A DNA stretch of 64,000 nt. Source: a virus. The position numbers were made by a program, and so were the translations under genes. Location of the stretch: positions 54,554 to 118,553 of the IMG/VR virus record IMGVR_UViG_3300042503_001836; one strand, given 5' to 3'. Positions 1 to 64,000 of the stretch are shown piece by piece. How positions within the stretch are numbered: position 1 is the stretch's first letter; each line of letters begins with the position of its first letter. Below the pieces are notes generated by a model. It did no database searches. It saw only the letters and a list, made by a program, of their open reading frames with translations, and had not been told where the DNA came from.

Positions 1-748
1 GATCACAACCACGTCCAGGTACACCCCTGGTAGTAGTCAATGCTGCGGGTAAAGTAGTATTTACAATCTCGATCCGGTCTTTTGATAGTTGGTCAAGTGA
101 GGATACGCCACAATCCCTTCTAATTTTATAAATCGTCCAGAATATCTCTTTCAGATTATTGATGTGCTTGAAGGCGTTTTTCTGTACCTGTGGAGGCAAA
201 ACTGCTAAATCCTGGTAGTAGCTTTTGCCGTCCCTAAACTCTAGGAGATGTTGCCAGATATCGGAAATGTGATCTCGGAAGTATTCTAGATTAGCTACTT
301 TATGATCCGTCCTCCTTAACATTTCCGCAGTGATGTCTAGACGGTCGTGTAAGGAGTCCAAATCAGTCTGCCCTCCTAAATGTACCTGAAACCCGGTAAC
401 GTGCTGTATATAGGCACGTAGTCCAATATGCCCAATAGAGACTAGAGATTTTATTGCTTCGGAGTTCCTTTCTATTTCTGCATAGTAGGCAATTATCCCA
501 AAAGCATAATTGCTGTCAAAAAGATTCTGATGCCCAAAGACATCTAGCAGATATTGAGATTCTGTCTTTTTGTAAAAACATTGAAGCGGTTCATAGTTAG
601 ATAATGTTTGTCTTACGTTATTGACTAATCTACCTACTGTAGTTTGATGCACTCCAGATAGTTTAGCGATCGCTTCCTGATTTAACCCAGTTTGACCACC
701 ATCCAAGGCAATGAAATACTGGTCATCCTTAAAAAATTGGTACGGCAT
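1..748 (-). CDS. Partial phage regulatory/antirepressor-like protein with N-terminal HTH (runs off left edge)
   Basis: Manual translation from ATG at 748: MPYQFFKDDQYFIALDGGQTGLNQEAIAKLSGVHQTTVGRLVNN..., open to the window edge; NQEAIAKLSGVHQTTVGRL is HTH-like. Not in the ORF track because there is no stop in the window. Confidence 0.6.
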   Translation of the reverse strand, partial: MPYQFFKDDQYFIALDGGQTGLNQEAIAKLSGVHQTTVGRLVNNVRQTLSNYEPLQCFYKKTESQYLLDVFGHQNLFDSNYAFGIIAYYAEIERNSEAIKSLVSIGHIGLRAYIQHVTGFQVHLGGQTDLDSLHDRLDITAEMLRRTDHKVANLEYFRDHISDIWQHLLEFRDGKSYYQDLAVLPPQVQKNAFKHINNLKEIFWTIYKIRRDCGVSSLDQLSKDRIEIVNTTLPAALTTTRGVPGRGCD

Positions 749-753
749 ATGTT

Positions 754-978
754 CTATGGTTGTGTTTGCTGTTCTAACGCTTGTTTCATAACCTGAAATA
801 CTTTCTTGATTCTGGAATAGCTTGCTGTTTCATAGCCAGAATCAATCCAAATGCGGACTCGTTTATAGCTAAAGCCTGTCTCACTTGCTAATTGTCTTTT
901 AGACCATCCCAACTGCAAGCGCATCAATTCCAGTGTTTCATGCAACTTGTTAATGTCAACCTGTCTTAAGTCTAACAT
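754..978 (-). CDS. Small XRE/Cro-type HTH protein
   Basis: LRLQLGWSKRQLASETGFSYKRVRIW is an XRE-HTH pattern; 74 aa. Confidence 0.75.
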   Translation of the reverse strand: MLDLRQVDINKLHETLELMRLQLGWSKRQLASETGFSYKRVRIWIDSGYETASYSRIKKVFQVMKQALEQQTQP

Positions 979-1301
979 AAAAAAAGTCCTAAAAAGTCCA
1001 CTATCTAAAATATATCAGAAAACGTGCTTTCTTTATAAAAATAAATAAAACAGCACCATTACACTATAATTTCCTATCTGTCAATCAGTAATTTTTTGAA
1101 AAACTCTATTTTTGCACGATACTTCAAATCTTTATACAGTAATAGTTTTAATGCCAGACGGTAGGAATAAACAAAGGTATCTGCACTATAGTATACAGAT
1201 ATACAGCAATATAAAAAATACTTAAATAAATAGCTGAAACTATTGATATATAAAGCTTTTCACTTTTAATGTTTTTTAGTAAGTGATGTTATTAACTGTA
1301 G

Positions 1302-1365
1302 GGTGATCCAAAAGTTCTAAAAACGATAGCTTATATATTATGATTTTCTCAACTTTTGGATCACC
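1302..1365. repeat. Inverted repeat GGTGATCCAAAAGTT-N34-AACTTTTGGATCACC
   Basis: Perfect 15-bp arms; a related element lies at 52860-52910. Confidence 0.9.
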
Positions 1366-1714
1366 TTAGCTTTTTTTGCTATTTTTCTCAGTAAATTATA
1401 AGTAATCCGTATTAAAAATAACTTTAGTAAAAAACATATTAAAAACTATATTTTAACTCCTAGAATACTTATATAAAGCCCACTCTGTTATTACAAGTCG
1501 GCGCGGAAATTCCAATTAGCTAACTATAAACACTTAATTAGGTAATTTATAAAACAGTAAGCAGTTAGTATAGTAATTATGTACTAAAGTAAAAATTGAC
1601 AGCACAAATGTTTGAGCATTTTTAGTTAAAAAAACTTTTTAATGCCCGGTTTTCTATTTAATTTTTTAAGCCGTAATAAACCCTATGGATAACTGACATC
1701 CTATCCACTAGATG

Positions 1715-2562
1715 TCAAGGGCTATAGCTGGCTGTTAACCTACAGCCAGAGTTACTTTAGTTTCTTCAAATTAATCAGGTTGCGAGCCGTCATTCTTTTT
1801 AGTCCCCTCAGATAAATCTGTTTTACCCACAGATGGGAGTCAAATTACCTTTTAACCAATAGGCTTGTCTGTTTTTGTTTAGGATTCGCGGTCTTCAACA
1901 TACTTCATCCAAGACGCTAAGTGTCGTTTAGCTGCGTCCTATTTACTTGATCAGCTAGGTTACTGATATGTGGGTGTTTTTACATCTTGCTCTGATGGTT
2001 TTTGCGCTTATACAGTCGCACTTTCGATACCCAATAGAATTTGCTAACATCTACACCGCCGCACCTGGAGTCATTTATTTCTAAAAGTAGTTCCCATTGT
2101 CGTTTCAATCCAACTCCCTATTAAGAGAGTATTTATACATTCCCCTTGTCTAGTTAATACCTAATGTTCATGGAAATCGCGCTCAAATATGGATCTAGTT
2201 TTTTGGTTCAATCCCTTCAGTAAAGTCTCACTACCTTACTAAATTTTTGATATCCCCTCAAGTCCGCCCAATTATATTGTCCCCATTTCAGGGTATCGTC
2301 ATGGCCAACGCAATCTGCACTACTTTTTTATTGATTCACTTTTAATCCTTACAGGATTTAGGTCTCAACTAGAATCCGCCACGCGCACGCATACGGACTA
2401 GAAGCAATTTCCAATTAAAAACTAAATGAGAGTCTTTAATTTTCAAGCCGGGTAATGACTTCACCGACTCATCTTGCGTTCCTTACTGGTCTAGGGCTTT
2501 TATAATAAACGCTGAGGTGTGTTACAACGCTCGATTGTTTCGCCTATCAGATTTATTCGATT
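1715..2562 (-). ncRNA. Candidate large (~850 nt) structured non-coding RNA
   Basis: No ORF of 60 aa or more; GC raised over the AT-rich flanks; near-consensus promoter directly upstream; more than 10 hairpins whose mismatches are G-U pairs on the minus strand; ends near hairpin CTGGCTGT-AGGTTA-ACAGCCAG. Boundaries approximate. Confidence 0.65.
2102..2138 (-). CRISPR. Solitary CRISPR-like repeat GTATAAATACTCTCTTAATAGGGAGTTGGATTGAAAC (copy 1, inside the ncRNA)
   Basis: 37 nt, 7-bp hairpin, 3' ATTGAAAC handle typical of class 1 repeats; 35/37 identical to copy 2. Confidence 0.7.
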
Positions 2563-2568
2563 AAATAT

Positions 2569-2597
2569 AATATAACACGGGATAAAATAAATGTCAA
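2569..2597 (-). promoter_or_regulatory. Sigma70-type promoter TTGACA-N17-TATATT driving the ncRNA
   Basis: Exact -35, 17-bp spacer, near-consensus -10; no ORF downstream. Confidence 0.75.
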
Positions 2598-2610
2598 CCC
2601 CATATAAAAT

Positions 2611-2640
2611 AAAAAAACCTAGTAATTTTGTACTAGGTTT
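2611..2640 (-). terminator. Intrinsic terminator AAACCTAGTA-CAAAAT-TACTAGGTTTTTTT
   Basis: Hairpin followed by U-tract on the minus strand. Confidence 0.75.
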
Positions 2641-2714
2641 GAGTTCTTATTACTTAGAATTAATTAAAACTAGGGGCTTTTCTGTTGCGGTTTCTGATAT
2701 CTTAGCTGGTTTAT

Positions 2715-2751
2715 GTTTCAATCCAACTCCCTATCAAGGGAGTATTTATAC
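2715..2751 (-). CRISPR. Solitary CRISPR-like repeat GTATAAATACTCCCTTGATAGGGAGTTGGATTGAAAC (copy 2)
   Basis: 37 nt, perfect ACTCCCT/AGGGAGT stem, ATTGAAAC end; lies between ORF 2801-3070 and a terminator. Confidence 0.7.
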
Positions 2752-2800
2752 CATAAGCTTGTGTTTTATGGTTTCTAAATTCATTTTAACACAAATGTGC

Positions 2801-3070
2801 TTACTTGACTTCAAATACATAACCAGATTCAGTTACTTTGACTAATCTCAATACAGTATCAGTCCCGTCTTTTTTCAGGCTACCTTTCCACGCTAGGCAA
2901 CCAAAAGATGTTTTATCTCGAATGTCTTCCGCTTCCTCTAAAAGCTGTTTGCATCTAGTATTATACTTTTTCCAAACATCCTCTATTTTGCAGGATGTAA
3001 ACTTAGCTACAATTTTGTTATTAGCAGCTAAGATATGGTATTCTGTTTTTTCTGTATTTCTTAAAGTCAT
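2801..3070 (-). CDS. Small orphan protein (89 aa), candidate anti-defence protein
   Basis: Strong RBS TAAGGAG upstream and its own promoter; function inferred from context only. Confidence 0.7.
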   Translation of the reverse strand: MTLRNTEKTEYHILAANNKIVAKFTSCKIEDVWKKYNTRCKQLLEEAEDIRDKTSFGCLAWKGSLKKDGTDTVLRLVKVTESGYVFEVK

Positions 3071-3182
3071 CTTATTCTCCTTATTTTTTTTTAACTTGAC
3101 ACAACTCGGGATAATGCCTAATTTTAAGAGTCACCTATTTAAGGCGATGTTTGGTTTACCTTTGTTTTTTAACCACACTAAT

Positions 3183-3211
3183 AATATAACAGCATTTAAA
3201 ATTAATGTCAA
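3183..3211 (-). promoter_or_regulatory. Sigma70-type promoter TTGACA-N17-TATATT
   Basis: Same design as the promoter at 2569-2597; precedes ORF 2801-3070. Confidence 0.7.
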
Positions 3212-3417
3212 GCATTTTATAAAACTATTTTAGAAGTATAAAATATTATACATAAGTTATAAATATTTAAATGTTATACATAATACACTCGGATCAAGAC
3301 TTATACAAAATCGGGATATCTCACAATCCAGAAAACAAAACCATTCTAGGTAAATCAGAATAGTTTAGGCTGTGTCCTGAAACCTTAGAATGGCTAGATG
3401 AATTTTTGAACAAACAC

Positions 3418-4050
3418 TTAACTTCTAATTCTGTTTACTGAAGGAAACCCACCAAATCTTAAAGTATGCCCGTGATATTGTTTACACGCGTCTAAATCTT
3501 TTCTACAGGCTCTATTAGCTGGTGTAGTAGGATTGCCAAAGATGTCAAAATTAAGATTAATAGGTGCTTGACAATCTTGATCGCCTAATTGCCACTGGCA
3601 TCTTTTAGAATATACCCTAGCTGGTAGTTTCTTTCTTTCTAATGAGTAGGGAGTTAGGGAAAATGTAAATTGATTTTGATATTCTCCAGTGTACTGATTA
3701 ATCTTTAAATTTAATTCATAGAATTGTGTAGAGTCAGCCGTAGGTTTATCGTCTAAAAACATAGGCTGCGTACGTTTTACGTTTACGTCCGCACCGATAA
3801 CAAAATAATTATCAATTACATCTCCAACTAAACCAGATATATCAGAAACTATTAAGGATGCACGTGCTTCTACACTTTCACCTGATTTGCTAAAACTACT
3901 AATTTTACAAGGAAAACCTTGATAAATAGTGTTACTAAAACTTACAGTTCCATAGTTACAGATTTTAATATCAAAATCTTGGTTTCTGATATTAATTAAA
4001 TCTATAAATATTTCGGTGTCTAGCTGTTGGGCATTGGATATTAAACTCAT
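3418..4050 (-). CDS. Lambda gpL-like tail tip protein
   Basis: LPARVYSKRCQW...C...CRKDLDACK...RFGGFP C-terminal Cys motif of gpL; likely start MSLISNAQ at 4050. Confidence 0.9.
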   Translation of the reverse strand: MSLISNAQQLDTEIFIDLINIRNQDFDIKICNYGTVSFSNTIYQGFPCKISSFSKSGESVEARASLIVSDISGLVGDVIDNYFVIGADVNVKRTQPMFLDDKPTADSTQFYELNLKINQYTGEYQNQFTFSLTPYSLERKKLPARVYSKRCQWQLGDQDCQAPINLNFDIFGNPTTPANRACRKDLDACKQYHGHTLRFGGFPSVNRIRS

Positions 4051-4078
4051 AATTTTCCCACAAAGATAATTAAAAAAT

Positions 4079-4536
4079 CTAAGGTATGTGTGCTGAATAT
4101 AAAGAAACATGATCCACGATATATCCATTAGCAGCACTAGCAATTCCAAAAGAATGAGTGTGAGTATCTTGCGCTCCTAGTCCGTAGATACTCGCATTAA
4201 CTGCTGTGCCATTAGCAATGGTAGTCCTAATCGGTGTAAGAAACATAGGCACTCTAAAAGGAAAATAGAGGAATAGATTTCCTACTTCCGGAGACTGTAA
4301 TCCATTAGTTATCAACTGAGCGTATCTCTGACACTTAGCTAATTCAACAGCGTAATCATCAGAAGTAAAAGCAGTAGCACTACTGCCTTCTTCTAGTTTT
4401 GGGCGTGAGATTACCCATGTTCCTGAAGTTTGCGCTCCTACCCTTAGTCTTACTTCCAATCCATTTGATACCTCAGCAGGTAATGTTACTGTAGCTGTAT
4501 ATCTTGTAAGTGTGGAGTTAACAGTCCATGTAACAT
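4079..4536 (-). pseudogene. 5'-truncated tail-fibre tip cassette (third variant)
   Basis: Encodes only [11 protein letters not shown]...AHIP; the ATG after the RBS is out of frame; 104 bp identical to 5353-5456. Confidence 0.75.
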
Positions 4537-4555
4537 GGTTTACAAGCTACCTCAA

Positions 4556-4984
4556 CTAAATTTTAACTAAATTACTAAAATGCAATTCTTGAACTGCATT
4601 ATTCCAAAGCGTTTTTTCTTGTTCACTTAACACATACCCATCATTAATTAACTCATCAAGACTATCTTTTAATGCTTGTTCTGTTCTAATATTTGACAGG
4701 ACAGTAATTAAATTAACGTAATCAACAGATAAAATATTGTCTGTTTTAGCCTCTTGTTTCAAACGTAAATAAAGCGGCTTTAATTCACCTGCTAAAACAC
4801 TACTATAAAGACCATCCCAATCCGGTAGCATAGGTAGAATAATAACATCAGCAGGCTCAGGGGTGTTGCCTTTAGCTAACCACGCTTCATATAATTGCCA
4901 GTCACCGTTCTGACCTTGGGGAATTGTTGCACCATCAAATAAACGAATTATTTGATTTGGGTTGGAAGTTAGTTTGTAAGTCAT
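4556..4984 (-). CDS. Tail fibre assembly/chaperone-like protein (copy 2)
   Basis: [32 protein letters not shown] motif; follows a fibre gene; near-duplicate of 6328-6753. Confidence 0.75.
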
Positions 4985-4988
4985 AAGT

Positions 4989-6308
4989 CTAGGGGATATG
5001 CGCTAAAAATGTAGTAAGGTTTAGGGATGCAGCAGCACCGCCAGACGCAGCACTTCCTATTTGAGTACGCAAAGAGTTTTTTGTAGTAGTAATACCAACA
5101 ATTACGTAGGAATTAAAGAAATTGCTCCAAGTACTAGAAGTGATAGGGGCAGAAAACATTTCAACAGGAAAAGTAATAATAGGTGAATGTCCTCTAGCAC
5201 CAAGTTCGCCATACCAAACAAAATCCTGAGTAATATTTAAAGCGTAGAAATGCCTTAAGCATCGCAGCAATTCCGTAGAATAGTTACCGCAATTAAAGTC
5301 AGTAGCACTACTGCCTTCTTCTAGTTTAGGTCTAGCAATTACCCATGTACCGGAAGTTTGCGCTCCTACCCTTAGTCTTACTTCCAATCCATTTGATACC
5401 TCAGCAGGTAATGTTACTGTAGCTGTATATCTTGTAAGTGTGGAGTTAACAGTCCACGTACCTGAAGCTATAAGTGTCTGCGTAGGTGTGGCAATCGTTC
5501 CATGAGTATCTGATGTGGTGGTTGGTCTAAATAGTTCCCACGTCACAGTAGATAATTGTGAGTTACTCAGTTCTACACTTAGTGTTACAGTTTTCCCACT
5601 AAGTTTGGCTGTGTCTCTACTTTCTAATCTTTGTAATAAATAAACCGCAGTAGTTAAAGTTGCTCCTCTAATTGTGAGAGATTGATTAGACCTATCAAAT
5701 ACATAGCTAGGATTACCACCAGATGCAGCTAAACACCATTCTGACTCGCCAGGGTAGCCTAAAGAAGCTGTGGGAAGATTAAGAGAATTAGGTATAGTCC
5801 CAGATGCCGCACCTTGGATCACAGCCAAAGCAGGATTTTTTAAATAATTAAGACTATTTAATTTAAAAGAAAGATTTAACTTAGCAAAATTTACCGCACC
5901 ATCTGCTATTTTATCAGTCGTAATTGATCCATCAGCTATAGTATCCGTAATAATTTCTGTTTTCTGTTCTATAAACGTTGCTGTTATTTGCCATAAATAA
6001 GTACCTTGTTGAATTACACTCCACTTATCACAAACATACTCCTTATAATTATAAGGAGTATATTGTGTGTCTAATGGTCGCCATCTAAATTTTGTAATTC
6101 CACCATAGCTAGTGAACAGGTCAATTATTTCATCTTTATCCGCCGTGCTTAAATTAGGGATTATTAACTCTGTAGTAGTTCTAGCAGAGTTAGGCGATAT
6201 AACCATTAAACCATAGCCATCACCTAATTTAGTATTTTGAATTTGAGCTTTTACCTCTTGACTAAATTCCCATTTAGTTGGTGGTAATATTAATATGGGT
6301 GATGGCAT
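4989..6308 (-). CDS. gpM-like (distal tail) domain fused to a tail-fibre/receptor-binding domain
   Basis: N-terminal ~115 aa with [25 protein letters not shown] (lambda gpM pattern); the rest is paralogous to 6779-7771. Confidence 0.75.
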
Positions 6309-6327
6309 GGTTTAGAAACTACCTCAA

Positions 6328-6753
6328 CTAAACTTTAACTAAATTACTAAAATGCAACTCTGTAACAGCATTATTCCAAAGCGTTTTTTCTTGTTCACTT
6401 AAATCATACCCATCATTAATTAATTCATCAAGACTATCTTTTAATGCTTGTTCTGTTCTAATATTTGACAGGACAGTAATTAAATTAATGTAGTCAACAG
6501 ACAAGATAATATCTGCTTTTGCTGCTTGTTTCAAACGCAAATAAAGCGGCTTTAAATCACCAGCTAAAACACGATTATAAAGACCATCCCAATCAGGAAA
6601 AATAGACGCGACAATAACATCAGCAGGTTGTGGAGTGTTACCCTTAGCTACCCACGCTTCGTATAATTGCCAGTCGCCGTTGTTGCCTTCAGGGATTGCG
6701 GCACCGTCAAATAATCGGATTATTTGACTAGGAAATTGACTTAATTTGTACAT
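6328..6753 (-). CDS. Tail fibre assembly/chaperone-like protein (copy 1)
   Basis: Paralog of 4556-4984. Confidence 0.75.
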   Translation of the reverse strand: MYKLSQFPSQIIRLFDGAAIPEGNNGDWQLYEAWVAKGNTPQPADVIVASIFPDWDGLYNRVLAGDLKPLYLRLKQAAKADIILSVDYINLITVLSNIRTEQALKDSLDELINDGYDLSEQEKTLWNNAVTELHFSNLVKV

Positions 6754-6778
6754 ATTTTTGTATTAAAGAAATTGTGAT

Positions 6779-7771
6779 TTAAGGAATATGTGCTGCAAAA
6801 GACCCTAATGACAAATTTGCTCCAGCACCACCAGAGTTTACGTTTCCTATTTGAGTAAAATATCCTTGTTTAGTCGTGTAATCAACCATCACGTAGGCAT
6901 TCTCCCCACCAATCCAATAAGTATTCAATCTTATCGGTGCTTGAAACATTTCTACTGGAAAATTAATAATAGGGCTGTGACCTCTTGCTCCTAGTTCTCC
7001 ATACCAGACAAAAGATTGAACAAGATTGTTCAGCGTATAAAAATATCTTTGGCATTTTTGCAATTCAACGGCGTAATCATCACAAACAAAAGCAGTAGCA
7101 GTAGATCCCTCCTCTAGTTTAGGTCTGGCAATTACCCATGTACCGGAAGTTTGCGCTCCTACCCTTAGTCTTACTTCCAATCCGTTAGATACCTCAGCAG
7201 GTAAGGTTACAGTAGCACTATATCTTGTAAGTGTTGAGTTTACTGTCCATGTTCCACTTGCCACAACTGTCTGAGTAGGGGATGCTATTGTACCATGCGC
7301 ATCTACTGTAGTGGATGGTCTAAAAAATTCCCACGTCACAGTTGATAATTGTGAATTTGATAGTTCTACACTCAAAGTCACTTGCTTTGAGCGCAATCTA
7401 ATTGCATCAATGGATTCTATTCTTTGTAATACATGAATAGCCGTAGTTGATGCTGCACCTCCTAGAGTTAAAGTTTGATTAGCCGTGCTAAAAGCGTAGG
7501 TAGGTGTACCACCAGATGCAGCAATACACCACTCTGTTTCACTAGGGTATCCTAAAGATGCCGTAGGTAAAGTAAGAGAGTTAGTGAGTGTACCTGATGA
7601 TCCAGCACCTTGGATCACAGCAAAAGCAGGATTTTTAAAATAATTTGGATTATTTAATTGAATAGCGACACTCAGTTTAGCTGGTGTCACTGCACCGTCT
7701 GCTATCTTAGCCGTCGTAATTGATCCATCTGGAACTGTACCACTACCAGAATTATTAATGATGATTCCCAT
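6779..7771 (-). CDS. Tail fibre / receptor-binding protein
   Basis: DGSITTAKIADGAVTPAKL repeat; KLEEGSTATAF...ELQKCQRYF motif common in fibre proteins; lies in the tail module. Confidence 0.75.
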   Translation of the reverse strand: MGIIINNSGSGTVPDGSITTAKIADGAVTPAKLSVAIQLNNPNYFKNPAFAVIQGAGSSGTLTNSLTLPTASLGYPSETEWCIAASGGTPTYAFSTANQTLTLGGAASTTAIHVLQRIESIDAIRLRSKQVTLSVELSNSQLSTVTWEFFRPSTTVDAHGTIASPTQTVVASGTWTVNSTLTRYSATVTLPAEVSNGLEVRLRVGAQTSGTWVIARPKLEEGSTATAFVCDDYAVELQKCQRYFYTLNNLVQSFVWYGELGARGHSPIINFPVEMFQAPIRLNTYWIGGENAYVMVDYTTKQGYFTQIGNVNSGGAGANLSLGSFAAHIP

Positions 7772-8640
7772 TATACAATCTCCGTAATTCTTGCAAATCC
7801 ATTGGCACTACTCCATATTCCTCTAATTTCACCTGAATAATCCTCACCATTAAAAGTTGCAAAAGATGGTGTATTCCCTACTCTAGCAGGTAGAAAGATA
7901 GAAAAGTTGGTTGTACTAGCCGCACTAGCATTTAATACAATATATAAATCTGAAGCTGAGTCATTAACAATAATTACAGTTTTTCTATCATTGTTAGCTA
8001 CTAATAATATTACTGACGTTGCGCTACTGGCGACGTTAGATATTGTTGATGTGGCTGCAAAAGATTGAACTACAGAAATAGATCCTGAAGGTGCTTTTGC
8101 TCCCAAAGATGCCGGAATTTTACCGTCAATACTACTTAATGAGTTATTACCAGTAGTTTGTAAGGCACTTGTAGACGCACCAGTAGGTAATGACACTGTA
8201 CCGGAAATATTAGCAATTGAGCCAATAGTATTTGTACCGCTATTAATTCCTACAGAAGTTGGTGGTGTTAATGTTGTTAATTGTGCAGCAGGTAATACTA
8301 CAGGCACACTACCACTAGCTAAAGCCTGACCTAAATTAGGTAATTTAGTATTTATACTAGCTAAATTACCACCAGATTCTAATGCAAGTGCAGATGTGTT
8401 TAAATTAGTTCCTGCATTAGCAATAAAGCTAGTGTTGGTGAAAGTAAGATCAGGTGCGGTACCAATATTAAAAGTAGGGATAGTAGTAAACGCTGGTAAT
8501 GTACCACTAATTCCTACATTCCAAGTCCCTAATTGTACTGCCGTAAATTCAGGGACATAAGGATCTGCAAGTGTTCCGCTTCCTGTAGCTTTTCTGTAGG
8601 CTGTTGCGCCTGTCACATCTATATACGGCTGATGTGCCAT
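7771..8640 (-). CDS. Putative virion/tail fibre-associated protein
   Basis: S/T/G/A-rich beta-type sequence directly after gpJ. Confidence 0.55.
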   Translation of the reverse strand: MAHQPYIDVTGATAYRKATGSGTLADPYVPEFTAVQLGTWNVGISGTLPAFTTIPTFNIGTAPDLTFTNTSFIANAGTNLNTSALALESGGNLASINTKLPNLGQALASGSVPVVLPAAQLTTLTPPTSVGINSGTNTIGSIANISGTVSLPTGASTSALQTTGNNSLSSIDGKIPASLGAKAPSGSISVVQSFAATSTISNVASSATSVILLVANNDRKTVIIVNDSASDLYIVLNASAASTTNFSIFLPARVGNTPSFATFNGEDYSGEIRGIWSSANGFARITEIV

Positions 8641-8642
8641 TT

Positions 8643-10976
8643 TTAAAATTCTCCTGTAAACACTGTGAAATATTGATTACTTACGTCTGCCGTCGCTTGT
8701 GGTGCAGATGGTGCTTCTACAAAAGTGCTAACTTTATTATTAGTTGTGATAGCAGCTACCCTCACATAGAAGAATCCGTTACCTACATTTTCCCACCTAG
8801 CTGATAGTTCAGTAGTTACTTGAGTAGAACCCCATTCAGCCGTTGCACCTCTTTTAAATTCAACTTTATATCTATCAGTATATGGTTCTTCTATAGTAAC
8901 ACCATTTACTTCCTTTGTAGGACGTTGCCACGATGCAACAAGTGTAAAACTTGTTCTTTCACCGTAGTTAATTCTTTGTATTCGGCAAGCAACATCTCTA
9001 GGTGGTGAGGCTACTATTGGTAGTCTTGCCACCGGAATAATTACTGGTACTTTTATCCCTGATTCAATCTGATTGTAATAATCTGCACTATAAGTTTTAG
9101 CAGTAATATCAAAAACATTCAGATTATCTTCAACTGGATTTACTTCTGTAATTCGGTAAAGCTGTGTCCTGCTTATAGTATCTATTATTTGCCAAGGTGA
9201 TCCCGGTGCAGGTAAATCTGTTAAAGGTGTAGCTAGATTAATTTCTGTAAATGTTCCTGCCCCATTGCTAATTAACCTTTCTACAACTGTTTCATCTGGT
9301 AATGTTAATAAAATCTTTTTGTCTGTACTCCCTGTTAATGCTAATGGTGAATCAATTATTATTTTTGTGCTAGTTACATCTGAAACTAAACCACCGTTTC
9401 TAATTCTATTTTTAGCACTATCCGCCACTTGGATTACATCACCAGGCGAAAAAAACATAGCACGTGTTCTGACTCTACAAGTCAAAGTTATATTATTAGG
9501 TTGTGATCCTAAAATAGTCCGTCGTCCCGATCTAATAGCTGCGCCTCGCCGGGTTTCTCCTAATAAAGCATACTCTTCTACTTGCACGCCATAACGTTGA
9601 ATTGCTGAAATATCTTCTACTATTTCTGGTATTAATTCCCAGTCTTCAATTGTAGATTGGTAAGATACCTTAGCAACTGTTGTGACTGTATTTAATTCTG
9701 GCGTTTGATAAGCAAATTTACCATCTTCTACATCAGCATTAGTGAGGACTTTAGGTAACGCTATTGTGGGTCTGTCTTGCCAAAAACTAATCTGTGATCC
9801 GTTCCAATATGGTTTTGCATACATACTAGAACAGATAGCGCGAATCATTTCTAATACTATTTCCTGACCGCCTGACCCTAAAATAGTATTAAATAAAAAT
9901 CTACGTTCCGTCCCACCACCACCATTAGATACAAACTGATTATTATAGACACTACATTGATATAAAGCATATTTATCTATATATTGACTAGGAATACCTA
10001 AATTAAATCTTGGCTCTGTAAGCAACTTCCAGACCACCCAAGCAGGGTCTGCCGTTGCTCTATCCGGTGTATAAAAGCTACCATTCCAACCACCGCTATA
10101 ATCAATTCCATTATCAGTTGTATTGATAGTTGCATTAGTTGGGATGTCGCAAATCATCCCTCTCACTTTTGCCCATATTTCTGGAGTAGATTGAAAAGTT
10201 TTTGCAGGAAATTGTACACTTAGTAATGCCGTATTTAAGTAGGCTATTCTATCGCTCGTAATTTCCGTATAACTAATCCATCTTAAATTAGCTGTTATGT
10301 AGCTGGTTTTTGGCGGAATTGGACTAGGCGGTTCTTGAGGATATAGCTTTACTACCCTAACTTCAAAATAACTTTCATTTCTATTAACAGCAAAACGATA
10401 ATTAAACGCAACTTGATCAGAATATCTAGCAGTGATATCTTGTGAATGTCTTAGTACAAACGCACCATTAATACCTTCTTTTATATATATTTGAAACCCT
10501 ATGCTTGTCTGTCTAATATCGCCATTTGCATCATTATATTGCAACTGGAAACCAAGTCTAACTTGAATTTCTGTTAAATCAGCATTTGATATAGTTCGTG
10601 TTTGCGGAAGCCCAAATTTAACTTCGACATTCAGAGGATTGTCTGAAAAAGTAGCATCTATTAAATTATATGCTTGTCCTGTGGAAAGAGTACCATTAGT
10701 ACTGCTGACAGTCACATTAGCAAAATTAAAAGAGCCGTCCGGATTTTGAAAAGGCGTTTTGTCAAAATAAACCCCTTGAAACCCGCCAATTAGTCCCCCA
10801 ATGGGGCCCTCGCACATTCCTAAAACTAACTTAACATAATCATTAGTTACCCCTGAAATAGAGTCAATGATTTGTTGTCTAACTTGCTGTGCTTGCTGTT
10901 GAGGTGAGGAGCTACTACCACCACCACCGCCAAATAAACCGCCTGAACCTGACAAATTTTTTGTCATATTTTTCAA
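8643..10976 (-). CDS. Lambda gpJ-like host-specificity / central tail tip protein
   Basis: CEGPIGGL, DPAWVVWKLLTEPRFNLG, ERRFLFN, PGDVIQVAD motifs; C-terminal FN3-like region. Confidence 0.92.
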   Translation of the reverse strand: MKNMTKNLSGSGGLFGGGGGSSSSPQQQAQQVRQQIIDSISGVTNDYVKLVLGMCEGPIGGLIGGFQGVYFDKTPFQNPDGSFNFANVTVSSTNGTLSTGQAYNLIDATFSDNPLNVEVKFGLPQTRTISNADLTEIQVRLGFQLQYNDANGDIRQTSIGFQIYIKEGINGAFVLRHSQDITARYSDQVAFNYRFAVNRNESYFEVRVVKLYPQEPPSPIPPKTSYITANLRWISYTEITSDRIAYLNTALLSVQFPAKTFQSTPEIWAKVRGMICDIPTNATINTTDNGIDYSGGWNGSFYTPDRATADPAWVVWKLLTEPRFNLGIPSQYIDKYALYQCSVYNNQFVSNGGGGTERRFLFNTILGSGGQEIVLEMIRAICSSMYAKPYWNGSQISFWQDRPTIALPKVLTNADVEDGKFAYQTPELNTVTTVAKVSYQSTIEDWELIPEIVEDISAIQRYGVQVEEYALLGETRRGAAIRSGRRTILGSQPNNITLTCRVRTRAMFFSPGDVIQVADSAKNRIRNGGLVSDVTSTKIIIDSPLALTGSTDKKILLTLPDETVVERLISNGAGTFTEINLATPLTDLPAPGSPWQIIDTISRTQLYRITEVNPVEDNLNVFDITAKTYSADYYNQIESGIKVPVIIPVARLPIVASPPRDVACRIQRINYGERTSFTLVASWQRPTKEVNGVTIEEPYTDRYKVEFKRGATAEWGSTQVTTELSARWENVGNGFFYVRVAAITTNNKVSTFVEAPSAPQATADVSNQYFTVFTGEF

Positions 10977-10981
10977 GTTCC

Positions 10982-11587
10982 TTATGCACTATAGCTAGAT
11001 GTGATTTCGACAGATAAAACTTGAAAGTTTTTAACTAAAACCTCACCAAATACTAAAGGTATAGGCGTACCTTCTTTAGTCATATATCCTGGACTTTGGA
11101 AGAAAGAGGATCTTCTATCATCCATGCTTATTTCACTTGGATCATTATTCATATGTGTGCTAGGATTACCAAAAAGCACAGATTGTAACAACCCTGTTGC
11201 ACCTGATATAATCAACCCCCAGCCTAAATTCACAGCTATAGCACCAACGCCTGTAATAGTTGTCAACGCTATCCCAATCCCAATCATGGCAACGCTAGTG
11301 ATGAATTTCCCAACCTCTCCAGATCCTTGGATAGCTGGTGTGATTTCTACAGTTAACCCTGTAATAGGTAATAGTAATTCTGGTGAATTTTCATCAACTT
11401 CTCTTTCCCAATTAGGTGCTTTAATAATAATTGAATAAACCCAATCAGTACCTAATACATAATGTTTGAAGTTTTCAAAATAACAACATAGAAAGTTGAT
11501 TGTTTCTCTAACCGTATGCACATCAGCTTGTAATTCTGGTAAAAATTCCTTACCTAAAGCACCATTTAATTTAATAGTAGTTAGCAT
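10982..11587 (-). CDS. Lambda gpI-like tail assembly protein
   Basis: TIKLNGALGKEF N-terminus, EGTPIPLVFGE C-terminus. Confidence 0.9.
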   Translation of the reverse strand: MLTTIKLNGALGKEFLPELQADVHTVRETINFLCCYFENFKHYVLGTDWVYSIIIKAPNWEREVDENSPELLLPITGLTVEITPAIQGSGEVGKFITSVAMIGIGIALTTITGVGAIAVNLGWGLIISGATGLLQSVLFGNPSTHMNNDPSEISMDDRRSSFFQSPGYMTKEGTPIPLVFGEVLVKNFQVLSVEITSSYSA

Positions 11588-12339
11588 ATTTCTTTTAATC
11601 TCCCATGTAAAAGTGTTCTTTTACGCCAATAATCAGCATACTGCTCTATTCTTGACACTGATGAATCTGATGGGGAATGAAGAATAATATTTTCTTCTGG
11701 TTTGACCATAACTATAGCATGATTTACTTTCCTACCACCTTTTAAAGCCACACCGAATACATCATATTTTTGTGGTTGTGTTCCTAACGGCAGCAAGTTA
11801 AATTTGTCCATACTCCAAGGACAGTCATAATCTGTTGGCGGAAAGTTTTCCAATTGAGTTCTATGAAATTCCCCAATATCCACATTTAAAGTTCCCAATA
11901 GATACCTTCGGACAATTGCAAAACAGTCAGACCGTCCCCAATGAAATCTAGTGTTTAAATAAAATTCTAAATCTTGTGGTTTGTAGTCTTTTTTCTCTAG
12001 TGGAAACGGATCTGGATTGTTAGCCTCATAATAGTCCCACACATCAAAACCAGAATGATAAAGAATAATAGGTTTTTGGCTTTGATGAGCAAGTTCAATA
12101 TCTGTATAGGTAAAATACCCCGACTGACCTTCTTTATGGTGTGTATGCCAAATAGCCGTAATATCTGAGTAGTTAAATTCCGCTAAGTCAGTAGCGGCTA
12201 TTGTAAAATGATTTGTTGGATCATCATGAATGTTATTTAAAACAATGGCATTACCATCGATAACAATGCCACAGATTTCCTTATCCGTCCCTAAAGCAGC
12301 CGTTTTAATTTGTAATTTAATTAAGTCTGGTATTAGCAT
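11581..12339 (-). CDS. Lambda gpK-like tail tip assembly protein (JAB/MPN + NlpC/P60)
   Basis: EICG...WHTH...D JAB motif; WGRSDCFAIVR...NHA...ILH NlpC/P60 motif. Confidence 0.9.
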   Translation of the reverse strand: MLIPDLIKLQIKTAALGTDKEICGIVIDGNAIVLNNIHDDPTNHFTIAATDLAEFNYSDITAIWHTHHKEGQSGYFTYTDIELAHQSQKPIILYHSGFDVWDYYEANNPDPFPLEKKDYKPQDLEFYLNTRFHWGRSDCFAIVRRYLLGTLNVDIGEFHRTQLENFPPTDYDCPWSMDKFNLLPLGTQPQKYDVFGVALKGGRKVNHAIVMVKPEENIILHSPSDSSVSRIEQYADYWRKRTLLHGRLKEIC

Positions 12340-12418
12340 AGAATCATTTTTTAGCTATCACTAAATATAGCACACATAGATAAATGCTACAATAAAATAA
12401 AAGTTAAATCAATAAAAT

Positions 12419-14329
12419 ATGTTAAACACTAATATTCTTTCTCCCAAAGTCCAGGCATTAGTATCAACCTGGATAGGGATGGTACAACAGTCAGATAAAA
12501 ACATAGCTAACACTTATGTAGAAATGCTTAAGGATTCGCCAGTAGCCAGCGCGGCTAACGACTTGCGAATAATGTTAGGTGTTTCCATGTTAGATAAATA
12601 CCAGCATCCAGACCCAGACATTCAACATTTTGTAAGAACGTCTATCAACGCAATGGAGGGTAGTTGGTTAAATGTTGTCTCACAAATGCTGACATTTATT
12701 CCTTTTGGTAAATCGTTCTCAGAAGTAAGTTACAAGATTAAAAAAAGAAAAGCCCATTTAGATATTATCAGAACAGTAGATCCTAGATATTATTGGTTTG
12801 AAGGCTTTAACGGACAAATAAGCCGGGTACATTATCTAAGGTTTAGCGATATCTATATTCCCTATGAAAATGGTATTCATTTAATTAACCAGCCTTACAT
12901 TGCTTTAGGTGGCGATCCTCATGGCGTGGCTATTTGCCGTCGTGCCTATCCTTACTGGGAACTAACAAAAGTAATCAACGCTTGTATGGCTGTGGCATCA
13001 GAAAGACAGGCTACCAAATTGTTAGTAGGAAAAACTGACACTGGTAATAATTCCGTTAGCATGATTAATCCTGAAACTGGACAGCCTTATATAGATCCAA
13101 ATACAGGTGAACCTAGATTATTTAATCAGGGTTATGTGATGTCTAGAAACTTAGAAGATATCAAAAATAATTCCTATGCCGTGATTGATCTAGCTGATGA
13201 AATTGAGGCGATCGCACATGAATCCGACGGTCGTTTCTTCATCAATATCTTAGGCTACCTAGAATCAATGATTATGCTATCCTGGTTAGTCCCTCGCACA
13301 GTTACAGGAACAGGAACAGTCAGCAGTGGTGATAGTAACCTAAACGAAGGGCATCAAAACATTCTTAGATTAGTGACTAGATCCCAAATGCAGATAGTAG
13401 GGGAAGCATTAGTAGAGCAAGCGATTCGTCCAATGTTGGAGTTTAACTTTGGCGAGTTAGACGACTATGGCACTTTTCCCCTTGTCATAGAAGATAATAT
13501 AGACACAATCACGCTATTAAACATCATTAATAATTGTGTGAATACCGGAACTTTTAGCAAATATGATTTAGACGTACTCAATAAAATGAGAACATTAGCA
13601 GGTATCACAGCCTTAGAAGAATTACCTAATGAGGAGGTAGAACTCAACCAAAAAAAGTATCAACTTGACTTATTAACTAAGTCAAAGAACCAAGAATCAA
13701 CTAACTTTACCTGGAATAAAAAAAGCCAACGTTATCACTATGCCAACGGTTCTAAGAAAGGTCGGTTTGTTAAAGAAAGTCAGATAGAGCAGTTAACAGA
13801 ACAAGCGATTAAAGATCATTTAGAACTAGGCGAAGTTGTGAATAACGCCTTATTTTCTGGAAAAATTAACGTTGCTAGATGGGAACGGCAAACAGCAGAA
13901 CTATTAAGAAGTTTAGCTATCTATCAATATGCTTTAGGTATAGGTGGCGCAAAACAAATGGACTGGCAGGACTACTCATTAATTAATGGTCAATTAAATC
14001 TTGAGTATCAATATCTGCGTAGATTTTCACGAGATATTTTAAGAGGCAATCTATCTGAAGCACAGATAGAAGCGCGTATAAAAATGTACTATAACAAAAC
14101 TAATCACTTTAAAGAACGCGGCAGACTAGAAGGGCATAAACGTAATGGTTATTTATGGGAACGTAGAGTAATAGCAGCAAACCATAGCTGTGATGATTGT
14201 ATTCGTTATACTGGGATGGGATGGGCGCAAATTGGTACACTGCCTAACCCTGGAGAAAACTGTCAATGTAAGTCTAATTGTAAATGCGTAAAATACTACT
14301 CAAACTCACTAATAATGCCAAAACTATGA
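12419..14329 (+). CDS. Portal protein (DUF935/Mu gp29-like) fused to a Mu gpF/SPP1 gp7-like head morphogenesis domain
   Basis: FIPFGKSFSEV, GDPHGVAICRRAY, IRPMLEFNF portal motifs; C-terminal HSCDDC...CQCKSNCKC Cys motif. Confidence 0.75.
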   Translation: MLNTNILSPKVQALVSTWIGMVQQSDKNIANTYVEMLKDSPVASAANDLRIMLGVSMLDKYQHPDPDIQHFVRTSINAMEGSWLNVVSQMLTFIPFGKSFSEVSYKIKKRKAHLDIIRTVDPRYYWFEGFNGQISRVHYLRFSDIYIPYENGIHLINQPYIALGGDPHGVAICRRAYPYWELTKVINACMAVASERQATKLLVGKTDTGNNSVSMINPETGQPYIDPNTGEPRLFNQGYVMSRNLEDIKNNSYAVIDLADEIEAIAHESDGRFFINILGYLESMIMLSWLVPRTVTGTGTVSSGDSNLNEGHQNILRLVTRSQMQIVGEALVEQAIRPMLEFNFGELDDYGTFPLVIEDNIDTITLLNIINNCVNTGTFSKYDLDVLNKMRTLAGITALEELPNEEVELNQKKYQLDLLTKSKNQESTNFTWNKKSQRYHYANGSKKGRFVKESQIEQLTEQAIKDHLELGEVVNNALFSGKINVARWERQTAELLRSLAIYQYALGIGGAKQMDWQDYSLINGQLNLEYQYLRRFSRDILRGNLSEAQIEARIKMYYNKTNHFKERGRLEGHKRNGYLWERRVIAANHSCDDCIRYTGMGWAQIGTLPNPGENCQCKSNCKCVKYYSNSLIMPKL

Positions 14330-14511
14330 AAAACACCACTGTATTACCGGGAATATTTGCCACGCTTAGTACCATATTAGCCCTAGCTGTATTGTATGCC
14401 CCTAACTTATCAGATGCTAAAAGCAGTGGCGCGTTCAATATTTCCCTAGCTTTAGCTTCAGGCAGTGCCGGATTAGCAGTATCAGATAAAGAAAAGCATG
14501 ACCACAACTAA
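14326..14511 (+). CDS. Small two-TM membrane protein, holin-like
   Basis: Two hydrophobic segments and a charged tail; ATGA overlap with the portal stop. Confidence 0.5.
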   Translation: MKNTTVLPGIFATLSTILALAVLYAPNLSDAKSSGAFNISLALASGSAGLAVSDKEKHDHN

Positions 14512-14671
14512 ATTCACTCCTAAACCTGAAACATTACCACCCATAGGTGATCTGATGACAGAATTAACTTTAAATACAGATGTAGTAGAAAACATCCTTA
14601 AAGAGTTCATAGATAATCCGCCTATACCAGAATTAGCTAATTTAATATTAGCTGAACCCGATGATGATTAA
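14498..14671 (+). CDS. Small acidic hypothetical protein (57 aa)
   Basis: Manual translation MTTTKFTPKPETLPPIGDLM...AEPDDD; below the ORF-track cutoff. Confidence 0.55.
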   Translation: MTTTKFTPKPETLPPIGDLMTELTLNTDVVENILKEFIDNPPIPELANLILAEPDDD

Positions 14672-14710
14672 TATTTGTAGTAGAATATGAGAACCATCTT
14701 TTTAATCTCA

Positions 14711-14751
14711 AAAAAAGCAGTTAGCTAATCATAGCTGACTGCAATTTTTTT
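14711..14751. terminator. Bidirectional terminator between convergent genes
   Basis: GCAGTTAGCTA/TAGCTGACTGC stem flanked by A- and T-tracts. Confidence 0.75.
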
Positions 14752-14768
14752 ATGTTGATTTAGATATA

Positions 14769-17700
14769 TTATCTGTTGTAAGGATTACCACGATTAATAG
14801 AACCGCCTACTCTCATTTCCCGACGAATACCATCTGATACCATCGCTTGTACAGCCTGTGACAGTCTGTAGGTATCTACTTCAGAATCACTGCCAACCTC
14901 AACACTTACAGGAACATTTATAGTTGTCGTATTGCCAATCTTAGATGCCATACTACCGTTACCACCTGCACCTACAACACCACCATTAGCAAACCCAGCC
15001 ACACCGCTTTGCAACTTATTCCAAATAGCGGTTTCTTTGTGGTTAAGAACCCGTTCACCTTCAGAAGCAACTATTAAATGAGGCTTACGTCCAGTAATAG
15101 ATCGCTCCTTATTCATTACCCCAACTATCCCGCCATCAGCAAACATTGGTAAAGTAGCAAAACCAAAATCTGTAGGAATAGCATCAAATAATCCAGGCGT
15201 AGGATTAAATCCCATAGAATTGGCATTAAACACAGAACCAGAGAGAATATCAAAAGTGCCACCAAGAAGACTGCTAAAAATATCACCACCCGCGTCCATT
15301 GCTGTGTTTGCCACAGTTTGACTACTTAATGTTAAAGCAGCTTGCATCAACATTTGCCCAGCTTGGTTTAATGTCATACCTGCCAGGTTGAGTCCATTAG
15401 CACCAACACTCAAATCAGCTAAACCTTTAACAGCATTTATACCATCAGTTGGTTTTTCATCTTTCTTTTTATTTCCAAACAATCCCTCAGTCCAACCAAA
15501 TAGAGCATCAGTCATGCGTTTAGATGCCATATCAGCTAGAGGATCAAGGAAACCTTTCATAATAGAGTTAAATAGATCACTTACGGACTCGCCAAACCCT
15601 TTTGTACTTAATAGGAACTCCTTAAACCCGCCCCTAAAGCTACTTGTGACACCTTTAACCACAGTTCCTAACTCAGAGAATTGTAGTTTAATAGCGTCTA
15701 GTTTTGCTTCATTAGTCAGCTTGAGATTTTCCCGTAAAGTATTAATCTGTTCATTAGTTAACTTATTAGCTTCCGTAGCTTCAGCGTTCTTTCTAATAAA
15801 ATCATCTAACTGAAGCGTAGCCTTAGCAAAATCCATCTGTTGATTATTAATAGCCAATTGCTTATCAATCTTTTCAGCACGGAAATCAAGACCATAGGCT
15901 TTGAGTAGAGAACTTCTAGACTCTTGTACACCTTTAAATGAATCCTGGATAAATTGCACTCTTTCTAATAATCTAGAAGGAATATTTGCATTTTCAGCAA
16001 TACGATCATTTTTTTGTTTTAACTCAATATTTTGTTTATTGCGTTCAAATTCTTCCTTAACGTAGTCCCTTCTTTTCTTAGCTTCTTCAGAAGAAATAGA
16101 CCGACTATTTTCTTCATTTGTAATAGCATTAAGTTTTTCTTTATATTCATTCTCGGTATTTAATAAAGCTAGGTTTGCTTCTAAATCAGCAGTTCTAGCA
16201 GACCTTGGATCAAGTGGGTTTAATTGCTGTAATAGTTTACGCTGTTCAACTTGTTTTTGGAGTAAACTAATTCGGAGTTTTTCAGTTTGTAATGTAACTC
16301 CTGTTCGTCTAGATATTTCCTCTCTATTAAATTGTTCTACTCTTGCTTCAAGTATTTTAGGAGTATTTTGATTTAATTCAGCTAATGCTTTTTTAGCTTG
16401 TATATTCTGAAGTACAGTAGTTTTAAAGACCTCGTTATTTGTATTAATTGCGTTAAGTGCCTGTTCAGGACTGTCTGGAAATTTCTCTAAAGATGCAACA
16501 AAAGCAGCTTTTAGTAATTTTTCATTGTCAATTACACCTTGAGTATCACGAACTGTTTTTTCTAACGCTTCTCTCTTTTTCTCTAATGAACGAATAAGCT
16601 CTTGATAGCCAATCAAGAATCGTTCAACATTACTCATGTTGGGAGACAAGCCCTCTCTTATAGTTTTCCAAATATCTAAATCAGTATCTTTCATACTGCT
16701 TTGAATTTGAAACATAGATTCAGTAGTTTGTCTAAGTAAACGATATAACCCTAACAATTGCTGTGTTCTGTCTGTTAATAGCTGGGACTCAGTATTCATA
16801 GAGTTGGCTGCATTTTGTCCATCGGCTGTATTGAATTTAAGATTTGTTGCATCTGTAACATTTGATTGCATTTCGTCAGGAGTAAGAGTCCCGCCAGTAT
16901 TAACTAGTTGATTCAACCTATTAAGATTTTCTTGATAAGTCTTTAAGAAATTACCATGTTGTCCTTGGGGTGTTCCTTGTCCTTTATATGCACTTCTATT
17001 CTTACCCGACTGGATACTGGCATAATGTAGTGCAAGTTTATTTAATACAGATGTATCTACTTGACCTTTCAAAACTTGATCTAAAACACCTCTAGATTTT
17101 AAGGAATGAATAAAATACAAATCTTGCATACCCGGGCTAAAGCTTGGTTGATCCTGACCTTGATAGTCTGTCAACTTAAACATATCCGGCATGGCATTTT
17201 TACCAAACTGTTTTTTAGCCGCTTGGATAGATGCGTTAAAGTTCATCATCTGATAGCGTCCGGCTGCAGTGCTACTGTTGTTAATCCACTTAATCCAAGT
17301 TGGTTTCCTACCAGTTCCCACATAGGGATGTTTAGAGAAATCAGTAACATTCTCACCACCAATCGTTAGACCATAGCCAAAGTTCCTAGTATTTTTTCTA
17401 AAATCAGAACCCTCAGCATTAGCCACAGCATTAGCCAAAGCTAAAATATACTTATTCTTACGCAGTTCATAAAGTTGTTTACCAAGTGGGGTTAGTTTTG
17501 CATACTCTTCAGGGCTTAAGTCATTACCACCTTGAGATATTCCTGAAGAATTTTTAATACCTATCGTACCAGGTACAGGCGGTAATATGGGAACGGGTTG
17601 TCTTTTTGGCAACGGCTTAACCTGTGATGCGACATTCTTAGCTATTTCTACCGCACCAACAGCTTGATCAAAGACAAAACTCTTAATACCCGTACTCTTT

Positions 17701-20700
17701 AATGCTTGCTTAAATTTATTAAATTCTGCTTCGTTAGCAAATACAATACAACCACTAGAGCCAGGATCAACAAGTCTGTCCTTATCAATGTGGAAACCAA
17801 TAGCGGTTCGTTCTGTTTTAAAATCAGGTTCAAGTCTTATAAACTCATTCCCCATTTTAGCCTTATTGCCGCTAGGAGTAGTTTTACCAAGTCTATAACT
17901 ACCAAACTCTACAGGTTGTTTAGACCCTGCTTTTGTTTCACCTGCACCACCAAATATTTGAGTATCCGCCTTACCTGAATTAACAATAAATCTATCAACT
18001 ATCTTTCCTTGTTTAATGACGGCTAACTGGATTTTTTCTAATCCAAATTCATCTTTTTGTCCCAATCGCTGCATCCTGATTACAGATTCACCCTTGGACT
18101 GACTGGCAGGAGTAACAGTATTAGCTTTAGTTTTAGCAGTTGCCGGAGGTTGGGAAGCGATCGCACCATAATCACCCTTAGCTAAATTAGCAAGGAACAC
18201 TTGAGGGTTAATATAGCGTCCGTTTGCCTTAACCCCAAAATCTAGATGATGTCCTAATACATTACCCAGTTTTTGCCCAGCTTGTACTTGTACAGGTTTG
18301 CTCAAGTCACCAAGAGTATTTTTGATACTATTAAGTGCTAAGTGTCCATACTCTATAGTTATCTTTGTACCCGATGGTAATATACTATTAACAAACACAG
18401 CAGCATCTTGTCCGCCCCATTTTTGCAATTTAGCTACACCTGCAAGACTAGCAATAACTTCTGCACCAGCACCACCCTTAACACGACTGTCAAAATCAAC
18501 CTTATTGTGTAAACGTCCTGGACGTTGACCCATGACACTTTGTCCAAAGGTGGGTTTATAGTTAATCAAATCTTGGATAGTCGTATTTTTAATAGGTGAT
18601 GTAAATTGATTTGCTACTGTAGGTATAACCGTTGGTGCTGGTGTTGCTGATGCTGCATCCTGTGTTGTAGGTGGCGTTATAGCTGACGATACAGCCGATG
18701 TTATACCACCAAACACACGACCTACAGTGTTTAGTAAATTACCTGCCCAGTCAGAAGAGTTATTTTCATTAGTGACTTGATTTAACTTACCTAAAGTTAC
18801 ATCTAACTTAGTTCCTACGCCCGTCACAGTATCACCAAGTCCCTTAAAGGCATCGTTAAGACCACTAGTAGCTATTACTGCGTCTTGTCCTAAAGACTTC
18901 ACAACCTCTTGCACATCAGAGTTTATACCAACAACACTACCCTGAACTGTTCTAAGTTGATCGTCAAACTCTTTAATTTTATCCTCATCAAAAGGAACTA
19001 TCTTACCTGGTAGACTTCGTTGTAATTCACTAGCACGAAGCTTAATGTCATCAATATTATTTTGATAATCAATTTCCTGTTTTTTAGCATCTAACTGACG
19101 TTTTTCCATCTCCGTAGTTTGAGAGATAATATTAATAAGCCCCTCAATAAATTGAGTGTAAATGTTATCGCCAGCACCTATCAAAGCTTCTCTAAGCTTG
19201 TTTTGCATCCTAGATCCTTCTAGGGTTTTTTGTGCTTTTTGGAACTCTATGCTTACCGCTTGCGCTTCCCTAACAGAAGCTCTATAGTATTCAGCTACTT
19301 GTTTAGTCTGGTCAATCAAAGCCTGTTTCATATCACGCTGGGCTTTGGCCATTTCTTGTGAGTTTTGAGCTAATGCCTCTCTATCTTTAGTAATATCGCC
19401 TCTTAACTTATCAAATTCCGCTTGTGCTTCATTTAAGTTAGTACCACCAGCCGCAATAACTTGGCTTATCTTGTCTAAGGCAGCTTGATCACTATTAATC
19501 TTTTCAGTTAATAAAGTGCGTTGGCTGCTTAAATCAGCTAGTTGAATATTTGATAATTCCGGTGCTATTTGTTGCGCTGTTCCCGATGATGCGTAAATTT
19601 TAGCCTGACTTAAATTAGACTTAATCCTATTAGCAGATGTAGCACGCTCAAATCTAGTATTTGCATCCTTAACAGCATTGGTAGCTTGGGTATATAAAGC
19701 CTCTTCCATAGGTCGGACATCAAACGGTTTTGCCCCAGCAATCATGTTTTTAAGCTGGTCAATTCGTGCTTGAGTCTTTTGGACAGCAGCAGGAATTAAA
19801 TTTCCTGTAACACCTTCAACCGCGCCTAGCTGTAACTTTTGCTTATATTCTTCTTCCTGTTTAAGCATCCGTTCCAACATAGGCAACGGTGATCCAAAGC
19901 TATTAACTAGATCCTCACGTTTTTTGTAAAGTTGTTGAATTAATTGCTTAACCTCACCTTGTTCCTTACGAACCTTATCACTCGGTAACGCCTTGTTTAG
20001 TTCTACACTTCGTTTAGTTGCTGCCTCTAGTTGTTTGTCAATATTTTTAATCTCTTTAAAATCAAACGCACGTTGTATAGAGGTTTTGATAATGATCTCC
20101 TGATTTTTCCTTTGATTTTCTAATGCTTGTAATTCCTCTTTAGCTTTTTCATATTCTTCTTTAATTTTTTTATCCCGTCTATTAAAGAAAGTAGGTACAG
20201 TCAACTTTTCAAATTCAGCTTTCTTTTGCGGAATTTTTTTATCAAGATCCTCCATAATTTTTCTATTTTCTAGACGATCACCTACTTCAAACTCAGAGGA
20301 TTTGATAGCCAAAGTATTCCGCATCTGTTTAGACTGATTTTCTAAGTTTTTAAAATCAGCACTGTTTTGTATATCTTTAATTTCTTGAGGACTAGCACCT
20401 CTAGCTTTTGCATCGGCTAATACAGCTAATCTTCTATTGTTGTTATCCTCAATTTGTCTGTTAAGATTTGATATATCTTTGTTAGCATTAAATTTTTGTT
20501 GCTGTTCTATTGTCAGTGGTTTGATATCAGCTACAAAGTCACTAGGTTTACCAGTAAATCCTTGACTAGACGCAAACTCTTTTAAGTTTTGGATATTTTT
20601 TTCTTGATCCTCAAAATATTTGATAACCTGTTGTTGCGCGTTAGTTAATCGGGCGTTTGGATCTTCTGTATCAAAATAGCTTTTTATTCCTTTGTTTTCT

Positions 20701-23700
20701 GGTTTGTTAAGAAACTCTTTTTGTTTGTCTGTTAGTTTAGGTGCAAATAAGTCAAGAGCCTTAGTGGCTAATGTTATAGCAGCAATGAAAGCAACAACCG
20801 CAGTAAGAATAATAGTAAGAGGGTTAGCAAAAAGAGGTGCTAAAAGCATAGCTAGTTTACCTATAAGAGGTACTGCCATGAGTGGCCCGGATGCACCTGA
20901 AGCAATCAAGGCAGCATTGGAAGCCATAGCGGTAGACGCAGCCACAGAAGCCGCAGTAGTAGCTGAAGCTAAACCTACATTAGCAGCATACGCAGCACCA
21001 GCACCAGCCACACCTAAAGCACCTACACCAAGAAAATCCATTACTGGATTAGCTTGACCTTTATTTCTTGCCTTGATTGCATCATCCCATTTAAAGTCAC
21101 CACCACCCCAGAAGCTTCTAATGTCAAGCTGTACGCCTTTAGAAGGTAATGTGTCAGCTAGTGATCCGCCTAACTTTTTAACATTGTTAGTTGCTTTATC
21201 AAAGGAGTCCGCCGTTTTTTGAACATTGGCTCTAATCTCAGTCAAACCGTTATTTAGTTCCTTAGTTGCTTCCTTGAGTGAATCACCCATAGGATTGCTA
21301 AAGTCACCTTTAGAGAACATCAAGATAGCAAAAGCGACCCCTATATGAGTTAATGCTTTTCCTAAGAATCCTAATGAAGCCGCAAACAGTTTATTTCTTG
21401 CAATTCCGGCATCCATAGCTGCATTAGCCGCACCCATTGAAGTTAGCATTAATTCACTAGCAGCTTTCATTGTAGTCATGAAGCCTATAAAAGCCTTTGC
21501 TGAACTACTGAACATTCCTGCGGCTGCACCAACTACACTCGTGATCATTGGCCAAAGAGCCATTTTTACTAAAGCCGTAGCTTGTTCAAACATGAACACC
21601 ATTGCTAGTAGTTCTACAACTCCTGGAGGAATGACTTTAAAAAACCCACTAAATACACCTTTAAGCCCGTCAATTATATTACCCGCTTGTTCAGCACCTT
21701 GTACTAAGCTGCCAAACATAGATGAAAAGCTAACATTACCATCACTCATAGACCGCATAACAGAATCTATAGTGCTAAAAAGTGCTACAACAAGATTACC
21801 TACACCACTATTCATGTTAGAAATTAGGTCTTTTTCTGCACCTAACCAGTTGTCAGCAACATCCGCAGTAATGCCAACAATTAAAGGCATCATGTTAGTA
21901 GCCATAACTGAAAAAGTTGCCATTAATAGGTGTTGCAAAGATCCAAGTAAAGTAACCAAGGGTTTAAACTTAGTCATAATTACTGTTAACCCTATTGCTA
22001 TGGTTGCAGCAAAACCAATGGCAAAAGATTGACCTAAAGGTATTAATGCTCCAAGACTCTTACTGAACAAAGATAAGCCATCAGCAAAAGTGCTAACAAA
22101 GAAACCTAGAGTTCCGCCTAACTTATCAGTAAATATTGTGGTTATTTCAAAACCCACATTACCTAGTTTATTTAATGCAACAACTAGCCCACCCGCTTGA
22201 CTAGCAGCCGAATTACCATAATCTTGTTTGAGTACCTTAGCAACTTTAGGTAAGATATCCTGAGATAACACACTACCAGATGAGATGAGAGCGTTCATTT
22301 CTGGTACTGACACACCCATAGCCTTAGCAAATACACCCATAGCTGGCGGGAATTTTTCGCCTAATTGCTGTCTTAATTCTTCCATTGACAGCTTACCTTT
22401 AGCCAGAATTTGAGTATAAGCCATGAAGACTAAACTTGCATCTTGACCAGTAATACCTAACGCGCTTAGAGATGCTGTTATACCTTCAAACAAATCTCTG
22501 ACACCTTGTCCTTCCATCTTACTATCTCTAGCTGCAATAGCTAATTGAGAATAAGAATTAGCCGCTACTTCAGAAGGAACATTCATTTTATTAGCAATGT
22601 CTTTGGCATACTTAAATTCTGCCTCGCCACCTGCCTTAGAGCCGCCTAAGAAAGTAAACCTTCTTTGTAATACTTCTACTCGCTGAATACCGTCCATTAA
22701 TCTAGCGACATGGGGTGAAACCATACTAACAGCCGCACCTATACCACCAATAATCGGAGCTAGAGGTAAGAATAAGGGACTTAAGGAAGCAAACAAAGAT
22801 GTTACAGGTGCTAAAGTTGCAGCAATAGACCCCATAAATTGCAACACATTCGGGAAAGTTGCGTCAGCTTCTTTTGGATCGCTAAACAGAACTTTTTTCA
22901 CACCAGATCCCATCTGGTTGTACATTTCCTTAAATTGATCCTGGGTAGCTACAGTACCCCGACTCATGCGCTTAAATATGACTCCAACAGCATCACCAAA
23001 GTTAGCTTGACCTAGTGCTTTTTTAGCATTGTATTCCAGGTCGTCTTTAGCGTTAGCAAGGTTACGTACAGAGTCTTTAAAACCTTCGGCTATAGATTTA
23101 CCCATATCAAAGCCTTTTTCCTTAAACTTAGCTTGTAAGCCAGTTAAGGATGCCATCAAACCCGCGGTAGCCGTATCTAAAAGTTTAGGATCGATGTTTT
23201 TAAGTTGCTGTGAAGACATACCAGCTTTTCTCAAGCCTTCTAGTAATAAGCCTTTCATAGCTTCTTGATCATTACCAGCATAGGCTTCGGTAAGTCTGCC
23301 AACAAAACCAGTAGAACGTGGAGCATTAACCAAACTTTGACGGAAAGTATCTAACCCACCAGAATCTCGCATCTGTTGGAAAGTTTTAAAAGCTACGCCA
23401 CGCTCACTTAAAACCTTTGCTGTAAGTGAGTCTAATTTACCTTGTGCTTTATCATCACCTAAAACTGCTCTAGAACGTTCAATATCACCCATTGCTTGCA
23501 TAAGTTTACGCTCATTATTGGTTGCCGCAATAGGATTATTTAGAATGTTTTGGCGTGCTGCGTCTAACTGTGCATCAGTCATAGCATCACGGGTAGTTTT
23601 ATTAACTCCACGTCTGCGTAACGCTTGTTTTGTCATAGCATCTAGCACTTGTGGAGATATAGGACTGAACTGCGATACCCCTTCTAAAGCCTTTTCTACT

Positions 23701-26700
23701 TTGTTTCTTTGAGTACCAAGAGAGTTAATTGTATTTACTATTGTTCCTGATTGTTGTTTTAGTTTATTCCCTGTTAATCCTTGTATAACAGAAGTAGGAA
23801 TCATAGGAATATTGAGATTTTCTAAAACACTGTCTATGGCAGTATTACCTAAATTCTCAATTAATTGTTGACTCGCTTGAGTACCTTTAGCATTACCTAA
23901 TCCTGCTTTTTTGCGATTAGCCGATGTTTGTTCTTGTAAAACTTGTTCAACAGTAGGAGCTTGGTTTCTAGGATTTGATCTTGATGATTGATCCAAACCT
24001 AAGATCCCACCAAAAGTATTCATGAACATTCCAAACATACCTAGTCCCATTGATGCAAGACCACCACCACCAACAATTGATGGTAAAGGGAACATGCTAG
24101 GGACAGGATTCATCATCTGGGATATGCCACCTAGTATCCCGTGTGTTTTTTGTCCAGATAACGAAGATAAATCTATTCTGGTAACAGAACTTAGTAATTT
24201 TGTTAAGAAACCACCGGGTTTTAAGACATCATTATTAAGTAAGTTCTTAATAATTGCGTTACCCAAGCCTAAAGTTAAGCCACCAAGTACAGGTATCAGT
24301 GGTTTTAGCATGGGTACAAGTTGCAATGTCTTGGGTATGAATTTCATAAACCAAGGCATTATAGAGCGAGTTTGAGACAACAGACCTTGATAAAGTGGCT
24401 GTTTTAAAGTATCAGCAAGAGAGAATAACGCCGCGTTTACAGCATTACGCATCACCTGGCCTAATGAAGCATAACCAGAAAGTGTGCTTTGACGGACACT
24501 ATCACTAACAGCAGTAAATAAATTAGTAATTAAGTCTTTACCCAGACTCAAATACTGACTCATCATTGTTGGTGGTACTGGAGGTATGGGCGGTGTAGGG
24601 GGTGTGGGTGGTGATGGCGGAGATGGCGGTGTGGGTGGTGATGGGGGTACTGGAGGTACTGGAGGTACAGGAGGTACTGGAGGTACAGGTCTAGGAGGAA
24701 CAGGAGGTACAGGAGGTCTAGGAGGAACAGGAGGTCTAGGAGGTACAGGAGGTACAGGTCTAGGAGCAGTAGTCCAAGGATCTGGAATTTGTGAATAACT
24801 ATCAAATAACCGGGACATATTACCAGCCATTAATGCATTTAAGTTAATACGTATGGGTGGGTAGGGCTGTGTAGCTTGTGTTCTAGTTGATAAGTGAGGT
24901 CTTGTTTGCTGAGTTTGCTGAACTGTACTAGCTAAATTAGTTCTTTGCTGTCCTAAGTTTCTATTTGTTGCAGGCACATTTTCAGTATTCTGTGCTTCAT
25001 AGTCTTCAGGTAGAGAATTAACAGCTCGCTTAGACTGTTGTAATATACTTGATATCTGTGGTTTAAAATAATTAGATAAGCCAAGGTATGCCGCTATTGA
25101 TTTACCTTCTATTACACCTTCTGCTAAATCTTGGGCAACATTAAGATCCTTTGATTTGTTATACTTACCTTCTTTGTAACCTTTAGCAATTGTTTGATGA
25201 TATGCGTCTATATTAGCCGCATAGTTAGCTACAAGAGCTTTTTGAGATTCTGTGGCTGTCTTACTTTCATTAACTGTTTTAACCATTAAATCAGCAATTC
25301 TCTTGTTAGCTAAGACTAAAGCAGCCACAGCACCATCTTCAAAACCCTCACCAAAATCTAGACCCATTTCTAGCATAACTTTTGATGGGGATGCAATCCC
25401 AAATATTCTTTTAATCGTAGATAATATACCTGTAGCAAACTTAGTAACTATCCCTAAAACGCCACCATTTGCAGACAAGAATCCTTGTCCAAAAGAAGTT
25501 ATTAAATTAATACCAATGTCTTTTAAACTTCCGCCTTTGCTAAATGCAGATTTGGCACTGTTAAATAAATTGCCTAAAATAGTATCACTGCCAAAGTCTT
25601 TTTTAACACCTGATAATAGATTAGATAGAGGGTTTGCAGGTTGATCAAACTCTTCTAGATAAGATTTAATTTCTGGGTGTTGTGTAAACGCATTATAGTC
25701 AGCATTTGAGTTAAAAGCAGTGCGTGCTTTTTCTTGTAACTGTTTAAGTTTTTCAGATGAAACCGTGTGTGATTGAATGTAAGGTTTTCCACCAATAATG
25801 GAATGTGCCTTATCAGATAATTGAAATTCTTTTTGTTGTGGATGACCACTCAATGCAAAAAGAGTATTATTATCATTGTCTACTTTTCCATAACCCTTGT
25901 ACTTGTCTAGATACTTCAAGCCCATGTTTTGAGCTAACTTAGGATGTTTCAATAAGAAATTATTTAATTTGGTAGCAATACCGAAGGGTGTACTAAACCC
26001 AGTCATTAAATTTGTATCGTGCGTCCAGTCATAGACATCGCTTATCTGTAACCCACCCTCTTTATTGCGTCCATAATTAAAACCGCCTAAAGTGTAATGT
26101 AAATTTTTAAATCCGGGTATTTGACTAACTTCATTGCCTACAGTACCACTACCCACTTCCCAATTTGAAGGAATTTTAGTTGTTTTATTTTTTGAAGCAA
26201 AGTCAAGCATAGACCTGTACATTACTGCTAGTTCTGCCTCTCTAGCAGTACGCCCCTGCAATTTATGAACATCAGTATTTCCTTGATAATAAGCACCTAA
26301 ATGTTTAACTGGTTCTGATAGTTTATTTCCTAGTATGCCAGTATTTCCCAGTGCAACCATAGATGCGCCAAGTATTGATCCAAAAGTTGTCTTTTTCTCA
26401 TGTTTATTGCTTTGCTCATAAACACCCTTAGTAGCTTTAGCACTACCATCAACGGCATTTTCAACAATGGAATCATATGTATTAATGTTCTCAGAATTAA
26501 ATAAATCTAATTCTTTAATTCCCGTATCCACAGCTTTCGCTAATAACTGACTAGCACCTGATACATCAACAACACCTTGTTTAATACCAATAGCCAGACC
26601 TGACGCAATCATTACACCCAAGGCAATCATCACCTTTGAAGGTGAACTAATGCCCATGTTTTGTTTAATCTGATTTTGAATAGCGTCACCAGTAGTATTT

Positions 26701-29700
26701 ATAGCTTTAGAAGATAAGGCAACCGTGCTTAATATACCTTGGCTCAAACCTTCGTTAGTCTGTTTACCGATCTTAATGAAATTATTTAAGGGTGAGTGAA
26801 GTTTTGCACCTAGTGACCCCACAACATTAGCTATTCCTTGAGGTGCGCCATAATCTGCAACACTAGAAGCTATAGCATCTTTCACTGGTAAACCCTGACC
26901 AACTTTAGATTTAGATTTTCTATATAAATCTAAAGGTACAGACAAAGTATCAACAACAGCATCAACACCATAACCAGCAGTTGCAAAATTAGAATTTGCA
27001 CCAGTACCTAAACCTGTAGGTACAACCTTCATGACACTGCTAATGGCTCTTACTATTTCACTCTTACTGAGTTTAAGGTCTTTCAAATTGTCATTTAAAA
27101 CACTCTTAAACGTAGACATATAATCAAGGGAAGTATCAGCTTGTAACTTCGCCTTAGTTTGTCCATGAGCTTGAGTAACAGCTTTAGTAATAGCACTATT
27201 TCTTAATAATGCGGTCATACCAGCTTGAGCAGCATCAACGGCACTGACAGTCATCGGATTAGCACCAAGACCTAACGCGCCAGCTTTAGCAATATTTATA
27301 GTGTGATCAAAAGCCGCTCTAGGTGTAGTCAAAGTTTTATCAGCAACAATGCTATTTACAAAATCTTTAGCAGACCCACCTACAGACTGAAATAAAGTTT
27401 CACTAGGGTTTGCTGCATGCCGTTCTCCAACCTTACCTAGTATTTTCAATCCCGTATCCGTAGCACTTAGACCAGCACTTCCATACGTGCTAATTGATGT
27501 AAGTCCAGGTATTACACTGGTTGCACCAAGAGCTGGATCAGCAAAGGTTTTTACTGCACCTACAATATCAGTTACAGTTGATACCATTTGTCTTGCACCT
27601 TGAGCAACCTTGCTATTACCTTTTTGCATTCCCAAAAACAAACCCGAAGTTATCATCAGACCCATCTCAAACATCAACCAAGATGGTGACTGGATCTGCA
27701 TTTTGGTTTGGACTACTTTAATAAAGTCATCGAGCATAACACGGGCAGCATTGGACACCCCACCTGCACCATGTTTAATCCCGTTTTGCAAACCTTTAGG
27801 AATTTCTACTCCATGCTGTTGTGCTAACTCTGTATAACCCTTTAATTGCTGATCAAATAGTTTTTTGTCAGCGAGGTTTAACTTGCCTTCTAAATGTCCC
27901 GCGTTTTTTCTATTATTTTCTAGAGGTGATTTAGCTCTGCCGTGAATCCCGCTTAATTCACTATTAATATCTTTGCTAAAGCCAGCATCCTCACCCATTT
28001 TTACATATTTATCAACAGTAGCAACGGCTTCTTTAGAGCGACTAATAAAAGTAACAACTTCAGCTCTTGCTGATTTAAGTTCTTCATGCGTACCTACTGC
28101 GGTAGCTTGTTTAACTTTCGCCTGTATTCTCTTATATTCATCTGCAAAATATTTTTTAATAGATGTTAATGCTTTATCAATCTCATCTAAGGAAGTCTGA
28201 GCATATTTTTTTGTATTAGCTGTTTTATCAGAAGAAACAGGCGGTAAAGGTATTAATTTATTTTCGGCTGCCGTAGCATCTTTATAGCCTTGGGATATAT
28301 CAATATTTTTAACTATTTCAGATTGAATTGTTTGGAAAAGTGGCTTAATCTGCTCAGGAATATTAACAGGAATTGGTTCTAATTCCCGTTTTTTAGCTGG
28401 TGGGGGTAATGGTACTTTATTTTCCTTAGCTGGTGGCTGCTTAGGTAAAGGTGCTGAATCTTTCCAAGGATCTGAAATAACTTCAGAAACAAAAGGTTTA
28501 CTGGTTTTAGATTTTGATACAGCTTGAGATTCAGATTTCATACCTATGGAGGCATCACTCAAAGCTTTAGCAGCATTTTTTAAATCGGCTGCGGCTTCTT
28601 TAAGTACATCTGAAGAAGATTTAACAACAGGTGTAACAGGCTTATTTAATACACCTTTACTTAAAAAATCTTTAATGATAGGTGCTGTATTTGGTAATAA
28701 TTTATCAAAGGCAATCTCCACAACTTTTTTAGATTCAGAAGCCAAACCTTGACCTATAAACGTACTTGTAGAATCTTTTTTACCACTTTCAGCCGCATCA
28801 AAGAACCAGCCTACAGCATTTTGAACACCAGATGATGAGTTTTGAGTAACTGAACTGGCCGATTTTCTAACTTGTCTAATAGTCGCTAATTTAGCCCTTT
28901 GAGCAATACTCTCAACACTAATATTAATACTGTCAGAAAATGCCGTATTTATTTCTGACACTGTACTAGAAATAACGCTGGGATTATCTTTAGCTATATT
29001 TTCTTTAAATGATTTAACTCCAGACTTACTACTTTTTTTAGTCTTAATTCCTACACCAAAAGAATTTAAAAAACTATCTGCCGCCTTTTCACCAACATCA
29101 CTCATATCAATGTTAGCGTTTTTCTTAATAGATTGGCGCATCCCTTTAGATATTTCTGAACCAAAACCCATTGAGATTCCTTCAAGAAACCCAGTCAATA
29201 AATCTTTACCTGGTTTTAAAATAATACTAACTGCTTGGTCTATTTGACTATTACCCGTAATTTCTTTAATACCTCCAAACATTGTTTTTAATTCTTCCAC
29301 TACTTCTTGAGTGTTAGCATTAACAACACTGTCACTAGATTTTACGCCTTTAGATATTGCATCAATAAAAGCATTTTCAATACTGCTAGAAACACCACTG
29401 ATAGCACTAAGAATACCTTTTTCAATTCCTTCTGCTATCGATTGAGAAACTTCTTGCTTAGAAGAATCTGTAATCTTAATATCTAGATTTTCTTCTGTTT
29501 CAATTATGTATCGCTTACTAGATAAATTACCCAATCTTTGTTCTAATTCATCTAATTTAGTAACATCAGTATTAACAGCTATGGGGTTGCTATCAAAATA
29601 TTTATTAACTTCCTTAAGGTGCTGTACTTTAGTATGTAAATGTTTATTTAAATCAACAAGTTGATCGTCGTCAACATTAACAACAATCGGATTATTATTA

Positions 29701-29921
29701 AAATATTTATTAACTTCTTTAAGGTGTTGTACTTTAAGATTTAGATGTTTATTTAAGTCAGCTAAACTATCATCGTCAACATTAATTTCTAAATTAATTT
29801 TATCAAAACTTTTTTCAATACTTGCAGCCGCTTCATAGGCTTTCTTTTTAGCCTGTTCTAGAGATTTTTCTAATTGTGCAGTATCAGCACACAATTCAAC
29901 AATTAACTCACCTAAATTCAT
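14769..29921 (-). CDS. Giant tape measure protein with M23 peptidase, L,D-transpeptidase-like (DUF2778-like) and lambda-type lysozyme domains
   Basis: MNLGELIVEL start; tape-measure domain AYTQILAKGKLSMEELRQQLGE; HNKVDF..YGHL..HLDF (M23); GFH..GSSGCIVF; AEG..TAAGRYQ..FSPGMQD (lysozyme); C-terminal FADGG..SEGERVL; position after the tail chaperone. Confidence 0.93.
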   Translation of the reverse strand: MNLGELIVELCADTAQLEKSLEQAKKKAYEAAASIEKSFDKINLEINVDDDSLADLNKHLNLKVQHLKEVNKYFNNNPIVVNVDDDQLVDLNKHLHTKVQHLKEVNKYFDSNPIAVNTDVTKLDELEQRLGNLSSKRYIIETEENLDIKITDSSKQEVSQSIAEGIEKGILSAISGVSSSIENAFIDAISKGVKSSDSVVNANTQEVVEELKTMFGGIKEITGNSQIDQAVSIILKPGKDLLTGFLEGISMGFGSEISKGMRQSIKKNANIDMSDVGEKAADSFLNSFGVGIKTKKSSKSGVKSFKENIAKDNPSVISSTVSEINTAFSDSINISVESIAQRAKLATIRQVRKSASSVTQNSSSGVQNAVGWFFDAAESGKKDSTSTFIGQGLASESKKVVEIAFDKLLPNTAPIIKDFLSKGVLNKPVTPVVKSSSDVLKEAAADLKNAAKALSDASIGMKSESQAVSKSKTSKPFVSEVISDPWKDSAPLPKQPPAKENKVPLPPPAKKRELEPIPVNIPEQIKPLFQTIQSEIVKNIDISQGYKDATAAENKLIPLPPVSSDKTANTKKYAQTSLDEIDKALTSIKKYFADEYKRIQAKVKQATAVGTHEELKSARAEVVTFISRSKEAVATVDKYVKMGEDAGFSKDINSELSGIHGRAKSPLENNRKNAGHLEGKLNLADKKLFDQQLKGYTELAQQHGVEIPKGLQNGIKHGAGGVSNAARVMLDDFIKVVQTKMQIQSPSWLMFEMGLMITSGLFLGMQKGNSKVAQGARQMVSTVTDIVGAVKTFADPALGATSVIPGLTSISTYGSAGLSATDTGLKILGKVGERHAANPSETLFQSVGGSAKDFVNSIVADKTLTTPRAAFDHTINIAKAGALGLGANPMTVSAVDAAQAGMTALLRNSAITKAVTQAHGQTKAKLQADTSLDYMSTFKSVLNDNLKDLKLSKSEIVRAISSVMKVVPTGLGTGANSNFATAGYGVDAVVDTLSVPLDLYRKSKSKVGQGLPVKDAIASSVADYGAPQGIANVVGSLGAKLHSPLNNFIKIGKQTNEGLSQGILSTVALSSKAINTTGDAIQNQIKQNMGISSPSKVMIALGVMIASGLAIGIKQGVVDVSGASQLLAKAVDTGIKELDLFNSENINTYDSIVENAVDGSAKATKGVYEQSNKHEKKTTFGSILGASMVALGNTGILGNKLSEPVKHLGAYYQGNTDVHKLQGRTAREAELAVMYRSMLDFASKNKTTKIPSNWEVGSGTVGNEVSQIPGFKNLHYTLGGFNYGRNKEGGLQISDVYDWTHDTNLMTGFSTPFGIATKLNNFLLKHPKLAQNMGLKYLDKYKGYGKVDNDNNTLFALSGHPQQKEFQLSDKAHSIIGGKPYIQSHTVSSEKLKQLQEKARTAFNSNADYNAFTQHPEIKSYLEEFDQPANPLSNLLSGVKKDFGSDTILGNLFNSAKSAFSKGGSLKDIGINLITSFGQGFLSANGGVLGIVTKFATGILSTIKRIFGIASPSKVMLEMGLDFGEGFEDGAVAALVLANKRIADLMVKTVNESKTATESQKALVANYAANIDAYHQTIAKGYKEGKYNKSKDLNVAQDLAEGVIEGKSIAAYLGLSNYFKPQISSILQQSKRAVNSLPEDYEAQNTENVPATNRNLGQQRTNLASTVQQTQQTRPHLSTRTQATQPYPPIRINLNALMAGNMSRLFDSYSQIPDPWTTAPRPVPPVPPRPPVPPRPPVPPVPPRPVPPVPPVPPVPPVPPSPPTPPSPPSPPTPPTPPIPPVPPTMMSQYLSLGKDLITNLFTAVSDSVRQSTLSGYASLGQVMRNAVNAALFSLADTLKQPLYQGLLSQTRSIMPWFMKFIPKTLQLVPMLKPLIPVLGGLTLGLGNAIIKNLLNNDVLKPGGFLTKLLSSVTRIDLSSLSGQKTHGILGGISQMMNPVPSMFPLPSIVGGGGLASMGLGMFGMFMNTFGGILGLDQSSRSNPRNQAPTVEQVLQEQTSANRKKAGLGNAKGTQASQQLIENLGNTAIDSVLENLNIPMIPTSVIQGLTGNKLKQQSGTIVNTINSLGTQRNKVEKALEGVSQFSPISPQVLDAMTKQALRRRGVNKTTRDAMTDAQLDAARQNILNNPIAATNNERKLMQAMGDIERSRAVLGDDKAQGKLDSLTAKVLSERGVAFKTFQQMRDSGGLDTFRQSLVNAPRSTGFVGRLTEAYAGNDQEAMKGLLLEGLRKAGMSSQQLKNIDPKLLDTATAGLMASLTGLQAKFKEKGFDMGKSIAEGFKDSVRNLANAKDDLEYNAKKALGQANFGDAVGVIFKRMSRGTVATQDQFKEMYNQMGSGVKKVLFSDPKEADATFPNVLQFMGSIAATLAPVTSLFASLSPLFLPLAPIIGGIGAAVSMVSPHVARLMDGIQRVEVLQRRFTFLGGSKAGGEAEFKYAKDIANKMNVPSEVAANSYSQLAIAARDSKMEGQGVRDLFEGITASLSALGITGQDASLVFMAYTQILAKGKLSMEELRQQLGEKFPPAMGVFAKAMGVSVPEMNALISSGSVLSQDILPKVAKVLKQDYGNSAASQAGGLVVALNKLGNVGFEITTIFTDKLGGTLGFFVSTFADGLSLFSKSLGALIPLGQSFAIGFAATIAIGLTVIMTKFKPLVTLLGSLQHLLMATFSVMATNMMPLIVGITADVADNWLGAEKDLISNMNSGVGNLVVALFSTIDSVMRSMSDGNVSFSSMFGSLVQGAEQAGNIIDGLKGVFSGFFKVIPPGVVELLAMVFMFEQATALVKMALWPMITSVVGAAAGMFSSSAKAFIGFMTTMKAASELMLTSMGAANAAMDAGIARNKLFAASLGFLGKALTHIGVAFAILMFSKGDFSNPMGDSLKEATKELNNGLTEIRANVQKTADSFDKATNNVKKLGGSLADTLPSKGVQLDIRSFWGGGDFKWDDAIKARNKGQANPVMDFLGVGALGVAGAGAAYAANVGLASATTAASVAASTAMASNAALIASGASGPLMAVPLIGKLAMLLAPLFANPLTIILTAVVAFIAAITLATKALDLFAPKLTDKQKEFLNKPENKGIKSYFDTEDPNARLTNAQQQVIKYFEDQEKNIQNLKEFASSQGFTGKPSDFVADIKPLTIEQQQKFNANKDISNLNRQIEDNNNRRLAVLADAKARGASPQEIKDIQNSADFKNLENQSKQMRNTLAIKSSEFEVGDRLENRKIMEDLDKKIPQKKAEFEKLTVPTFFNRRDKKIKEEYEKAKEELQALENQRKNQEIIIKTSIQRAFDFKEIKNIDKQLEAATKRSVELNKALPSDKVRKEQGEVKQLIQQLYKKREDLVNSFGSPLPMLERMLKQEEEYKQKLQLGAVEGVTGNLIPAAVQKTQARIDQLKNMIAGAKPFDVRPMEEALYTQATNAVKDANTRFERATSANRIKSNLSQAKIYASSGTAQQIAPELSNIQLADLSSQRTLLTEKINSDQAALDKISQVIAAGGTNLNEAQAEFDKLRGDITKDREALAQNSQEMAKAQRDMKQALIDQTKQVAEYYRASVREAQAVSIEFQKAQKTLEGSRMQNKLREALIGAGDNIYTQFIEGLINIISQTTEMEKRQLDAKKQEIDYQNNIDDIKLRASELQRSLPGKIVPFDEDKIKEFDDQLRTVQGSVVGINSDVQEVVKSLGQDAVIATSGLNDAFKGLGDTVTGVGTKLDVTLGKLNQVTNENNSSDWAGNLLNTVGRVFGGITSAVSSAITPPTTQDAASATPAPTVIPTVANQFTSPIKNTTIQDLINYKPTFGQSVMGQRPGRLHNKVDFDSRVKGGAGAEVIASLAGVAKLQKWGGQDAAVFVNSILPSGTKITIEYGHLALNSIKNTLGDLSKPVQVQAGQKLGNVLGHHLDFGVKANGRYINPQVFLANLAKGDYGAIASQPPATAKTKANTVTPASQSKGESVIRMQRLGQKDEFGLEKIQLAVIKQGKIVDRFIVNSGKADTQIFGGAGETKAGSKQPVEFGSYRLGKTTPSGNKAKMGNEFIRLEPDFKTERTAIGFHIDKDRLVDPGSSGCIVFANEAEFNKFKQALKSTGIKSFVFDQAVGAVEIAKNVASQVKPLPKRQPVPILPPVPGTIGIKNSSGISQGGNDLSPEEYAKLTPLGKQLYELRKNKYILALANAVANAEGSDFRKNTRNFGYGLTIGGENVTDFSKHPYVGTGRKPTWIKWINNSSTAAGRYQMMNFNASIQAAKKQFGKNAMPDMFKLTDYQGQDQPSFSPGMQDLYFIHSLKSRGVLDQVLKGQVDTSVLNKLALHYASIQSGKNRSAYKGQGTPQGQHGNFLKTYQENLNRLNQLVNTGGTLTPDEMQSNVTDATNLKFNTADGQNAANSMNTESQLLTDRTQQLLGLYRLLRQTTESMFQIQSSMKDTDLDIWKTIREGLSPNMSNVERFLIGYQELIRSLEKKREALEKTVRDTQGVIDNEKLLKAAFVASLEKFPDSPEQALNAINTNNEVFKTTVLQNIQAKKALAELNQNTPKILEARVEQFNREEISRRTGVTLQTEKLRISLLQKQVEQRKLLQQLNPLDPRSARTADLEANLALLNTENEYKEKLNAITNEENSRSISSEEAKKRRDYVKEEFERNKQNIELKQKNDRIAENANIPSRLLERVQFIQDSFKGVQESRSSLLKAYGLDFRAEKIDKQLAINNQQMDFAKATLQLDDFIRKNAEATEANKLTNEQINTLRENLKLTNEAKLDAIKLQFSELGTVVKGVTSSFRGGFKEFLLSTKGFGESVSDLFNSIMKGFLDPLADMASKRMTDALFGWTEGLFGNKKKDEKPTDGINAVKGLADLSVGANGLNLAGMTLNQAGQMLMQAALTLSSQTVANTAMDAGGDIFSSLLGGTFDILSGSVFNANSMGFNPTPGLFDAIPTDFGFATLPMFADGGIVGVMNKERSITGRKPHLIVASEGERVLNHKETAIWNKLQSGVAGFANGGVVGAGGNGSMASKIGNTTTINVPVSVEVGSDSEVDTYRLSQAVQAMVSDGIRREMRVGGSINRGNPYNR
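24570..24770. repeat. Pro-rich 9-nt tandem repeats (PPV/PPR/PPT/PPS)n inside the tape measure gene
   Basis: GGAGGTACA/GGAGGTACT/GGAGGTCTA/GGAGGAACA units. Confidence 0.9.
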
Positions 29922-29983
29922 AATAATAATCTCCTCTTATAAAAAAAGATTGTAAATTCGTAATTAAAATTCGTAATTTACAA

Positions 29984-30382
29984 TCAAGGTAATAGCAGAC
30001 TCAACGCGGACAGAACAGGAGCAGACAAACCATTAGTTTTAATTAACTCGGTAATAATCGCTTCTGTCCGTTCACTGACTTTCCGATTATTCTCTTTAAT
30101 TTCGTCTGCAAAGGGCAACAAGTCCACAAAATCAATACTCGGATCTGTTTCTTTTTTGAACCCGTTAAACAGTCCAGACCATCCGATAGCGTGAACCCTT
30201 GCCTCAATGTTTGACTGCTCTTTCCTGTTCTTTTCGAGTGCTTCAATACACTCAAAAACTATATGAATAGGCTGATCGAGAAAGGTATCCCAATCAGCAA
30301 ATCTAGGGTCTAATATCCTGTAAGATTGGATTCTCCAGTAGATGCTACTCCAGTCAATTGGACTGGTTGCTGTTGCTCCCCC
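29984..30382 (-). CDS. gpT-like extension of the tail assembly chaperone, read via -1 frameshift
   Basis: Start-less 132-codon frame (GGATATSPIDWSSIYWRIQSY...LSLLLP) opening at G-GGG-GAG (30376-30382), between chaperone and tape measure genes. Confidence 0.75.
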   Translation of the reverse strand, partial: GGATATSPIDWSSIYWRIQSYRILDPRFADWDTFLDQPIHIVFECIEALEKNRKEQSNIEARVHAIGWSGLFNGFKKETDPSIDFVDLLPFADEIKENNRKVSERTEAIITELIKTNGLSAPVLSALSLLLP

Positions 30383-31143
30383 TGGACAGCCGCATTAGTT
30401 ACAGGTGCTTCTACTTGCCAACGACTGCGCTCATTTTCATAGAATTTGTAAATAGCCCCTACAAATTCATTACTACAACCTTTAGTATCTTCTTCTGTCC
30501 AATCTTCAGTACCAACCTGATATTTTTTCTCAGCTTTGTTGTACAAGAAACCAGTCACAGCTTCCAGATTTTCAGACACAGGCAATACATTAATATTCAG
30601 ATAATCTTGCTCATTAGCAGGTTCATGATTACCGTTAACAACTACTAAGCAATCACCAAATTTAATTACCTGTCTATCTTTCAGATAAAAGTTAACAGGC
30701 GCAATTTTAATCTGAGTAGAATTAAATGCTACAGGTACTAACAATTCCACAGGGAAAGCTACCCGTTTTTGGATTAATAAAGTAGCTATAGCAATAGAAA
30801 CAGAAGCACTATCAATGGCACTTAAAGAATTTAACTCAGTAAAATCTTCAATGTAGTCATAAATCACCGCAGAATTATCAACCTCAACACCACTATCAGC
30901 GTTGCGAGTTGGAGACAATAATTCTTGAGCCTCAGCAATAGTTACACCACGATCTACAGAGATTTTTTTAACTAATTTAGAAGCAATAATCGCTGCTTTT
31001 TGACGTTTAGCGTCAATCATATCCACAGCACTAGCTTCGCCAACAGTTAAAGATCCGCGCTTTTCTAAATAGATAATTCCTGATAGATCATCACCAACTG
31101 GTACAATTTCGTATCTTGGTTTTTTATTAATTACTGGACGCAT
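30310..31143 (-). CDS. Tail assembly chaperone (gpG-like)
   Basis: Between major tail and tape measure genes; slippery site near the 3' end; likely start MRPVINKK. Confidence 0.7.
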   Translation of the reverse strand: MRPVINKKPRYEIVPVGDDLSGIIYLEKRGSLTVGEASAVDMIDAKRQKAAIIASKLVKKISVDRGVTIAEAQELLSPTRNADSGVEVDNSAVIYDYIEDFTELNSLSAIDSASVSIAIATLLIQKRVAFPVELLVPVAFNSTQIKIAPVNFYLKDRQVIKFGDCLVVVNGNHEPANEQDYLNINVLPVSENLEAVTGFLYNKAEKKYQVGTEDWTEEDTKGCSNEFVGAIYKFYENERSRWQVEAPVTNAAVQGEQQQPVQLTGVASTGESNLTGY

Positions 31144-31369
31144 ATTCAATCTCCAAATTATCATCTGAGTCTGCAAAAACTTGATAGGTTGCCACCATCT
31201 GAACTGAATCAGGGATTTTAATTTTGTAGGTAGATTTGTCATTAGAAACAATAATTTCTCCAGATAAACCACCCCTAAAAACTGCCGCACCACAAAGCAA
31301 CCTATCTTGAGCAATGCGGCAGTTGATTAAGATAGCCAGTAAACCTGTACTATCTTTCAAAACTTTCAT
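31127..31369 (-). CDS. Small hypothetical tail-module protein
   Basis: Start overlaps the major tail protein stop; 80 aa. Confidence 0.6.
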   Translation of the reverse strand: MKVLKDSTGLLAILINCRIAQDRLLCGAAVFRGGLSGEIIVSNDKSTYKIKIPDSVQMVATYQVFADSDDNLEIEYASSN

Positions 31370-32127
31370 TAGAGGTTATAGGATGGGAAACCATTAGCTA
31401 AACCACCAGAAGCATAATAGGCAGGTGTCCAAATCCAATCGTCTTGGAACTCTAAAGTAAATGTATACTTCATTACTTCCATTGGTGTACCTGTCAAGTT
31501 TAAAGCGGTAGATTTAGCAGCACCTTCAAATCTAGATCCGTTAGGATAGGTAGCGATAGCATACAATTCACGGTTCATGTACACAGGATCAAAGTGTGTA
31601 CGTTTAATAAATTGTTCTAAGGCAATATCACCTACATACTCAATACCTTCTACAGATATTTCCCGTTTAGAACGGATAATAGCAGAGCTAGTACCAGAAC
31701 CGGATTGAGAATGGGTGGTATCAACAACAGTAGGAGAAGGCTGTAACCCAAAGCTGGTAATTCCCAATAATGGGAACATATCTTGCACTAAACGAGATGT
31801 AGAATTGACGGCAATGGGATCTAACAGAGGTGCAATACTCAAAGTAACGGCAGTTGTACCGTTGAGAGTTGCGTTAGCTAACACTAAAGCCTGTTGTCTG
31901 TTAAGAGGATTAGAAGGTGCAACAAAATTTAAAGAAGTACCCGCAGCAATTGTGTAAGTAACACCAGCAGTAGTAGCAACACTGAGAGTAGTAGCACCTT
32001 CAGCCGCACCAGATGGAGCGGTAATAGTTGCACTGGTAACACTCCGAGTATTTTCAGGTAGCAACTTCAAATCTAAAGTATAGTTTTGAAGAATTACAGT
32101 TTGTACGGGACGATTAGCAGTTGCCAT
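31369..32127 (-). CDS. Major tail (tube) protein
   Basis: PLLGITSFGLQPSPTVVDTT...YPNGSRFEGAA...KYTFTLEFQ tube-protein pattern; synteny. Confidence 0.8.
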   Translation of the reverse strand: MATANRPVQTVILQNYTLDLKLLPENTRSVTSATITAPSGAAEGATTLSVATTAGVTYTIAAGTSLNFVAPSNPLNRQQALVLANATLNGTTAVTLSIAPLLDPIAVNSTSRLVQDMFPLLGITSFGLQPSPTVVDTTHSQSGSGTSSAIIRSKREISVEGIEYVGDIALEQFIKRTHFDPVYMNRELYAIATYPNGSRFEGAAKSTALNLTGTPMEVMKYTFTLEFQDDWIWTPAYYASGGLANGFPSYNL

Positions 32128-32168
32128 AGTTTAAAAATCCTATTTGAGATTAAACAAAATTAAAAAGA

Positions 32169-32780
32169 TTAAGCAGTTCTAGCTACGCGGATATTGCTAT
32201 AGAAAGCATCTAAATCCACGCTAGGGGCATTACCTTGAGCATCAACTAAGTTAATAATTGCACTAGCGTTAGCTGCCGTACCTGCTGTACCATTCAAACT
32301 ACCGTTATAAAGAAACAAAGTAGGACGGATAGAGACTACAGATCCCGACTTAACGTAGGTTAAGCGAATACCCCAAGTAGTTGGAGTAATGGCAGGAGGT
32401 GTAATTGTTAAAGTTGTGCTGTTAGCAGATGAACTACTAGCAGAAGGCGCAACGCTTAAAGTAATAGATGTAGTGCTATTAACAGCAGTTACAGTGTTAG
32501 CAGAAATAGTACCACCGCCACTATCTACTGTTACGACATCACCCACTCGCACAGATGCAAAACCATCAGCAGTAGTAGTGGTAATAGTGGTGTTACTCGC
32601 TACTAAGTTACAGCCAGCTACATTAAACGCGCTGGGAGTAATAGACGCATGGTTGAAAGGAAGAAAGTAAGACTCTTCTGAACCTGTATCAACTTCTACC
32701 GCAGTACCCGCATTGATAACCGCGTTAGTTGAGTTTGTAGTAACAGATTTTGGACGACTAAAATCTAAAGTGATGGGCAT
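32169..32780 (-). CDS. Virion structural/decoration protein
   Basis: T/S-rich beta protein within the head-tail operon. Confidence 0.5.
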   Translation of the reverse strand: MPITLDFSRPKSVTTNSTNAVINAGTAVEVDTGSEESYFLPFNHASITPSAFNVAGCNLVASNTTITTTTADGFASVRVGDVVTVDSGGGTISANTVTAVNSTTSITLSVAPSASSSSANSTTLTITPPAITPTTWGIRLTYVKSGSVVSIRPTLFLYNGSLNGTAGTAANASAIINLVDAQGNAPSVDLDAFYSNIRVARTA

Positions 32781-32784
32781 AACA

Positions 32785-33153
32785 TTAAATTACAATAGGG
32801 TCAAAAATGAGGATTCTGCTTTGTTCTAAAGTGTCTGACGCTGCCGGAAGATGGGTATAGCGAGTCACATTAAAACGTTTTTCAATCTTGGAAACTGCTA
32901 GAGGTAGATTAGAGTTTTTAGCCCAATTCCTCAAAGTCACTTCCCATAATTGTGGTTTGTACTTATACCCGGCACTAGTAGCCATAGCTACAGTATCGGG
33001 AGTTTCTTTAATCAAACATTCAAGCCCGTTACTAGAAGAAGGAGGTTGAGAAGAACTCCCATAAACCCAAACGGAGGGAGTTCCATTTGAGTAAACACCT
33101 AGCTCCGTAGCTAACAAAGTGGTTAAAATCCTTCTTAAATCAGCTACTTTCAT
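32785..33153 (-). CDS. Putative tail terminator / completion protein
   Basis: Size and synteny. Confidence 0.5.
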   Translation of the reverse strand: MKVADLRRILTTLLATELGVYSNGTPSVWVYGSSSQPPSSSNGLECLIKETPDTVAMATSAGYKYKPQLWEVTLRNWAKNSNLPLAVSKIEKRFNVTRYTHLPAASDTLEQSRILIFDPIVI

Positions 33154-33535
33154 ATTGCACCTGATAAGAATTTTTTAACGCACCTGTATCAACGATATCT
33201 CTAGGAGAATCAACAATAGCACCACTTTTTCTAACTGTAGTGCGCGGCCATTGCCACCTAGTATCGCTAATATTTAATTGACAGTTTTCACCAAATCCTT
33301 CGGACATTTTTAAAAATGCCTCTTTGAAGCTTTCGGATTGGGAAAAACCATCAGCATAATTTTCTAAAAAATCATATTCTTTGATAGCTACATCTACCCA
33401 AGGTCGGGCAGGTTTTACATTACCATTAACAGAAGTTGTACCCTCATGAACCATAGCAGCATAAGGTGTATTCCAAGAATGAATTGCCTTAAGTTTTTTA
33501 GGAATATTAATTTGATTCCAGTTAACTTCTACCAT
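33140..33535 (-). CDS. HK97 gp10-like neck/tail-completion protein
   Basis: YAAMVHEGT..PARPW and VDTGALKNS motifs (in permuted order). Confidence 0.7.
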   Translation of the reverse strand: MVEVNWNQINIPKKLKAIHSWNTPYAAMVHEGTTSVNGNVKPARPWVDVAIKEYDFLENYADGFSQSESFKEAFLKMSEGFGENCQLNISDTRWQWPRTTVRKSGAIVDSPRDIVDTGALKNSYQVQYESS

Positions 33536-33539
33536 TTCT

Positions 33540-33965
33540 TTACACCTTACTAGCTATGGTTAAAGTACCTTTTATATACTTATTTCTAGATATTAAATAA
33601 TTAGTAATCCGATTTTGAACAACTGGTTTGAATCTCCAGATACCGACGGTTTCCATTCCTTGGGCATCAGTTAAAACTCCCGTTGCTATAGATTCATAAC
33701 TGATTTCTGGAGGTAACTCTGAAGTTAATCTGCCTTTAAGTCGCATCACTTGTTGTCCTATTTCTGCCACTTCAGGAATAACGCTAGGTTGAGAGTCATT
33801 GCTTACCGTTGCTGTCACCACAACATTAGTAGAACTTTCAACTAAATTCCCCACAGCATCCTCAATAAATTGTCCGCCACCCACTTTAAAAGTTAAGATT
33901 AAATTAGTCGCAAAATGCGGCTGATTTACATAACCAATAGTTTGGGAAACATAGGACTCTATCAT
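33540..33965 (-). CDS. Putative head-closure/stopper protein
   Basis: EDAVGNLVE motif, size, synteny. Confidence 0.5.
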   Translation of the reverse strand: MIESYVSQTIGYVNQPHFATNLILTFKVGGGQFIEDAVGNLVESSTNVVVTATVSNDSQPSVIPEVAEIGQQVMRLKGRLTSELPPEISYESIATGVLTDAQGMETVGIWRFKPVVQNRITNYLISRNKYIKGTLTIASKV

Positions 33966-34377
33966 GATTTACTTTGCTGATTTTATTGTTAAATATCCAG
34001 AATTTGCAGGTGAGGAAACTAAGTTTGATTTATTTATGACTGATGTTTTGTCAGAAATAAATATTTATAATTGGGGAACTTTAAGAAACACAGCAACAGA
34101 ATTGCTAATAGCTCATAAAATCTCCATTACTAAACCTAGTGAGAACAGCGACTACACGGCAGGAACATTAAGAATTTTAGAAGTAGAAGATGATTCTTAC
34201 CGAGTGGAATTACAACAGTTAGCCAACAACAGTTATGCTTTGAGTAAATACGGATTGGAATACCAACGACTCTTAAAAATAGTTACCTATTCCAGTGATG
34301 AAAGGGCATCTTTTACAAAAGGAACTTCCATCACTGGAACAACAGGTACTAACAAGATCCGATGGTCACAGTACTAA
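33964..34377 (+). CDS. Head-tail adaptor (DUF4054-like)
   Basis: FIVKYPEF..ATELLIAH..SKYGLEYQRL motif. Confidence 0.8.
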   Translation: MIYFADFIVKYPEFAGEETKFDLFMTDVLSEINIYNWGTLRNTATELLIAHKISITKPSENSDYTAGTLRILEVEDDSYRVELQQLANNSYALSKYGLEYQRLLKIVTYSSDERASFTKGTSITGTTGTNKIRWSQY

Positions 34378-35534
34378 GCTACTTCCACTTTTCTTGCACC
34401 GATAAACCGAGGATCGGGTACTAAGGGGAAACCGCGACCAGCTACAGTAATTTTTTCTTGGGGTGGTTCTTTACTAACTATTTCAGTAGTTGTAACTAAA
34501 CCACCTGCAAAGTTATTAGATGCAGTGGGTACAATTGCCCGTTCAATATAGTTATCGGTTGCAAAGAAATAGTGGTTAGCTGGGATGTAAGGAAGTGTTT
34601 GAGTGCCGGACACAGTTGCACCACGTTGGTAGTAGAAAGCATCAGATACGATGATCTGAGTAGTTCCATACTGACCACCACCAGCAATTAAACGCTTGTT
34701 AATTGCGTCACTTACAGCCTCTAGAGATGGAGGAGGTAATTGACCAATAGCAGTAGCGTCTGGTGCGCCAACTTCCATTAACACGCCAGTATTACGAGCT
34801 ACAATTGCCTTAGTGCTGTTCTGATTCCGTAAATCATTAGCTGTTTTACGAGACATGACAATAAACGGAGGGAACTTCTTCAGGTTGTTGTAGTATTCGT
34901 TCATGTGGTTAACAATATCGTTGATACCGTTAGCTGTTACCCAATTACTCCATACTGCCGAACCTGTCAAAGCAGAAGCTAGATTACCGTTAGGGATTTG
35001 ACCAATGTAACTAAGGTTAGCAGTAATGCCTGATACAGGATCAGCGTAATTACAAGCACCTGTACAAGCAACCTGTAAAGACATTACAGTATGTAAGTTA
35101 ATTAGAGATTGGGTAAGCATTGCCGGAACAGCTAAGAACATATTGCGAATAGCTTCGGCAGCTTGACCATTACCAGTTAAAGCTAATTGTTCAGCCTGAC
35201 GGGCAACAATAAAATCCTCTTCAGTGATTAAACGAGATTTAGCAAGTTTAAAGTTACCAAAAGTTTCTTGAGTAACAGTGATGCGCTCGCTATCTTTAGG
35301 GATATCGCCATCAGTTGCCACAACATAACCCACAGTTGGGGTATAGGAACGCAACTTTAATAATGCCAGGATAGGATCTGAGTATTGGACAAAAGGAAAG
35401 AAGCGATTTAATGCAGGGTCAGGATAACCGTCGCGGTAGACCTCGCCTGTACTGGAGACTGTAGATAGCTGCAAGTCAATAGCACGCTGAACTACACCAG
35501 GTTGATTGTTTACTAATTCAATAATTGAAGGCAT
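34374..35534 (-). CDS. Major capsid protein (lambda gpE-like)
   Basis: 386 aa, follows protease and decoration genes; LTGSAVW..INDI..IVMS..KEPPQEKITV..FPLV pattern. Confidence 0.8.
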   Translation of the reverse strand: MPSIIELVNNQPGVVQRAIDLQLSTVSSTGEVYRDGYPDPALNRFFPFVQYSDPILALLKLRSYTPTVGYVVATDGDIPKDSERITVTQETFGNFKLAKSRLITEEDFIVARQAEQLALTGNGQAAEAIRNMFLAVPAMLTQSLINLHTVMSLQVACTGACNYADPVSGITANLSYIGQIPNGNLASALTGSAVWSNWVTANGINDIVNHMNEYYNNLKKFPPFIVMSRKTANDLRNQNSTKAIVARNTGVLMEVGAPDATAIGQLPPPSLEAVSDAINKRLIAGGGQYGTTQIIVSDAFYYQRGATVSGTQTLPYIPANHYFFATDNYIERAIVPTASNNFAGGLVTTTEIVSKEPPQEKITVAGRGFPLVPDPRFIGARKVEVA

Positions 35535-35547
35535 CTTCTAGCACCAC

Positions 35548-36480
35548 CTAAACTAAATTGATTTGAGAATACAACGCAGTCAATTGACCATCTATGTAGG
35601 GAAGTCGGTTTAGATAAACGTCGGTATCTATGTATAAACCGAAATTTTGACTTTCTCTGTATAACAAGTCAATGGGAATAGATGGGGAAAGCATACCTAA
35701 ATTATCAGGTAAACTTGTGGATACACCTAAAGGCATACCTAAAGGAACAGATACAGCAGCCGCGCTAATAGTAACTACATCAGTAGCAGTATTAACAGCA
35801 GAGATAGTCCCTACCGTAGTATTTGGTGCAAGATTAGCAGCCGAAGCAGTAACAGTACCATTAGTAGCAGTATCAGCCGCAGCTAAACTATATACACTGG
35901 TAAAATCTTTAGCCCACAAAACAATATCTGTGCTAGTGCCAGAACCAGCTATAGCTAAACCACTAACTAAACTAGATAGATAAGGATTAGCATTGATGGC
36001 TACGATTAGCTTATTAGCTACATTGGTGTTAGTTGCAGTCAAAGATCCGCCACTATCACCACTAACAACGGTATAAACTAAAGCTTGTCCGTTGATGGTT
36101 AATGTGACAGTATCACCAGCAGCCCAACCACCACTAGTAGAAGCAACGTTAATCCGTGCAGATGGGGGAATAATAGAGAGGACATCGCCAGGTATAAAAA
36201 TACCCGCAGTACCAGATTTAAAGGTAACGCTTGTACCACTGGCAGCAGTGGCAGCAACGGTTGTCATGCGTGGTAAAATCCGAGCTTTTGCAGAACCAGG
36301 AATACTACCAGCAAAAAAACCAGGGGCGAAAATCTTGACCAGTTTTCTAATAGCACCTTCTTTACCAGTGACATAGTCAGGATCTAAAGATTGATAGCGA
36401 GTAGCAATAGCCTCGGATCTAGCTAGTACAGGTAAAAACCCTGATAACTCGTCATCGTAAACGTAAGTTTCGTGTCTCAT
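35548..36480 (-). CDS. Head decoration protein with beta-rich insertion
   Basis: Between protease and capsid genes; C-terminal VYLNRLP motif. Confidence 0.6.
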   Translation of the reverse strand: MRHETYVYDDELSGFLPVLARSEAIATRYQSLDPDYVTGKEGAIRKLVKIFAPGFFAGSIPGSAKARILPRMTTVAATAASGTSVTFKSGTAGIFIPGDVLSIIPPSARINVASTSGGWAAGDTVTLTINGQALVYTVVSGDSGGSLTATNTNVANKLIVAINANPYLSSLVSGLAIAGSGTSTDIVLWAKDFTSVYSLAAADTATNGTVTASAANLAPNTTVGTISAVNTATDVVTISAAAVSVPLGMPLGVSTSLPDNLGMLSPSIPIDLLYRESQNFGLYIDTDVYLNRLPYIDGQLTALYSQINLV

Positions 36481-36491
36481 TTTTTATAACC

Positions 36492-37688
36492 TTACATAAA
36501 GATAGGTGATTGATTTACAGTTTTAAGCAATTCCGCCGCATGGGATTCAATCTGTTTAGAATCAATTTGTCCAGGATTAGAAACTGGTTCTTTCACAGAT
36601 TGTTCAAGATTGATTAGCGGTTTAGCTCGTTTTTCAATCAAACTTAAGTGAAAATCAATATAGCCAAGTTTGTCGGTTTGGGACTTAGTATGAATCTCAA
36701 TATCCTCACTGGGAACAGTAGAGAATAATTCATTGAACTCACTACCGGACAATTTAGCTTGAGATACTAAATCTTCTGCTTTTTGACGTAAATCATAGTA
36801 ACGACTAGCTACTAATTCTTTTTTCTCAAAATTAGAAATGATTTCAGCTTTTTGTTCTAAGAGCCATTCAAACTGTTTAACTTGTTCAGCTAACTTACCA
36901 TTTTCGCTAACTAGGATTTGTTGTTTAGCTTGCAGGTTGCTATTTTCACTAATTAAAACTTCCTGTTTAGATTTTAGGGAAGCATTAATATTGTTAGCCT
37001 CTGATAATGCAGACTTAGTAGATGCTAACTCTAATTCTAAGGATTTAGTATCAGGTTGATTCATGGTTTTTTCTTGTAATTGTGGATAAAAATTGGGGTT
37101 TCCATCAATAGTTACATTGTCTAGTTCCACAAAAGATTTACCATAACCCACTGTAGGATCTGAGGGTATATCTTCTGATGAAATTTCAAATAAAACTATT
37201 TTTGTGGCTTCTAAAAGTGCTTTTTTAGTTATCTTTCTATAACCATCTTCATCAATAGAATATTCAGCAGGCGTAATAACCTTGTATTCTTCTACCATGT
37301 AGCCAAAGCTAATTCCGCCGCAAGTTCCATCTTCAATATCGGATATAAATTGATCGGCTAAAGCATTTTTAGATAACTTTGTTATGCAAGTACCTTTCTC
37401 ACCATCTAAAGATACACTTCTAATAATGCCGATCTTCTGACCACGAGCATGGTTTTTAAGGAAAGGACAAGCATTGCTAGTAACTCTAGTCAGATCCCAA
37501 GCTTCAGGATCATGGGATAGGTACTCATCAAAGATAACGCTTGCGCCATCTGGAAGTTCTGAGTAACTATATCTTTCACAGATATTACTTTTAGAAGTAA
37601 AGGAAAAACCGACAGTTCTTTCTTCACGGTTCAATTGTAAATCTGTAGATAAAAATTTAGTTAATAACGATTTATTTTTTGTAGCCAT
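36492..37688 (-). CDS. Prohead protease with C-terminal scaffold coiled coil
   Basis: PFLKNH..IG, GISFGY, LFEIS..IPSDPTVG HK97-type protease motifs. Confidence 0.88.
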   Translation of the reverse strand: MATKNKSLLTKFLSTDLQLNREERTVGFSFTSKSNICERYSYSELPDGASVIFDEYLSHDPEAWDLTRVTSNACPFLKNHARGQKIGIIRSVSLDGEKGTCITKLSKNALADQFISDIEDGTCGGISFGYMVEEYKVITPAEYSIDEDGYRKITKKALLEATKIVLFEISSEDIPSDPTVGYGKSFVELDNVTIDGNPNFYPQLQEKTMNQPDTKSLELELASTKSALSEANNINASLKSKQEVLISENSNLQAKQQILVSENGKLAEQVKQFEWLLEQKAEIISNFEKKELVASRYYDLRQKAEDLVSQAKLSGSEFNELFSTVPSEDIEIHTKSQTDKLGYIDFHLSLIEKRAKPLINLEQSVKEPVSNPGQIDSKQIESHAAELLKTVNQSPIFM

Positions 37689-37826
37689 AAAGTGAAAATT
37701 TTTATAACTACAACCATACTAGCAACAATAATATATATTTTCATATTAGTATTAGTGAAAACCACCAATAACCGCGATTTTCACCAATATTCATGTATAA
37801 TAATCAATGAAGTTACAATTTAAAAT

Positions 37827-38090
37827 ATGACTATTATCACGGATGCCAATGTTTATGATAACCTCACAGCAGAAGAAAAAATAGGGATACACATTTTTAT
37901 CTGTAGAGAACAGAAAAATATGTCTAGGAAACAGTTGGCCTCTAAAGTAGGAAAAACTGTAGAAGTCATATCTGCAATTGAAAACTTGTTTCAGCATCGC
38001 GAATCTAGAAGACAATCAATTGCCTATAGCGAAATTGAAGCTATAGCACGCGCCTTAGATATACCTATAAATCAAATTCTCCCTAAATGA
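37827..38090 (+). CDS. XRE-family HTH regulator
   Basis: REQKNMSRKQLASKVGKTVEVISAIEN...IARALDIP. Confidence 0.85.
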   Translation: MTIITDANVYDNLTAEEKIGIHIFICREQKNMSRKQLASKVGKTVEVISAIENLFQHRESRRQSIAYSEIEAIARALDIPINQILPK

Positions 38091-38091
38091 T

Positions 38092-39495
38092 ATGTACGAC
38101 ATTACCCCCAACTCTCTAAAACTAAGCTGGGAAAATGCTCTCAGCTTTGAATCCTCTTATGTTGCCCAAAACTACTACGGTGGTGTAGATGAGAAAGGCA
38201 ACAGAAACCAAATTAACCAAGTTACTAAAACCCAGACACTCTCTTTAGTAGTCCCTAGAGATGATGAATATTTAGAAATAGATAATTTTCTTACCACTAA
38301 CTTAGGACAACCCATAATTTTTAACGGTGCATTATATTGCTGTGAGTCTTTTAAATGGACTTGTCAGAATATGCAAGTATTCACATTAGAACTGAGTTTA
38401 GTCCAGGTTTTCCGTCCCGACGTTACAGACCGTGATAAGCTAAAAATTAAATATTTCCCCTTAACACTTATTGCAGACTTTAAAGCTGCCCGTCAATATA
38501 ATTATGGTACTTTAACAGATACATTAACTACACCTAACGGTACTTATCCAGGTAACAATGCTTTTTATGGTGGTGTATTGCTATCAAACAATAGAGTATT
38601 TTGTATACCGTTTAAGTCAACAACGGCGAGAATATATAATTCATCTACAGACACATTAACTACTCCTAGCGGCACTTATCCAGGTAATGATGCTTTTGCA
38701 GGAGGTGTTTTACTACCTGATGGACGGGTATTCTGTATACCTTACAATGCCACAACAGCTAAAATATACAACGCTACTACTGACAGCTTAACCACACCTA
38801 ATGGCACTTACCCAGGAGGACAATCCTTCTATGGTGGCGTACTATTACCAGACGGACGAGTATTTTGTGTACCGTTTAGATCCACAACAGCAAGAATATA
38901 CGATCCAACCACTAACACATTAATTACACCAAGAGGAACTTATCCAGGAAACGCCGCTTTTGCAGGTGGCGTACTGATGCTAGATGGTAGAGTGTTTTGT
39001 ATACCATTTAATTCCACAACAGCTAGAATATACGATCCATCAACAGATACAGTAACTACACCTAATGGTACTTACCCAGGTGGAGGTGCTTTTATCGGTG
39101 GTGTACTATTACCAGACGGACGAGTATTCTGTGTATCATTTAATTCACCCACTGCAAGAATCTATGATCCAACTACTAACACGCTAATCACGTCTAATAA
39201 TGACTTTACTGGTAACAGTTCTTTTCTTGGTGGCGTATTGTTGCCTGATAGTAGAGTATTTTGTATCCCACATAATGCTACTAGTGCAAGAATATATAAC
39301 TCTGTGAGTGATACTGCAATTGTACCTAGTGGTGTTTATGCGGGTAGTGGTGCTTTTGCAGGTGGTGTGTTATTGGCTGACGGTAGAGTGTTCTGTGTTC
39401 CGCACAATTCGACTACTGCAAGGATCTATGGATCTGCTCTATCACCAAATCTGCCAATGGGAAGGACACATTCTGCATTTGATAATAAACTTTAA
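38092..39495 (+). CDS. gpM-like N-terminal domain fused to a 7-repeat beta-propeller (kelch-like)
   Basis: IDNFL..YCCESFKW..LELSLVQVF gpM-like end; about 7 x 46-aa repeats GGVLLPDGRVFCIP.N.TTARIYDP. Confidence 0.7.
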   Translation: MYDITPNSLKLSWENALSFESSYVAQNYYGGVDEKGNRNQINQVTKTQTLSLVVPRDDEYLEIDNFLTTNLGQPIIFNGALYCCESFKWTCQNMQVFTLELSLVQVFRPDVTDRDKLKIKYFPLTLIADFKAARQYNYGTLTDTLTTPNGTYPGNNAFYGGVLLSNNRVFCIPFKSTTARIYNSSTDTLTTPSGTYPGNDAFAGGVLLPDGRVFCIPYNATTAKIYNATTDSLTTPNGTYPGGQSFYGGVLLPDGRVFCVPFRSTTARIYDPTTNTLITPRGTYPGNAAFAGGVLMLDGRVFCIPFNSTTARIYDPSTDTVTTPNGTYPGGGAFIGGVLLPDGRVFCVSFNSPTARIYDPTTNTLITSNNDFTGNSSFLGGVLLPDSRVFCIPHNATSARIYNSVSDTAIVPSGVYAGSGAFAGGVLLADGRVFCVPHNSTTARIYGSALSPNLPMGRTHSAFDNKL

Positions 39496-39500
39496 CACAT

Positions 39501-42215
39501 CTAACTAAAAGGATTGTGGATCTTACCACCAACAAAGCTACTACGCGGAGTAGATTCTTGTAACTCACCAAAAGCACCATCAGCACTATCCACAATATCG
39601 TTAGTCAGTGGTTTCTTACTACCATCAAATTCATGTAACGCCGCTAAAAATTGATCATTCCACGCACCCCTAAATAGTTTCACCTTTCCATCTTTAGCAG
39701 CAATAGCTAAAGGCATAGCGCGTGTTACTTTATCACCTAACGGCTTAACACCTCTAGCATCAAATCCTACTAACTGCCGTTTAAGCGATGACTCGTAACG
39801 TTTGCCAGCACTACCGCCTTCTAATTCCCAGCGCACCTTACAAGCAGTTCCATCTTGTTGCGCGATTTTCAAAACTGAATTATCTCCGTCATCCGCCGAT
39901 ACCTGTTCCCAAAAACAATCAAGTACATAATAGATACCTTGGTATAGCTTGATTTTAGTCCGTACACTGTAGAAACTACTTTTTGACGCTGTAGCCGACG
40001 ACGTAGCGGCAAAGTCCCAAAAAGCCACAGTTTGACCACCAGCCGGAACAGAGTTAACCACTTCAAACCAATGACGATTAAATATAGTACCCGCTTCATA
40101 TTTAATTTTCCAATTACCTTTTAATAGTCGCTCCATCTCCACAGGATGCAATGATAAAAGGTTTTGCAGATACTGAGGATTAGATTCTAATAGATGCGGA
40201 TTATCATATACAGTCCCCTTGATAAAAGTAAAACTTTTTGGTGGTGCGATCGCTGCCAAGTCTGGAAATTGATCCATTAATTCCTGTTCTGTATCACCCC
40301 AATGAATCTCACCATTGATCCGGTAAAAATACCTCAAAACTCCCGATCTTTCTTCGATAGGGTAGCCAGTATCTTGATCAATGTACCAAGCTACTAACTT
40401 TGCTACCCATGAATCGGCATCAGGGTTACAAGTTGCATCAATACGAGGTCTAACGCCACAGGTTGATCTATTCCGTGAGAACAAAAACCAGAATTGACGC
40501 TCTGTAAATTTTGTTAACTCGTCAAAGCCAAGATGACATATCTGTGAACCTGGATATTTATCCTCAACATCTTTTTCATATTGAGCGTGTCCAAAACTGA
40601 TAGCACTACCAGTAGGAAAAACCCAGTCTAGTTGATATTCTCTAGCTTGGGCTTTAGGAATTAATTTATATAAATTTCTTGACTCATCCCATAACCCGCC
40701 TTCGTTAGTTATCTCAGGTCGAGTCCGTCTTAGAATAACAGAGCCATAACCCGGTACTTTTAAGAATTTAGACGCTTTTAAGAGCATTGAAAAGCTGTTA
40801 TGGGTGACGTTATATCCGTCGGTAATGTAAAGATGATTAGGATTAGAGACAGTAATACAGCGACAGTAAACTTTTTTACCTAACTTTTCAATATTTGTAA
40901 TAGCCTTCCCAACCCAAATATTAGGCTCATGACTCATTGCCGCTTCTATTTTGCGAGGCAAGCTAAATAAACGGTGGCGATTGTTACCCTCAACTGATAC
41001 TATATAAGCCATCCGTTTTTCACCTTCATAACCTTTGGTATAGCAAACACCTTGCTTTTGGCGAATCTTAGCAATAAAACCTAATGACCTCACTAAATTA
41101 GCTACGTCTTCCGCTAATTCTAGTGATACTGTGCAATAAGAAACCTCATTTTTTTCCACAGTTGCAGTTGCGGCATAGCCATCAGTGTCAAACAAACCTT
41201 GAGCTAAATTCCATCTAAACCCTAATGATTCCTTCAAATAACCTTTAGGAATAAATTTCTCATGAGAATATTTGCCCATTAGTCCAGTATTAACAGCCCA
41301 ATTCCTTACCCAGTCATCCTTAATAGTTATATACGCAAAGTAAGGTTGCTGACTTTGTTCTGACTTATCTCTAATACTGTACTTCTCTAATAGCGATAAA
41401 CATCTTTCTTGTATCCAAATATCCGCAGTACAAAAACCAATCCCATTAGTTTTTCTTCCCTGGATCATCCCGTCACCAAGCAAAACACCGTATAAATAAG
41501 CCCTATCTTCACGCCCTCTTGTTATGTGTGTGTAGTTAAGCGGTGCGGTAATAGGAATTATAAACCTTCTGTCTTTTTGAATTTCTTGAAATAACCATTC
41601 AGTATCTCTAACTCTAGCCCTTGAAATGTAGTTAATATTCCAATTAGTCGCATCATTGTTATCAAGTATTAGCTTTTTGCCTTCTCTAGTTTTCTTTCTA
41701 CTATCTTGCCTTGCTTCCCAAAAACCCCACAAATGATCACCAGAACACTCAACGCTAGTCTTATCTTCAAAAGTTACTTTATAAACGTCTAACAGTCCAC
41801 GCTCATGGACTTGAATAATTTCTTGAGCGTGTCCGTCAGGATTCATGATCCTATCACCTACCGCAACTTCAGAAAATCCTTTCCATTCACCATTCCACAT
41901 TAATACTTTACTATCCATGTCTCTAATTTCTTTGGGTACTAAGTGAATTATATCATGATAGTAGTCCGCCGTAAATCCTAAAATATTTTGGAACGCCCAC
42001 CCTAAACCATAACAGCTTTCCGCCTTCCCACTACCTGCGGCTCCACCATATATGCACACATCGGCAGGTGTATTATAGAACATTTCTTGCGCGCCTGGTG
42101 AAGGTGCAGGAAGATTGACCTCAAAATCAGATGTGTCTACCATCTGATTATCTATAGTGGCTTTTTTAATTTTTTTTATATTCTTAGGGTTAAGTCTGCC
42201 AAAGGATAAAGTCAT
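39501..42215 (-). CDS. terL: Terminase large subunit containing an intein
   Basis: Walker A GGAAGSGK|S, Walker B GFDELT, TCNP, nuclease WDFA and DIVDS motifs. Confidence 0.95.
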   Translation of the reverse strand: MTLSFGRLNPKNIKKIKKATIDNQMVDTSDFEVNLPAPSPGAQEMFYNTPADVCIYGGAAGSGKAESCYGLGWAFQNILGFTADYYHDIIHLVPKEIRDMDSKVLMWNGEWKGFSEVAVGDRIMNPDGHAQEIIQVHERGLLDVYKVTFEDKTSVECSGDHLWGFWEARQDSRKKTREGKKLILDNNDATNWNINYISRARVRDTEWLFQEIQKDRRFIIPITAPLNYTHITRGREDRAYLYGVLLGDGMIQGRKTNGIGFCTADIWIQERCLSLLEKYSIRDKSEQSQQPYFAYITIKDDWVRNWAVNTGLMGKYSHEKFIPKGYLKESLGFRWNLAQGLFDTDGYAATATVEKNEVSYCTVSLELAEDVANLVRSLGFIAKIRQKQGVCYTKGYEGEKRMAYIVSVEGNNRHRLFSLPRKIEAAMSHEPNIWVGKAITNIEKLGKKVYCRCITVSNPNHLYITDGYNVTHNSFSMLLKASKFLKVPGYGSVILRRTRPEITNEGGLWDESRNLYKLIPKAQAREYQLDWVFPTGSAISFGHAQYEKDVEDKYPGSQICHLGFDELTKFTERQFWFLFSRNRSTCGVRPRIDATCNPDADSWVAKLVAWYIDQDTGYPIEERSGVLRYFYRINGEIHWGDTEQELMDQFPDLAAIAPPKSFTFIKGTVYDNPHLLESNPQYLQNLLSLHPVEMERLLKGNWKIKYEAGTIFNRHWFEVVNSVPAGGQTVAFWDFAATSSATASKSSFYSVRTKIKLYQGIYYVLDCFWEQVSADDGDNSVLKIAQQDGTACKVRWELEGGSAGKRYESSLKRQLVGFDARGVKPLGDKVTRAMPLAIAAKDGKVKLFRGAWNDQFLAALHEFDGSKKPLTNDIVDSADGAFGELQESTPRSSFVGGKIHNPFS
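40797..42023 (-). mobile_element. Class 3 intein with LAGLIDADG homing endonuclease (409 aa)
   Basis: Starts with Ala after the P-loop Lys, ends VTHN|S; WCT signature (DHLW, CRCITV, THN); YGVLLGDG and QGLFDTDG motifs. Confidence 0.9.
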
Positions 42216-42458
42216 TTTAAGGATTAAAATACTGGTTTATCTTAGTATATAAAATATTTTCTAAATCATTTTTGCAATGGTGACATTCTTGCCTGACCTA
42301 AAGGGCATATTTTGTCTTTTAACTTAACCTTGCAGCAAGCTGGGCATCTCACGCCTTTAGGATCTTCTGCCTGTTCTGTACAGGTTTTAATTTGAGAGTC
42401 TACAGCGTCTTCATTAAGATAAAGCATAAAAAATGGGGTGATAGTTCACCCCATAATT

Positions 42459-42944
42459 TTATCCTACTTTGATATTTTTATTAAACTTGCTGGCGTTGGT
42501 GCATCCGTACTTTTTGGCTAGTTCTTCCAGGCTGTCCGGTGATGACTTGCCGTAATACTTGCCAATCTTAAAATACCAACAGCCGCGCTTAGAGTGCCAT
42601 GTACAGCCCGCTTGTTTGATTTTGTCCTTAACTGGTTTTGTGTCACCAGTTATCCAGATCCAAGTTCCTATTAAACCTATCTCTACTTCCATATTGAGAG
42701 ATAATAGTTCAATGATCTTGTCCATCAAAGCTTTTTCAATTTCTTGGTTGTATTTGTATGTGTACTCTTGACCTTGATCATCCTTACTAGTTTGACCATT
42801 GCAGTTTTTTAATGCAGCTTCATAAGCATTGTTTAACGCTTTCATTGTCTCCAGATCCCCGCCTAAGTCTGGATGATGTTTCACAGCTAATTTTTTATAG
42901 TTAATTTTGATTTGTTCTACGGTCATTCCTGAGAAGTTAAACAT
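42459..42944 (-). CDS. J-domain (DnaJ-like) protein
   Basis: YKKLAVKHHPDLGGD..MKALNNAYE. Confidence 0.88.
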   Translation of the reverse strand: MFNFSGMTVEQIKINYKKLAVKHHPDLGGDLETMKALNNAYEAALKNCNGQTSKDDQGQEYTYKYNQEIEKALMDKIIELLSLNMEVEIGLIGTWIWITGDTKPVKDKIKQAGCTWHSKRGCWYFKIGKYYGKSSPDSLEELAKKYGCTNASKFNKNIKVG

Positions 42945-43056
42945 TGTTTTACCCTTTATTCTTTGTTGTTTTTTTTTGTTTTATCCTGTATGACTAATAT
43001 AGTGGATAGACTATATTTTTGTCAACAGGATTTTAGAAAATATTTTAAGTAGCCTA

Positions 43057-43281
43057 TTACTTTATTTGTTTGGAATCTCTTAGCCATTGCCAAACATCGC
43101 CAGCTAAACCACAAAACACTACTTCACCATCTTTCAAAATGTAGCGTCGTTGCAAGCTGCGACTAATTAAATTTTCATGTTCTCTAGTAGTCATATTTAA
43201 GCAACCGAGAACAGAATATAAACTCATATCTTTTGTATCTAACATTTGCTTTGTTTCCTTAGAAAATTTAGTATGCTTCAA
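43057..43281 (-). CDS. Hypothetical protein
   Basis: ORF overlapping the end of 43268-43645. Confidence 0.6.
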   Translation of the reverse strand: MKHTKFSKETKQMLDTKDMSLYSVLGCLNMTTREHENLISRSLQRRYILKDGEVVFCGLAGDVWQWLRDSKQIK

Positions 43282-43645
43282 TAATTACTATGTCACCAGT
43301 TAACCAGCATTTTTCAACGCTACCAGATACACTACCGCCCCAAAACTCCATAAACCAGGGAGGAGTATTTTTAAGTGCTTTATCTGCACTTTTTTGACTT
43401 TTATATGTAGCATACACGCCACCAAAAGCAGTGATCGCCCATGTTTTTTTACCTGTCAAAATATTTAGTAATCGTACGACTTTAGGCTGATCTAGCCCCT
43501 TGGCTTCTGCCTCTAATTTTTCTAGCTTACCTTCCAGAATAATTAATTGATCAATGTAAAATCTAATTCCGTCACTGATAAGTTTTAAAGTAGCTTCGAT
43601 TTGGTGTTTGAGTGTACGGATTTGGTAAGAAATTGTGGTGGTCAT
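43268..43645 (-). CDS. Hypothetical protein; N-terminal 45 aa shared with 43792-44280
   Basis: Own promoter; duplicated N-terminus. Confidence 0.75.
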   Translation of the reverse strand: MTTTISYQIRTLKHQIEATLKLISDGIRFYIDQLIILEGKLEKLEAEAKGLDQPKVVRLLNILTGKKTWAITAFGGVYATYKSQKSADKALKNTPPWFMEFWGGSVSGSVEKCWLTGDIVIIEAY

Positions 43646-43791
43646 CTTGTTTTGTTTCTCTGTTGTTTTAACCTTATGTATCTATACTAGTGGATAGACT
43701 ATTTTTTGTCAATAGGTTTTTCTAAAATAATTTAAAATATTTTTTTTGCAATAAAAAACCCTAGCAACTTATTAGCCGCTAGGGTTAAGGA

Positions 43792-44280
43792 TTAAACAAC
43801 ACCATCTATGATGTCGGAACGCTTTGCTAAGTATTCATAAAATTTTTCTTGCTGTACTTGTGGAAGATTAGAAGCTTTCCACTGGTTATTAAAGTAGTCG
43901 CGTTCTGCTTTAAACAGAATCGCGTAATTTATAAAATACTCGCTGTACTCTTCACGGAGTTTAATTAATCTGTCTTCATTTTTATTTCTTTTTAAAACCT
44001 CTTTTCTGAAGACATAACGCCATTCATAATTAGGTACACTACGCATTGCCCAAGCTAAATAGTCTGTAGGAATGTCACGAACGCAACTACCCTTGTATTT
44101 TCCAAAGGTTACTACTTTTGCGCTGTCTGGAGTGTTAAGACTGCTTTCTAATTTTTCCAATTTGCCCTCTAAAATGATAAGTTGATCAATATAAAATAAA
44201 ATACCATCTGCAATAAGTTTTAAAGTAGCTTCGATTTGATGTTTGAGTGTACGGATTTGGTAGAAAATTGTAGTAGTCAT
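43792..44280 (-). CDS. Hypothetical protein with FGKYKG..IPTDYLAW (DUF3820-like) motif
   Basis: Motif recognition; own promoter and terminator. Confidence 0.7.
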   Translation of the reverse strand: MTTTIFYQIRTLKHQIEATLKLIADGILFYIDQLIILEGKLEKLESSLNTPDSAKVVTFGKYKGSCVRDIPTDYLAWAMRSVPNYEWRYVFRKEVLKRNKNEDRLIKLREEYSEYFINYAILFKAERDYFNNQWKASNLPQVQQEKFYEYLAKRSDIIDGVV

Positions 44281-44437
44281 CTTGTTTGTTTCCTGTGTTT
44301 TAACCTTATGTAACTATAATAGTGGATAGACTATTTTTTGTCAATAGGTTTTTCTAAAATAATTTAAAATAGTTTTTTACAATAAAAAACCCTTGTAACT
44401 TAAGGGTTTAATAATTTTATCTAGTTTTTTAAAGTAA

Positions 44438-44668
44438 TTAAAGTAAAACAAACTGCTGCCCAGGTAGTTGTCTCACTAAGCCAGCTAGTTCAAACTCTAG
44501 CAAGATATTTGATATAGGAAAATCAAAGTTTTTCTGTATTTGAGAGTAACTGAGATGTTTCTTTTCACTTTCACAAAACAACACGGCTATATCGTTCATT
44601 GCCTGTTCAGTTTGTGCTTGAGTAGGTTGCTGGTGAGTAGGTTGGTGTTTACTTTTAGCTTTAGCCAT
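44438..44668 (-). CDS. Stand-alone DprA C-terminal winged-helix-like protein
   Basis: ISNILLEFELAGLVRQLPGQQF resembles the DprA C-terminal LL.LEL.G.V.QLPG motif. Confidence 0.65.
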   Translation of the reverse strand: MAKAKSKHQPTHQQPTQAQTEQAMNDIAVLFCESEKKHLSYSQIQKNFDFPISNILLEFELAGLVRQLPGQQFVLL

Positions 44669-44804
44669 TATCTTGTCTCCTGTTTTCTTGTTTTCTTGTC
44701 TTATCCTTATGTACCTATAATAGTGGATAGACTATTTTTTGTCAATAGGTTTTTTAAAATAATTTTTTACAATAAAAAAACCCTGAGTTAATCAGGGTTT
44801 AAGC

Positions 44805-45179
44805 TTAAAATTCAATTAGGTCAGAATCAATTATTTCAGGATTATTTCTGAGAAACCAATAAGCTTGTCCTCTGGTTTTGAAAGTGTAAACAGTTGGATG
44901 CCATTCTTTTATTATATATTTGTATTTGCCTCTACCAAAACCAGAATCATCTTTATAGGTCATTTCAGTAGGCGTGTTGCGTTCAACGTTTTCCTCCATG
45001 TATTTTTGAGCCTCTTCATGGTTTTTAAAACCCTGTTCAAACTCATTCATGTTGTAATAACGATAATCTGTTACTGTGTATAGTGGATTTGAAAAATCAC
45101 TAGTGTGAATGGGATGAGACAGCAAAAAATTAATTTTTTTATTTAATTCGCGTTCTTGAGTTTTAGTTAAAGTAGTCAT
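44805..45179 (-). CDS. Hypothetical protein
   Basis: Own promoter and terminator. Confidence 0.7.
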   Translation of the reverse strand: MTTLTKTQERELNKKINFLLSHPIHTSDFSNPLYTVTDYRYYNMNEFEQGFKNHEEAQKYMEENVERNTPTEMTYKDDSGFGRGKYKYIIKEWHPTVYTFKTRGQAYWFLRNNPEIIDSDLIEF

Positions 45180-45322
45180 CTTATTTTGTCTCTTTTTGTT
45201 TTGACCTTATGTAACTACTATAGTCTATCCACAAATAAAAGTCAATAGGTTTTTCAAAATAATTTAAAATATTTTCTTAAAATAAAAAAAACCCTTGTAA
45301 CTCAAGGGTTTAATAGTCTTAT

Positions 45323-45463
45323 TTAGTTTTTTTGGTTGATATGATTGTTTACAATCGCTTTTAGTTCTTCTAGAGTCTTTGCCATTAGAAGATGATAATT
45401 ATTGAAATCTTTACTCTCTGCTACATATCCCATGTAGGTCTTATGAATTATATAGTTATCCAT
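45323..45463 (-). CDS. Micro-protein (46 aa)
   Basis: Manual translation MDNYIIHKTYMGYVAESKDF...; GGAG RBS, own promoter and terminator. Confidence 0.65.
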   Translation of the reverse strand: MDNYIIHKTYMGYVAESKDFNNYHLLMAKTLEELKAIVNNHINQKN

Positions 45464-45605
45464 CTGTTTTATTCTCCGTCGCTCTGTTGTTTTGACCTTA
45501 TGTATTTACTATATAGTCTATCCACTAATTTGTCAATAGGTTTTTCAAAATAATTTAAAATATTTTTTAAAATAGAAAAACCCTTGAGTTACAAGGGTTT
45601 TAGCT

Positions 45606-45779
45606 TTATTCTTGTTCTTGTTCTTTAGCTTCAGCGCGTTTACGCCTCATGTGTTCCCTATTGGCAAGTCGTTTTTTCTCCCTTTGCGCTTCACTCATAT
45701 TCTGTTGCCACTTACGCTTACGGGCTTTACCCTTTTCAGTGGCGTTGTATTTGGCTTGGGCTTCCGGATCATAAGCCAT
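45606..45779 (-). CDS. Highly basic micro-protein (57 aa)
   Basis: Manual translation MAYDPEAQAKYNATEKGKARKRKWQQ...; AGGAG RBS, own promoter and terminator. Confidence 0.7.
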   Translation of the reverse strand: MAYDPEAQAKYNATEKGKARKRKWQQNMSEAQREKKRLANREHMRRKRAEAKEQEQE

Positions 45780-45947
45780 AGTGAAAATCTCCTAGTCATC
45801 TTGTTTATCACTATATGTATAGTCTATCCAATTTTCTCTGTCAATCGTACGGGTATAAAAAATAAACTAAAAAATATTTTAAATTAAGTATTGACTTTTA
45901 TTTGTGGATAGACTATATTTAAAACATAAGCAAAGAAGCAAAAAACA

Positions 45948-46208
45948 ATGTACGTTACTTTTGAAACATCTGACGGTCAAAAAATCACAATTGATATCAC
46001 AAGGGTTAAAGCTTGGGACACAGAAGATTTAGTTCACACTGCTTGCGAGCAACTAGGACTAGAGTATGTAGATTTTTCTAGGAGATCAAAAAAATTGAAA
46101 GGCACGGTGACACCAATAGACTGGAGACCGCTAATCCAGGAGTACAGATCAGAAATGGTCATTTTAAAAAGACCACCCAGAAAAGGTGTGATTCCCGTTC
46201 CCTGGTAA
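45948..46208 (+). CDS. Hypothetical protein
   Basis: Own promoter and terminator. Confidence 0.7.
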   Translation: MYVTFETSDGQKITIDITRVKAWDTEDLVHTACEQLGLEYVDFSRRSKKLKGTVTPIDWRPLIQEYRSEMVILKRPPRKGVIPVPW

Positions 46209-46396
46209 ACAAGATACACAACCGCTTAGGCTTAAACTTAAGCGGTTTTTTATGTTTTATTCTCAGTAAGATATTGTATAAAAAAGAAACTAAAAATATT
46301 TTAAATTAAGTATTGACTTTTATTTGTGGATAGACTATATTTAAAACATAAGGAAAAACAAGTAAGACAAAAACAAAAACAAAGGGGACAAACTAA

Positions 46397-46663
46397 ATGA
46401 CAGCACTACAAAACCAGTACAACACACTAACTGTTAAAATTGCTGAATTAAAAGATCAACGCGATCAACAACAATGGTTACAAGCAAAGATAGACTTAAC
46501 AGTTAAAATAGCAGAATTAGAAAATCAACAAAAAGTAATAGCTAGTAAAATAATAAAAAACGGTGGTGAACTTCCACAAAAAGCCAAACAGAAAAGACAG
46601 CCAACAAAACAAAAAGCAAATAACCTATTAGCTTACGCTGAACATCTAAAAAGCCATTTCTAA
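46397..46663 (+). CDS. Hypothetical coiled-coil protein
   Basis: Internal LTVKIAEL duplication; own promoter and terminator. Confidence 0.7.
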   Translation: MTALQNQYNTLTVKIAELKDQRDQQQWLQAKIDLTVKIAELENQQKVIASKIIKNGGELPQKAKQKRQPTKQKANNLLAYAEHLKSHF

Positions 46664-46788
46664 TAAAACTTAATAAAAAAAAAACAACCGCTTAAGCTCA
46701 AGCTTAGGCGGTTTTTTGTATCCATATCACAAATACTTAGTATTCATAATATGCTATAGTGGTGTTAAATGCTATAGGGACTAAATAT

Positions 46789-47064
46789 ATGACTAAAACT
46801 TTAGATGATTATATGCAAGTTATCCTAGTCCAACAGGTAGCGTTTATCAGTCAAGCCCAAGATATCTATAAGCAGTCTGGAAGGTCTAAAGACGCTAAGA
46901 ATATTTCAGAACTGATGTCAGGGTTATCTATCTTTACAGAGTCCATAGGGGCTATGAACGAGGTAGGAATAGCTAGTATTGATATTGAATCTATAAAAGT
47001 ATTGATCAATAAATTGGAACTGGAGATGTATTACCAAGAAAATGCAGATGTAGATGATGAGTAA
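46789..47064 (+). CDS. Hypothetical acidic-tailed protein
   Basis: Likely start MTKTLDDY; terminator-like hairpin follows. Confidence 0.6.
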   Translation: MTKTLDDYMQVILVQQVAFISQAQDIYKQSGRSKDAKNISELMSGLSIFTESIGAMNEVGIASIDIESIKVLINKLELEMYYQENADVDDE

Positions 47065-47248
47065 GAAGGTATATAAATATAATAACAACCGCTTAGAGTA
47101 ATGTTTAAGCAGTTGTTTTGTATTTGTCGTGGTAAAGTGTATAACACATTTACTCTTTGTTTCATATCCTAAAAATATTTTAATTTAGTGCTTGACAAAT
47201 AATAGTGGATAGACTATATTTATTATAGAAACAAAAAAGGTAAACAAA

Positions 47249-47431
47249 ATGACTACTTTAACAACCAGAGAACAATTAAAACAAAACTACATTTTAGCAG
47301 ATCACAATTATCAACTAGCCTATGCAGAGTACATGATTAATGGTGATTTTACAAAACTTAAAAAAGCAGAGACAGCTAAAAAGAAAGCGTTTAGCCAATT
47401 ACAAAAACATATAAAGGCAAACTTTAAATAA
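47249..47431 (+). CDS. Hypothetical protein (60 aa)
   Basis: Own operator-bearing promoter. Confidence 0.65.
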   Translation: MTTLTTREQLKQNYILADHNYQLAYAEYMINGDFTKLKKAETAKKKAFSQLQKHIKANFK

Positions 47432-47437
47432 AAAATT

Positions 47438-48142
47438 TTAACCCATTACATTCCAAAACAAAGGAACACCTTGCCCGTACTTTTTAACATACTCCCACCC
47501 TTTAGCATCGTAATTAGAACAAGATGGAAAGGGTGGTTTTATTTTAGAGTCTTTGTCGAATGTCAAAGGATGCTTATATATTTTAGCATTACCCATTTTA
47601 CTTACATCTAATGATTTACCAACTTGGATAACATTAAACGTAACATTAGAGGTAAACCCTAATTGCAAGGATCTAGATAAAACACCACTCCCACCAACAC
47701 ACCAAACCTCAGTTATATTTGAATGTGTTCCTTGTATTTGTCTGGCAACTTTAGCTATTTCACTAAATGACAATGGTGTTTCTAATCCAAAAGGTAAAAG
47801 ATGTGCGCCTGTATCACTACAATAGGCTTTTGCTTTAGATATAACATTACTCAAGTAGCCATAAGGAACTTGTATTATTGTTGCACCTGCTCTTTTAGCT
47901 TCTAATGTTCTAGCGTGAGGTGTTTTCCTCTTAGCACAAAATATAGTAACTTTTACGCCTACTTCTTTTCCTGCGTGAGCAAGAGCTATTTGCGCCCCAC
48001 CATATACGGGTGAAGTATAAACTACTTCACGATAGCCTTTTATCAATTGATCTGAAAAACGCCTCTTAGTTCCGCCAGGTATATAATCGTCCCTGACTAC
48101 TAAGATTCCGTCATGCTCTTTAATGATTGGTTCAAATCTCAT
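47438..48142 (-). CDS. PLP-dependent enzyme (fold type II; ACC deaminase/cysteine desulfhydrase-like)
   Basis: VVRDD..GGTKRR Schiff-base Lys motif; VGGSGVL phosphate loop; NYDAKGW. Confidence 0.8.
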   Translation of the reverse strand: MRFEPIIKEHDGILVVRDDYIPGGTKRRFSDQLIKGYREVVYTSPVYGGAQIALAHAGKEVGVKVTIFCAKRKTPHARTLEAKRAGATIIQVPYGYLSNVISKAKAYCSDTGAHLLPFGLETPLSFSEIAKVARQIQGTHSNITEVWCVGGSGVLSRSLQLGFTSNVTFNVIQVGKSLDVSKMGNAKIYKHPLTFDKDSKIKPPFPSCSNYDAKGWEYVKKYGQGVPLFWNVMG

Positions 48143-49104
48143 AAAACTTCACCGTATTTATTGGCTACGGAATCATCTACAAAAAGAGAGTCGTCAATGT
48201 AAACGTCACCAAAAACGTCTTTAATGTTTTTTGGATCGCCTTTATAAAAAACTAACACATTTTGATGAGTCTTTCCCAGCTTTCTACCTGATTGAAATTG
48301 TTTAGTTACTCTAATAGGTAAACTACCAACAGAAGTTACTAAAATTCCTTCATTATATAGAGTCATTCCCCCATCATGAAATGCAGTAATAGTATCAGCA
48401 ACAAAGTTATTGTAAAATCCTTTTTTATCTCTAAAGTCTCCTACAACAAAACAGGCAAATCTATCATCTTTCAACTGTTTAATACAGTTGGCAATAATAA
48501 CACGATAGTCTTGTATAAATTCTTTATAAGGCAGCGTACTTAAATCATTTTCAAGATCCGAATATACTTCTAAATCACCATAGGGAGGGCAACTAAAAAC
48601 TAAATCAAACTGTTTGTTTTTAGTTAAAATGTTGATATTTCTTGAATCCCCATTAATCCATGCTGGCGGGTTATTGGGACAAAGATTTTGACCTTGTGGT
48701 GTATTAGCTTCGACCTGTTCTTTTCTTAACTCAATACCTGTGTAATGGTAGCCTAAATAATTGGCAACAATACCTCTTACAGAGCCACCAGCGAACGGAT
48801 CTAAAATAGTACCGTTTTGAGGGCAAAACCAGCGATAAACTAACTCGCAAAGGACGGGATCAAATATTGAGGTTCCTGATTGAGTTAATGCTTCAGTCGG
48901 ATAAGCATACTCACCTTTGGGAACAGTTTCACTGTTCCCAAAGCCTCTTGATGGTTCTGATTGTTCTTTATTATTTTTCATATTTTTTTTAGGTGCTAGG
49001 CGATCGCACATCCCCCCCCTATTTTTGCTGCGTTGCTGTTGATATTTGACATTTTCGCCTCTCATTAAATCTTGACCGAATGTACGAGCAAAGTTTTTCT
49101 TCAC
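48139..49104 (-). CDS. SAM-dependent amino-DNA-methyltransferase-like catalytic part
   Basis: TSIFDPVLCE, LDPFAGGSVRG (motif I), FSCPPY (motif IV), HQNVLVFYKG. Confidence 0.85.
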   Translation of the reverse strand: MKKNFARTFGQDLMRGENVKYQQQRSKNRGGMCDRLAPKKNMKNNKEQSEPSRGFGNSETVPKGEYAYPTEALTQSGTSIFDPVLCELVYRWFCPQNGTILDPFAGGSVRGIVANYLGYHYTGIELRKEQVEANTPQGQNLCPNNPPAWINGDSRNINILTKNKQFDLVFSCPPYGDLEVYSDLENDLSTLPYKEFIQDYRVIIANCIKQLKDDRFACFVVGDFRDKKGFYNNFVADTITAFHDGGMTLYNEGILVTSVGSLPIRVTKQFQSGRKLGKTHQNVLVFYKGDPKNIKDVFGDVYIDDSLFVDDSVANKYGEVL

Positions 49105-49211
49105 GGAATAGCCCTCCCTTTGGAATCACCTCTAGTATGGTCTTTTGAATACGACATAGATGGCATTAAAGAACCGCTTGGCACTGCTAAGTAACGTGCC
49201 TTGCTGCTCAT
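49101..49211 (-). CDS. 36-aa micro-ORF between the ParB and methyltransferase parts
   Basis: MSSKARYLAVPSGSLMPSMSYSKDHTRGDSKGRAIP, with ATGA and GTGA stop/start overlaps at its ends. Confidence 0.5.
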   Translation of the reverse strand: MSSKARYLAVPSGSLMPSMSYSKDHTRGDSKGRAIP

Positions 49212-49936
49212 CCCCCCCCATTCGGAATTAGCTGATCGCCACGACCTAATTCACTTTGAATACCTAAAGCAAGCCATTCACGTTTGCGCTTCTGCCAATA
49301 GCCTTGTCTTGCATCCAAAACAGAAAACGGTGGCACTATAAACTTGTCTGCCAATGTTTTCTTTCCAGATTCGTTTTCCGTATCTTTGTCTTTATCATTG
49401 TCATTAGCACTACCGTCTTTGTCATTACTACTTAATTCACGTCCTTTATCAACAACTACTTCTTTTTCTTGATATTCTGTATTTTCTAATGACAAATAAC
49501 TACTCAAATCCTCACTATCAAACCCTGTCAAAGTTAGATCAAAAGACATTTCATTTAGAAAGTCCATGTCTATCTTTAACAAGTCAGGATCAAAGTCTGT
49601 ATTCATTGTTAGCTTATTATGCTGTACACGATAAGCTATCTTTTGTTCTTCAGTTAGTCCTAATACCTGAAATGTAGGAACAGATTTCAGATTTAAGATA
49701 TCTACAGCCGCTAAGTATCTCCCATGACCTTCTAATATTTCTCCATTCTCATCTATGGCAATAGGATCTAAGAATCCAAACTCAGTAATAGAATTGGCAA
49801 TTTGTTGTATTTGTTCTGGCGGGTGTAGTTTACTGTTCTTAGCATACATGATAAGTTCCTTGGGATCTCGCCATGTAACTGTTAATTGATTTTTTGTAGT
49901 TGTGGACTTTACCCAACCTGGTTGTTGCTTAGGCAT
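49208..49936 (-). CDS. ParB/Srx-like domain protein carrying the N-terminal segment of the methyltransferase family
   Basis: NSKLH..QIANSITEFGFLDPI..EGHGRYLA; PPFSVLDARQGYWQKRKREW..LGIQSELGR. Confidence 0.85.
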   Translation of the reverse strand: MPKQQPGWVKSTTTKNQLTVTWRDPKELIMYAKNSKLHPPEQIQQIANSITEFGFLDPIAIDENGEILEGHGRYLAAVDILNLKSVPTFQVLGLTEEQKIAYRVQHNKLTMNTDFDPDLLKIDMDFLNEMSFDLTLTGFDSEDLSSYLSLENTEYQEKEVVVDKGRELSSNDKDGSANDNDKDKDTENESGKKTLADKFIVPPFSVLDARQGYWQKRKREWLALGIQSELGRGDQLIPNGGG

Positions 49937-49993
49937 ATTGTTTACATTGCTAGACTTGTTTTACTGTAACATAGTTGATACACAAAGACTTTT

Positions 49994-50548
49994 TTACTCA
50001 TCATTACTAACAGATTTGGGATCTATAATTTCATAACCTTCTCTTGTGAGTTTATCAGCCGCAGCGTTCATGTCAATGAAGTATCTAATCCCTCTACCTT
50101 CGTTAATGGCGTTAGTCAGTTTTGTTAACGCTTGTGTCAGTTGATTTATTTCAGATGCGTTATGTTTAGAAACTGCTTTTTTCCTTTCCTCAACTGGCAA
50201 CTGTAGATCCTCTTCTAATTGCTTTGCTCGTGCCTCGATTAATTTGGCAACATAGTTTCTCGCCAATCTTTGAACTTGATAATTCTCAGTGACAATCTGT
50301 GATAACTCATCTGATATCTTGTCAGATGTTTTTTCTATGGTCTTTTGCTGAACAGCTTTTTTTAAATCCTCTTGATATCGTTTTCGCTGCTCAACCCAAA
50401 GGTCTTGACGTACCCAAACCTCAACAGTTGCTTTATTATATCCACACGCATTAGCTAAGTCTCTAATGCCTATAGGCTCTTCACTTTCAACATACCGACG
50501 ACGGCATTGCTCTTTAGTCCAGGGTTTAGGTAATTTATCCCATCTCAT
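49994..50548 (-). CDS. Putative terminase small subunit
   Basis: N-terminal HTH (IRDLANACGYNKATVEVWVRQDLWVEQR) plus helical body; upstream of the ParB-MTase genes. Confidence 0.6.
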   Translation of the reverse strand: MRWDKLPKPWTKEQCRRRYVESEEPIGIRDLANACGYNKATVEVWVRQDLWVEQRKRYQEDLKKAVQQKTIEKTSDKISDELSQIVTENYQVQRLARNYVAKLIEARAKQLEEDLQLPVEERKKAVSKHNASEINQLTQALTKLTNAINEGRGIRYFIDMNAAADKLTREGYEIIDPKSVSNDE

Positions 50549-50780
50549 TTTATGTTATCTCCTATATAGTATTTTATATTAAAACATAAAAAAGTCTTAG
50601 TAGTATTATACTACTAAAACTATAAAATAGAATAGACTACACAAGTGGGCGAACGTCGGTTTCATACCGTGTGTTTAAGTGGCTTGTCTGCTTAAACCTA
50701 GTCCACGTTTTAAAGACATAAGCATATTACTTAATTTAAAATAAAAAAAGCTAGTAAAATAAATTACTAGCTGTTTATAG

Positions 50781-51296
50781 TTATACTTTTTTTAACAGGT
50801 TACGGATACCCTCAGAGTATCCTCTACCGTGTCCTAGTTTTTTCACAACTTCCCACTGGTCTTCAGTCAGTTTAATGTCCTTCGACACCCCTAGATAAAC
50901 CTTGTTATTGTAGCTGTTTGGATTCTTCCCACGTCCATCGGGTAATGGGATTTTTACAGTTAATGTCGTGGTGCAACTACCATTACCGTTAAGTTTATCG
51001 TAATCTGGAGTTTTAATTACTTCTTTTTTTACCTTAACCCCCGTTAGTGTATGAGTATACCAATCAGTCTTTTTGCTGTGTGACCATAACTGTCCAGGGT
51101 TCTCATAAGCTGAATAACTGGGAATGAAGCCACCCCAAGCATCGTAGAGAATGACAAGTTCTGTCCCCACTTCTATTTCAGTAAGTATATTGTCATAATT
51201 TGTAGCATTAATTTTTTCAAATTCAGCTACTGATAAATTAGAGTGTGATGTATACGCTTTAGTAGCTGTATATACTTCGGTTTTGTAGCTAACCAT
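50781..51296 (-). CDS. Hypothetical protein with C-terminal RHH-like DNA-binding segment
   Basis: DIKLTEDQWEVVKKLG..YSEGIRNLL. Confidence 0.55.
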   Translation of the reverse strand: MVSYKTEVYTATKAYTSHSNLSVAEFEKINATNYDNILTEIEVGTELVILYDAWGGFIPSYSAYENPGQLWSHSKKTDWYTHTLTGVKVKKEVIKTPDYDKLNGNGSCTTTLTVKIPLPDGRGKNPNSYNNKVYLGVSKDIKLTEDQWEVVKKLGHGRGYSEGIRNLLKKV

Positions 51297-51474
51297 TGTG
51301 TTCCTCTAAATATTTTACAATCTCGCTTAAATCGTCAAGTCTGCGTAAATCAGACTTTCTTAGTTCATTAGGAAAGCAAGAAAGTTTTCTGATGTCTGCT
51401 GTGGTTTTTATTTTGTGACCAGAAAGACGGCTAATTAATCTGTGATAGCCGTCACGGCCATAGTTATGCTTCAT
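51289..51474 (-). CDS. Small hypothetical protein
   Basis: Likely start MKHNYG; overlaps both neighbours. Confidence 0.5.
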   Translation of the reverse strand: MKHNYGRDGYHRLISRLSGHKIKTTADIRKLSCFPNELRKSDLRRLDDLSEIVKYLEEHNG

Positions 51475-52060
51475 AATCTTCTCTATCTCTGGCATCCCAT
51501 TTGCCAGCACCATATAGCTGATCTAAAGCTTTTTCGGTAGTTCCTCTACCATCATTGGCTTTAAGCCAATTTGAATAAGCTTTGTCTGCCTCATGTGCGA
51601 ACTTGTAAAGAATGTCATAATCGCAAGAAAGGTTTGTAGATCCGCCTAACCAGCGATAAACCAGTTTGGCTCTGACTTCATCAACACTGCAGGAGTAACC
51701 TGCTTTGATTTTTTTAGTGTACATATCTACTTTTTCCTGGATATCAGTTCCAGGTTTTAACTTGTTATTATCTTTCAACCAATTTAAGCAAGTCCTTATG
51801 TATGCACTTAAGTCAATATTTGGAGTTTTTACGTTGTTTAAGATGTTTTCTATGTCTTCCCATGACATCCGATACATAAACTCTTTAAAAGTATCATCAG
51901 AGTTATATCTAAGTTCTGCAAAAGTTTTTCCTTTTTGCGTAATGTATAGTCTGACTAGCCCATGTTTTCGCCAAGCTTTAGCACTAAAGCTTGGATTTTG
52001 ATTAATTAAGTCTGCAAGTGTTTCAGGTGAGAGTTCAGATAGATTTTCTTGCGCTTTCAT
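51464..52060 (-). CDS. Hypothetical protein
   Basis: Preceded by a duplicated promoter block. Confidence 0.7.
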   Translation of the reverse strand: MKAQENLSELSPETLADLINQNPSFSAKAWRKHGLVRLYITQKGKTFAELRYNSDDTFKEFMYRMSWEDIENILNNVKTPNIDLSAYIRTCLNWLKDNNKLKPGTDIQEKVDMYTKKIKAGYSCSVDEVRAKLVYRWLGGSTNLSCDYDILYKFAHEADKAYSNWLKANDGRGTTEKALDQLYGAGKWDARDREDYEA

Positions 52061-52775
52061 TTGTTTTATTCTTTGCTTGGTGTTGCTTGTTTATATTTCT
52101 ATATTAGGGTATATAGAAAATTAAGTCAATACTTAATTTAAAAATATTTTTTATACTTGTACGCAGAAAACAAACATAAAAAAAACATCCAGATAACTGG
52201 ATGCTTGTTTTTTAAAAAGGTAAATTTTCTGGAGTGATATCTAAGCCGTCTTTTTTCATTTGTCTTAACCAGGGGCGTAAGTATTGAGAGTCTATGATTT
52301 GTTGTCTTTCTTTTTCAGTAAATCCTACAATGTAAGGTTTAAAATCTAGACCCTCTTTCCAAAAACTAAGTTTACAAATCTCTTTAATCACTTCCTGTAC
52401 AGTACCTTCTATGGGGTTTCTGTCCATTGTTTCGTAAGTTCTACCTCTTTTTATTAAGACTTCACTTACGCTACCACCATCCATATCAAGACAGTATTTA
52501 GAGTGTTTAATGGTGATGTATAAGCTTCCTTTACTAGATTCTACATCGTTGATTTCGTATCCGTATTTTTTGAGTTGACTTACAATCCATCTACAAATGA
52601 ACTTTTGACCCGTGTTTAATTCCTCAGAGTAGTTGTTTACCCAAGAAGAATTAAATTGTATAAGAGGAGTCATTTGTTTTATTCCTTGTTTGGTGTTGCT
52701 TGTCTATGTTTCTATATTAGGGTATATAGAGAATTAAGTCAATACTTAATTTAAAAATATTTTTTATACTTGTAC
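52058..52775 (-). repeat. Two ~106-bp near-identical promoter/leader blocks (52058-52163 and 52671-52776)
   Basis: TTGACTTAATT(T/C)TCTATATACCCTAATATAG ... AATAAAACAAATG upstream of two genes. Confidence 0.85.
52212..52673 (-). CDS. Hypothetical protein
   Basis: Preceded by a duplicated promoter block; terminator-like hairpin follows. Confidence 0.7.
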   Translation of the reverse strand: MTPLIQFNSSWVNNYSEELNTGQKFICRWIVSQLKKYGYEINDVESSKGSLYITIKHSKYCLDMDGGSVSEVLIKRGRTYETMDRNPIEGTVQEVIKEICKLSFWKEGLDFKPYIVGFTEKERQQIIDSQYLRPWLRQMKKDGLDITPENLPF

Positions 52776-52829
52776 GTAAAGACAAACATTCATAGGTCTA
52801 TTTACAGCTTTGCCGCCAGGACTCATAAA

Positions 52830-53200
52830 ATCAGACCAGTTGCTATATAAAGATTTCAGGGTGATCCAAGATTCGTAATAGATATAGAATTTTACGAACT
52901 TTGGATCACCTTTAAAAGTATTGCTATATAAGGCTTTCAAGTTTTAAGAGATTCTAGTAAATAGCTAGGATTTCATCTTAGGAGCGATCGCTCACCATCC
53001 CAAACTACCCAAATCAACAATCTTACCCTTAAAACACATAAGCAATATTAACTAAACTATATCTATACACTAAACTATATAAGCGTGTTAATTAAAGTAG
53101 TAACAAATTTACACAAAATAGACAAAATTGTTCCCAAATTACCCAAAATTTACAAATTACCCACAAACGATTATAACCGGGGTTTGATGCCCGGCTGGTA
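52830..53200. other. Putative replication origin / site-specific DNA element downstream of the rep gene
   Basis: 19-bp imperfect inverted repeat (52860-52910) flanked by direct repeats TTGCTATATAA(A/G)G(A/C)TTTCA, then AT-rich CAAA repeats. Confidence 0.5.
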
Positions 53201-53221
53201 GTCTAGCTTTTTTTATTGATT

Positions 53222-56200
53222 TTAGACTGTTAGAAACGCCAGTTGCCTGCGCTGTTGTAACTGTTGAAAGACTGGTTTGCTCACTTGTTTATCTGTGGTT
53301 TCCGTAGCAATTCCTAGATGAGCCTTCCATAGGGCATCACCACCTTCATCCCCACTAGGATTATAGAAGTAGCTAAACATTCCCTCGTCTCTATTCTCGT
53401 ATTGTGCTACCCAGCCAGTCCAAACTCTAAGAGTCAATTGATCCTCAGTGATGGTGTAGTTATTGAGAGGTGCATTACCATTAGCTGCTTTACCTGCACC
53501 AGCCTCACGGTTTCTGCCTTTTTCCACATTCCAACCAATGCAAGTAAAGAACTTAGAAATGTTTGTAGCTGCCATGTCTGGACGGACATCTACATCAAAG
53601 CCAAAGGTTTTTTTGACATAGGCGCGGTTTTCTACTAATACCTTATTAGTTTTGATAATGATTGGCATACGGTTGTGAAAAAACATTACAGGTCTACCAT
53701 TATCAAGTTTTCCCCGCTTAGTAGCTTCCTGAAGTAATACATTTGCAAGTCCCTTGATATCCATAGTATTGATCATAAAATCAATACCAGCTTTCATACT
53801 CATAGGAGTATCTTTGATTGACCTACTAGAAGAGTTGATCATGTTGCGGAACTCTTCAGCCATATAGATAATTTTGGCAATATCCTCTTGGCCATTAGTC
53901 ATCGCACATCGGAAGCTAAAGCCATAAACTAACTTCCGGCGTGTCTTAGAACGTTTGCCCAATGTCCTGCGGACTAACTCCAGTTTTTCATCTTCATTGT
54001 ACCCATTGCACCAACCGTACCCACCTTCTACTTTCACACCCAAGGAATAAAGAATACCTTTCAAATCTTTAGCCCGTGCGGTATCTTTAGGCATGGTATC
54101 TTGATTCTTTTCAATAGAATCCAATAAGGCTAGATCGGCATTAGCTATTTCTACAAGTTTCTTTTCTTTTTGCGCTTCGCCGTATTCTTGCAAAGTAGCA
54201 ATAAACTCTGCGTCTGATTCAAAGTCTTGATGATCAATTGTGTAGCCTTTTTCTTGCATCCGTGCTTTTAAATTAATACGGAACTCTTGAGCAGCATAGA
54301 AACTTTCCTCTAAAGAATCTTGCCACCAAGCTAGAATGTCCTTATCTAATTCTGGAAACTGTGCAGCTATACGCGCCTCAATTTCACTATGCTGTAATAC
54401 TTTCATATCAGCCCAAGTCTGCATTAAGGCAGCCTTAGAACCATCATAACTGCGTCTTACTTCCTCAAAGTTTTTTTCAATGTTGGTAATATCACCTTTA
54501 GTCATGCCCATAGAAGAACGACGTGCAGCCCAAATAAACCGAACTACATTATCCCGAACCCGTTCTAACTGTTGTAGTGTGTTATCCATCCCCATGATGC
54601 CCATGTACACACCGTATACACAGTCAAGTCCTAAATTATTCCAGTCAGTACCAGAATCAATTACTGGAGATATAAATATCACACCTTTACAGCACGCACT
54701 AATGACGGCATGAAGATTATCTACAATATGATGATCTGGATCATCGCTAAATTGACGGGTATCTGCGTCTAAAATCCGTCCTAATTTTAGATCACGTAAG
54801 TAATTACCAAAGCCTTGAGTAGCCCAGTAAAATTTAGAAGATGATTGCTTAATATCTGTGAAAAACAAAGCCTTATGTGTGCTATCTTTAGCAGCTAAAC
54901 GACGGTTAACTTCGCTGTTCAATCCATCGCGGGCATCAGTAAATATTGCTTTACGTCCTTCTTCCTTAAACTTGCAATAAGAGTTAAGGATCACATAGCA
55001 GTTGTATTTAGCCTTGGTTGCTTCGGCATCATACTCTTCACCCCCGCACCAATGCTGAAATAAATTAATAGTTGATACTCTTAAATTGGCATCAGCTAAT
55101 ATAATTCTGCCACCTGCTTTATAGATAGCTACCACAAGAGTTTTTAAAGCAGTAATAGCTTTTTGTCTATTTTCTGCAATAGTGCCTGATTCAATTAAAT
55201 ATTTTACAAAAGACTCTGTTTCATCAATGACTAGTGTTGCATCTTTCCAATCATCAATTTTAAAGTCAGGCAAATAACCCTGTTCATTTGTCCCTTGACA
55301 CAGAGTATTAATGGTGATAGCTAAACCCTGTTTTTTAGCCGCTTCATATTTCTCAGAAGCACTTCTGTAATGTGGTGCTTTGTAGTCAACAATATTTAAC
55401 CGTTTAGCCGCTTGTCTGGTTAGTTGCTCACGGTGCGCGATCGCTAATAATTTGCCCTCACTCCAAGCCTTGACCTGGTTAGCCAGAACCTCGGTTTTAC
55501 CTGTTCCCATTTCCGACACAAACGCCACTAGCTTGCGGTTCTTAGCAGTTGCCTCACATTCTTTGACAACATCACTAAACCATTTACGATTAGCTGTGTG
55601 TCCATATAATAAAGCTTCTTTATTCTTACGATTACCCAGCATCTTAGGGGTAATTACTTGTGTAACACGCACCCAGTAATAATGAGCCGACCATTCAATA
55701 CCTTTCTCATCAATCACAACTACAGTAGGTTTGTAGTCTTTAATCTTGGTATCCTTATTATTTTTTCTTAGTAGATTACGCGCAACTTGAGAATAATACC
55801 CAGCGCGTAAGTTTTCCGCTAACATCCGGTCAGTACCGGGGGCGTTAGGTGTAAAGTTAAAAGTAAATCCATTCTCACAAGCGTATTCTGCCAATAAATG
55901 CAGATTTACGGCGGATGTCTCTTTATTCACATAGCACACACCAGGTATACCAGTATTCAGTATAGCTAAAGCATGAGTAGGACAAGTAGTTATATATATA
56001 GATTTGTTTTCATTCAAGAAAGTAATAGCATTATTCCATCCGTTTTCGGATGCACTGTAAAGCAAAGGCAAGTCTGCAAAAGTAAGCTGTTGTGGTTTTT
56101 GTCTTAGACCTCGCACAGCCTCTTCAATCAAGTTAGTAATAGTGCGGTTGTGCTTGAGGTGAGCGATCGCGTCCTCACCAATTTTAGTCTCTTGTCTGGA

Positions 56201-57640
56201 AGTCAAATAGGATTCAAACTTATCAACATGGCGGGCATGGGGTACATTTGTACCTTTCTCAAAACTAGTAAAAGTAGTCCAGACTTTTTTAATTAAATCG
56301 TTCTCACTGGAATTAAAAGTCTTATCTACCCATTGACGGAATAATTCTTCTGCCGATTCTTTAGCGCGTAACGGTGAACCACTAACTAAGTATTGCGCCT
56401 CAAGTAAAGACTTAGCGACGTACTTAGCTACTTTGTGAGAGCGACCTGTACCGTCAGGAGTGCCATTTTCAACGTGCTGTTTAACAGCGTAATCTACAAA
56501 CTGTAGTAAGGAAACAACCTCACCCTTGATTGATTCTGCACGACGTTTGATTTCCTTGGGTGATAAGCCTTGTAATTGCTTTTCACGTTCTGCCTTGTTA
56601 GCTTCGATTCTGGCCTTATCCTCTTCAGCTTTAGCTGCTAGTCTGGCTTTGTAGTCAGCATAGGATTCGTATGGGTGAAAGCGTTGTTTCCACTCAGAGG
56701 AAAGGATAGTTTCAAAAGCTTGAACGCCAGTAGGGTATGTATCAAATACAAACTCTTTACCAGACTGTGCTTTATATTCTCCTAACTTGGGGAATTTACC
56801 AATTTGTGCTTTTAAATCTTCATAGTTATAGATATCATTGATTTCCAGAATAGAACACTCTCTACCTGTTTTTTGGTGCTTAAATCCAGGAATACGCAAG
56901 ATTAACGTTTTTAAATCTTTTATAATATGCTGAATAGTCTTCTCATATCCATCAAAACCGGAATTTCTGAGCATTTGTGCTGCCAATTCCGCTGCCTCTT
57001 CAAAACTAATAGGTTCATGTAATATGTAATCATTGTGTGGTGACTTATTGCCAGAATCACGTACTAAGCTAGGTTTAGGTAATCCTAATCTTTCTAAGTA
57101 TTGTAGTTTTTCAGTAAATGATTCTGTATCGTCGTTTTCTATTCGGATGATTCTTGTAGTACCATCTCCCCACTTATCAACTTCATCCGCAGTTGTGCTG
57201 GAGTCAATACTATTAGGGGCAAAATACAATGTATTGCCTTTATGCGCTTCTATACGAAAAACTCTAAGTAGATGTTCTTTACCATATACCCCATTATCTT
57301 CCTGTAAAGGAAATCTAAACTGAGGTTTACCACTTTTTTTAGAGTATTCTACTAATTTATTATGTATTTCTGTGCGTTCTGCCAAATCTTTGGCTTTATA
57401 AGCATCTTTAATATCTTGTCTACCGTTCGGAGCGTGGTAGTAAATGTTTGTATAAATATCCTGGTATTTATCTACTTCACCTGGTTTCTTTGCCCTTATA
57501 AGCTTACGTTCCCCTCTTCTGAGGATAAAGCTATGATTCTCTAGTAGATAATCAAACGGTAGGCAGGAAACGTAAGAAAAAAATATTTCTTGAGAATCAG
57601 AAAATTCTGTGTTGGATATTGTGTTATTTAAAATATTCAT
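53222..57640 (-). CDS. Primase-helicase replication initiator (RepB-like primase domain + CyRepA1-like SF2 helicase region)
   Basis: IEND..LPKPSLVRDSGNKSPH..ILRIPGF primase motifs; EMGTGKT, HREQL, VIDETES, SPVIDSGTD, QQLERVR helicase motifs. Confidence 0.8.
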   Translation of the reverse strand: MNILNNTISNTEFSDSQEIFFSYVSCLPFDYLLENHSFILRRGERKLIRAKKPGEVDKYQDIYTNIYYHAPNGRQDIKDAYKAKDLAERTEIHNKLVEYSKKSGKPQFRFPLQEDNGVYGKEHLLRVFRIEAHKGNTLYFAPNSIDSSTTADEVDKWGDGTTRIIRIENDDTESFTEKLQYLERLGLPKPSLVRDSGNKSPHNDYILHEPISFEEAAELAAQMLRNSGFDGYEKTIQHIIKDLKTLILRIPGFKHQKTGRECSILEINDIYNYEDLKAQIGKFPKLGEYKAQSGKEFVFDTYPTGVQAFETILSSEWKQRFHPYESYADYKARLAAKAEEDKARIEANKAEREKQLQGLSPKEIKRRAESIKGEVVSLLQFVDYAVKQHVENGTPDGTGRSHKVAKYVAKSLLEAQYLVSGSPLRAKESAEELFRQWVDKTFNSSENDLIKKVWTTFTSFEKGTNVPHARHVDKFESYLTSRQETKIGEDAIAHLKHNRTITNLIEEAVRGLRQKPQQLTFADLPLLYSASENGWNNAITFLNENKSIYITTCPTHALAILNTGIPGVCYVNKETSAVNLHLLAEYACENGFTFNFTPNAPGTDRMLAENLRAGYYSQVARNLLRKNNKDTKIKDYKPTVVVIDEKGIEWSAHYYWVRVTQVITPKMLGNRKNKEALLYGHTANRKWFSDVVKECEATAKNRKLVAFVSEMGTGKTEVLANQVKAWSEGKLLAIAHREQLTRQAAKRLNIVDYKAPHYRSASEKYEAAKKQGLAITINTLCQGTNEQGYLPDFKIDDWKDATLVIDETESFVKYLIESGTIAENRQKAITALKTLVVAIYKAGGRIILADANLRVSTINLFQHWCGGEEYDAEATKAKYNCYVILNSYCKFKEEGRKAIFTDARDGLNSEVNRRLAAKDSTHKALFFTDIKQSSSKFYWATQGFGNYLRDLKLGRILDADTRQFSDDPDHHIVDNLHAVISACCKGVIFISPVIDSGTDWNNLGLDCVYGVYMGIMGMDNTLQQLERVRDNVVRFIWAARRSSMGMTKGDITNIEKNFEEVRRSYDGSKAALMQTWADMKVLQHSEIEARIAAQFPELDKDILAWWQDSLEESFYAAQEFRINLKARMQEKGYTIDHQDFESDAEFIATLQEYGEAQKEKKLVEIANADLALLDSIEKNQDTMPKDTARAKDLKGILYSLGVKVEGGYGWCNGYNEDEKLELVRRTLGKRSKTRRKLVYGFSFRCAMTNGQEDIAKIIYMAEEFRNMINSSSRSIKDTPMSMKAGIDFMINTMDIKGLANVLLQEATKRGKLDNGRPVMFFHNRMPIIIKTNKVLVENRAYVKKTFGFDVDVRPDMAATNISKFFTCIGWNVEKGRNREAGAGKAANGNAPLNNYTITEDQLTLRVWTGWVAQYENRDEGMFSYFYNPSGDEGGDALWKAHLGIATETTDKQVSKPVFQQLQQRRQLAFLTV

Positions 57641-57970
57641 GTTATAATACCTTCAACGAATCAAGAATTTTTTCTAAACATATTTTATCACCTGTTAGCG
57701 AGTAATGGGTGATATTTTTTTTATATTTTTGTAAAATAGCGTAAGACAGATTGTAAAATAGTATAATTAAATACTGATATATCCAGTGTTTCATGGCTGT
57801 TGCACCTTAATGGGATTTTTCAAAGGTAACACAGCCAAATATTTTAAACCTGTGGAAAAACCTGGGGAAAACTCTGTAATGCGGGTTTGCGTGATGTGGG
57901 TAAATCTCGAAACCCTTACTGTGTATGAATAAAAAAATTTTGTAATTTTTAGTAAACTTTTTAAGGTAAC

Positions 57971-57998
57971 AAAAAACCCGCCTAAGTGTTTAAGCGGG
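57971..57998 (-). terminator. Intrinsic terminator after the chimeric ORF
   Basis: CCCGCTTA-N-TAGGCGGG stem followed by TTTTTT. Confidence 0.7.
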
Positions 57999-58010
57999 AT
58001 TAGTATAGTG

Positions 58011-59012
58011 TTATTCTTGTGTGGGGTTTATCAAAGTTGGTTGAATCCAGATAATCTTTGAATCCTGTAATTTTTCGCCACAAGGCTGATTTCTCCAGTG
58101 TCCACGTCTCCAATGAGTTATAGGACTTTCATGTTTACCTGTTGTACTCTGTCTCTTTATAACCCTTGTTTTATTATCTACATCTAGTTTAATGTACGAA
58201 CGCAAACTTAGTTGCTTGCTCTTTTTTATTTTACTTTGCCCAAAACCTTTTGATTCTACATAAGTTACTTCCTTGTTCTGCTGTGTTTGAAAAAAGAGGA
58301 ATAAGTTAGTGACAAAAGAATCTATCTGGGATAAAACAGTGTAACCATCTTCTTTCATCTCATGCCCAAACCTTAATATATTCCCATTATTTCCTTCAAA
58401 TTGAATTATACCCTCCGCTACCGATTCTCTGTTAGGATCATTCCTAACAATCCAGTCTAAATCGAAAAAACTATAGTATAAACTTGGGTAATTGCAACTA
58501 ACACATTTACCTTCTAAAGTAGCAATCCAGTTGTAACCCTCTCTGTTGATGTCTACATCTGTGTCCTTATATTCCATTATGTAATCAGGTACTTGATTTA
58601 GGTTATTATCATACCCATGAGGATAAAAACTCAATAAAATATGTGTCACCTTAGCATTTGTTTTACCATCTGAAAATATGTTATGACTATTGGGTAATAG
58701 CTTAAGTTCAACTTTATGACTTTTGCCCCTAGTAACATTACAGATAAAAGGAGTGTCAAACGTTTGAAATTTAAGCTCAATAGCAAGTTGATCTCGCCCC
58801 GTCATGATGTCATCAACCTCAAAGTTAATGCGTCTATCTTGATACGCAGTAAATTGGGGTAAAACTCTTGACAGTGCAATCCGCAAGGCATCAAGTACAC
58901 TAGATTTACCTACACCGTTAATACCAACGAGTAGATTCATACCTGGTTGAAACTCAAAGGTTGCTTGCTCAAAAGCACGAAATTGAGTGAGAGTAAGAGA
59001 TTTAATTTCCAT
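58011..59012 (-). pseudogene. Chimeric ORF: truncated ABC/AAA ATPase N-terminus fused to a phage-type protein C-terminus
   Basis: IKSLTLTQFRAF..NLLVGINGVGKSSVLDAL (Walker A) but no ABC signature or Walker B; ends with phage-like SPITHWRRGHWRNQPCG..WIQP. Confidence 0.7.
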
Positions 59013-59192
59013 TGTTATAATACTGTCACAGCTATCTGTTCAGTAATTTTTACTATAATTAGTACAGCAATATGCTGACTTTAACAGTTTATAGCTATTG
59101 CATCATATTCGGATCATGTATCAATTAAATTTTACTTTTCTTAAAGAATTGACTTATTAAATGAAGTGAAAAATAAACATTGACTAAGTATA

Positions 59193-60542
59193 TTAGGCTG
59201 CTACTTTAATTTGTCCCGTAACTGCTGCTGTAATTAGTGCTGTGCGTCGTTCTTGTAAAAGTTCGATAGTATTCTTAGTCACTGAGTCTAATTTAGATAA
59301 TTGAGAGCTATATTTTTGAATAGATTGAATTAATTTTTCTTGCTCATCTTGAGGTGGTAGAGGAATCCAAAAATTACCTATATCTTCAAAAGTTAAACCT
59401 TCACGAGAAATTCCCTCTTGATTCAGAAACACTTGCGTTTGTCCCACGTTACTAGCTAATACAGCATTAAGGTAATCTGATTTAATAGTTTTAAAGTTTG
59501 GTCGAATAATACAAACGTGCTGATTAACATTACCTTGTGATATATCTTCTGGAACTACACAACATCTTCCAATAGATGCGCCTGTTATATTAATTAGCAC
59601 ATCATACGGTTGAACGCGACTACTTGACATTTCAGCATCAATTTCTTCTGTAATATAGACAAGTTCACTAATAACTAACCCTGTAAATAGAACATTTTGG
59701 CTTCTTATAAGTGGAATACCTTCTGTTAGATAAATTTCTGATCCGCCTTTAGGAGTTTTCCCACTACCTATTTTTTCTGTAATTTGTTTCAATTTCACTA
59801 TATCCCAATGTTTGGGTATTTTACCTATATATTCAACACCAGAATCACGCATAGGAACATCAGGATTTAACCCACAAGTGATAACATTAGTAATTAAGGA
59901 TTGACGCTTTTCTGTTAGTAAATCAAGCAGACGTTCTTTAGCTGAAATAAGTTTGTCTATTTTGACAGTTTCATGATCAAGATAATTTGCGATCGCACGT
60001 TGTTCAGAAAGTGAAGGTAGCGGAATTAAAACTTCACCATATTTCTCCGCACTAAAGTTTTGAATAGTAGCTTGGATTGTACCTTTATGTATTTGTGTCC
60101 AGTAAATATTAGATTGCGTGAAAAAAAATAAAAAATCAGGAATCAGTAAATTATAATTACAGCGAAAACGAATTAAATAGCCTGCAAAACAGGCTTTACC
60201 CCATTCTTTTCGGTAAATAAATGTTTTACCAACAGTTGCACCACTTCTTGCAAGTAAAATATCGCTTTCTTGCAGCAAATATGGTTCAGCAACTTGGGGT
60301 GGCAATGATTTAAAAGTTTCTGAACGCAATGAGCTATCTTCCTTAATATCTGTGATACGTATAAATCTAGGGAAGTTAGGATCATCTTCTAGAGCAGCTT
60401 CATTTGCACCGTAGGCTAAAGGTTCATTGGTTAAATATTTTAATTTTACCATATTCCAAACGATTGGAATATTTTGAAACCAATCAAAATCGGAACTATG
60501 AAAGCGAGTCTCACACGAATTAAATGTATTAGAAATGCTCAA
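59193..60542 (-). CDS. hsdS: Type I restriction-modification specificity subunit
   Basis: Two TRDs; PLPSLSEQRAI, IPKHWDIV, LQERRTALITAAVTG. Confidence 0.95.
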   Translation of the reverse strand: MSISNTFNSCETRFHSSDFDWFQNIPIVWNMVKLKYLTNEPLAYGANEAALEDDPNFPRFIRITDIKEDSSLRSETFKSLPPQVAEPYLLQESDILLARSGATVGKTFIYRKEWGKACFAGYLIRFRCNYNLLIPDFLFFFTQSNIYWTQIHKGTIQATIQNFSAEKYGEVLIPLPSLSEQRAIANYLDHETVKIDKLISAKERLLDLLTEKRQSLITNVITCGLNPDVPMRDSGVEYIGKIPKHWDIVKLKQITEKIGSGKTPKGGSEIYLTEGIPLIRSQNVLFTGLVISELVYITEEIDAEMSSSRVQPYDVLINITGASIGRCCVVPEDISQGNVNQHVCIIRPNFKTIKSDYLNAVLASNVGQTQVFLNQEGISREGLTFEDIGNFWIPLPPQDEQEKLIQSIQKYSSQLSKLDSVTKNTIELLQERRTALITAAVTGQIKVAA

Positions 60543-62560
60543 ATTATCACCTCATGAAGCAAACGCATAAACTCTTCCTCCATGCGTTTGATATCAGCAT
60601 CAATTTCAGCCAAAGATCGCGGAGGAGTGTACTTATAAAAATGCCGATTAAAATTAATCTCATAAGCACTGCGAATTTTTTCACCATCTGCCCAAGCATC
60701 ATTTACGTGCGGTTCAACCTCACGACAAAAATAATCCACAATTTCATTTGTCAAAGAGATATTTTCAAAATCCCTTAATTGTGTATCTGGCTCATACATC
60801 CGCTCTACCTTGCCCTTGGCATCTCTAAACCAACCCCAAACACGGGCATTAGGTTCATTAGTAGCTTTACGTTCCTTGAAAATAACCCTCTCAGCTTCTA
60901 CATTACGCTCTGTAAACACATCTCTAAACAGCTTGCTTTCTGCCTTTTTCCACTTACTACCACGCTGCTTAATTAAAGCATTCATCAACTTATCAAACTC
61001 ACTCCAATTAGGACGGGGTTCTCTTCCTAACTCTCTATCTATTGCTTGTACATCATCTAACAAGTGAGGAACAGCATCTAAAAATCTGCTTTTGCGTTCT
61101 ACATCCATTTGGTAAAGCAAACGTAACGGTCTTTCAATGGGAACACGATGATAACCAAAATCTTCATTATCAAAAATCTTGCTGGTTTCACTTTCCTCAA
61201 ATTCCCCATAGTCGCGCACCACAGCCGCAATATCTTCTTCACCCATATAACGGCGTTTATCCCCCAAACTGCGGCGCATAGGTAGCCAACGAGAGCGAGA
61301 ATCTATTAATTGAATCTTGCCTTTACGGTGTTTTTGCTTGCGATTAGTAACAATCCAAATATAAGTACCAATTCCAGTGTTATAAAACATTTGCTCTGGT
61401 AAAGCTATAATCGCCTCTAACCAATCATTTTCAATAATCCATTTACGAATTTCACTTTCACCACTACCCGCACCACCAGTAAACAAAGGTGAACCATTGA
61501 AAACAATAGCCAAACGTGAGCCATTTTTCCCCGCTTCCGGTTGATATGGCTCAAACTTACTAATCATGTGCTGTAAGAATAGCAAAGAACCATCATTAAC
61601 TCGTGGTGTACCTGCGCCAAACCTACCAGCAAAACCAAATTTTTCGCTTTCCCGTTGTACTTCTTTTTGTTGCCGTTTCCAGTCCACACCAAAGGGGGGA
61701 TTAGCTAAAAAATAATCAAAATGTTCACCAGAATATTGATCATTAATTAATGAATCACCATAACGAATATCACTTTTTTCATTACTTTTTAATAACAAAT
61801 CTGAAGCAGCAATAGCATAAGCACGGGGGTTAAAATCCTGCCCAAATACATATAATGTTGCAGTTTTATGGTGTTCACGCAAATAAGTTTGGGCTTCTGC
61901 CAACATTCCACCAGTACCACAAGTTGGATCAAGGAGTTTGCGAATAATCCCCGGTTGAGTCAAAATATCATCATCAGGATCAAATAAAATATCCACCATC
62001 AAGCGAATCACTTCTCGTGGTGTAAAGTGATCACCTGCTGTTTCATTAGCTGCTTCATTAAATCTGCGGATTAAATCTTCAAATAACAACCCCATCCCGA
62101 TATTATCAACAGCATCAGGATGGAGATTAACATCACAAAATTTAGATACAACGAGATAGAGAATATTAGCCTCGCGCATCTTCTCAATTTCGGCAGGAAA
62201 CTCAAATTTCTCGAAAATTTCGTAAACGTTTTTTGAGAAACCTTTAATGTAGCTAATGAGATGTTGATCTATATTGTCAGGATCACCTTTAAGCTGCTCA
62301 AAATTAAGTTCTGAACGATTATGAAACCGTTGTTTTGCTACGGCATTTAGCCTTGCATCTAGGGCATCACCCGTGAGTGTATCCTTCCGCTTGTGATATT
62401 CTGCTAATACTTGGGGTTTAGTTGAAGCAAGCACACAGTCAAAGCGACGCAACACCGTCATTGGTAACATTGCACGCTCGTATTGCGGTGGCCGATAAGG
62501 ACCACGTAACAAGTCAGCAATTTGCCAAATGAAGTTGGAGAGTTGGTGATGGTCTGTCAT
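60539..62560 (-). CDS. hsdM: Type I restriction-modification methyltransferase subunit
   Basis: FIWQIADLLRG, FTPREVI, DPTCGTGGML, NPPFG. Confidence 0.97.
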   Translation of the reverse strand: MTDHHQLSNFIWQIADLLRGPYRPPQYERAMLPMTVLRRFDCVLASTKPQVLAEYHKRKDTLTGDALDARLNAVAKQRFHNRSELNFEQLKGDPDNIDQHLISYIKGFSKNVYEIFEKFEFPAEIEKMREANILYLVVSKFCDVNLHPDAVDNIGMGLLFEDLIRRFNEAANETAGDHFTPREVIRLMVDILFDPDDDILTQPGIIRKLLDPTCGTGGMLAEAQTYLREHHKTATLYVFGQDFNPRAYAIAASDLLLKSNEKSDIRYGDSLINDQYSGEHFDYFLANPPFGVDWKRQQKEVQRESEKFGFAGRFGAGTPRVNDGSLLFLQHMISKFEPYQPEAGKNGSRLAIVFNGSPLFTGGAGSGESEIRKWIIENDWLEAIIALPEQMFYNTGIGTYIWIVTNRKQKHRKGKIQLIDSRSRWLPMRRSLGDKRRYMGEEDIAAVVRDYGEFEESETSKIFDNEDFGYHRVPIERPLRLLYQMDVERKSRFLDAVPHLLDDVQAIDRELGREPRPNWSEFDKLMNALIKQRGSKWKKAESKLFRDVFTERNVEAERVIFKERKATNEPNARVWGWFRDAKGKVERMYEPDTQLRDFENISLTNEIVDYFCREVEPHVNDAWADGEKIRSAYEINFNRHFYKYTPPRSLAEIDADIKRMEEEFMRLLHEVII

Positions 62561-62669
62561 GTGCGTCTGTTGTTGATCTACCTATTATATCTACTTTTTA
62601 GGTAAGCAGAGCATAATAATAAAACAGATTGCACAGGTAAAGTCACTCTGTCAACAGTGGGGGTATAGT

Positions 62670-62696
62670 GGGATGCGGGATGCGGGATGCGATCGC
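62670..62696. repeat. Heptamer tandem repeat (GGGATGC)x3 running into a HIP1 site
   Basis: Direct reading; STRR-like. Confidence 0.7.
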
Positions 62697-62720
62697 TCAC
62701 TTCACTATAAGCATAACCCT

Positions 62721-62894
62721 TTAACTCCCCTGTGACTTACCACCAGCAGGGGAATCTTTTTTTTGCAACCAATCTTTTATGGCCTCTTCTAAAGCCGCAG
62801 TTTGCGTCATTTCCAGCCGCGCACAGGCAATTTCAAAGGCGATTTTTATGTCTTTAGGGACTCTTCCCCTAACTTCTCTAGTTTCTTCTGTCAT
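62721..62894 (-). CDS. Ribbon-helix-helix (Arc/ParG-like) repressor divergent from cas12k
   Basis: EVRGRVPKDIKIAFEIACARLEMTQTAALEEAIKDWL; position typical of V-K CAST regulators; likely start MTEETREV. Confidence 0.8.
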   Translation of the reverse strand: MTEETREVRGRVPKDIKIAFEIACARLEMTQTAALEEAIKDWLQKKDSPAGGKSQGS

Positions 62895-62956
62895 CCTAAT
62901 TTTAAAGCCCAAGCTTGCGGTTTTTATTTTTGCACAGTCTTTGAGAAAAAAATCAT

Positions 62957-62992
62957 TTGCGCTATTGCGTCATTACGTCATTGCGCTATAAT
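62957..62992 (+). promoter_or_regulatory. cas12k promoter overlapped by four tandem 8-bp repeats
   Basis: TTGCGCTA-TTGCGTCA-TTACGTCA-TTGCGCTA running into TATAAT at 62987-62992. Confidence 0.75.
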
Positions 62993-63020
62993 TAGGGAAG
63001 GTAAAAAAATCAAAGACACT

Positions 63021-64000
63021 ATGAGCGTTATTACAATTCAATGTCGCTTAGTTGCTGATGAAAGCAGCCTCCGTCAACTATGGGAATTGATGACTGAAAA
63101 AAATACACCATTCATCAATGAAATATTGCTACAGATAGGAAAACACCCAGAATTTGAAACTTGGCTAGAAAAAGGTAGGATACCTGCTGAATTACTCAAA
63201 ACACTGGGTAATTCCCTCAAATCTCAAGAACCTTTTACTGAACAACCTGGACGTTTTTACACCTCAGCGATTACCTTAGTGGATTATCTGTATAAATCCT
63301 GGTTCGCTTTACAGAAACGCAGAAAGAACCAAATAGAAGGGAAACAGCGTTGGCTAAAAATGCTCAAAAGTGATCAAGAACTAGAACAAGAAAGTCAATC
63401 TAGTTTAGAAGTAATCCGTACTAAAGCTAGTGAACTTATCACTAAATTTGCACCTCAGTCAGATAGCGAAGCGCTCCGTAGGAATCAAAATGACAACCAG
63501 AAAAAGGGAAAAAAGACTAAAAAATCCACAAAATCTAAAACATCTTCCATTTTCAAAATTCTTTTAAACACTTACGAAGAAACAGAAGATATTCTTACTC
63601 GTTGCGCTCTTGCATATCTACTCAAAAATAACTGTCAAATTAGTGAAGTGGATGAAAAACCAGAAGAATTTACCAGAAATAAGCGTAGAAAAGAAATAGA
63701 AATTGAACGCCTAAAAGATCAACTCCAAAGTCGCATTCCTAAAGGTAGAGATTTGACAGGAGAAGAATGGTTAGAAACTTTAAAAGTTGCTACTTTCAAT
63801 GTTCCGCAAAATGAAAATGAAGCAAAGGCATGGCAAGCAGCACTTTTAAGAAAAACTGCTAATGTTCCCTTTCCTGTAGCTTATGAATCTAACGAGGATA
63901 TGACATGGTTAAAAAATGATAAGAATCGTCTCTTTGTGCGGTTCAATGGCTTGGGAAAACTTACTTTTGAGATTTACTGCGATAAGCGTCATTTGCACTA
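63021..64000 (+). CDS. cas12k: Type V-K CRISPR effector Cas12k (partial, runs off right edge)
   Basis: Manual translation MSVITIQCRLVADESSLRQLWELMTEKNTPFINE..QPGRFYTSA..RCALAYLLKN..SRIPKGRDLT..PFPVAYESNEDMTW..FEIYCDKRHL. Confidence 0.95.
   Translation, partial: MSVITIQCRLVADESSLRQLWELMTEKNTPFINEILLQIGKHPEFETWLEKGRIPAELLKTLGNSLKSQEPFTEQPGRFYTSAITLVDYLYKSWFALQKRRKNQIEGKQRWLKMLKSDQELEQESQSSLEVIRTKASELITKFAPQSDSEALRRNQNDNQKKGKKTKKSTKSKTSSIFKILLNTYEETEDILTRCALAYLLKNNCQISEVDEKPEEFTRNKRRKEIEIERLKDQLQSRIPKGRDLTGEEWLETLKVATFNVPQNENEAKAWQAALLRKTANVPFPVAYESNEDMTWLKNDKNRLFVRFNGLGKLTFEIYCDKRHLH

Follow-up and report, generated by a model that had tools for sequence, protein, structure and literature searches.

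The window analysed here (the whole 64,000-nt stretch, bases 54554–118553 of a 118,553-base IMG/VR virus record with an estimated completeness of 93%) encodes a real, expressed and apparently new phage non-coding RNA of ∼0.8 kb. In the reading we prefer, to which we give a probability of about 0.6, positions 2562–1715 (minus strand) form a self-contained gene for this RNA, which would act in trans, likely as a protein-binding scaffold or decoy, and the CRISPR repeat embedded in it is secondary. That repeat belongs to a later 49-nt insertion that is specific to this copy and derives from the phage's own type I-C arrays. To our knowledge, only a handful of large non-coding RNAs have been described from phages, and no function has been assigned to any of them; the present RNA is apparently a new family within that kind, with a candidate fold and a candidate function, and has environmental RNA support from several studies in a virus of toxic-bloom cyanobacteria.

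The locus comprises the following features.

2715–2751, minus strand: second solitary CRISPR repeat, a perfect copy of the array-2 type, past the 89-aa gene and ahead of the terminator
2538–2645, minus strand: module of terminator, promoter and 25-nt start, 96% identical to positions 8148–8256 of contig L012 (109 columns)
2615–2640, minus strand: terminator-like hairpin, 10 bp followed by a T run, closing the upstream 89-aa gene unit and lying in the module shared with L012
2569–2597, minus strand: sigma-70-type promoter that agrees with the consensus at 11 of 12 positions, TTGACA-17-TATATT plus a TG extension
1715–2562, minus strand: ORF-free transcription unit, with a putative start ∼7 nt past the −10 hexamer and an end just past the 3′ hairpin
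2141–2537, minus strand: 5′ conserved part, ∼400 nt, G-rich on the RNA strand (allele comparison)
2092–2140, minus strand: 49-nt copy-specific insertion, skipped in all four compared runs
2102–2138, minus strand: solitary CRISPR repeat, 37 nt, array-1 type with one extra change (sequence match)
1912–2040, minus strand: middle part, indel-tolerant, with local hairpins (allele comparison and helices)
1729–1911, minus strand: 3′ conserved part, zero differences in run X17
1728–1749, minus strand: 3′ end hairpin, 8 bp with five G-C pairs, no U run after it (from sequence)
950–1700, no strand: AT-rich ORF-free stretch downstream of the RNA, GC 0.254, among the genome's lowest 500-nt windows

The promoter that the earlier note had read from the letters is thus present at 2597–2569. 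As a host-type sigma-70 promoter it would drive the RNA gene, and the 3′ hairpin would close the transcript. A similar promoter copy lies at 3211–3183; as a class, promoter-like sites are not enriched in 1000–3400 (12 vs 10.6 ± 3.5 in shuffles). Separately, a degenerate copy of a GTGGATAGAC-type promoter-like unit occurs at ∼1690–1720 (minus strand), just past the RNA 3′ end. Units of this sort (TTGAC, ∼17 nt with GTGGATAGAC, TATA) are repeated ahead of short genes at 42960–47235, probably an early region, which also carries repeated terminator hairpins. GC content is 0.35–0.415 inside the unit, 0.24–0.28 on the left and 0.30 on the right, so the earlier contrast of 40–45% against ∼20% in the flanks was wrong.

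The stretch is ORF-free, as had been proposed. The only frame of at least 40 aa in 1715–2562 is a 42-aa TTG frame at 1980–2108, each of the six frames holds 19–38 stops in 1651–2800, and the six-frame translation of that interval contains no coding-frame remnant. The one-base indels in allele X17 are likewise incompatible with coding. It is highly improbable that the transcript serves as the message for one or several tiny peptides. The minus strand does offer short frames, among them one of 18 aa with an ATG start within the invariant 3′ conserved part (by translation), but ∼800 nt would stay mostly untranslated, alleles differ by one-base and large indels, and the longest frame (the 42-aa one) spans the insertion and the variable part. 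In the preferred reading the locus would work as RNA, neither as a DNA element nor as an mRNA.

Among the 24 public runs listed for 1500–3100, 20 hold part of the region (14 studies), and six of the 24 are RNA libraries, each with 30–40% of the sampled words of 1500–3100. From these 20 runs, contigs were compared in detail for three RNA runs from three studies (X15, X16 and X17) and for the DNA run X2. X15 has a 769-nt contig on 1754–2537, X16 has contig cover on 1760–2003 plus 2040–2504, and X17 has a 666-nt contig on 1729–2534 with 15 more letters at its 3′ side. All three metatranscriptome runs therefore have contigs only on ∼1729–2537, which supports the transcript that the earlier note proposed, with the qualification that strand, exact ends and level cannot be read from contigs and that coincident contig stops are a weak hint only. 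Depth is zero at 1200–1696 and 2549–3300 in each of the three, these flanks serving as the silent control, and X2 covers all 30 bins, flanks included. Missing RNA-contig cover within the stretch is not evidence of silence there. Promoter orientation together with the minus-only hairpin asymmetry described below points to minus-strand transcription. The proposal of a discrete non-coding transcription unit holds up, given its lack of an Rfam match and its presence in RNA libraries of several studies.

All nine of the serial minus-strand hairpins listed earlier are present. Counting stems of at least 7 bp with G-U pairs permitted, the minus strand has 16 where shuffles give 6.5 (z 2.8), and the plus strand has 6 where they give 6.8. 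Across 278 windows of the same genome the hairpin excess has a mean z of 0.75 (sd 1.3, max 5.0); the minus-strand value thus falls within the upper background range and is high, not exceptional. Of the two strands, the minus strand has the lower minimum free energy. Relative to shuffles, folding energy z values for the minus and plus strands, respectively, are −0.94 and +1.19 for the whole unit, −1.17 and +1.03 for the repeat-less 760 nt, −1.11 and +1.36 for the 5′ part, and +0.39 and −1.19 for the 3′ part, so that none of the minus-strand values is clearly below shuffles, the mark of a large ornate RNA. Taken together, hairpin counts and folding z values indicate a real strand asymmetry and a weak thermodynamic argument for an ornate fold.

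Comparison of alleles separates conserved from tolerant parts. X2 has at least 8 substitutions in the 529 nt of the left flank (1200–1728) and at most 4 in 864 nt of 1729–2641; the lower substitution load in the RNA is a modest difference and a sign of constraint. Within 2141–2537, three compared runs show 0–1 letter differences. X17 carries five substitutions and two one-base indels clustered at 2333–2400. Three of its changes lie in or beside the loop of the 2344–2358 hairpin, the A>G change at 2400 converts a predicted G-U pair to G-C, and an insertion of one base lies within a predicted 9-bp helix and counts against that helix. Positions 1912–2019 are absent from X17, the deleted block being bounded by complete local hairpins at 2003–2020 and 1913–1938, and in X15 70 other letters replace 2004–2039. 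Thirteen extra bases adjoin the 1728–1749 hairpin in X2 and X17. From this map the RNA consists of two conserved parts (∼400 nt at the 5′ side, ∼180 nt at the 3′ side) joined by a tolerant middle, which the CRISPR repeat insertion adjoins. Function would reside in the two conserved parts, which probably make up a scaffold or decoy that binds protein and acts in trans during infection.

The upstream module links this gene to a different arrangement in a related lineage. L012 is a 19.6-kb contig in which a perfect CRISPR repeat directly follows the module, with 11 more bases before the contig ends; the leaders of the two large phage arrays do not resemble this module. One lineage thus has a repeat under the control of the module, the other the RNA. 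The module resembles a CRISPR leader-promoter module in that 2645–2538 matches an L012 module ending at a repeat, but differs in that the RNA body follows in the window, with no repeat at the junction. Next to the module, past the 89-aa gene and ahead of the terminator, L012 has an extra ORF of ∼130 aa (7750–8145); in the window this site spans only 170 nt, which include the lone repeat, and run X2 has both forms.

This shared module also invites the view that the transcript is a functionless by-product, in which a promoter that drives an array in relatives now reads decaying, unrelated DNA left by rearrangement. The promoter identity with L012, where a CRISPR repeat follows, would fit, as would the very narrow distribution without a homologue in the collections searched, the weak thermodynamic signal and the large indels tolerated by the middle part. 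We nevertheless consider it unlikely, as the RNA region occurs in 20 of the 24 listed runs (14 studies), has fewer substitutions than adjacent intergenic DNA, ends in a clean hairpin with equal boundaries in three studies, and holds no coding-frame remnant.

The 37-nt repeat that had been placed mid-transcript does lie at 2102–2138, but it is not a feature of the RNA family, since all four compared runs join 2090/2091 to 2140/2141 with 49 nt missing. The repeat has two mismatches to the array-2 form and stands in sense orientation in the transcript; its extra change keeps the stem through a G-U pair on the minus strand. No repeat matches are expected by chance (zero in 100 shuffles). Read along the minus strand, the order is an 11-nt word (2150–2140), a T (2139), the repeat (2138–2102) and an 11-nt copy (2101–2091), the two copies of the word being identical at 10 of 11 positions with the mismatch at the sixth base past the repeat. 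This order indicates that the event brought in a T together with the repeat and copied 11 nt of the target site.

The second solitary repeat varies in the same way: one X2 contig joins 2714 to 2752, so that exactly the 37 nt of the repeat are missing. As each solitary repeat is missing in other alleles, both are allele-specific. With 576 nt separating the repeats at 2102 and 2715, where a CRISPR mini-array would have a spacer of about 30–40 nt, and with each of them separately missing, they do not make up such an array. The insertions may have arisen by recombination with array units that carried spacers taken from this locus, or else by an integrase-like event. The CRISPR repeat is thus a small insertion that comes and goes among alleles of a phage with an adaptation-less type I-C system, which bears on the origin of solitary repeats in viral genomes.

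Other repeats of this kind occur in the record. A degenerate pair lies inside an ∼80-nt duplication (G000:C1:192-308), and a lone array-1-type repeat lies just upstream of the DNA polymerase gene promoter (G000:C1:7160-7196). At G000:C1:26801-26888, in the gap from one ORF's stop codon to the following ORF's start, two degenerate repeats 10 nt apart are followed by a bare copy of the repeat's last 10 nt; the 10-nt gap is too short for a spacer, so these may be processing or decoy sites. With these further lone and degenerate copies, repeat scattering looks like a habit of the lineage.

The source system lies in the same record, outside the window, where Pfam matches identify Cas7 (E-value 1.6e-87), Csd1/Cas8c (9.4e-61), Cas5d (2.8e-26) and the Cas3 C-terminal domain (1.6e-20). 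The presence of cas3, cas5d, cas8c (Csd1) and cas7 beside arrays assigns it to type I-C. The arrays flanking the cas genes have 31 and 22 repeats with spacers of 20–45 nt, and 55 repeat matches were found across the virus record. Cas1 was found in 0 of 1 record, with the control positive in 7 of 14 genomes. The interference module spans G000:C1:14365-23888 (L009, L010), with cas7, cas8c and cas5d on one strand and cas3 on the other. Among the sequences compared, none of the 51 spacers of the two arrays gave a target from which a PAM could be read, only chance matches of 13–16 nt; weak 27-nt spacer matches at 85% occur in G001 and G005.

The earlier note had suggested that host Cas6 or Cas5d cuts the RNA into decoy or guide pieces. 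As a general mode this fails, because the repeat is absent from all four compared runs, and the Cas proteins expected to recognise the repeat are those of the phage's own type I-C set, not primarily the host's. That the large RNA is nonetheless made to be cut by Cas5d/Cas6 at the embedded repeat is quite improbable. The repeat does stand in transcript sense, its stem stays paired there through a G-U despite the extra change, the phage encodes Cas5d, and a possible host lineage has a type I-C array that shares the repeat's last 12 nt. Further, the 35 nt past the repeat match the uninterrupted allele except at the sixth base, and type I effectors are not known to read the sixth position past the repeat. 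But the RNA is made and conserved without the repeat, which is missing in four of four compared runs, three of them RNA. The RNA also contains no anti-repeat (shuffle fractions 0.16 and 0.34), the repeat has no match in the cyanobacterial genomes searched (301, 20 and 401), and in the uninterrupted allele the matching site is preceded by CTA, whereas the type I-C motif is TTC. In the repeat-bearing allele only, phage Cas5d could cut after the repeat hairpin, as an allele-specific add-on to the scaffold or decoy that we favour.

A bolder extension, which we regard as doubtful, would have the RNA found a new family of large, folded RNAs of phages, comparable to GOLLD and ROOL and abundant in blooms of heterocyst-forming cyanobacteria. 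In it, the tolerant middle would have captured the phage's own CRISPR repeat in this allele, Cas5d would split the repeat allele and the 3′ half would be loaded as a guide, matching the uninterrupted allele of competitors except for one base that type I effectors are not known to read.

The G-rich RNA ends at the edge of an ORF-free stretch of ∼750 bp that is among the genome's lowest-GC 500-nt windows, which raises the question of a pre-primer or R-loop transcript that would work at a replication origin much as ColE1 RNA II or transcripts from the T4/T7 origin promoters do, with the AT-rich stretch as the unwinding region. ColE1 RNA II-type primer transcripts are non-coding RNAs of several hundred nucleotides that start at a strong promoter and end at an AT-rich region, and the phage RNA resembles them in its strong promoter and its end. 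The RNA strand is G-rich over 2000–2500 (plus-strand GC skew −0.25 to −0.33) and the slope of the cumulative skew shifts near the locus. However, that shift coincides with a switch in gene orientation, the G-rich part is promoter-proximal and hence away from the AT-rich stretch, and the AT-rich stretch is less conserved than the RNA. No iterons were found in 950–1760, another difference from ColE1 RNA II, and no recognised initiator adjoins. We therefore judge an origin transcript distinctly unlikely. The AT-rich stretch also contains a 30-nt inverted repeat at 1299–1368.

The RNA, which the earlier note did not recognise as GOLLD or ROOL, matches no Rfam family: covariance models of 4227 families (Rfam 15), among them GOLLD, ROOL, OLE, HEARO, group I and II introns, 6S, tmRNA and RNase P, gave 0 matches at gathering score in the 64 kb. 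At E up to 5 on 1400–3200 there was one match of 20.4 bits against a 99-bit threshold, outside the RNA body, which is noise. Other candidate classes were set aside. The window contains no tRNA or tmRNA; a group II intron, retron or other RNA linked to reverse transcriptase has no Rfam match, and RVT_1 was found in 0 of 1 record (control, 3 of 14 genomes); and a tracr-like anti-repeat is not indicated, as the duplex energy against the repeat is no better than in shuffles (fractions 0.16 and 0.34).

The RNA is known only as near-identical alleles, with no diverged homologue in the collections searched; records close to that of the window may be missing from these collections, and the negative result does not demonstrate absence. 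No useful homologue was found by blastn in 50,697 phage records or 72,556 plasmids, and no useful exact 20–23-mers of the RNA in IMG/VR or JGI metagenomes. The leader 22-mer occurs only in L012's contig in IMG/VR and not in JGI metagenomes, and in IMG/VR the CRISPR repeat is again confined to that contig. The 534-aa flanking protein has no relatives among those searched, and the 89-aa flanking protein has one only on L012's contig. Across the whole records of five relatives, matches were limited to the repeat and the 25-nt start, each of them in G002. The complete 95-kb relative G001 lacks the RNA, its syntenic region being filled with ORFs and holding no analogous RNA. Cyanobacterial genomes gave 0 of 5, 1 of 301, 0 of 20 and 0 of 401 matches to the RNA; the single match among the 301 (28 nt) lies in AT-rich DNA without an array and was judged to be chance. 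A search for host antisense targets gave only noise in five genomes at E up to 10, complementarity to host and phage cas regions was limited to the shared repeat end, and the 35 nt that follow the repeat gave no target.

In kind, the RNA is like GOLLD and ROOL, the large ornate RNAs of phages and prophages (PMC12286853): 0.6–0.8 kb, no ORF, tailed phages, environmental RNA data and no assigned function. The phage RNA differs in matching neither covariance model, in being known from one narrow phage lineage only and in that a conserved ornate fold is putative. Like the Racr RNA anti-CRISPRs and solitary repeat units (PMC10651486), it has a lone sense-orientation CRISPR repeat in a viral transcript, but here the repeat equals the phage's own arrays, not a host array, and the 800-nt RNA exists without it. 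On the host side of this comparison, no repeat match was found in 301, 20 and 401 cyanobacterial genomes, and one Anabaena repeat shares only the last 12 nt. The crRNA-like regulatory RNAs and mini-arrays described in bioRxiv 10.1101/2024.10.29.618823 are also repeat-bearing RNAs outside canonical arrays, and load Cas effectors without normal interference; the phage repeats differ from them in being separate insertions 576 nt apart, with no repeat-spacer-repeat unit. No description of the RNA was found in the literature searched, which lay outside the supplementary lists of PMC10690425; those supplements hold 8,495 candidate viral RNAs of 29–151 nt, and a sub-motif of the RNA could be among them.

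The virus is an uncultivated siphovirus, probably of Anabaena/Dolichospermum/Aphanizomenon-type cyanobacteria, which are bloom-forming in lakes. It encodes a lambda-type minor tail protein L at 3418–4149 of the window (Pfam), and the record also has a family A polymerase exonuclease domain (Pfam), clamp-like proteins and a methyltransferase. Tail protein L matches 218 phage records, every one below 60% identity, so there is no close phage isolate; the best cyanobacterial match is a Cylindrospermopsis virus at 30%. A search with this protein returned 11 loci, of which only L012 has flanks in common with the window.

Judging by sequence relatedness, the host is probably a heterocyst-forming bloom cyanobacterium of the Anabaena/Dolichospermum/Aphanizomenon type. 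This assignment draws on the nearest cellular Cas7 relatives, which are from Dolichospermum, Anabaena, Aphanizomenon and Sphaerospermopsis (67–70% identity), and on Anabaena sp. FACHB-1237, which has the cas7-leader-array arrangement of the phage, a 37-nt type I-C repeat whose last 12 nt are identical to those of the phage repeat, and a leader that begins with the phage leader motif.

The next large gene downstream of the RNA encodes a minus-strand protein of 534 aa (window 2–748 and beyond; G000:C1:53697-55301). It has a weak N-terminal helix-turn-helix match, and the language-model clusters nearest to it are those of the BstA_C family (score 0.91), which we take as a lead only. Elsewhere in the window, structural genes contain six tandem 132-nt repeats (38515–39438) and a run of 9-nt glycine-rich repeats (24562–24775).

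Follow-up and report, generated by a model that had tools for sequence, protein, structure and literature searches.

According to the accessible portions of the papers cited here and below, solitary repeat units carried by viruses act as RNA anti-CRISPRs (Racr), which inhibit interference by way of aberrant Cas subcomplexes and include the acrIC5-racrIC1 pair (Camara-Wilpert et al. 2023, PMC10651486), and some viruses bear mini-CRISPR arrays that target their own relatives (Medvedeva et al. 2019, PMC6858448; PMC11656645). Single type I-C repeat units have also been described to give rise to crRNA-like RNAs of 48-50 nt (crlRNA), which are processed by Cas5c, carry an 11-nt handle and dispense with a second repeat; position 6 of their guide is unpaired in Cascade, and a mismatch there is tolerated (10.1101/2024.12.27.630466). 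Viral crRNA-like Cracr RNAs have been reported as well (preprint 10.1101/2024.10.29.618823), and RNAs of both kinds base-pair, along 9-16 nt, with a site next to a PAM in the promoter of a cas, toxin or defence gene (10.1101/2024.12.27.630466, 10.1101/2024.10.29.618823). Phage-encoded CRISPR-Cas systems that lack adaptation genes are likewise known (PMC11656645, PMC7162821); dispersed solitary copies of a phage's own repeat in early transcripts find no mention in the accessible part of PMC11656645. At present, a solitary repeat on a phage is taken either for a decoy against the host's immunity or for a regulator that commandeers the host's Cas proteins. In the case analysed here, the phage owns the matching Cas genes, and its siblings reveal how the solitary repeats arose.

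The phage and its type I-C system

The window, by which we mean the whole stretch of 64,000 nt that was analysed, covers positions 54,554-118,553 of the viral record IMGVR_UViG_3300042503_001836 (118.5 kb in all), and its source is a lake cyanophage with a CRISPR-Cas system of its own. An earlier note, made from the window alone, had stated that class 1 cas genes are absent, which is correct for the window and incorrect for the record: a complete I-C interference module, cas3-cas5-cas8c-cas7, lies 33-40 kb from the solitary repeats, between two arrays of the same repeat (31 and 22 copies, 53 in total) at the same distance. The Pfam E-values of these genes are 1.6e-87 for cas7, 9.4e-61 for cas8c/csd1, 2.8e-26 for cas5 and 1.6e-20 for cas3; the Cas_Cas5d, Cas_Csd1, Cas_Cas7 and Cas3 helicase domains are all above the Pfam cut-off, and the Cas3_HD domain falls slightly below it (22.7 vs 23.1 bits). 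Neither cas1 nor cas4 was found on the record; the system consists of the interference module and the arrays, in the manner of the adaptation-less phage systems mentioned above.

Some of the array spacers match elements in host-lineage genomes, and none matches the phage itself or the sibling fragments. Four spacers with protospacers in Nostocaceae genomes point to a PAM of NTC or NTT, the former from 100% matches of spacer B07 and, in one genome, of spacer A13, the latter from imperfect matches and the other 100% match of A13. In genome G057, a PHROG search returned no family for any of the six ORFs close to the protospacers of B06 and B07, and the gene targeted by A13 yielded only response-regulator or sigma-like PHROG families. 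The tail-tip protein is only ~30% identical to those of known phages; GenBank phages gave no DNA match to window 1500-3500 or to either array, no relative of a neighbouring 534-aa protein was found in viral contigs, and no tRNAs were found in the window. The array described in the paper on cyanophage CL131 is of the V-U2/TnpB kind rather than type I-C.

Two solitary repeats in early transcription units

Exactly two copies of the 37-nt repeat are present in the window, with 0 and 2 mismatches (Table 1), and none of 100 shuffles contained any match. As the earlier note had described, the two copies are 35/37 identical and, at 613 bp from each other, do not form an array: one difference lies in the loop, and the other is a stem C-to-T change that keeps the stem by leaving a G-U pair. 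Nothing else nearby matches within 11 mismatches, and neither copy has another full or partial repeat within ~100 bp, by which both count as solitary. The minus strand is taken as the RNA sense, because the repeat there ends in an 11-nt handle of the type I-C style. Read in this direction, the anatomy given in the earlier note (promoter, ORF89, solitary repeat, terminator, second promoter, and a large RNA with the second repeat) was confirmed. A third (near-)perfect solitary repeat lies at record 7160-7196, in the 5' leader of an operon ~100 nt behind the promoter, and all three are in sense, each following an 11/12 promoter at a distance of 100-460 nt.

Table 1. Features of the two units and their surroundings, listed in the direction of transcription (window positions).
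Feature	Position	Strand	Description
Promoter P1	3183..3211	-	sigma-70-type, 11/12; TTGACA, 17-nt spacer, TATATT, TG before -10
ORF89	2801..3070	-	89-aa orphan small protein
Solitary repeat 1	2715..2751	-	37/37 identical to array B repeat of same record
'Spacer 1'	2650..2714	-	in-frame 3' remnant of 54-codon ORF
Intrinsic-terminator-like hairpin and T run	2606..2640 (hairpin 2640-2615)	-	ends P1 unit
Promoter P2	2569..2597	-	11/12, extended -10
31-nt leader	2538..2568	-	common to L012, where a perfect repeat joins directly
Large non-coding RNA gene	1729..2537	-	~760 nt without insertion, 809 nt with insertion
12-nt imperfect direct duplication flanking repeat 2	upstream copy 2139..2150, downstream copy 2090-2101	-	10/12 identical
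49-nt insertion holding repeat 2	2091..2139	-	absent from all three RNA contigs examined
Solitary repeat 2	2102..2138	-	36/37 vs array A repeat; array-A type with one stem C-to-T
Conserved core of large RNA	2042..2083	-	preceded by TTT; corresponds to spacer of P2-driven mini-array in L098, L101, L102
8-bp hairpin	1728..1749	-	3' end of RNA-contig coverage
74-aa HTH protein	754..978	-	weak HTH_23 match; phrog_4779, E 2e-4

The first unit starts from P1, the region of which is 90-94% identical in five sibling loci. ORF89 gave no match to Pfam, PHROG or PDB sequences and no informative match in the Atlas, and its AF2 model (pLDDT 74) no PDB fold match with E below 0.2; its close homologues number only six (81-92% identical). 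An ORF89 followed by a repeat is seen in this record only, the six sibling loci continuing with a 138-aa ORF (four), with an intact 54-codon ORF (one) or with a contig end inside the ORF (one). The locus with the intact ORF, L101, is collinear with the window and has 81 nt and the 54-codon ORF in place of repeat 1; the flanks are almost identical, and the differences within the remnant include a synonymous TTG/CTA leucine pair. Judged from this alignment, repeat 1 replaced 81 nt and thereby overwrote the first half of the 54-codon gene behind ORF89. The terminator hairpin that closes the unit is conserved in the sibling loci L012, L098, L101 and L102, as is the promoter P2 behind it.

The second unit is a non-coding RNA gene, with no ORF of at least 45 aa on either strand between 979 and 2590. 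It is represented in the metatranscriptomes of three studies by RNA contigs that span 1729/1754 to 2534/2537 at contig depths of 8, 26 and 100. The RNA belongs to no Rfam family that could be detected, whether by gathering score in the window or at E up to 1 in 900-3400 and in positions 4600-6200 of the sibling L102; nor was a homologue found in 389 Nostocaceae genomes, and pattern scans returned nothing from viral or metagenome contigs, as did a scan of viral contigs for its conserved core. Its thermodynamic signal is weak (MFE z-score only -1.25).

The RNA contigs from all three metatranscriptome runs examined, one per study (X15, X16 and X18), lack the 49 nt that hold repeat 2, with joints 2090>2140 and 2091>2141, and represent only the repeat-less allele of other strains. 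When compared with this repeat-less form, each copy of the 12-nt duplication around repeat 2 differs once, the upstream copy at position 12 and the downstream copy at position 6. To judge from these joints, repeat 2 came in with 49 nt that were inserted, under duplication of a 12-nt target, into the gene of an abundant, highly expressed non-coding RNA of ~0.76 kb. That the 49 nt were taken out of the RNA, or skipped by a reverse transcriptase that jumped from one 12-nt duplicate to the other, is unlikely, because the strains of the three RNA contigs differ from the window elsewhere too. The comparisons thus identify both solitary repeats as derived knock-ins, into a gene and an RNA gene, and in this they differ from Racr units, which are stand-alone small RNA genes. 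Since the knock-ins are recent and near-perfect, their own sequence conservation is uninformative.

Candidate guides, sibling loci and older repeat copies

We tentatively propose that each solitary repeat yields a hard-wired crRNA-like RNA with one repeat only, which serves the phage's own Cascade and is directed at the uninterrupted alleles of sibling phages, a reading that we regard as plausible while somewhat short of probable. Extra-array copies of the phage's own I-C repeat have been knocked into pre-existing early transcription units with strong promoters, and by a knock-in of this kind the old sequence of the gene or RNA gene would become a would-be guide. Both repeats being in sense orientation, Cas5c should cut each transcript, probably 11 nt before the repeat end, and the product would consist of a normal crRNA 5' handle and the gene's former own sequence. 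This handle-bearing RNA may then load into the phage's own Cascade, where its guide would match, by construction, the uninterrupted alleles still present in sibling phages and could direct Cascade to them, whereas the carrier's own copy would be spared, having the repeat and not a PAM beside the guide sequence. Most likely, these guides would serve in the rivalry among sibling phages, much like the mini-array found behind the same promoter in siblings. The alternative offered in the earlier note, of one-repeat mini-guides borrowing the host's Cascade against rival elements, comes close to this proposal, except that Cascade would be the phage's own and not the host's.

P2 drives a repeat directly in 4/4 of the sibling loci that reach past it (L012, L098, L101 and L102). 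A repeat-spacer-repeat unit behind P2 is seen in L102, the one locus that extends further; 18 nt of spacer start are present in L098 and 6 nt in L101, both in agreement with the L102 spacer. Among viral contigs, repeat and P2 leader were found in one sibling contig only. Over the first 42 nt of the L102 spacer, ~38 match window 2083-2042, within the RNA gene, where the match is preceded by TTT. This sibling unit, with a spacer matching the RNA gene of the phage under study, is thus built like the viral mini-arrays, whereas the units of the window have a single repeat each, their 'spacers' are the native continuation of the locus rather than acquired DNA, and the Cas proteins involved would be those of the phage instead of the host.

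The window's guides match the siblings almost completely: that of repeat 2 agrees with the repeat-less RNA gene at 34/35 positions, differing only at position 6, and that of repeat 1 agrees with L101 at 33/35. Their flanks are to be set against the NTC/NTT PAM deduced above. CTA precedes the repeat-2 guide in the allele that lacks the repeat; its T at -2 fits the PAM, its A at -1 is unseen in six protospacer instances, and the PAM test for this unit is ambiguous; in L101, the guide of repeat 1 is preceded by GCG, which does not fit the inferred PAM, and the test fails.

The earlier note had suggested a search for PAM-flanked targets with the 35 nt 3' of each repeat, and none above chance came to light in the phage genome or the host I-C loci. 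PAM-flanked seed matches of the solitary-unit guides are no commoner in the phage genome than in shuffles, and nine host I-C loci contain no TTC- or TTA-flanked seed. For guide 1, 389 Nostocaceae genomes were searched for near-full matches and 20 genus-level genomes for TTM-flanked seeds, in both cases in vain. The units share with crlRNA and Cracr the single I-C repeat-like element, but no counterpart of the PAM-flanked promoter site of those RNAs was found in the phage genome or host I-C loci; they also differ in the 3' end, since no downstream hairpin lies ~35-40 nt behind either handle. A second repeat is likewise absent from that place.

A further likeness to crlRNA and Cracr is that degenerate copies keep the handle. 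Seven diverged extra-array copies depart from the array consensus at 37 places in all, and only one of these lies in the last 14 columns, which comprise the stem base and the 11-nt handle (binomial P ~5e-7, the counted copies being partly related by descent). If copies have to supply a 5' handle, conservation of this part in old copies is what one would expect. Covariation in the hairpin among repeat copies is not significant, with one compensatory pair, a value reached by 239/500 shuffles.

A different account, which we hold to be possible but unlikely, is that the repeats are functionless scars of recombination with a CRISPR array. A sibling's Cascade-Cas3 would break the locus, and through repair on the attacker's array via spacer/protospacer homology a repeat would come to stand precisely where the former protospacer began, the sequence upstream being lost or overlapped; the product would survive through loss of the PAM, and the repeat would then be a neutral passenger. 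Recombination between spacers and protospacers has been described in the literature and speaks for such an origin, as do several traits of the locus. Both repeats interrupt pre-existing elements, an ORF and an expressed RNA gene, and the repeat is in every case joined to native sequence at its 3' end, the upstream junction being variable: 81 nt are lost at repeat 1, 12 nt overlap and one base is added at repeat 2, and ~440 nt are missing in L102 relative to the RNA gene. Further deletions, of 110 nt and 392 nt, are in evidence in the same locus of this record versus its siblings, and in one DNA run the repeat-1 locus appears to exist in two forms, repeat-bearing and uninterrupted-type, the latter inferred from an alignment stop point. 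However, the PAM that this account requires before the former protospacer is found only for the L102 unit (TTT), the flank being ambiguous for repeat 2 (CTA) and failing for repeat 1 (GCG), and no array spacer of this record matches the flanks of either solitary repeat. The position of all three perfect copies, in sense behind strong promoters, also weighs against neutral passengers, and the handle retained in older copies argues that the class is under selection. As a separate candidate, gene conversion that would have made both flanks neighbouring array spacers (A-repeat-B) was rejected, the downstream flanks having no PAM (CTA, GCG); a PAM-like triplet 33-37 nt upstream of the repeat is, by our estimate, to be expected by chance in ~30-50% of cases.

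Host repeats, and the possibility of decoys, processing sites or homing

The host lineage was inferred from TnpB (95% and 91% identity) together with the spacer matches. I-C repeats of this likely host lineage are only 18/37 identical to the phage repeat, with just the last 10 nt in common, and the repeat's stem-plus-handle pattern was present in none of the species-representative genomes scanned. The match to host arrays that the earlier note proposed to look for was hence not obtained, and its interpretation of the locus as an acr/racr-like operon finds no support. This follows, besides the low identity to the host repeats, from the cognate Cas genes and 53 array copies on the same record, by which the repeats mimic the phage's own system and not the host's; from ORF89, with no Pfam, PHROG or PDB match and paired with a repeat in this record only; and from the 'spacers', which are remainders of the interrupted ORF and RNA gene and not captured foreign DNA. 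An HTH gene does lie downstream, as the earlier note had it, but 1.1 kb past repeat 2, beyond the terminator, the second promoter and the separate RNA gene; it is a downstream neighbour outside the repeat units and, for that reason, not an aca gene in the same operon. The hallmarks of an acr-aca operon, an Acr-related small ORF and an HTH gene directly downstream in the operon, are accordingly absent.

A related idea, which seems to us rather unlikely, is that the repeats serve as Racr-like decoys, or as non-targeting crRNAs, that divert Cas5c, Cas7 and Cas8c from targeting crRNAs and so would blunt the Cascade of a resident or co-infecting sibling with the same system, or pace that of the phage. 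Like Racr, each is a single off-array repeat on a phage behind a promoter, near-consensus in both units, and unit 1 has the architecture of acrIC5-racrIC1, a small ORF and a type I-C repeat on one transcript; in the accessible account of that pair, a non-targeting crRNA also lowered interference (PMC10651486). The want of a PAM-compatible target in the phage genome and host I-C loci would fit as well, as would two tandem degenerate repeats at record 26798-26880, which cannot guide anything because only 9 nt lie between them. SRUs as defined in the accessible part of PMC10651486 are, however, not associated with cas genes, whereas the phage's repeat copies its own arrays, has the cognate cas genes on the same genome, and does not mimic the host-lineage repeats (18/37). 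Csd1 is present in only 3/20 genus-level and 12/389 family-level genomes; with few host I-C systems and a match to its own arrays, a decoy would strike the phage's own system first. The pairing of ORF89 with a repeat is moreover absent from all six sibling loci, and ORF89 has no Acr relative.

It is very unlikely, in our estimation, that the repeats are cis-acting RNA-processing sites at which Cas5c would cut early transcripts at defined places, leaving a protective 3' hairpin on the ORF89 mRNA, halving the large RNA and trimming the 5' leader at record 7160. Uninterrupted forms are commoner in the siblings and in the RNA data, so these transcripts work in the absence of the site; repeat 1 destroyed a gene and was not added to a UTR; and the RNA contigs, in which cuts at the repeats might have shown, come from the repeat-less allele only. 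The sense orientation of the repeats in a 3' UTR, a non-coding RNA and a 5' leader ~100 nt behind a promoter would nevertheless suit such sites, and what stays constant among the diverged copies coincides with the parts of the repeat recognised by Cas5c.

To return to the crRNA-like RNAs proposed above, an extension that we consider distinctly unlikely is that the lone repeat acts as a homing cassette that encodes no protein, and so as a CRISPR gene drive of natural origin. Its insertion into a transcribed locus would turn the adjacent native sequence into a guide against insertion-less genomes; the phage's Cascade-Cas3 would damage the empty allele of a co-infecting sibling, and repair on the carrier allele would copy the repeat in, the carrier being immune as the repeat has replaced the PAM. 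Homing of this kind would explain why attacked victims carry the attacker's repeat exactly at the former protospacer. Independently of homing, and with as little confidence on our part, the ~0.76-kb RNA could be a novelty in itself, an abundant non-coding RNA of cyanophages that forms a class of its own and is contested by sibling phages. The system poses the questions of what role such repeats have in a phage with its own Cas proteins, whether they spread by homing or mark an escape from CRISPR, and in what way CRISPR serves sibling phages as a weapon against one another at a single hypervariable early locus. In that early region, P1 is one of a family of similar promoters, with further copies at record 52749, 53535 and 44796, and the 31-nt block that holds the P1 and P2 promoters is duplicated in the window, the copies being 81% identical.

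The phage record and its type I-C system

The viral record measures 118,553 bp (CheckV completeness 93%), with the window as its right-hand 64 kb. Tail genes are located in the window, and the left half carries genes for a clamp loader, a beta clamp, a polymerase A exonuclease domain, a dUTPase, ThyX, a thymidylate kinase, a Dam methylase and a ribonucleotide reductase, the last (record 37769-41209; locus L011 of the record, 1769-5209) being split by an intein whose homing endonuclease domain is of the LAGLIDADG type. Outside the window, at record 14365-23888 (loci L009 and L010), two arrays of the 37-nt repeat found in the window, A with 31 copies and B with 22, lie on either side of a cas gene group in which cas7, cas8c/csd1 and cas5 share a strand and cas3 occupies the opposite one. 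The type I-C interference module (cas7, cas8c, cas5, cas3) is complete and phage-borne, and profile searches of the whole record for Cas1 and Cas4 gave no match. The array leaders resemble each other. In array A, the 54-60 nt that precede the first repeat (record ~16591-16650, L009), which have an equivalent upstream of array B (L010), find matches in at least 274 of 389 Nostocaceae genomes, often in multiple copies and with identities reaching 96%. They have the look of a CRISPR leader motif common to cyanobacteria, through which the adaptation enzymes of the host could serve the phage arrays.

The 37-nt repeat recurs in the window, exactly as repeat 1 and with two differences as repeat 2, and no shuffle of the window matched it. 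Read on the minus strand it ends 3' in a handle typical of type I-C repeats, for which reason the minus strand is taken as its RNA sense. Repeat 1 agrees in full with the repeat of array B, and repeat 2 departs from that of array A by a single C-to-T change in the stem, where a G-U pair persists. A third perfect solitary copy lies in sense ~100 nt behind another promoter scoring 11/12, and four copies are degenerate. Two of the latter, in L010, are separated by only 9 nt directly after a 106-aa ORF and are followed by a partial handle; the two at the record start (L009) form a unit with a ~35-nt internal duplication common to both downstream segments.

Features of the repeat-bearing locus and related elements of the record
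Feature	Position	Numbering	Strand	Remark
P1	3211-3183	window	minus	promoter-like, score 11/12, extended -10
ORF89	3070-2801	window	minus	ORF
Repeat 1	2715-2751	window	minus	exact copy
Terminator-like hairpin	2640-2615	window	minus	
P2	2597-2569	window	minus	promoter-like, score 11/12, extended -10
12-nt duplication, two copies	2139-2150; 2090-2101	window		
Repeat 2	2102-2138	window	minus	two differences
Third solitary copy	7160-7196	record		perfect
Degenerate copies	195-231; 276-312; 26798-26834; 26844-26880	record		
Spacer A13	15631-15665	record		array A
Spacer B06	22732-22765	record		array B
Spacer B07	22803-22839	record		array B
Spacer B17	23533-23573	record		array B

Two repeats inserted into genes of the phage

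The earlier note had described a promoter, an 89-aa orphan ORF (ORF89), a repeat, a terminator, a second promoter and a large RNA with the second repeat; this anatomy is correct, since the repeats, promoters, ORF89, terminator and ORF-less stretch were all re-found. Both promoters lie within a duplicated 31-nt block, and no ORF of at least 45 aa occurs from 2590 down to 979. The early locus is undergoing erosion or streamlining: over 3145-3340, aligned with 5240-5927 of the sibling viral contig L012, the phage is without 110 nt inside a 91-aa ORF that five sibling loci retain, and a whole 125-aa ORF (~392 nt) between P1 and ORF89 is missing relative to four. Relative to 3698-3723 of the sibling locus L101, the upper part of the terminator hairpin, its loop with the neighbouring bases, is inverted, and a variant of the same kind occurs in DNA run X2.

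ORF89 has relatives at six loci, five of them from metagenomes and the sixth in a viral contig. Window 3062-2551 is collinear with L101, where 81 nt stand in place of repeat 1 and an ORF of 54 codons is intact, its start codon being the ATG found immediately before repeat 1 in the window. What had been read as a spacer of repeat 1 (2714-2650) is the in-frame remainder of this ORF. It differs from L101 by four codons, two of them synonymously, and one of these, a double change between leucine codons, speaks for a coding past of the remainder. On this alignment repeat 1 is a knock-in by which the gene was destroyed. Four siblings (L012, L098, L099, L102) have a 138-aa ORF at this place, behind their ORF89 relative.

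For repeat 2, contigs from three metatranscriptome runs (three studies) and one DNA run were compared over window 600-3500. In all three RNA runs contigs extend from about 1729/1754 to 2534/2537 (contig depths 8, 100 and 26) and skip 2091-2139, 49 nt that comprise repeat 2, a copy of the 12-nt duplication and a single additional base. Repeat 2 is an insertion into an expressed RNA gene. The contigs differ from the window elsewhere too, for instance by insertions of single bases and by segments replaced or skipped between 1912 and 2040; their origin is thus in other strains and in a gene that is non-coding. They end at 2534-2537 with no loose ends, the point at which, in L012, the shared 31-nt P2 leader meets a perfect repeat; in the DNA run the inner junctions of both repeats are present. 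We infer the sense of the large RNA from P2, its strand and ends being not firmly fixed by the contigs. An Rfam search gave no match, 389 Nostocaceae genomes held no homologue and only two short marginal hits, and the folding z-score is -1.25.

Directly behind P2, four siblings (L012, L098, L101, L102) carry a repeat or repeat-like unit. In L102, P2 is followed by a repeat-like unit, a ~50-nt spacer and a second such unit, and this spacer agrees at ~38 of its first 42 nt with window 2083-2042, which lies in the large RNA 18 nt past repeat 2 and is preceded by TTT. Behind P2, where this phage has its RNA gene, some siblings thus have a minimal array directed against that gene. Beyond it stand a new consensus promoter and ~1.2 kb without ORFs; the latter (L102 4880-6110) has no Rfam match and may encode another large non-coding RNA, at the position that in the window belongs to the RNA described above.

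At both repeats of the window and at the L102 unit alike, native sequence abuts the 3' end of the repeat and the upstream junction differs, with 81 nt lost at repeat 1, a 12-nt overlap at repeat 2 and ~440 nt missing at the L102 unit. Of these three junctions, one (the L102 unit) has a PAM at the former protospacer. Cas3 acts in the upstream direction, and spacer-protospacer recombination has been described. The junction pattern would be the expected product of a Cas3-damaged target repaired on the attacker's array via spacer/protospacer homology. That the repeats are themselves scars of recombination or escape seems rather unlikely to us: seven diverged copies hold 37 differences from the array consensus, and just one falls in the last 14 columns, formed by the base of the stem and the 11-nt handle (binomial P ~5e-7, with copies not all independent), which may point to selection on the extra-array repeats. 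Covariation in the hairpin is anecdotal, one pair occurring as C-G, U-G and U-A, a level reached by 239 of 500 shuffles.

Possible guide function and known systems

Passages of a preprint (10.1101/2024.12.27.630466) describe single type I-C repeat units from which Cas5c processes crRNA-like RNAs of 48-50 nt that carry an 11-nt handle and terminate 3' within a downstream hairpin; the 16-bp matches reported there lie beside TTC or TTA and tolerate a mismatch at position 6. On this model both units of the window would yield RNAs that bear a handle and use the former sequence of the locus as their guide. Over 35 positions guide 2, just 3' of repeat 2, agrees with the repeat-less allele at 34 and differs at position 6, and guide 1 agrees with L101 at 33. 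In the alleles without a repeat the flank is CTA for guide 2, an ambiguous result of the PAM test, and GCG for guide 1, which fails it. No downstream hairpin was found at the expected distance behind the handle, and no PAM-flanked seed target above chance in the phage genome, in nine host I-C loci or, for guide 1 only, in host genomes. Given these results, we favour over its rivals, though only tentatively, the reading that the repeats yield crRNA-like guide RNAs. A role as cis-processing sites is considered very unlikely.

The architecture is alike to that of RNA anti-CRISPRs and solitary repeat units in the passages of PMC10651486. These are defined there by an element without cas genes and by mimicry of the host repeat, whereas this phage has cas genes on its record and I-C repeats of the host lineage are identical to its own at 18 of 37 positions, with only the last 10 nt common. 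We therefore regard decoys of this kind as unlikely. The acr/racr-like operon of the earlier note is likewise not supported, as ORF89 has no Pfam, PHROG or PDB match and the locus fits neither acr-aca nor Racr definitions. Regulatory crRNA-like RNAs (crlRNA/Cracr), as far as the passages describe them, share the handle, but no promoter target of their kind was found for the units here in the phage genome or in the nine host I-C loci. Viral mini-arrays, as portrayed in passages of PMC11656645, resemble L102 but not the single repeats of the window. The titles, abstract openings and text passages of the papers found contained no cyanophage with a type I-C system and no repeats knocked into a phage's own genes.

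Host lineage and spacer targets

The IS200-type TnpB of the phage, part of a TnpA and TnpB element (record 42855-44492, L011), shares 95% identity with a Cuspidothrix MAG, a clue to the host, and 91% with a Dolichospermum genome. Csd1 occurs in 12 of 389 family genomes, among them 3 of 20 genus-level genomes; host and phage Cas proteins share 43-70% identity, and the stem-plus-handle pattern of the repeat had no match in the species-representative genomes scanned. Among the matches listed, one of the 30 array-A spacers, A13, fits two genomes of the genus Dolichospermum at 100% and a third genome at 94%; its target in two genomes of this genus is a response-regulator gene beside ParA-like genes. 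Three of the 21 array-B spacers match Nostocaceae contigs (B07 at 100%, B06 at 94%, B17 at 89%). The targets of B06 and B07 lie 11 kb apart on one contig of one other genome, in or near ORFs that have no PHROG match. From the 5' flanks at six protospacer instances (ATC, ATT, ATT, GTC, GTT, ATT), the probable PAM is taken as NTC, with NTT at imperfect matches and at one 100% match.

Follow-up and report, generated by a model that had tools for sequence, protein, structure and literature searches.

Genome setting and organisation of the tape measure gene

The DNA analysed in this study, referred to as the window, comprises 64,000 nucleotides of IMG/VR record IMGVR_UViG_3300042503_001836 (positions 54,554 to 118,553) and sits within a 118.5-kb viral contig which is linear, without terminal repeats and estimated to be 93% complete. 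The contig encodes terminase, portal, protease-capsid and tail genes, and no tRNA gene was found in either the window or the whole contig. An earlier sequence-only reading of the same DNA had proposed the examination of induced particles and thereby implied a prophage; such a status is not demonstrated for this 118.5-kb viral contig, which harbours a serine recombinase gene and has no evident host flanks.

The gene encoding the tape measure protein (TMP) occupies positions 14769..29921 of the window as a single intact open reading frame (ORF) with an ATG start and a predicted product of 5,050 aa. Translation of this ORF revealed zero internal stops across 15.1 kb, and the claim of a 15.1-kb, 5050-aa ORF was thus borne out, while its location on the minus strand, a detail absent from the sequence-only reading, could be added. 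A Shine-Dalgarno-like element, AAGAGGAG, can be read from the sequence at positions 29931..29938, 9 nt 5' of the ATG. This element and all features described below lie on the minus strand unless otherwise indicated.

The TMP gene follows a candidate tube gene and two chaperone-like frames that overlap in -1, and it precedes the tail tip genes. The candidate major tail (tube) protein (31369..32127) was designated on the basis of a weak match to phrog_1407 (E 3.5e-4) in combination with its position. Located between this gene and that of the TMP is an ORF (30310..31143; 277 aa from the chosen Met) whose position suggests a putative G-like tail assembly chaperone; it returned no family match, and 32 related loci were retrieved from IMG/VR. 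The T-like extension in the -1 frame (29984..30394) is open for 108 codons beyond the G stop and is devoid of a canonical start before 30127. This overlapping frame is kept in 32 of 32 loci (31 relatives and the window), a count that leaves out one further locus with a match truncated by the end of its sequence. Where the overlap starts (30374..30383), there is an A-GGG-GGA-GCA run with the invariant GGGGGAGCA, which is identical among all 11 representatives listed and which we infer to be the -1 slip site; in the clade of 68% identity this frame becomes open exactly at the G-run, just after a TGA. The GGGGGAG of the window differs from the canonical X XXY YYZ heptamer and from GGGAAAG, the slip site of phage lambda.

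The lambda-like tail tip genes (8643..12339) comprise K-like (11581-12339), I-like (10982-11587) and J-like (8643-10976) members with matches to phrog_30, phrog_32 and phrog_31 (E 3e-128) and to Pfam FNIII-A_GpJ, and they are separated from the TMP gene by a Mu-type portal gene of opposite orientation. An M-like/fibre fusion (4989-6308) and an L-like gene (3418-4149), with fibre genes in between, complete this region (3418..6308), as indicated by matches to Pfam Phage_tail_L (E 1.6e-19), to Phage_min_tail (under the cut-off) and to PHROG tail fibre profiles. Phage lambda, with a ruler (gpH, ~850 aa), the gpG/gpGT chaperones made by frameshifting and the M/L/K/I/J tip genes, serves as the working model, and homologues of these tip genes are present in the window; gpH is approximately six times shorter and is without embedded enzymes.

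Tape measure identity, size and relatives

The assignment of the ORF product as a tape measure is well supported by its domains and ends, by the tail gene setting and by collinearity with the TMP of phage CrV-01T. The TMP core domain was identified through Pfam TMP_3 (PF20155) at aa 2415-2587 (22161..22679; 85.7 bits, cut-off 41), and within this core NCBIfam TIGR02675 matches aa 2485-2556 (51.3 bits, cut-off 21.35). PHROG profile matches extend along the full length of the protein (19 and 12 families for the two halves, nearly all TMPs), and its Gly-rich C-terminal end (aa 4801-5050, 14772..15524) aligns with the ends of TMP profiles, reaching position 1117 of 1123 in phrog_339 and 1053 of 1151 in phrog_24. 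Kyte-Doolittle analysis placed a cluster of hydrophobic, transmembrane (TM)-like helices at aa 2373-3053 (20763..22805), a region that contains 15 of the 18 windows scoring at least 1.6 in the entire protein. The adjoining charged ruler stretch (aa 3061-3789, 18555..20741; 29% charged residues) is collinear in relatives and is probably helical, while self-BLAST detected no long internal repeat in the TMP at E<=1e-3.

The TMP family was represented by 46 proteins of 2,814-5,947 aa, among which are nine complete close relatives of 4,188-5,843 aa, encoded on contigs of 46.6-98.7 kb, and a more distant member of 5,947 aa. All nine complete relatives have the N-terminal 30 aa in common and end in 25 nearly identical residues, and the alignment is interrupted by gaps at window aa ~130-1990 and ~3900-4560 only. 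Judging from these alignments, two zones, an N-terminal arm and an enzyme cassette, are swapped among relatives and are the source of most length differences. When 185,579 species genomes were screened with peptide patterns, 35 stretches matched and none was confirmed as a relative, and the plasmid collection contained distant TMP cores only (identity <=31%). The description of the protein as exceptionally large is justified relative to studied phages (5,006 aa in P74-26, ~850 aa in lambda) but not within its own clade (4,188-5,947 aa). By sequence comparison, the window TMP matches the record size among studied phages and is mid-sized in its own family, and is therefore large yet expected.

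End-to-end collinearity was observed with gp064 of the Cylindrospermopsis raciborskii virus CrV-01T (AXK90476.1, MH636380), a protein of 4,416 aa annotated as 'phage tape measure protein', for which BLASTP blocks extend from window aa 1-1131 (34% identity) through the core (41%) to aa 4919-5044. Both proteins possess the N-terminal helix, a 36-aa unit, SPS motifs (two in gp064), a mid-protein TMP_3 and the C-terminal end, and both phages have ~100-kb cyanosiphovirus genomes with class II RNR, dCTP deaminase/dUTPase-type and IS605-type transposase genes. In contrast to the window TMP, gp064 is 634 aa shorter, shows no BLAST match to the window cassette (aa ~3790-4900) or to the conserved arm domain discussed below and contains zero Pfam enzyme domains at E<=0.001, while the tube and chaperone genes of CrV-01T do not flank its TMP gene. 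The Cylindrospermopsis phage Cr-LKS4, described in PMC12507012 as a cultured long-tailed phage, encodes a 'tape measure protein' of 2,987 aa (g67; WHL30633.1, OQ625504) which shares the N-terminus, the core (34% identity), two SPS motifs and the C-terminal end, but is 2,063 aa shorter, with TMP_3 starting at aa 1002 as opposed to aa 2415 in the window TMP.

The same size class is represented by P74p95 of Thermus phage P74-26 (5,006 aa by record) and gp96 of P23-45 (5,002 aa), which also exhibit an embedded M23 metallopeptidase, membrane segments and an N-terminal non-ruler function fused to the TMP. These proteins, however, yield no BLASTP match to the window TMP, are without TMP_3 and the SPS motif, carry a DFDGD-bearing RNA polymerase as N-terminal cargo and belong to phages of a thermophile host. 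The P74-26 tail measures nearly 1 µm (PMC10034513), giant TMPs of this type being associated with the longest tail known, and the P23-45 TMP carries an N-terminal injected enzyme (PMC10770324).

Integrity of the reading frame

Many sequencing runs contain this phage. In an independent metagenome run from another study (X2), in which the gene sequence recurs, 93% of the sampled words are present and 30 of 30 bins are covered, with the eight listed pieces differing at 0-1 positions. This coverage is pertinent to the possibility that the full-length protein is never produced, the ORF being either chimeric through misassembly or a gene in decay within a defective element. The contig is metagenome-derived, the Logan contigs from other runs are too short for any of them to span the whole gene, and variant contigs of other runs show skips and loose ends, particularly at the Pro-rich region of the gene, where they diverge with loose ends at 24626-24689. 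Opposing this explanation are the 15.1 kb without a stop, the architecture and ends shared with nine complete relatives and a cultured phage, the near-identical X2 pieces over all bins and the terminase, portal, protease-capsid and tail genes of the contig, and we regard a chimeric or decaying gene as very improbable. Of the eight skips listed, four have lengths divisible by three (105, 87, 93 and 144 nt) and may reflect in-frame length variants of the TMP gene. Contigs of an RNA run (X20), with 90-95% identity over 19 of 30 bins, originate from a relative; this run was dropped as evidence of transcription since contigs cannot show a transcript and DNA carry-over is possible.

The enzyme cassette

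The sequence-only reading had mentioned embedded enzymes, and this was confirmed, with an M23-like module, a domain of the YkuD fold and one resembling lambda lysozyme. The zinc/catalytic motifs of M23 enzymes are HxxxD and HxH. The module in question (aa ~3800-3911, 18189..18524) matches Pfam M23 with E 1e-4 (22.9 bits, under the cut-off of 28.7) and the metallo-endopeptidase profile phrog_7767 with E 2.7e-5, whereas PDB M23 chains reach only E 0.046-0.31 and AF2 confidence is <50 over this part. Alignment to 6jmx revealed HxxxD (H-N-K-V-D), with H-L-D at the position of HxH. Because the Pfam score lies under the gathering cut-off and the HxH motif is not matched, we restrict the label to 'M23-like'.

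The YkuD-fold Cys/His domain (aa 3944-4089, 17655..18092) was modelled by AF2 with pLDDT >90, and Foldseek related it to Csd6 (4xzz), Pgp2 (6xj7) and YkuD (1y7m) with E 2.3e-4 to 4.9e-4 and probability 1.00. The Pfam YkuD score of the window domain is 22.9 bits against a cut-off of 23.4, and 23 of 71 aligned homologues match this profile at E<=0.001; the catalytic His and Cys, H4044 and C4058, are conserved in >=90% of the 71 rows. The lambda-lysozyme-like domain (aa 4161-4279, 17085..17441) was detected by phmmer against PDB entries 3d3d/1am7 (E 2.5e-7), where its A-E-G places a Glu opposite the catalytic Glu of S-E-G, and by Foldseek (3d3d_A, E 8.8e-4), while Pfam PF00959 gave no match to it at E<=0.5. 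In relatives, the cassette is replaced by domains which carry the Pfam labels lysozyme, VanY, chitinase, RlpA-like, deacetylase and beta-lactamase-fold.

The three wall-active modules might alternatively denote a giant toxin, secreted or polymorphic, which degrades walls and shares domains with TMPs but is not a tail ruler, and homologues of the YkuD-fold domain are indeed found next to amidase, lysozyme and PG-binding domains in small lysin-like proteins. The TMP core and ends, the position in the tail module behind frameshifted chaperones and the orthologue in a cultured siphovirus argue against such a toxin, which we deem the least credible of the explanations weighed here. The proposal that the TMP is adapted to a thick sheath and peptidoglycan is speculation, with which the three modules fit loosely. 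A wall-degrading module (peptidoglycan-hydrolase motif 3) is similarly embedded in the TMP of mycobacteriophage TM4 (gp17), where its removal hampers the infection of cells whose walls are altered (PMC1796659); TM4 differs in having one small motif and a ~200-nm tail, as compared to three distinct modules in a window TMP that is several times larger.

The N-terminal arm

Approximately 2,000-2,400 aa precede the TMP core in the window protein. This arm contains a 36-aa unit present twice in tandem (aa 47-117, 29571..29783), the copies at aa 47-82 and 82-117 sharing 29 of 36 amino acids and 87 of 108 nucleotides, which agrees with the duplication described earlier; the unit is also found in the relatives P0002 and P0007 and in CrV gp064. 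The three reported I.SPS..M motifs were likewise located, at aa 743-750 (27672..27695, followed by a hydrophobic helix), aa 1091-1098 (26628..26651, followed by a TM-like segment at aa 1095-1117) and aa 1509-1516 (25374..25397). Only 2 of 2000 shuffled versions of the protein contained even one such motif, and the region of the first matches C-terminal parts of TMP PHROG profiles. The Pro-rich spacer had also been recognised correctly (aa 1716-1785, 24567..24776; 61% Pro), and the closest relative, P0002, has a 401-aa segment in its place.

The arm further contains a conserved globular domain of ~290 aa (aa ~1160-1430, 25632..26444), to which no function was assigned by matches and which is referred to as the DVYDW domain. 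It is present in 11 relatives at 34-89% identity, with HLG, TLGGF, DVYDW and GG.PYIQ as invariant motifs of the alignment, and its AF2 model attained a pLDDT of 71 and a pTM of 0.66. The domain has no match in Pfam or PDB, ESM Atlas returned no usable match for aa 1100-1500, Foldseek gave nothing at E<=0.001, and the single match obtained for a stand-alone version is itself a partial TMP fragment. The only structural echoes, all very weak, are of colicin M-type bacteriocins and a T6SS effector: VIA-align Z scores of 3.4 for PaeM (4g76) and pectocin M1 (8jc1), 3.2 for syringacin M (4fzl) and BtpeA (9jdi) and 2.7 for colicin M (3da4), with 126-151 residues aligned to ColM-type chains at an rmsd of 4.1-5.4, are all far under the trust level. 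No ColM chain in the PDB was found by phmmer or by a nine-sequence profile of the domain, and Pfam Colicin_M had no match on the phage genome at E<=10, but control genomes gave none either. A colicin M-like identity is consequently treated as a weak lead. The ColM motif is DxYD, which the invariant D-V-Y-D resembles.

By analogy with the RNA polymerase that is part of the P23-45 TMP, the region before the core may be a swappable delivery arm, in which SPS membrane units and spacers would bring exchangeable cargo to the host envelope and the DVYDW domain would constitute a new wall- or lipid II-targeting enzyme; this idea is doubtful. Were it true, near-identical phages would differ in tail length (by <=~250 nm) or in injected content.

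A core of the TMP_3/TIGR02675 type is normally found near the TMP N-terminus. The ruler might therefore comprise the core onward only (about aa 2000-5050), with the N-terminal ~2,000 aa being injected as cargo or cleaved during assembly, without a proportional contribution to tail length, and with a tail that would be long (~450 nm) though not record-class. This named N-terminal TMP domain is found at aa 2415-2587 in the window TMP, from aa 1977 of 4,416 in CrV and from aa 1002 of 2,987 in Cr-LKS4; the arm is the main variable zone, is closed by the 61%-Pro spacer and includes a conserved globular domain, and the closest relative has a HExxH segment in the arm slot (a weak Aspzincin_M35 match, E 0.003, under the cut-off). 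However, the retention of the N-terminal 30 aa in nine of nine relatives, together with the 36-aa unit of P0002, P0007 and CrV gp064, fits the functional far end of a continuous ruler, and an internal Met after the spacer is not conserved, given TMMSQY in the window protein and SHYLG or LLNQYL in relatives. Moreover, the P23-45 RNA polymerase is present in virions within full-size gp96 and the tail is still extraordinarily long, and embedded enzyme residues of the TM4 TMP count toward tail length (PMC1796659). A ruler confined to the core onward is for these reasons considered unlikely. Large ejected cargo carried by the TMP is nonetheless plausible by analogy, given the ~2,400 aa ahead of a normally N-terminal domain and the N-terminal injected enzyme of the P23-45 TMP. 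A virion RNA polymerase of the P23-45 gp96 type was rejected as a candidate, as the N-terminal part holds no conserved DxDxD; the only D.D.D of the window TMP is at aa 4412, and none is conserved across eight relatives.

A model for the giant tape measure and its implications

We conclude, with a probability of roughly 0.78, that the ORF encodes the full-length tail ruler of an uncultured CrV-like siphovirus infecting filamentous (Nostocales-type) lake cyanobacteria. In the assembly process that we propose, a few TMP copies, bound by the G/GT chaperones, would extend from the tip complex, at which the C-terminus would dock, and the tube would grow around them, subunit by subunit, up to the N-terminus. 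As tube growth would stop at the TMP N-terminus, protein length would set tail length, and at 1.5 Å per residue the ruler rule predicts a tail of ~0.75 µm. For TM4, the deletion of 114 TMP aa was predicted to shorten the tail by 17 nm and ~20 nm was measured (PMC1796659). The literature searched contained no measured tail length for CrV-01T or Cr-LKS4. The CrV tail may be ~600 nm long, a figure on which no conclusion is built.

During infection, the TMP would be expelled tip-first, whereupon the wall-active cassette (M23-like, YkuD-fold L,D-peptidase-type and lambda-type lysozyme) would open the thick, highly cross-linked peptidoglycan and the hydrophobic helix cluster (aa 2373-3053) may form a membrane conduit for DNA. 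The ~2,000-2,400 aa before the core would represent a modular arm of two to four 'SPS' units, low-complexity and proline spacers and the conserved domain.

Giant TMPs test up to what size a ruler can govern tail assembly, and the CrV-like clade supplies natural TMP length variants of 2,987-5,947 aa, two of which, those of CrV-01T and Cr-LKS4, belong to phages that are grown in culture on a cyanobacterium known for its blooms. Should tail length follow protein length in this clade, its freshwater phages would rival the longest known tails; if it does not, the N-terminal arm would be injected cargo and a source for new envelope-active enzymes. As deduced from sequence, the swapped cassette of three peptidoglycan-active modules would document how phages tailor their entry tools to the walls of their hosts.

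Identification of the tape measure protein

The gene at 14769..29921 (−) of the window is a single ORF of 5,050 codons with an ATG start and no internal stops, AAGAGGAG being present 9 nt upstream of the ATG, and its product is a real giant tape measure protein (TMP). Pfam TMP_3 was matched at aa 2415–2587 (85.7 bits, cut-off 41) and NCBIfam TIGR02675 at aa 2485–2556 (51.3 bits, cut-off 21.35), and PHROGs TMP families cover the protein from aa ~580 to its final residues, the C-terminus being aligned to the extreme C-terminal ends of two PHROGs TMP profiles. Fifteen of the 18 strongly hydrophobic 19-aa windows are grouped at aa 2373–3053. The gene is followed downstream by lambda-like tip genes K, I and J (J-like E 3e-128), beyond which M-like and L-like genes are interspersed with fibre genes.

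Upstream of the TMP gene lie a weak tube-protein candidate and an ORF of 277 aa, the 3′ end of which is overlapped by an open −1 frame that reaches 108 codons past the ORF stop and ends 65 nt ahead of the TMP start. Of 32 related loci fetched for comparison, one was left out as its match runs off the end; in all 31 others, as in the window, the −1 frame is open for 97–108 codons beyond the stop and GGGGGAGCA is kept at the start of the overlap. Members of the 68%-identity clade have a TGA ahead of GGGGGAGCA, and their −1 frame becomes open precisely at that run; the peptide read in this frame is conserved within the overlap. Judged from sequence, this is the layout of a conserved G/GT tail-assembly chaperone pair, of which the G-run may be the slip site, a role that we only infer since the run is not a canonical heptamer.

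All features listed in the sequence-only reading were found, namely the 15.1-kb ORF, the duplicated N-terminal unit of ~36 aa, three I.SPS..M motifs, a Pro-rich spacer and embedded enzymes. The 36-aa unit is in tandem (aa 47–82 versus 82–117; 29/36 residues and 87/108 bases identical), the I.SPS..M motifs are located at aa 743, 1091 and 1509 (at least one such motif arose in just 2 of 2000 shuffled sequences), and the spacer at aa 1716–1785 is 61% Pro.

Relatives, size and occurrence

The best phage-database matches were two cultured phages, Cylindrospermopsis raciborskii virus CrV-01T and Cylindrospermopsis phage Cr-LKS4, with annotated TMPs of 4,416 and 2,987 aa, respectively. By BLASTP the former (gp064) is collinear with the window protein from residue 1 to the C-terminus, and the window TMP is an addition to the already known CrV-like clade. 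A search of 5.8 billion proteins returned 46 relatives of 2,814–5,947 aa, five of them longer than 5,050 aa; the nine complete close relatives (core identity 66–90%) measure 4,188–5,843 aa and have their first 30 and last 25 residues in common. Six further proteins (5,131–5,747 aa), which may be TMPs, share one of the enzyme domains. The description of the protein as exceptionally large thus holds against studied TMPs, whose record 5,050 aa equals, but not within its own clade, where it is mid-range.

The gene was partly present in 20 of the 23 listed metagenome runs, 12 of which contained at least half of the sampled words; the 20 runs derive from 17 studies and are labelled lake, freshwater or lagoon metagenomes, with one labelled just “metagenome”. 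In run X2, from another study, 30/30 bins were covered and the listed pieces carry 0–1 differences, no piece spanning the whole gene, and runs X3 and X6 hold diverged variants with skips, their contigs breaking at the proline region. Short fragments of close relatives sit in Dolichospermum and Sphaerospermopsis MAGs and, in a few cases, in non-cyanobacterial bins; this binning and the kinship to CrV point weakly to a Nostocales host. An IMG/VR virus record of 118,553 bp has the window as its right-hand 64 kb. The record is linear, lacks terminal repeats and is rated 93% complete by CheckV; it is therefore regarded as a contig of a phage and not as a proven prophage.

Architecture and length variation

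Relatives share a conserved collinear core, window aa ~1990–3900, comprising helical repeats, the TMP core, hydrophobic helices and a charged stretch, with gaps and replacements confined to two zones: an N-terminal arm (aa ~130–1990), containing 2–4 SPS units, low-complexity segments, the proline spacer and a ~290-aa domain, and an enzyme cassette (aa ~3900–4560). TMP_3 begins at aa 2415 in the window TMP, 1977 in CrV and 1002 in Cr-LKS4, and the N-terminal arm therefore explains much of the size difference. In the closest relative (P0002, 5,747 aa) a 589-aa segment, with an additional SPS unit and an HExxH motif, stands in place of the ~290-aa domain; the HExxH segment (aa ~1560–1800) shows a weak zincin-family match (Aspzincin_M35 E 0.003, below cut-off). 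The same relative carries 401 aa in place of the window’s 104-aa proline region, including a Cys-rich CxxC...CxxC stretch.

The ~290-aa domain (aa ~1160–1430) was found in 11 stored relatives at 34–89% identity, its invariant residues including H-L-G, T-L-G-G-F, D-V-Y-D-W and G-G-x-P-Y-I-Q, and its fold was predicted with moderate confidence (pLDDT 71, pTM 0.66). It had no matches in Pfam, PDB sequences, Foldseek or Atlas. Five colicin M-fold chains were among its VIA-align rows at Z 2.7–3.4, well below trust level, and sequence tests gave no support to this link; a colicin M-like reading is a lead only.

The cassette includes a YkuD-fold domain at aa 3944–4089 (AF2 pLDDT >90), for which Foldseek ranked the L,D-carboxypeptidases Csd6 and Pgp2 best and YkuD next (E 2.3e-4 to 4.9e-4); H4044 and C4058 are near-invariant, and 23 of 71 aligned homologues match Pfam YkuD. 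A lambda-lysozyme-like domain follows at aa 4161–4279 (phmmer E 2.5e-7, catalytic Glu aligned; Foldseek 3d3d_A, E 8.8e-4). The M23-like module at aa ~3800–3911 retains HxxxD and was not accepted as a proven M23 member owing to its sub-cut-off Pfam score (E 1e-4, 22.9 bits versus 28.7), H-L-D at the HxH position and low AF2 confidence. At the cassette-type position, relatives bear Pfam labels for M23, phage lysozyme, VanY, GH19 chitinase and RlpA-like DPBB, as well as polysaccharide deacetylase, beta-lactamase-fold and protein kinase.

Other genes on the record

A Mu-type portal gene (window 12419–14329 (+), Portal_Mu E 2.5e-24) splits the TMP from the tail-tip genes, on the opposite strand to the TMP and distant from the terminase. 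The large terminase (window 39501–42215 (−)) has an intein-like insert (Hint, LAGLIDADG_3) ahead of its Terminase_6N/6C domains, and a class II ribonucleotide reductase (G000:C1:37769–41209, record coordinates) contains an intein with a LAGLIDADG endonuclease. A small protein (window 42459–42944 (−); phrog_15863 E 4e-33) weakly resembles the DnaJ J-domain (E 7e-6, below cut-off); Cr-LKS4 possesses two proteins annotated with a DnaJ domain. Left of the window, type I-C cas genes (G000:C1:14732–23691; L005:14732–19963 and L006:19–3691 of the record) encode Cas7, Csd1/Cas8c, Cas5d and a Cas3-like helicase (E down to 1.6e-87), flanked by two arrays of a 37-nt repeat in roughly 25 and 14 copies. 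Close to the record end, type I restriction-modification HsdM (window 59193–62560 (−), N6_Mtase E 2e-55) and HsdS (58011–59012 (−)) adjoin an AAA/SMC-like ATPase. A large serine recombinase (Resolvase and Zn_ribbon_recom; L006:14824–16272 (−), G000:C1:34824–36272) might permit integration. Also present are an IS200 TnpA/IS605 TnpB pair (L007:2855–4492), a PAPS-reductase-domain/Dam methyltransferase fusion (L006:9958–12063 (−)), two neighbouring beta-clamp-like genes (L007:7259–9772 (+)), a clamp-loader gene, a DNA polymerase A 3′-5′ exonuclease domain gene and a 1,472-aa protein (window 53222–57640 (−)) with only ResIII helicase and PHROG “replication” matches.

Proposed function

Under the established TMP model, the C-terminus would dock in the tip complex, the G/GT chaperones would coat the protein and tube subunits would polymerise along it, TMP length setting tail length; at 1.5 Å per residue a tail of ~757 nm is predicted. 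In TM4, deletion of a 114-aa embedded hydrolase motif gave tails ~20 nm shorter, 17 nm being predicted, and embedded enzyme residues therefore do count toward length (PMC1796659). The main rival treats the N-terminal arm as cargo for injection and not as part of the ruler. The motif of the RNA polymerase fused to the TMP of Thermus phage P23-45 is not conserved in the window TMP. As a tape measure, the protein would exit tip-first during infection, whereupon its enzyme cassette may cut peptidoglycan and its hydrophobic helices may form a conduit.
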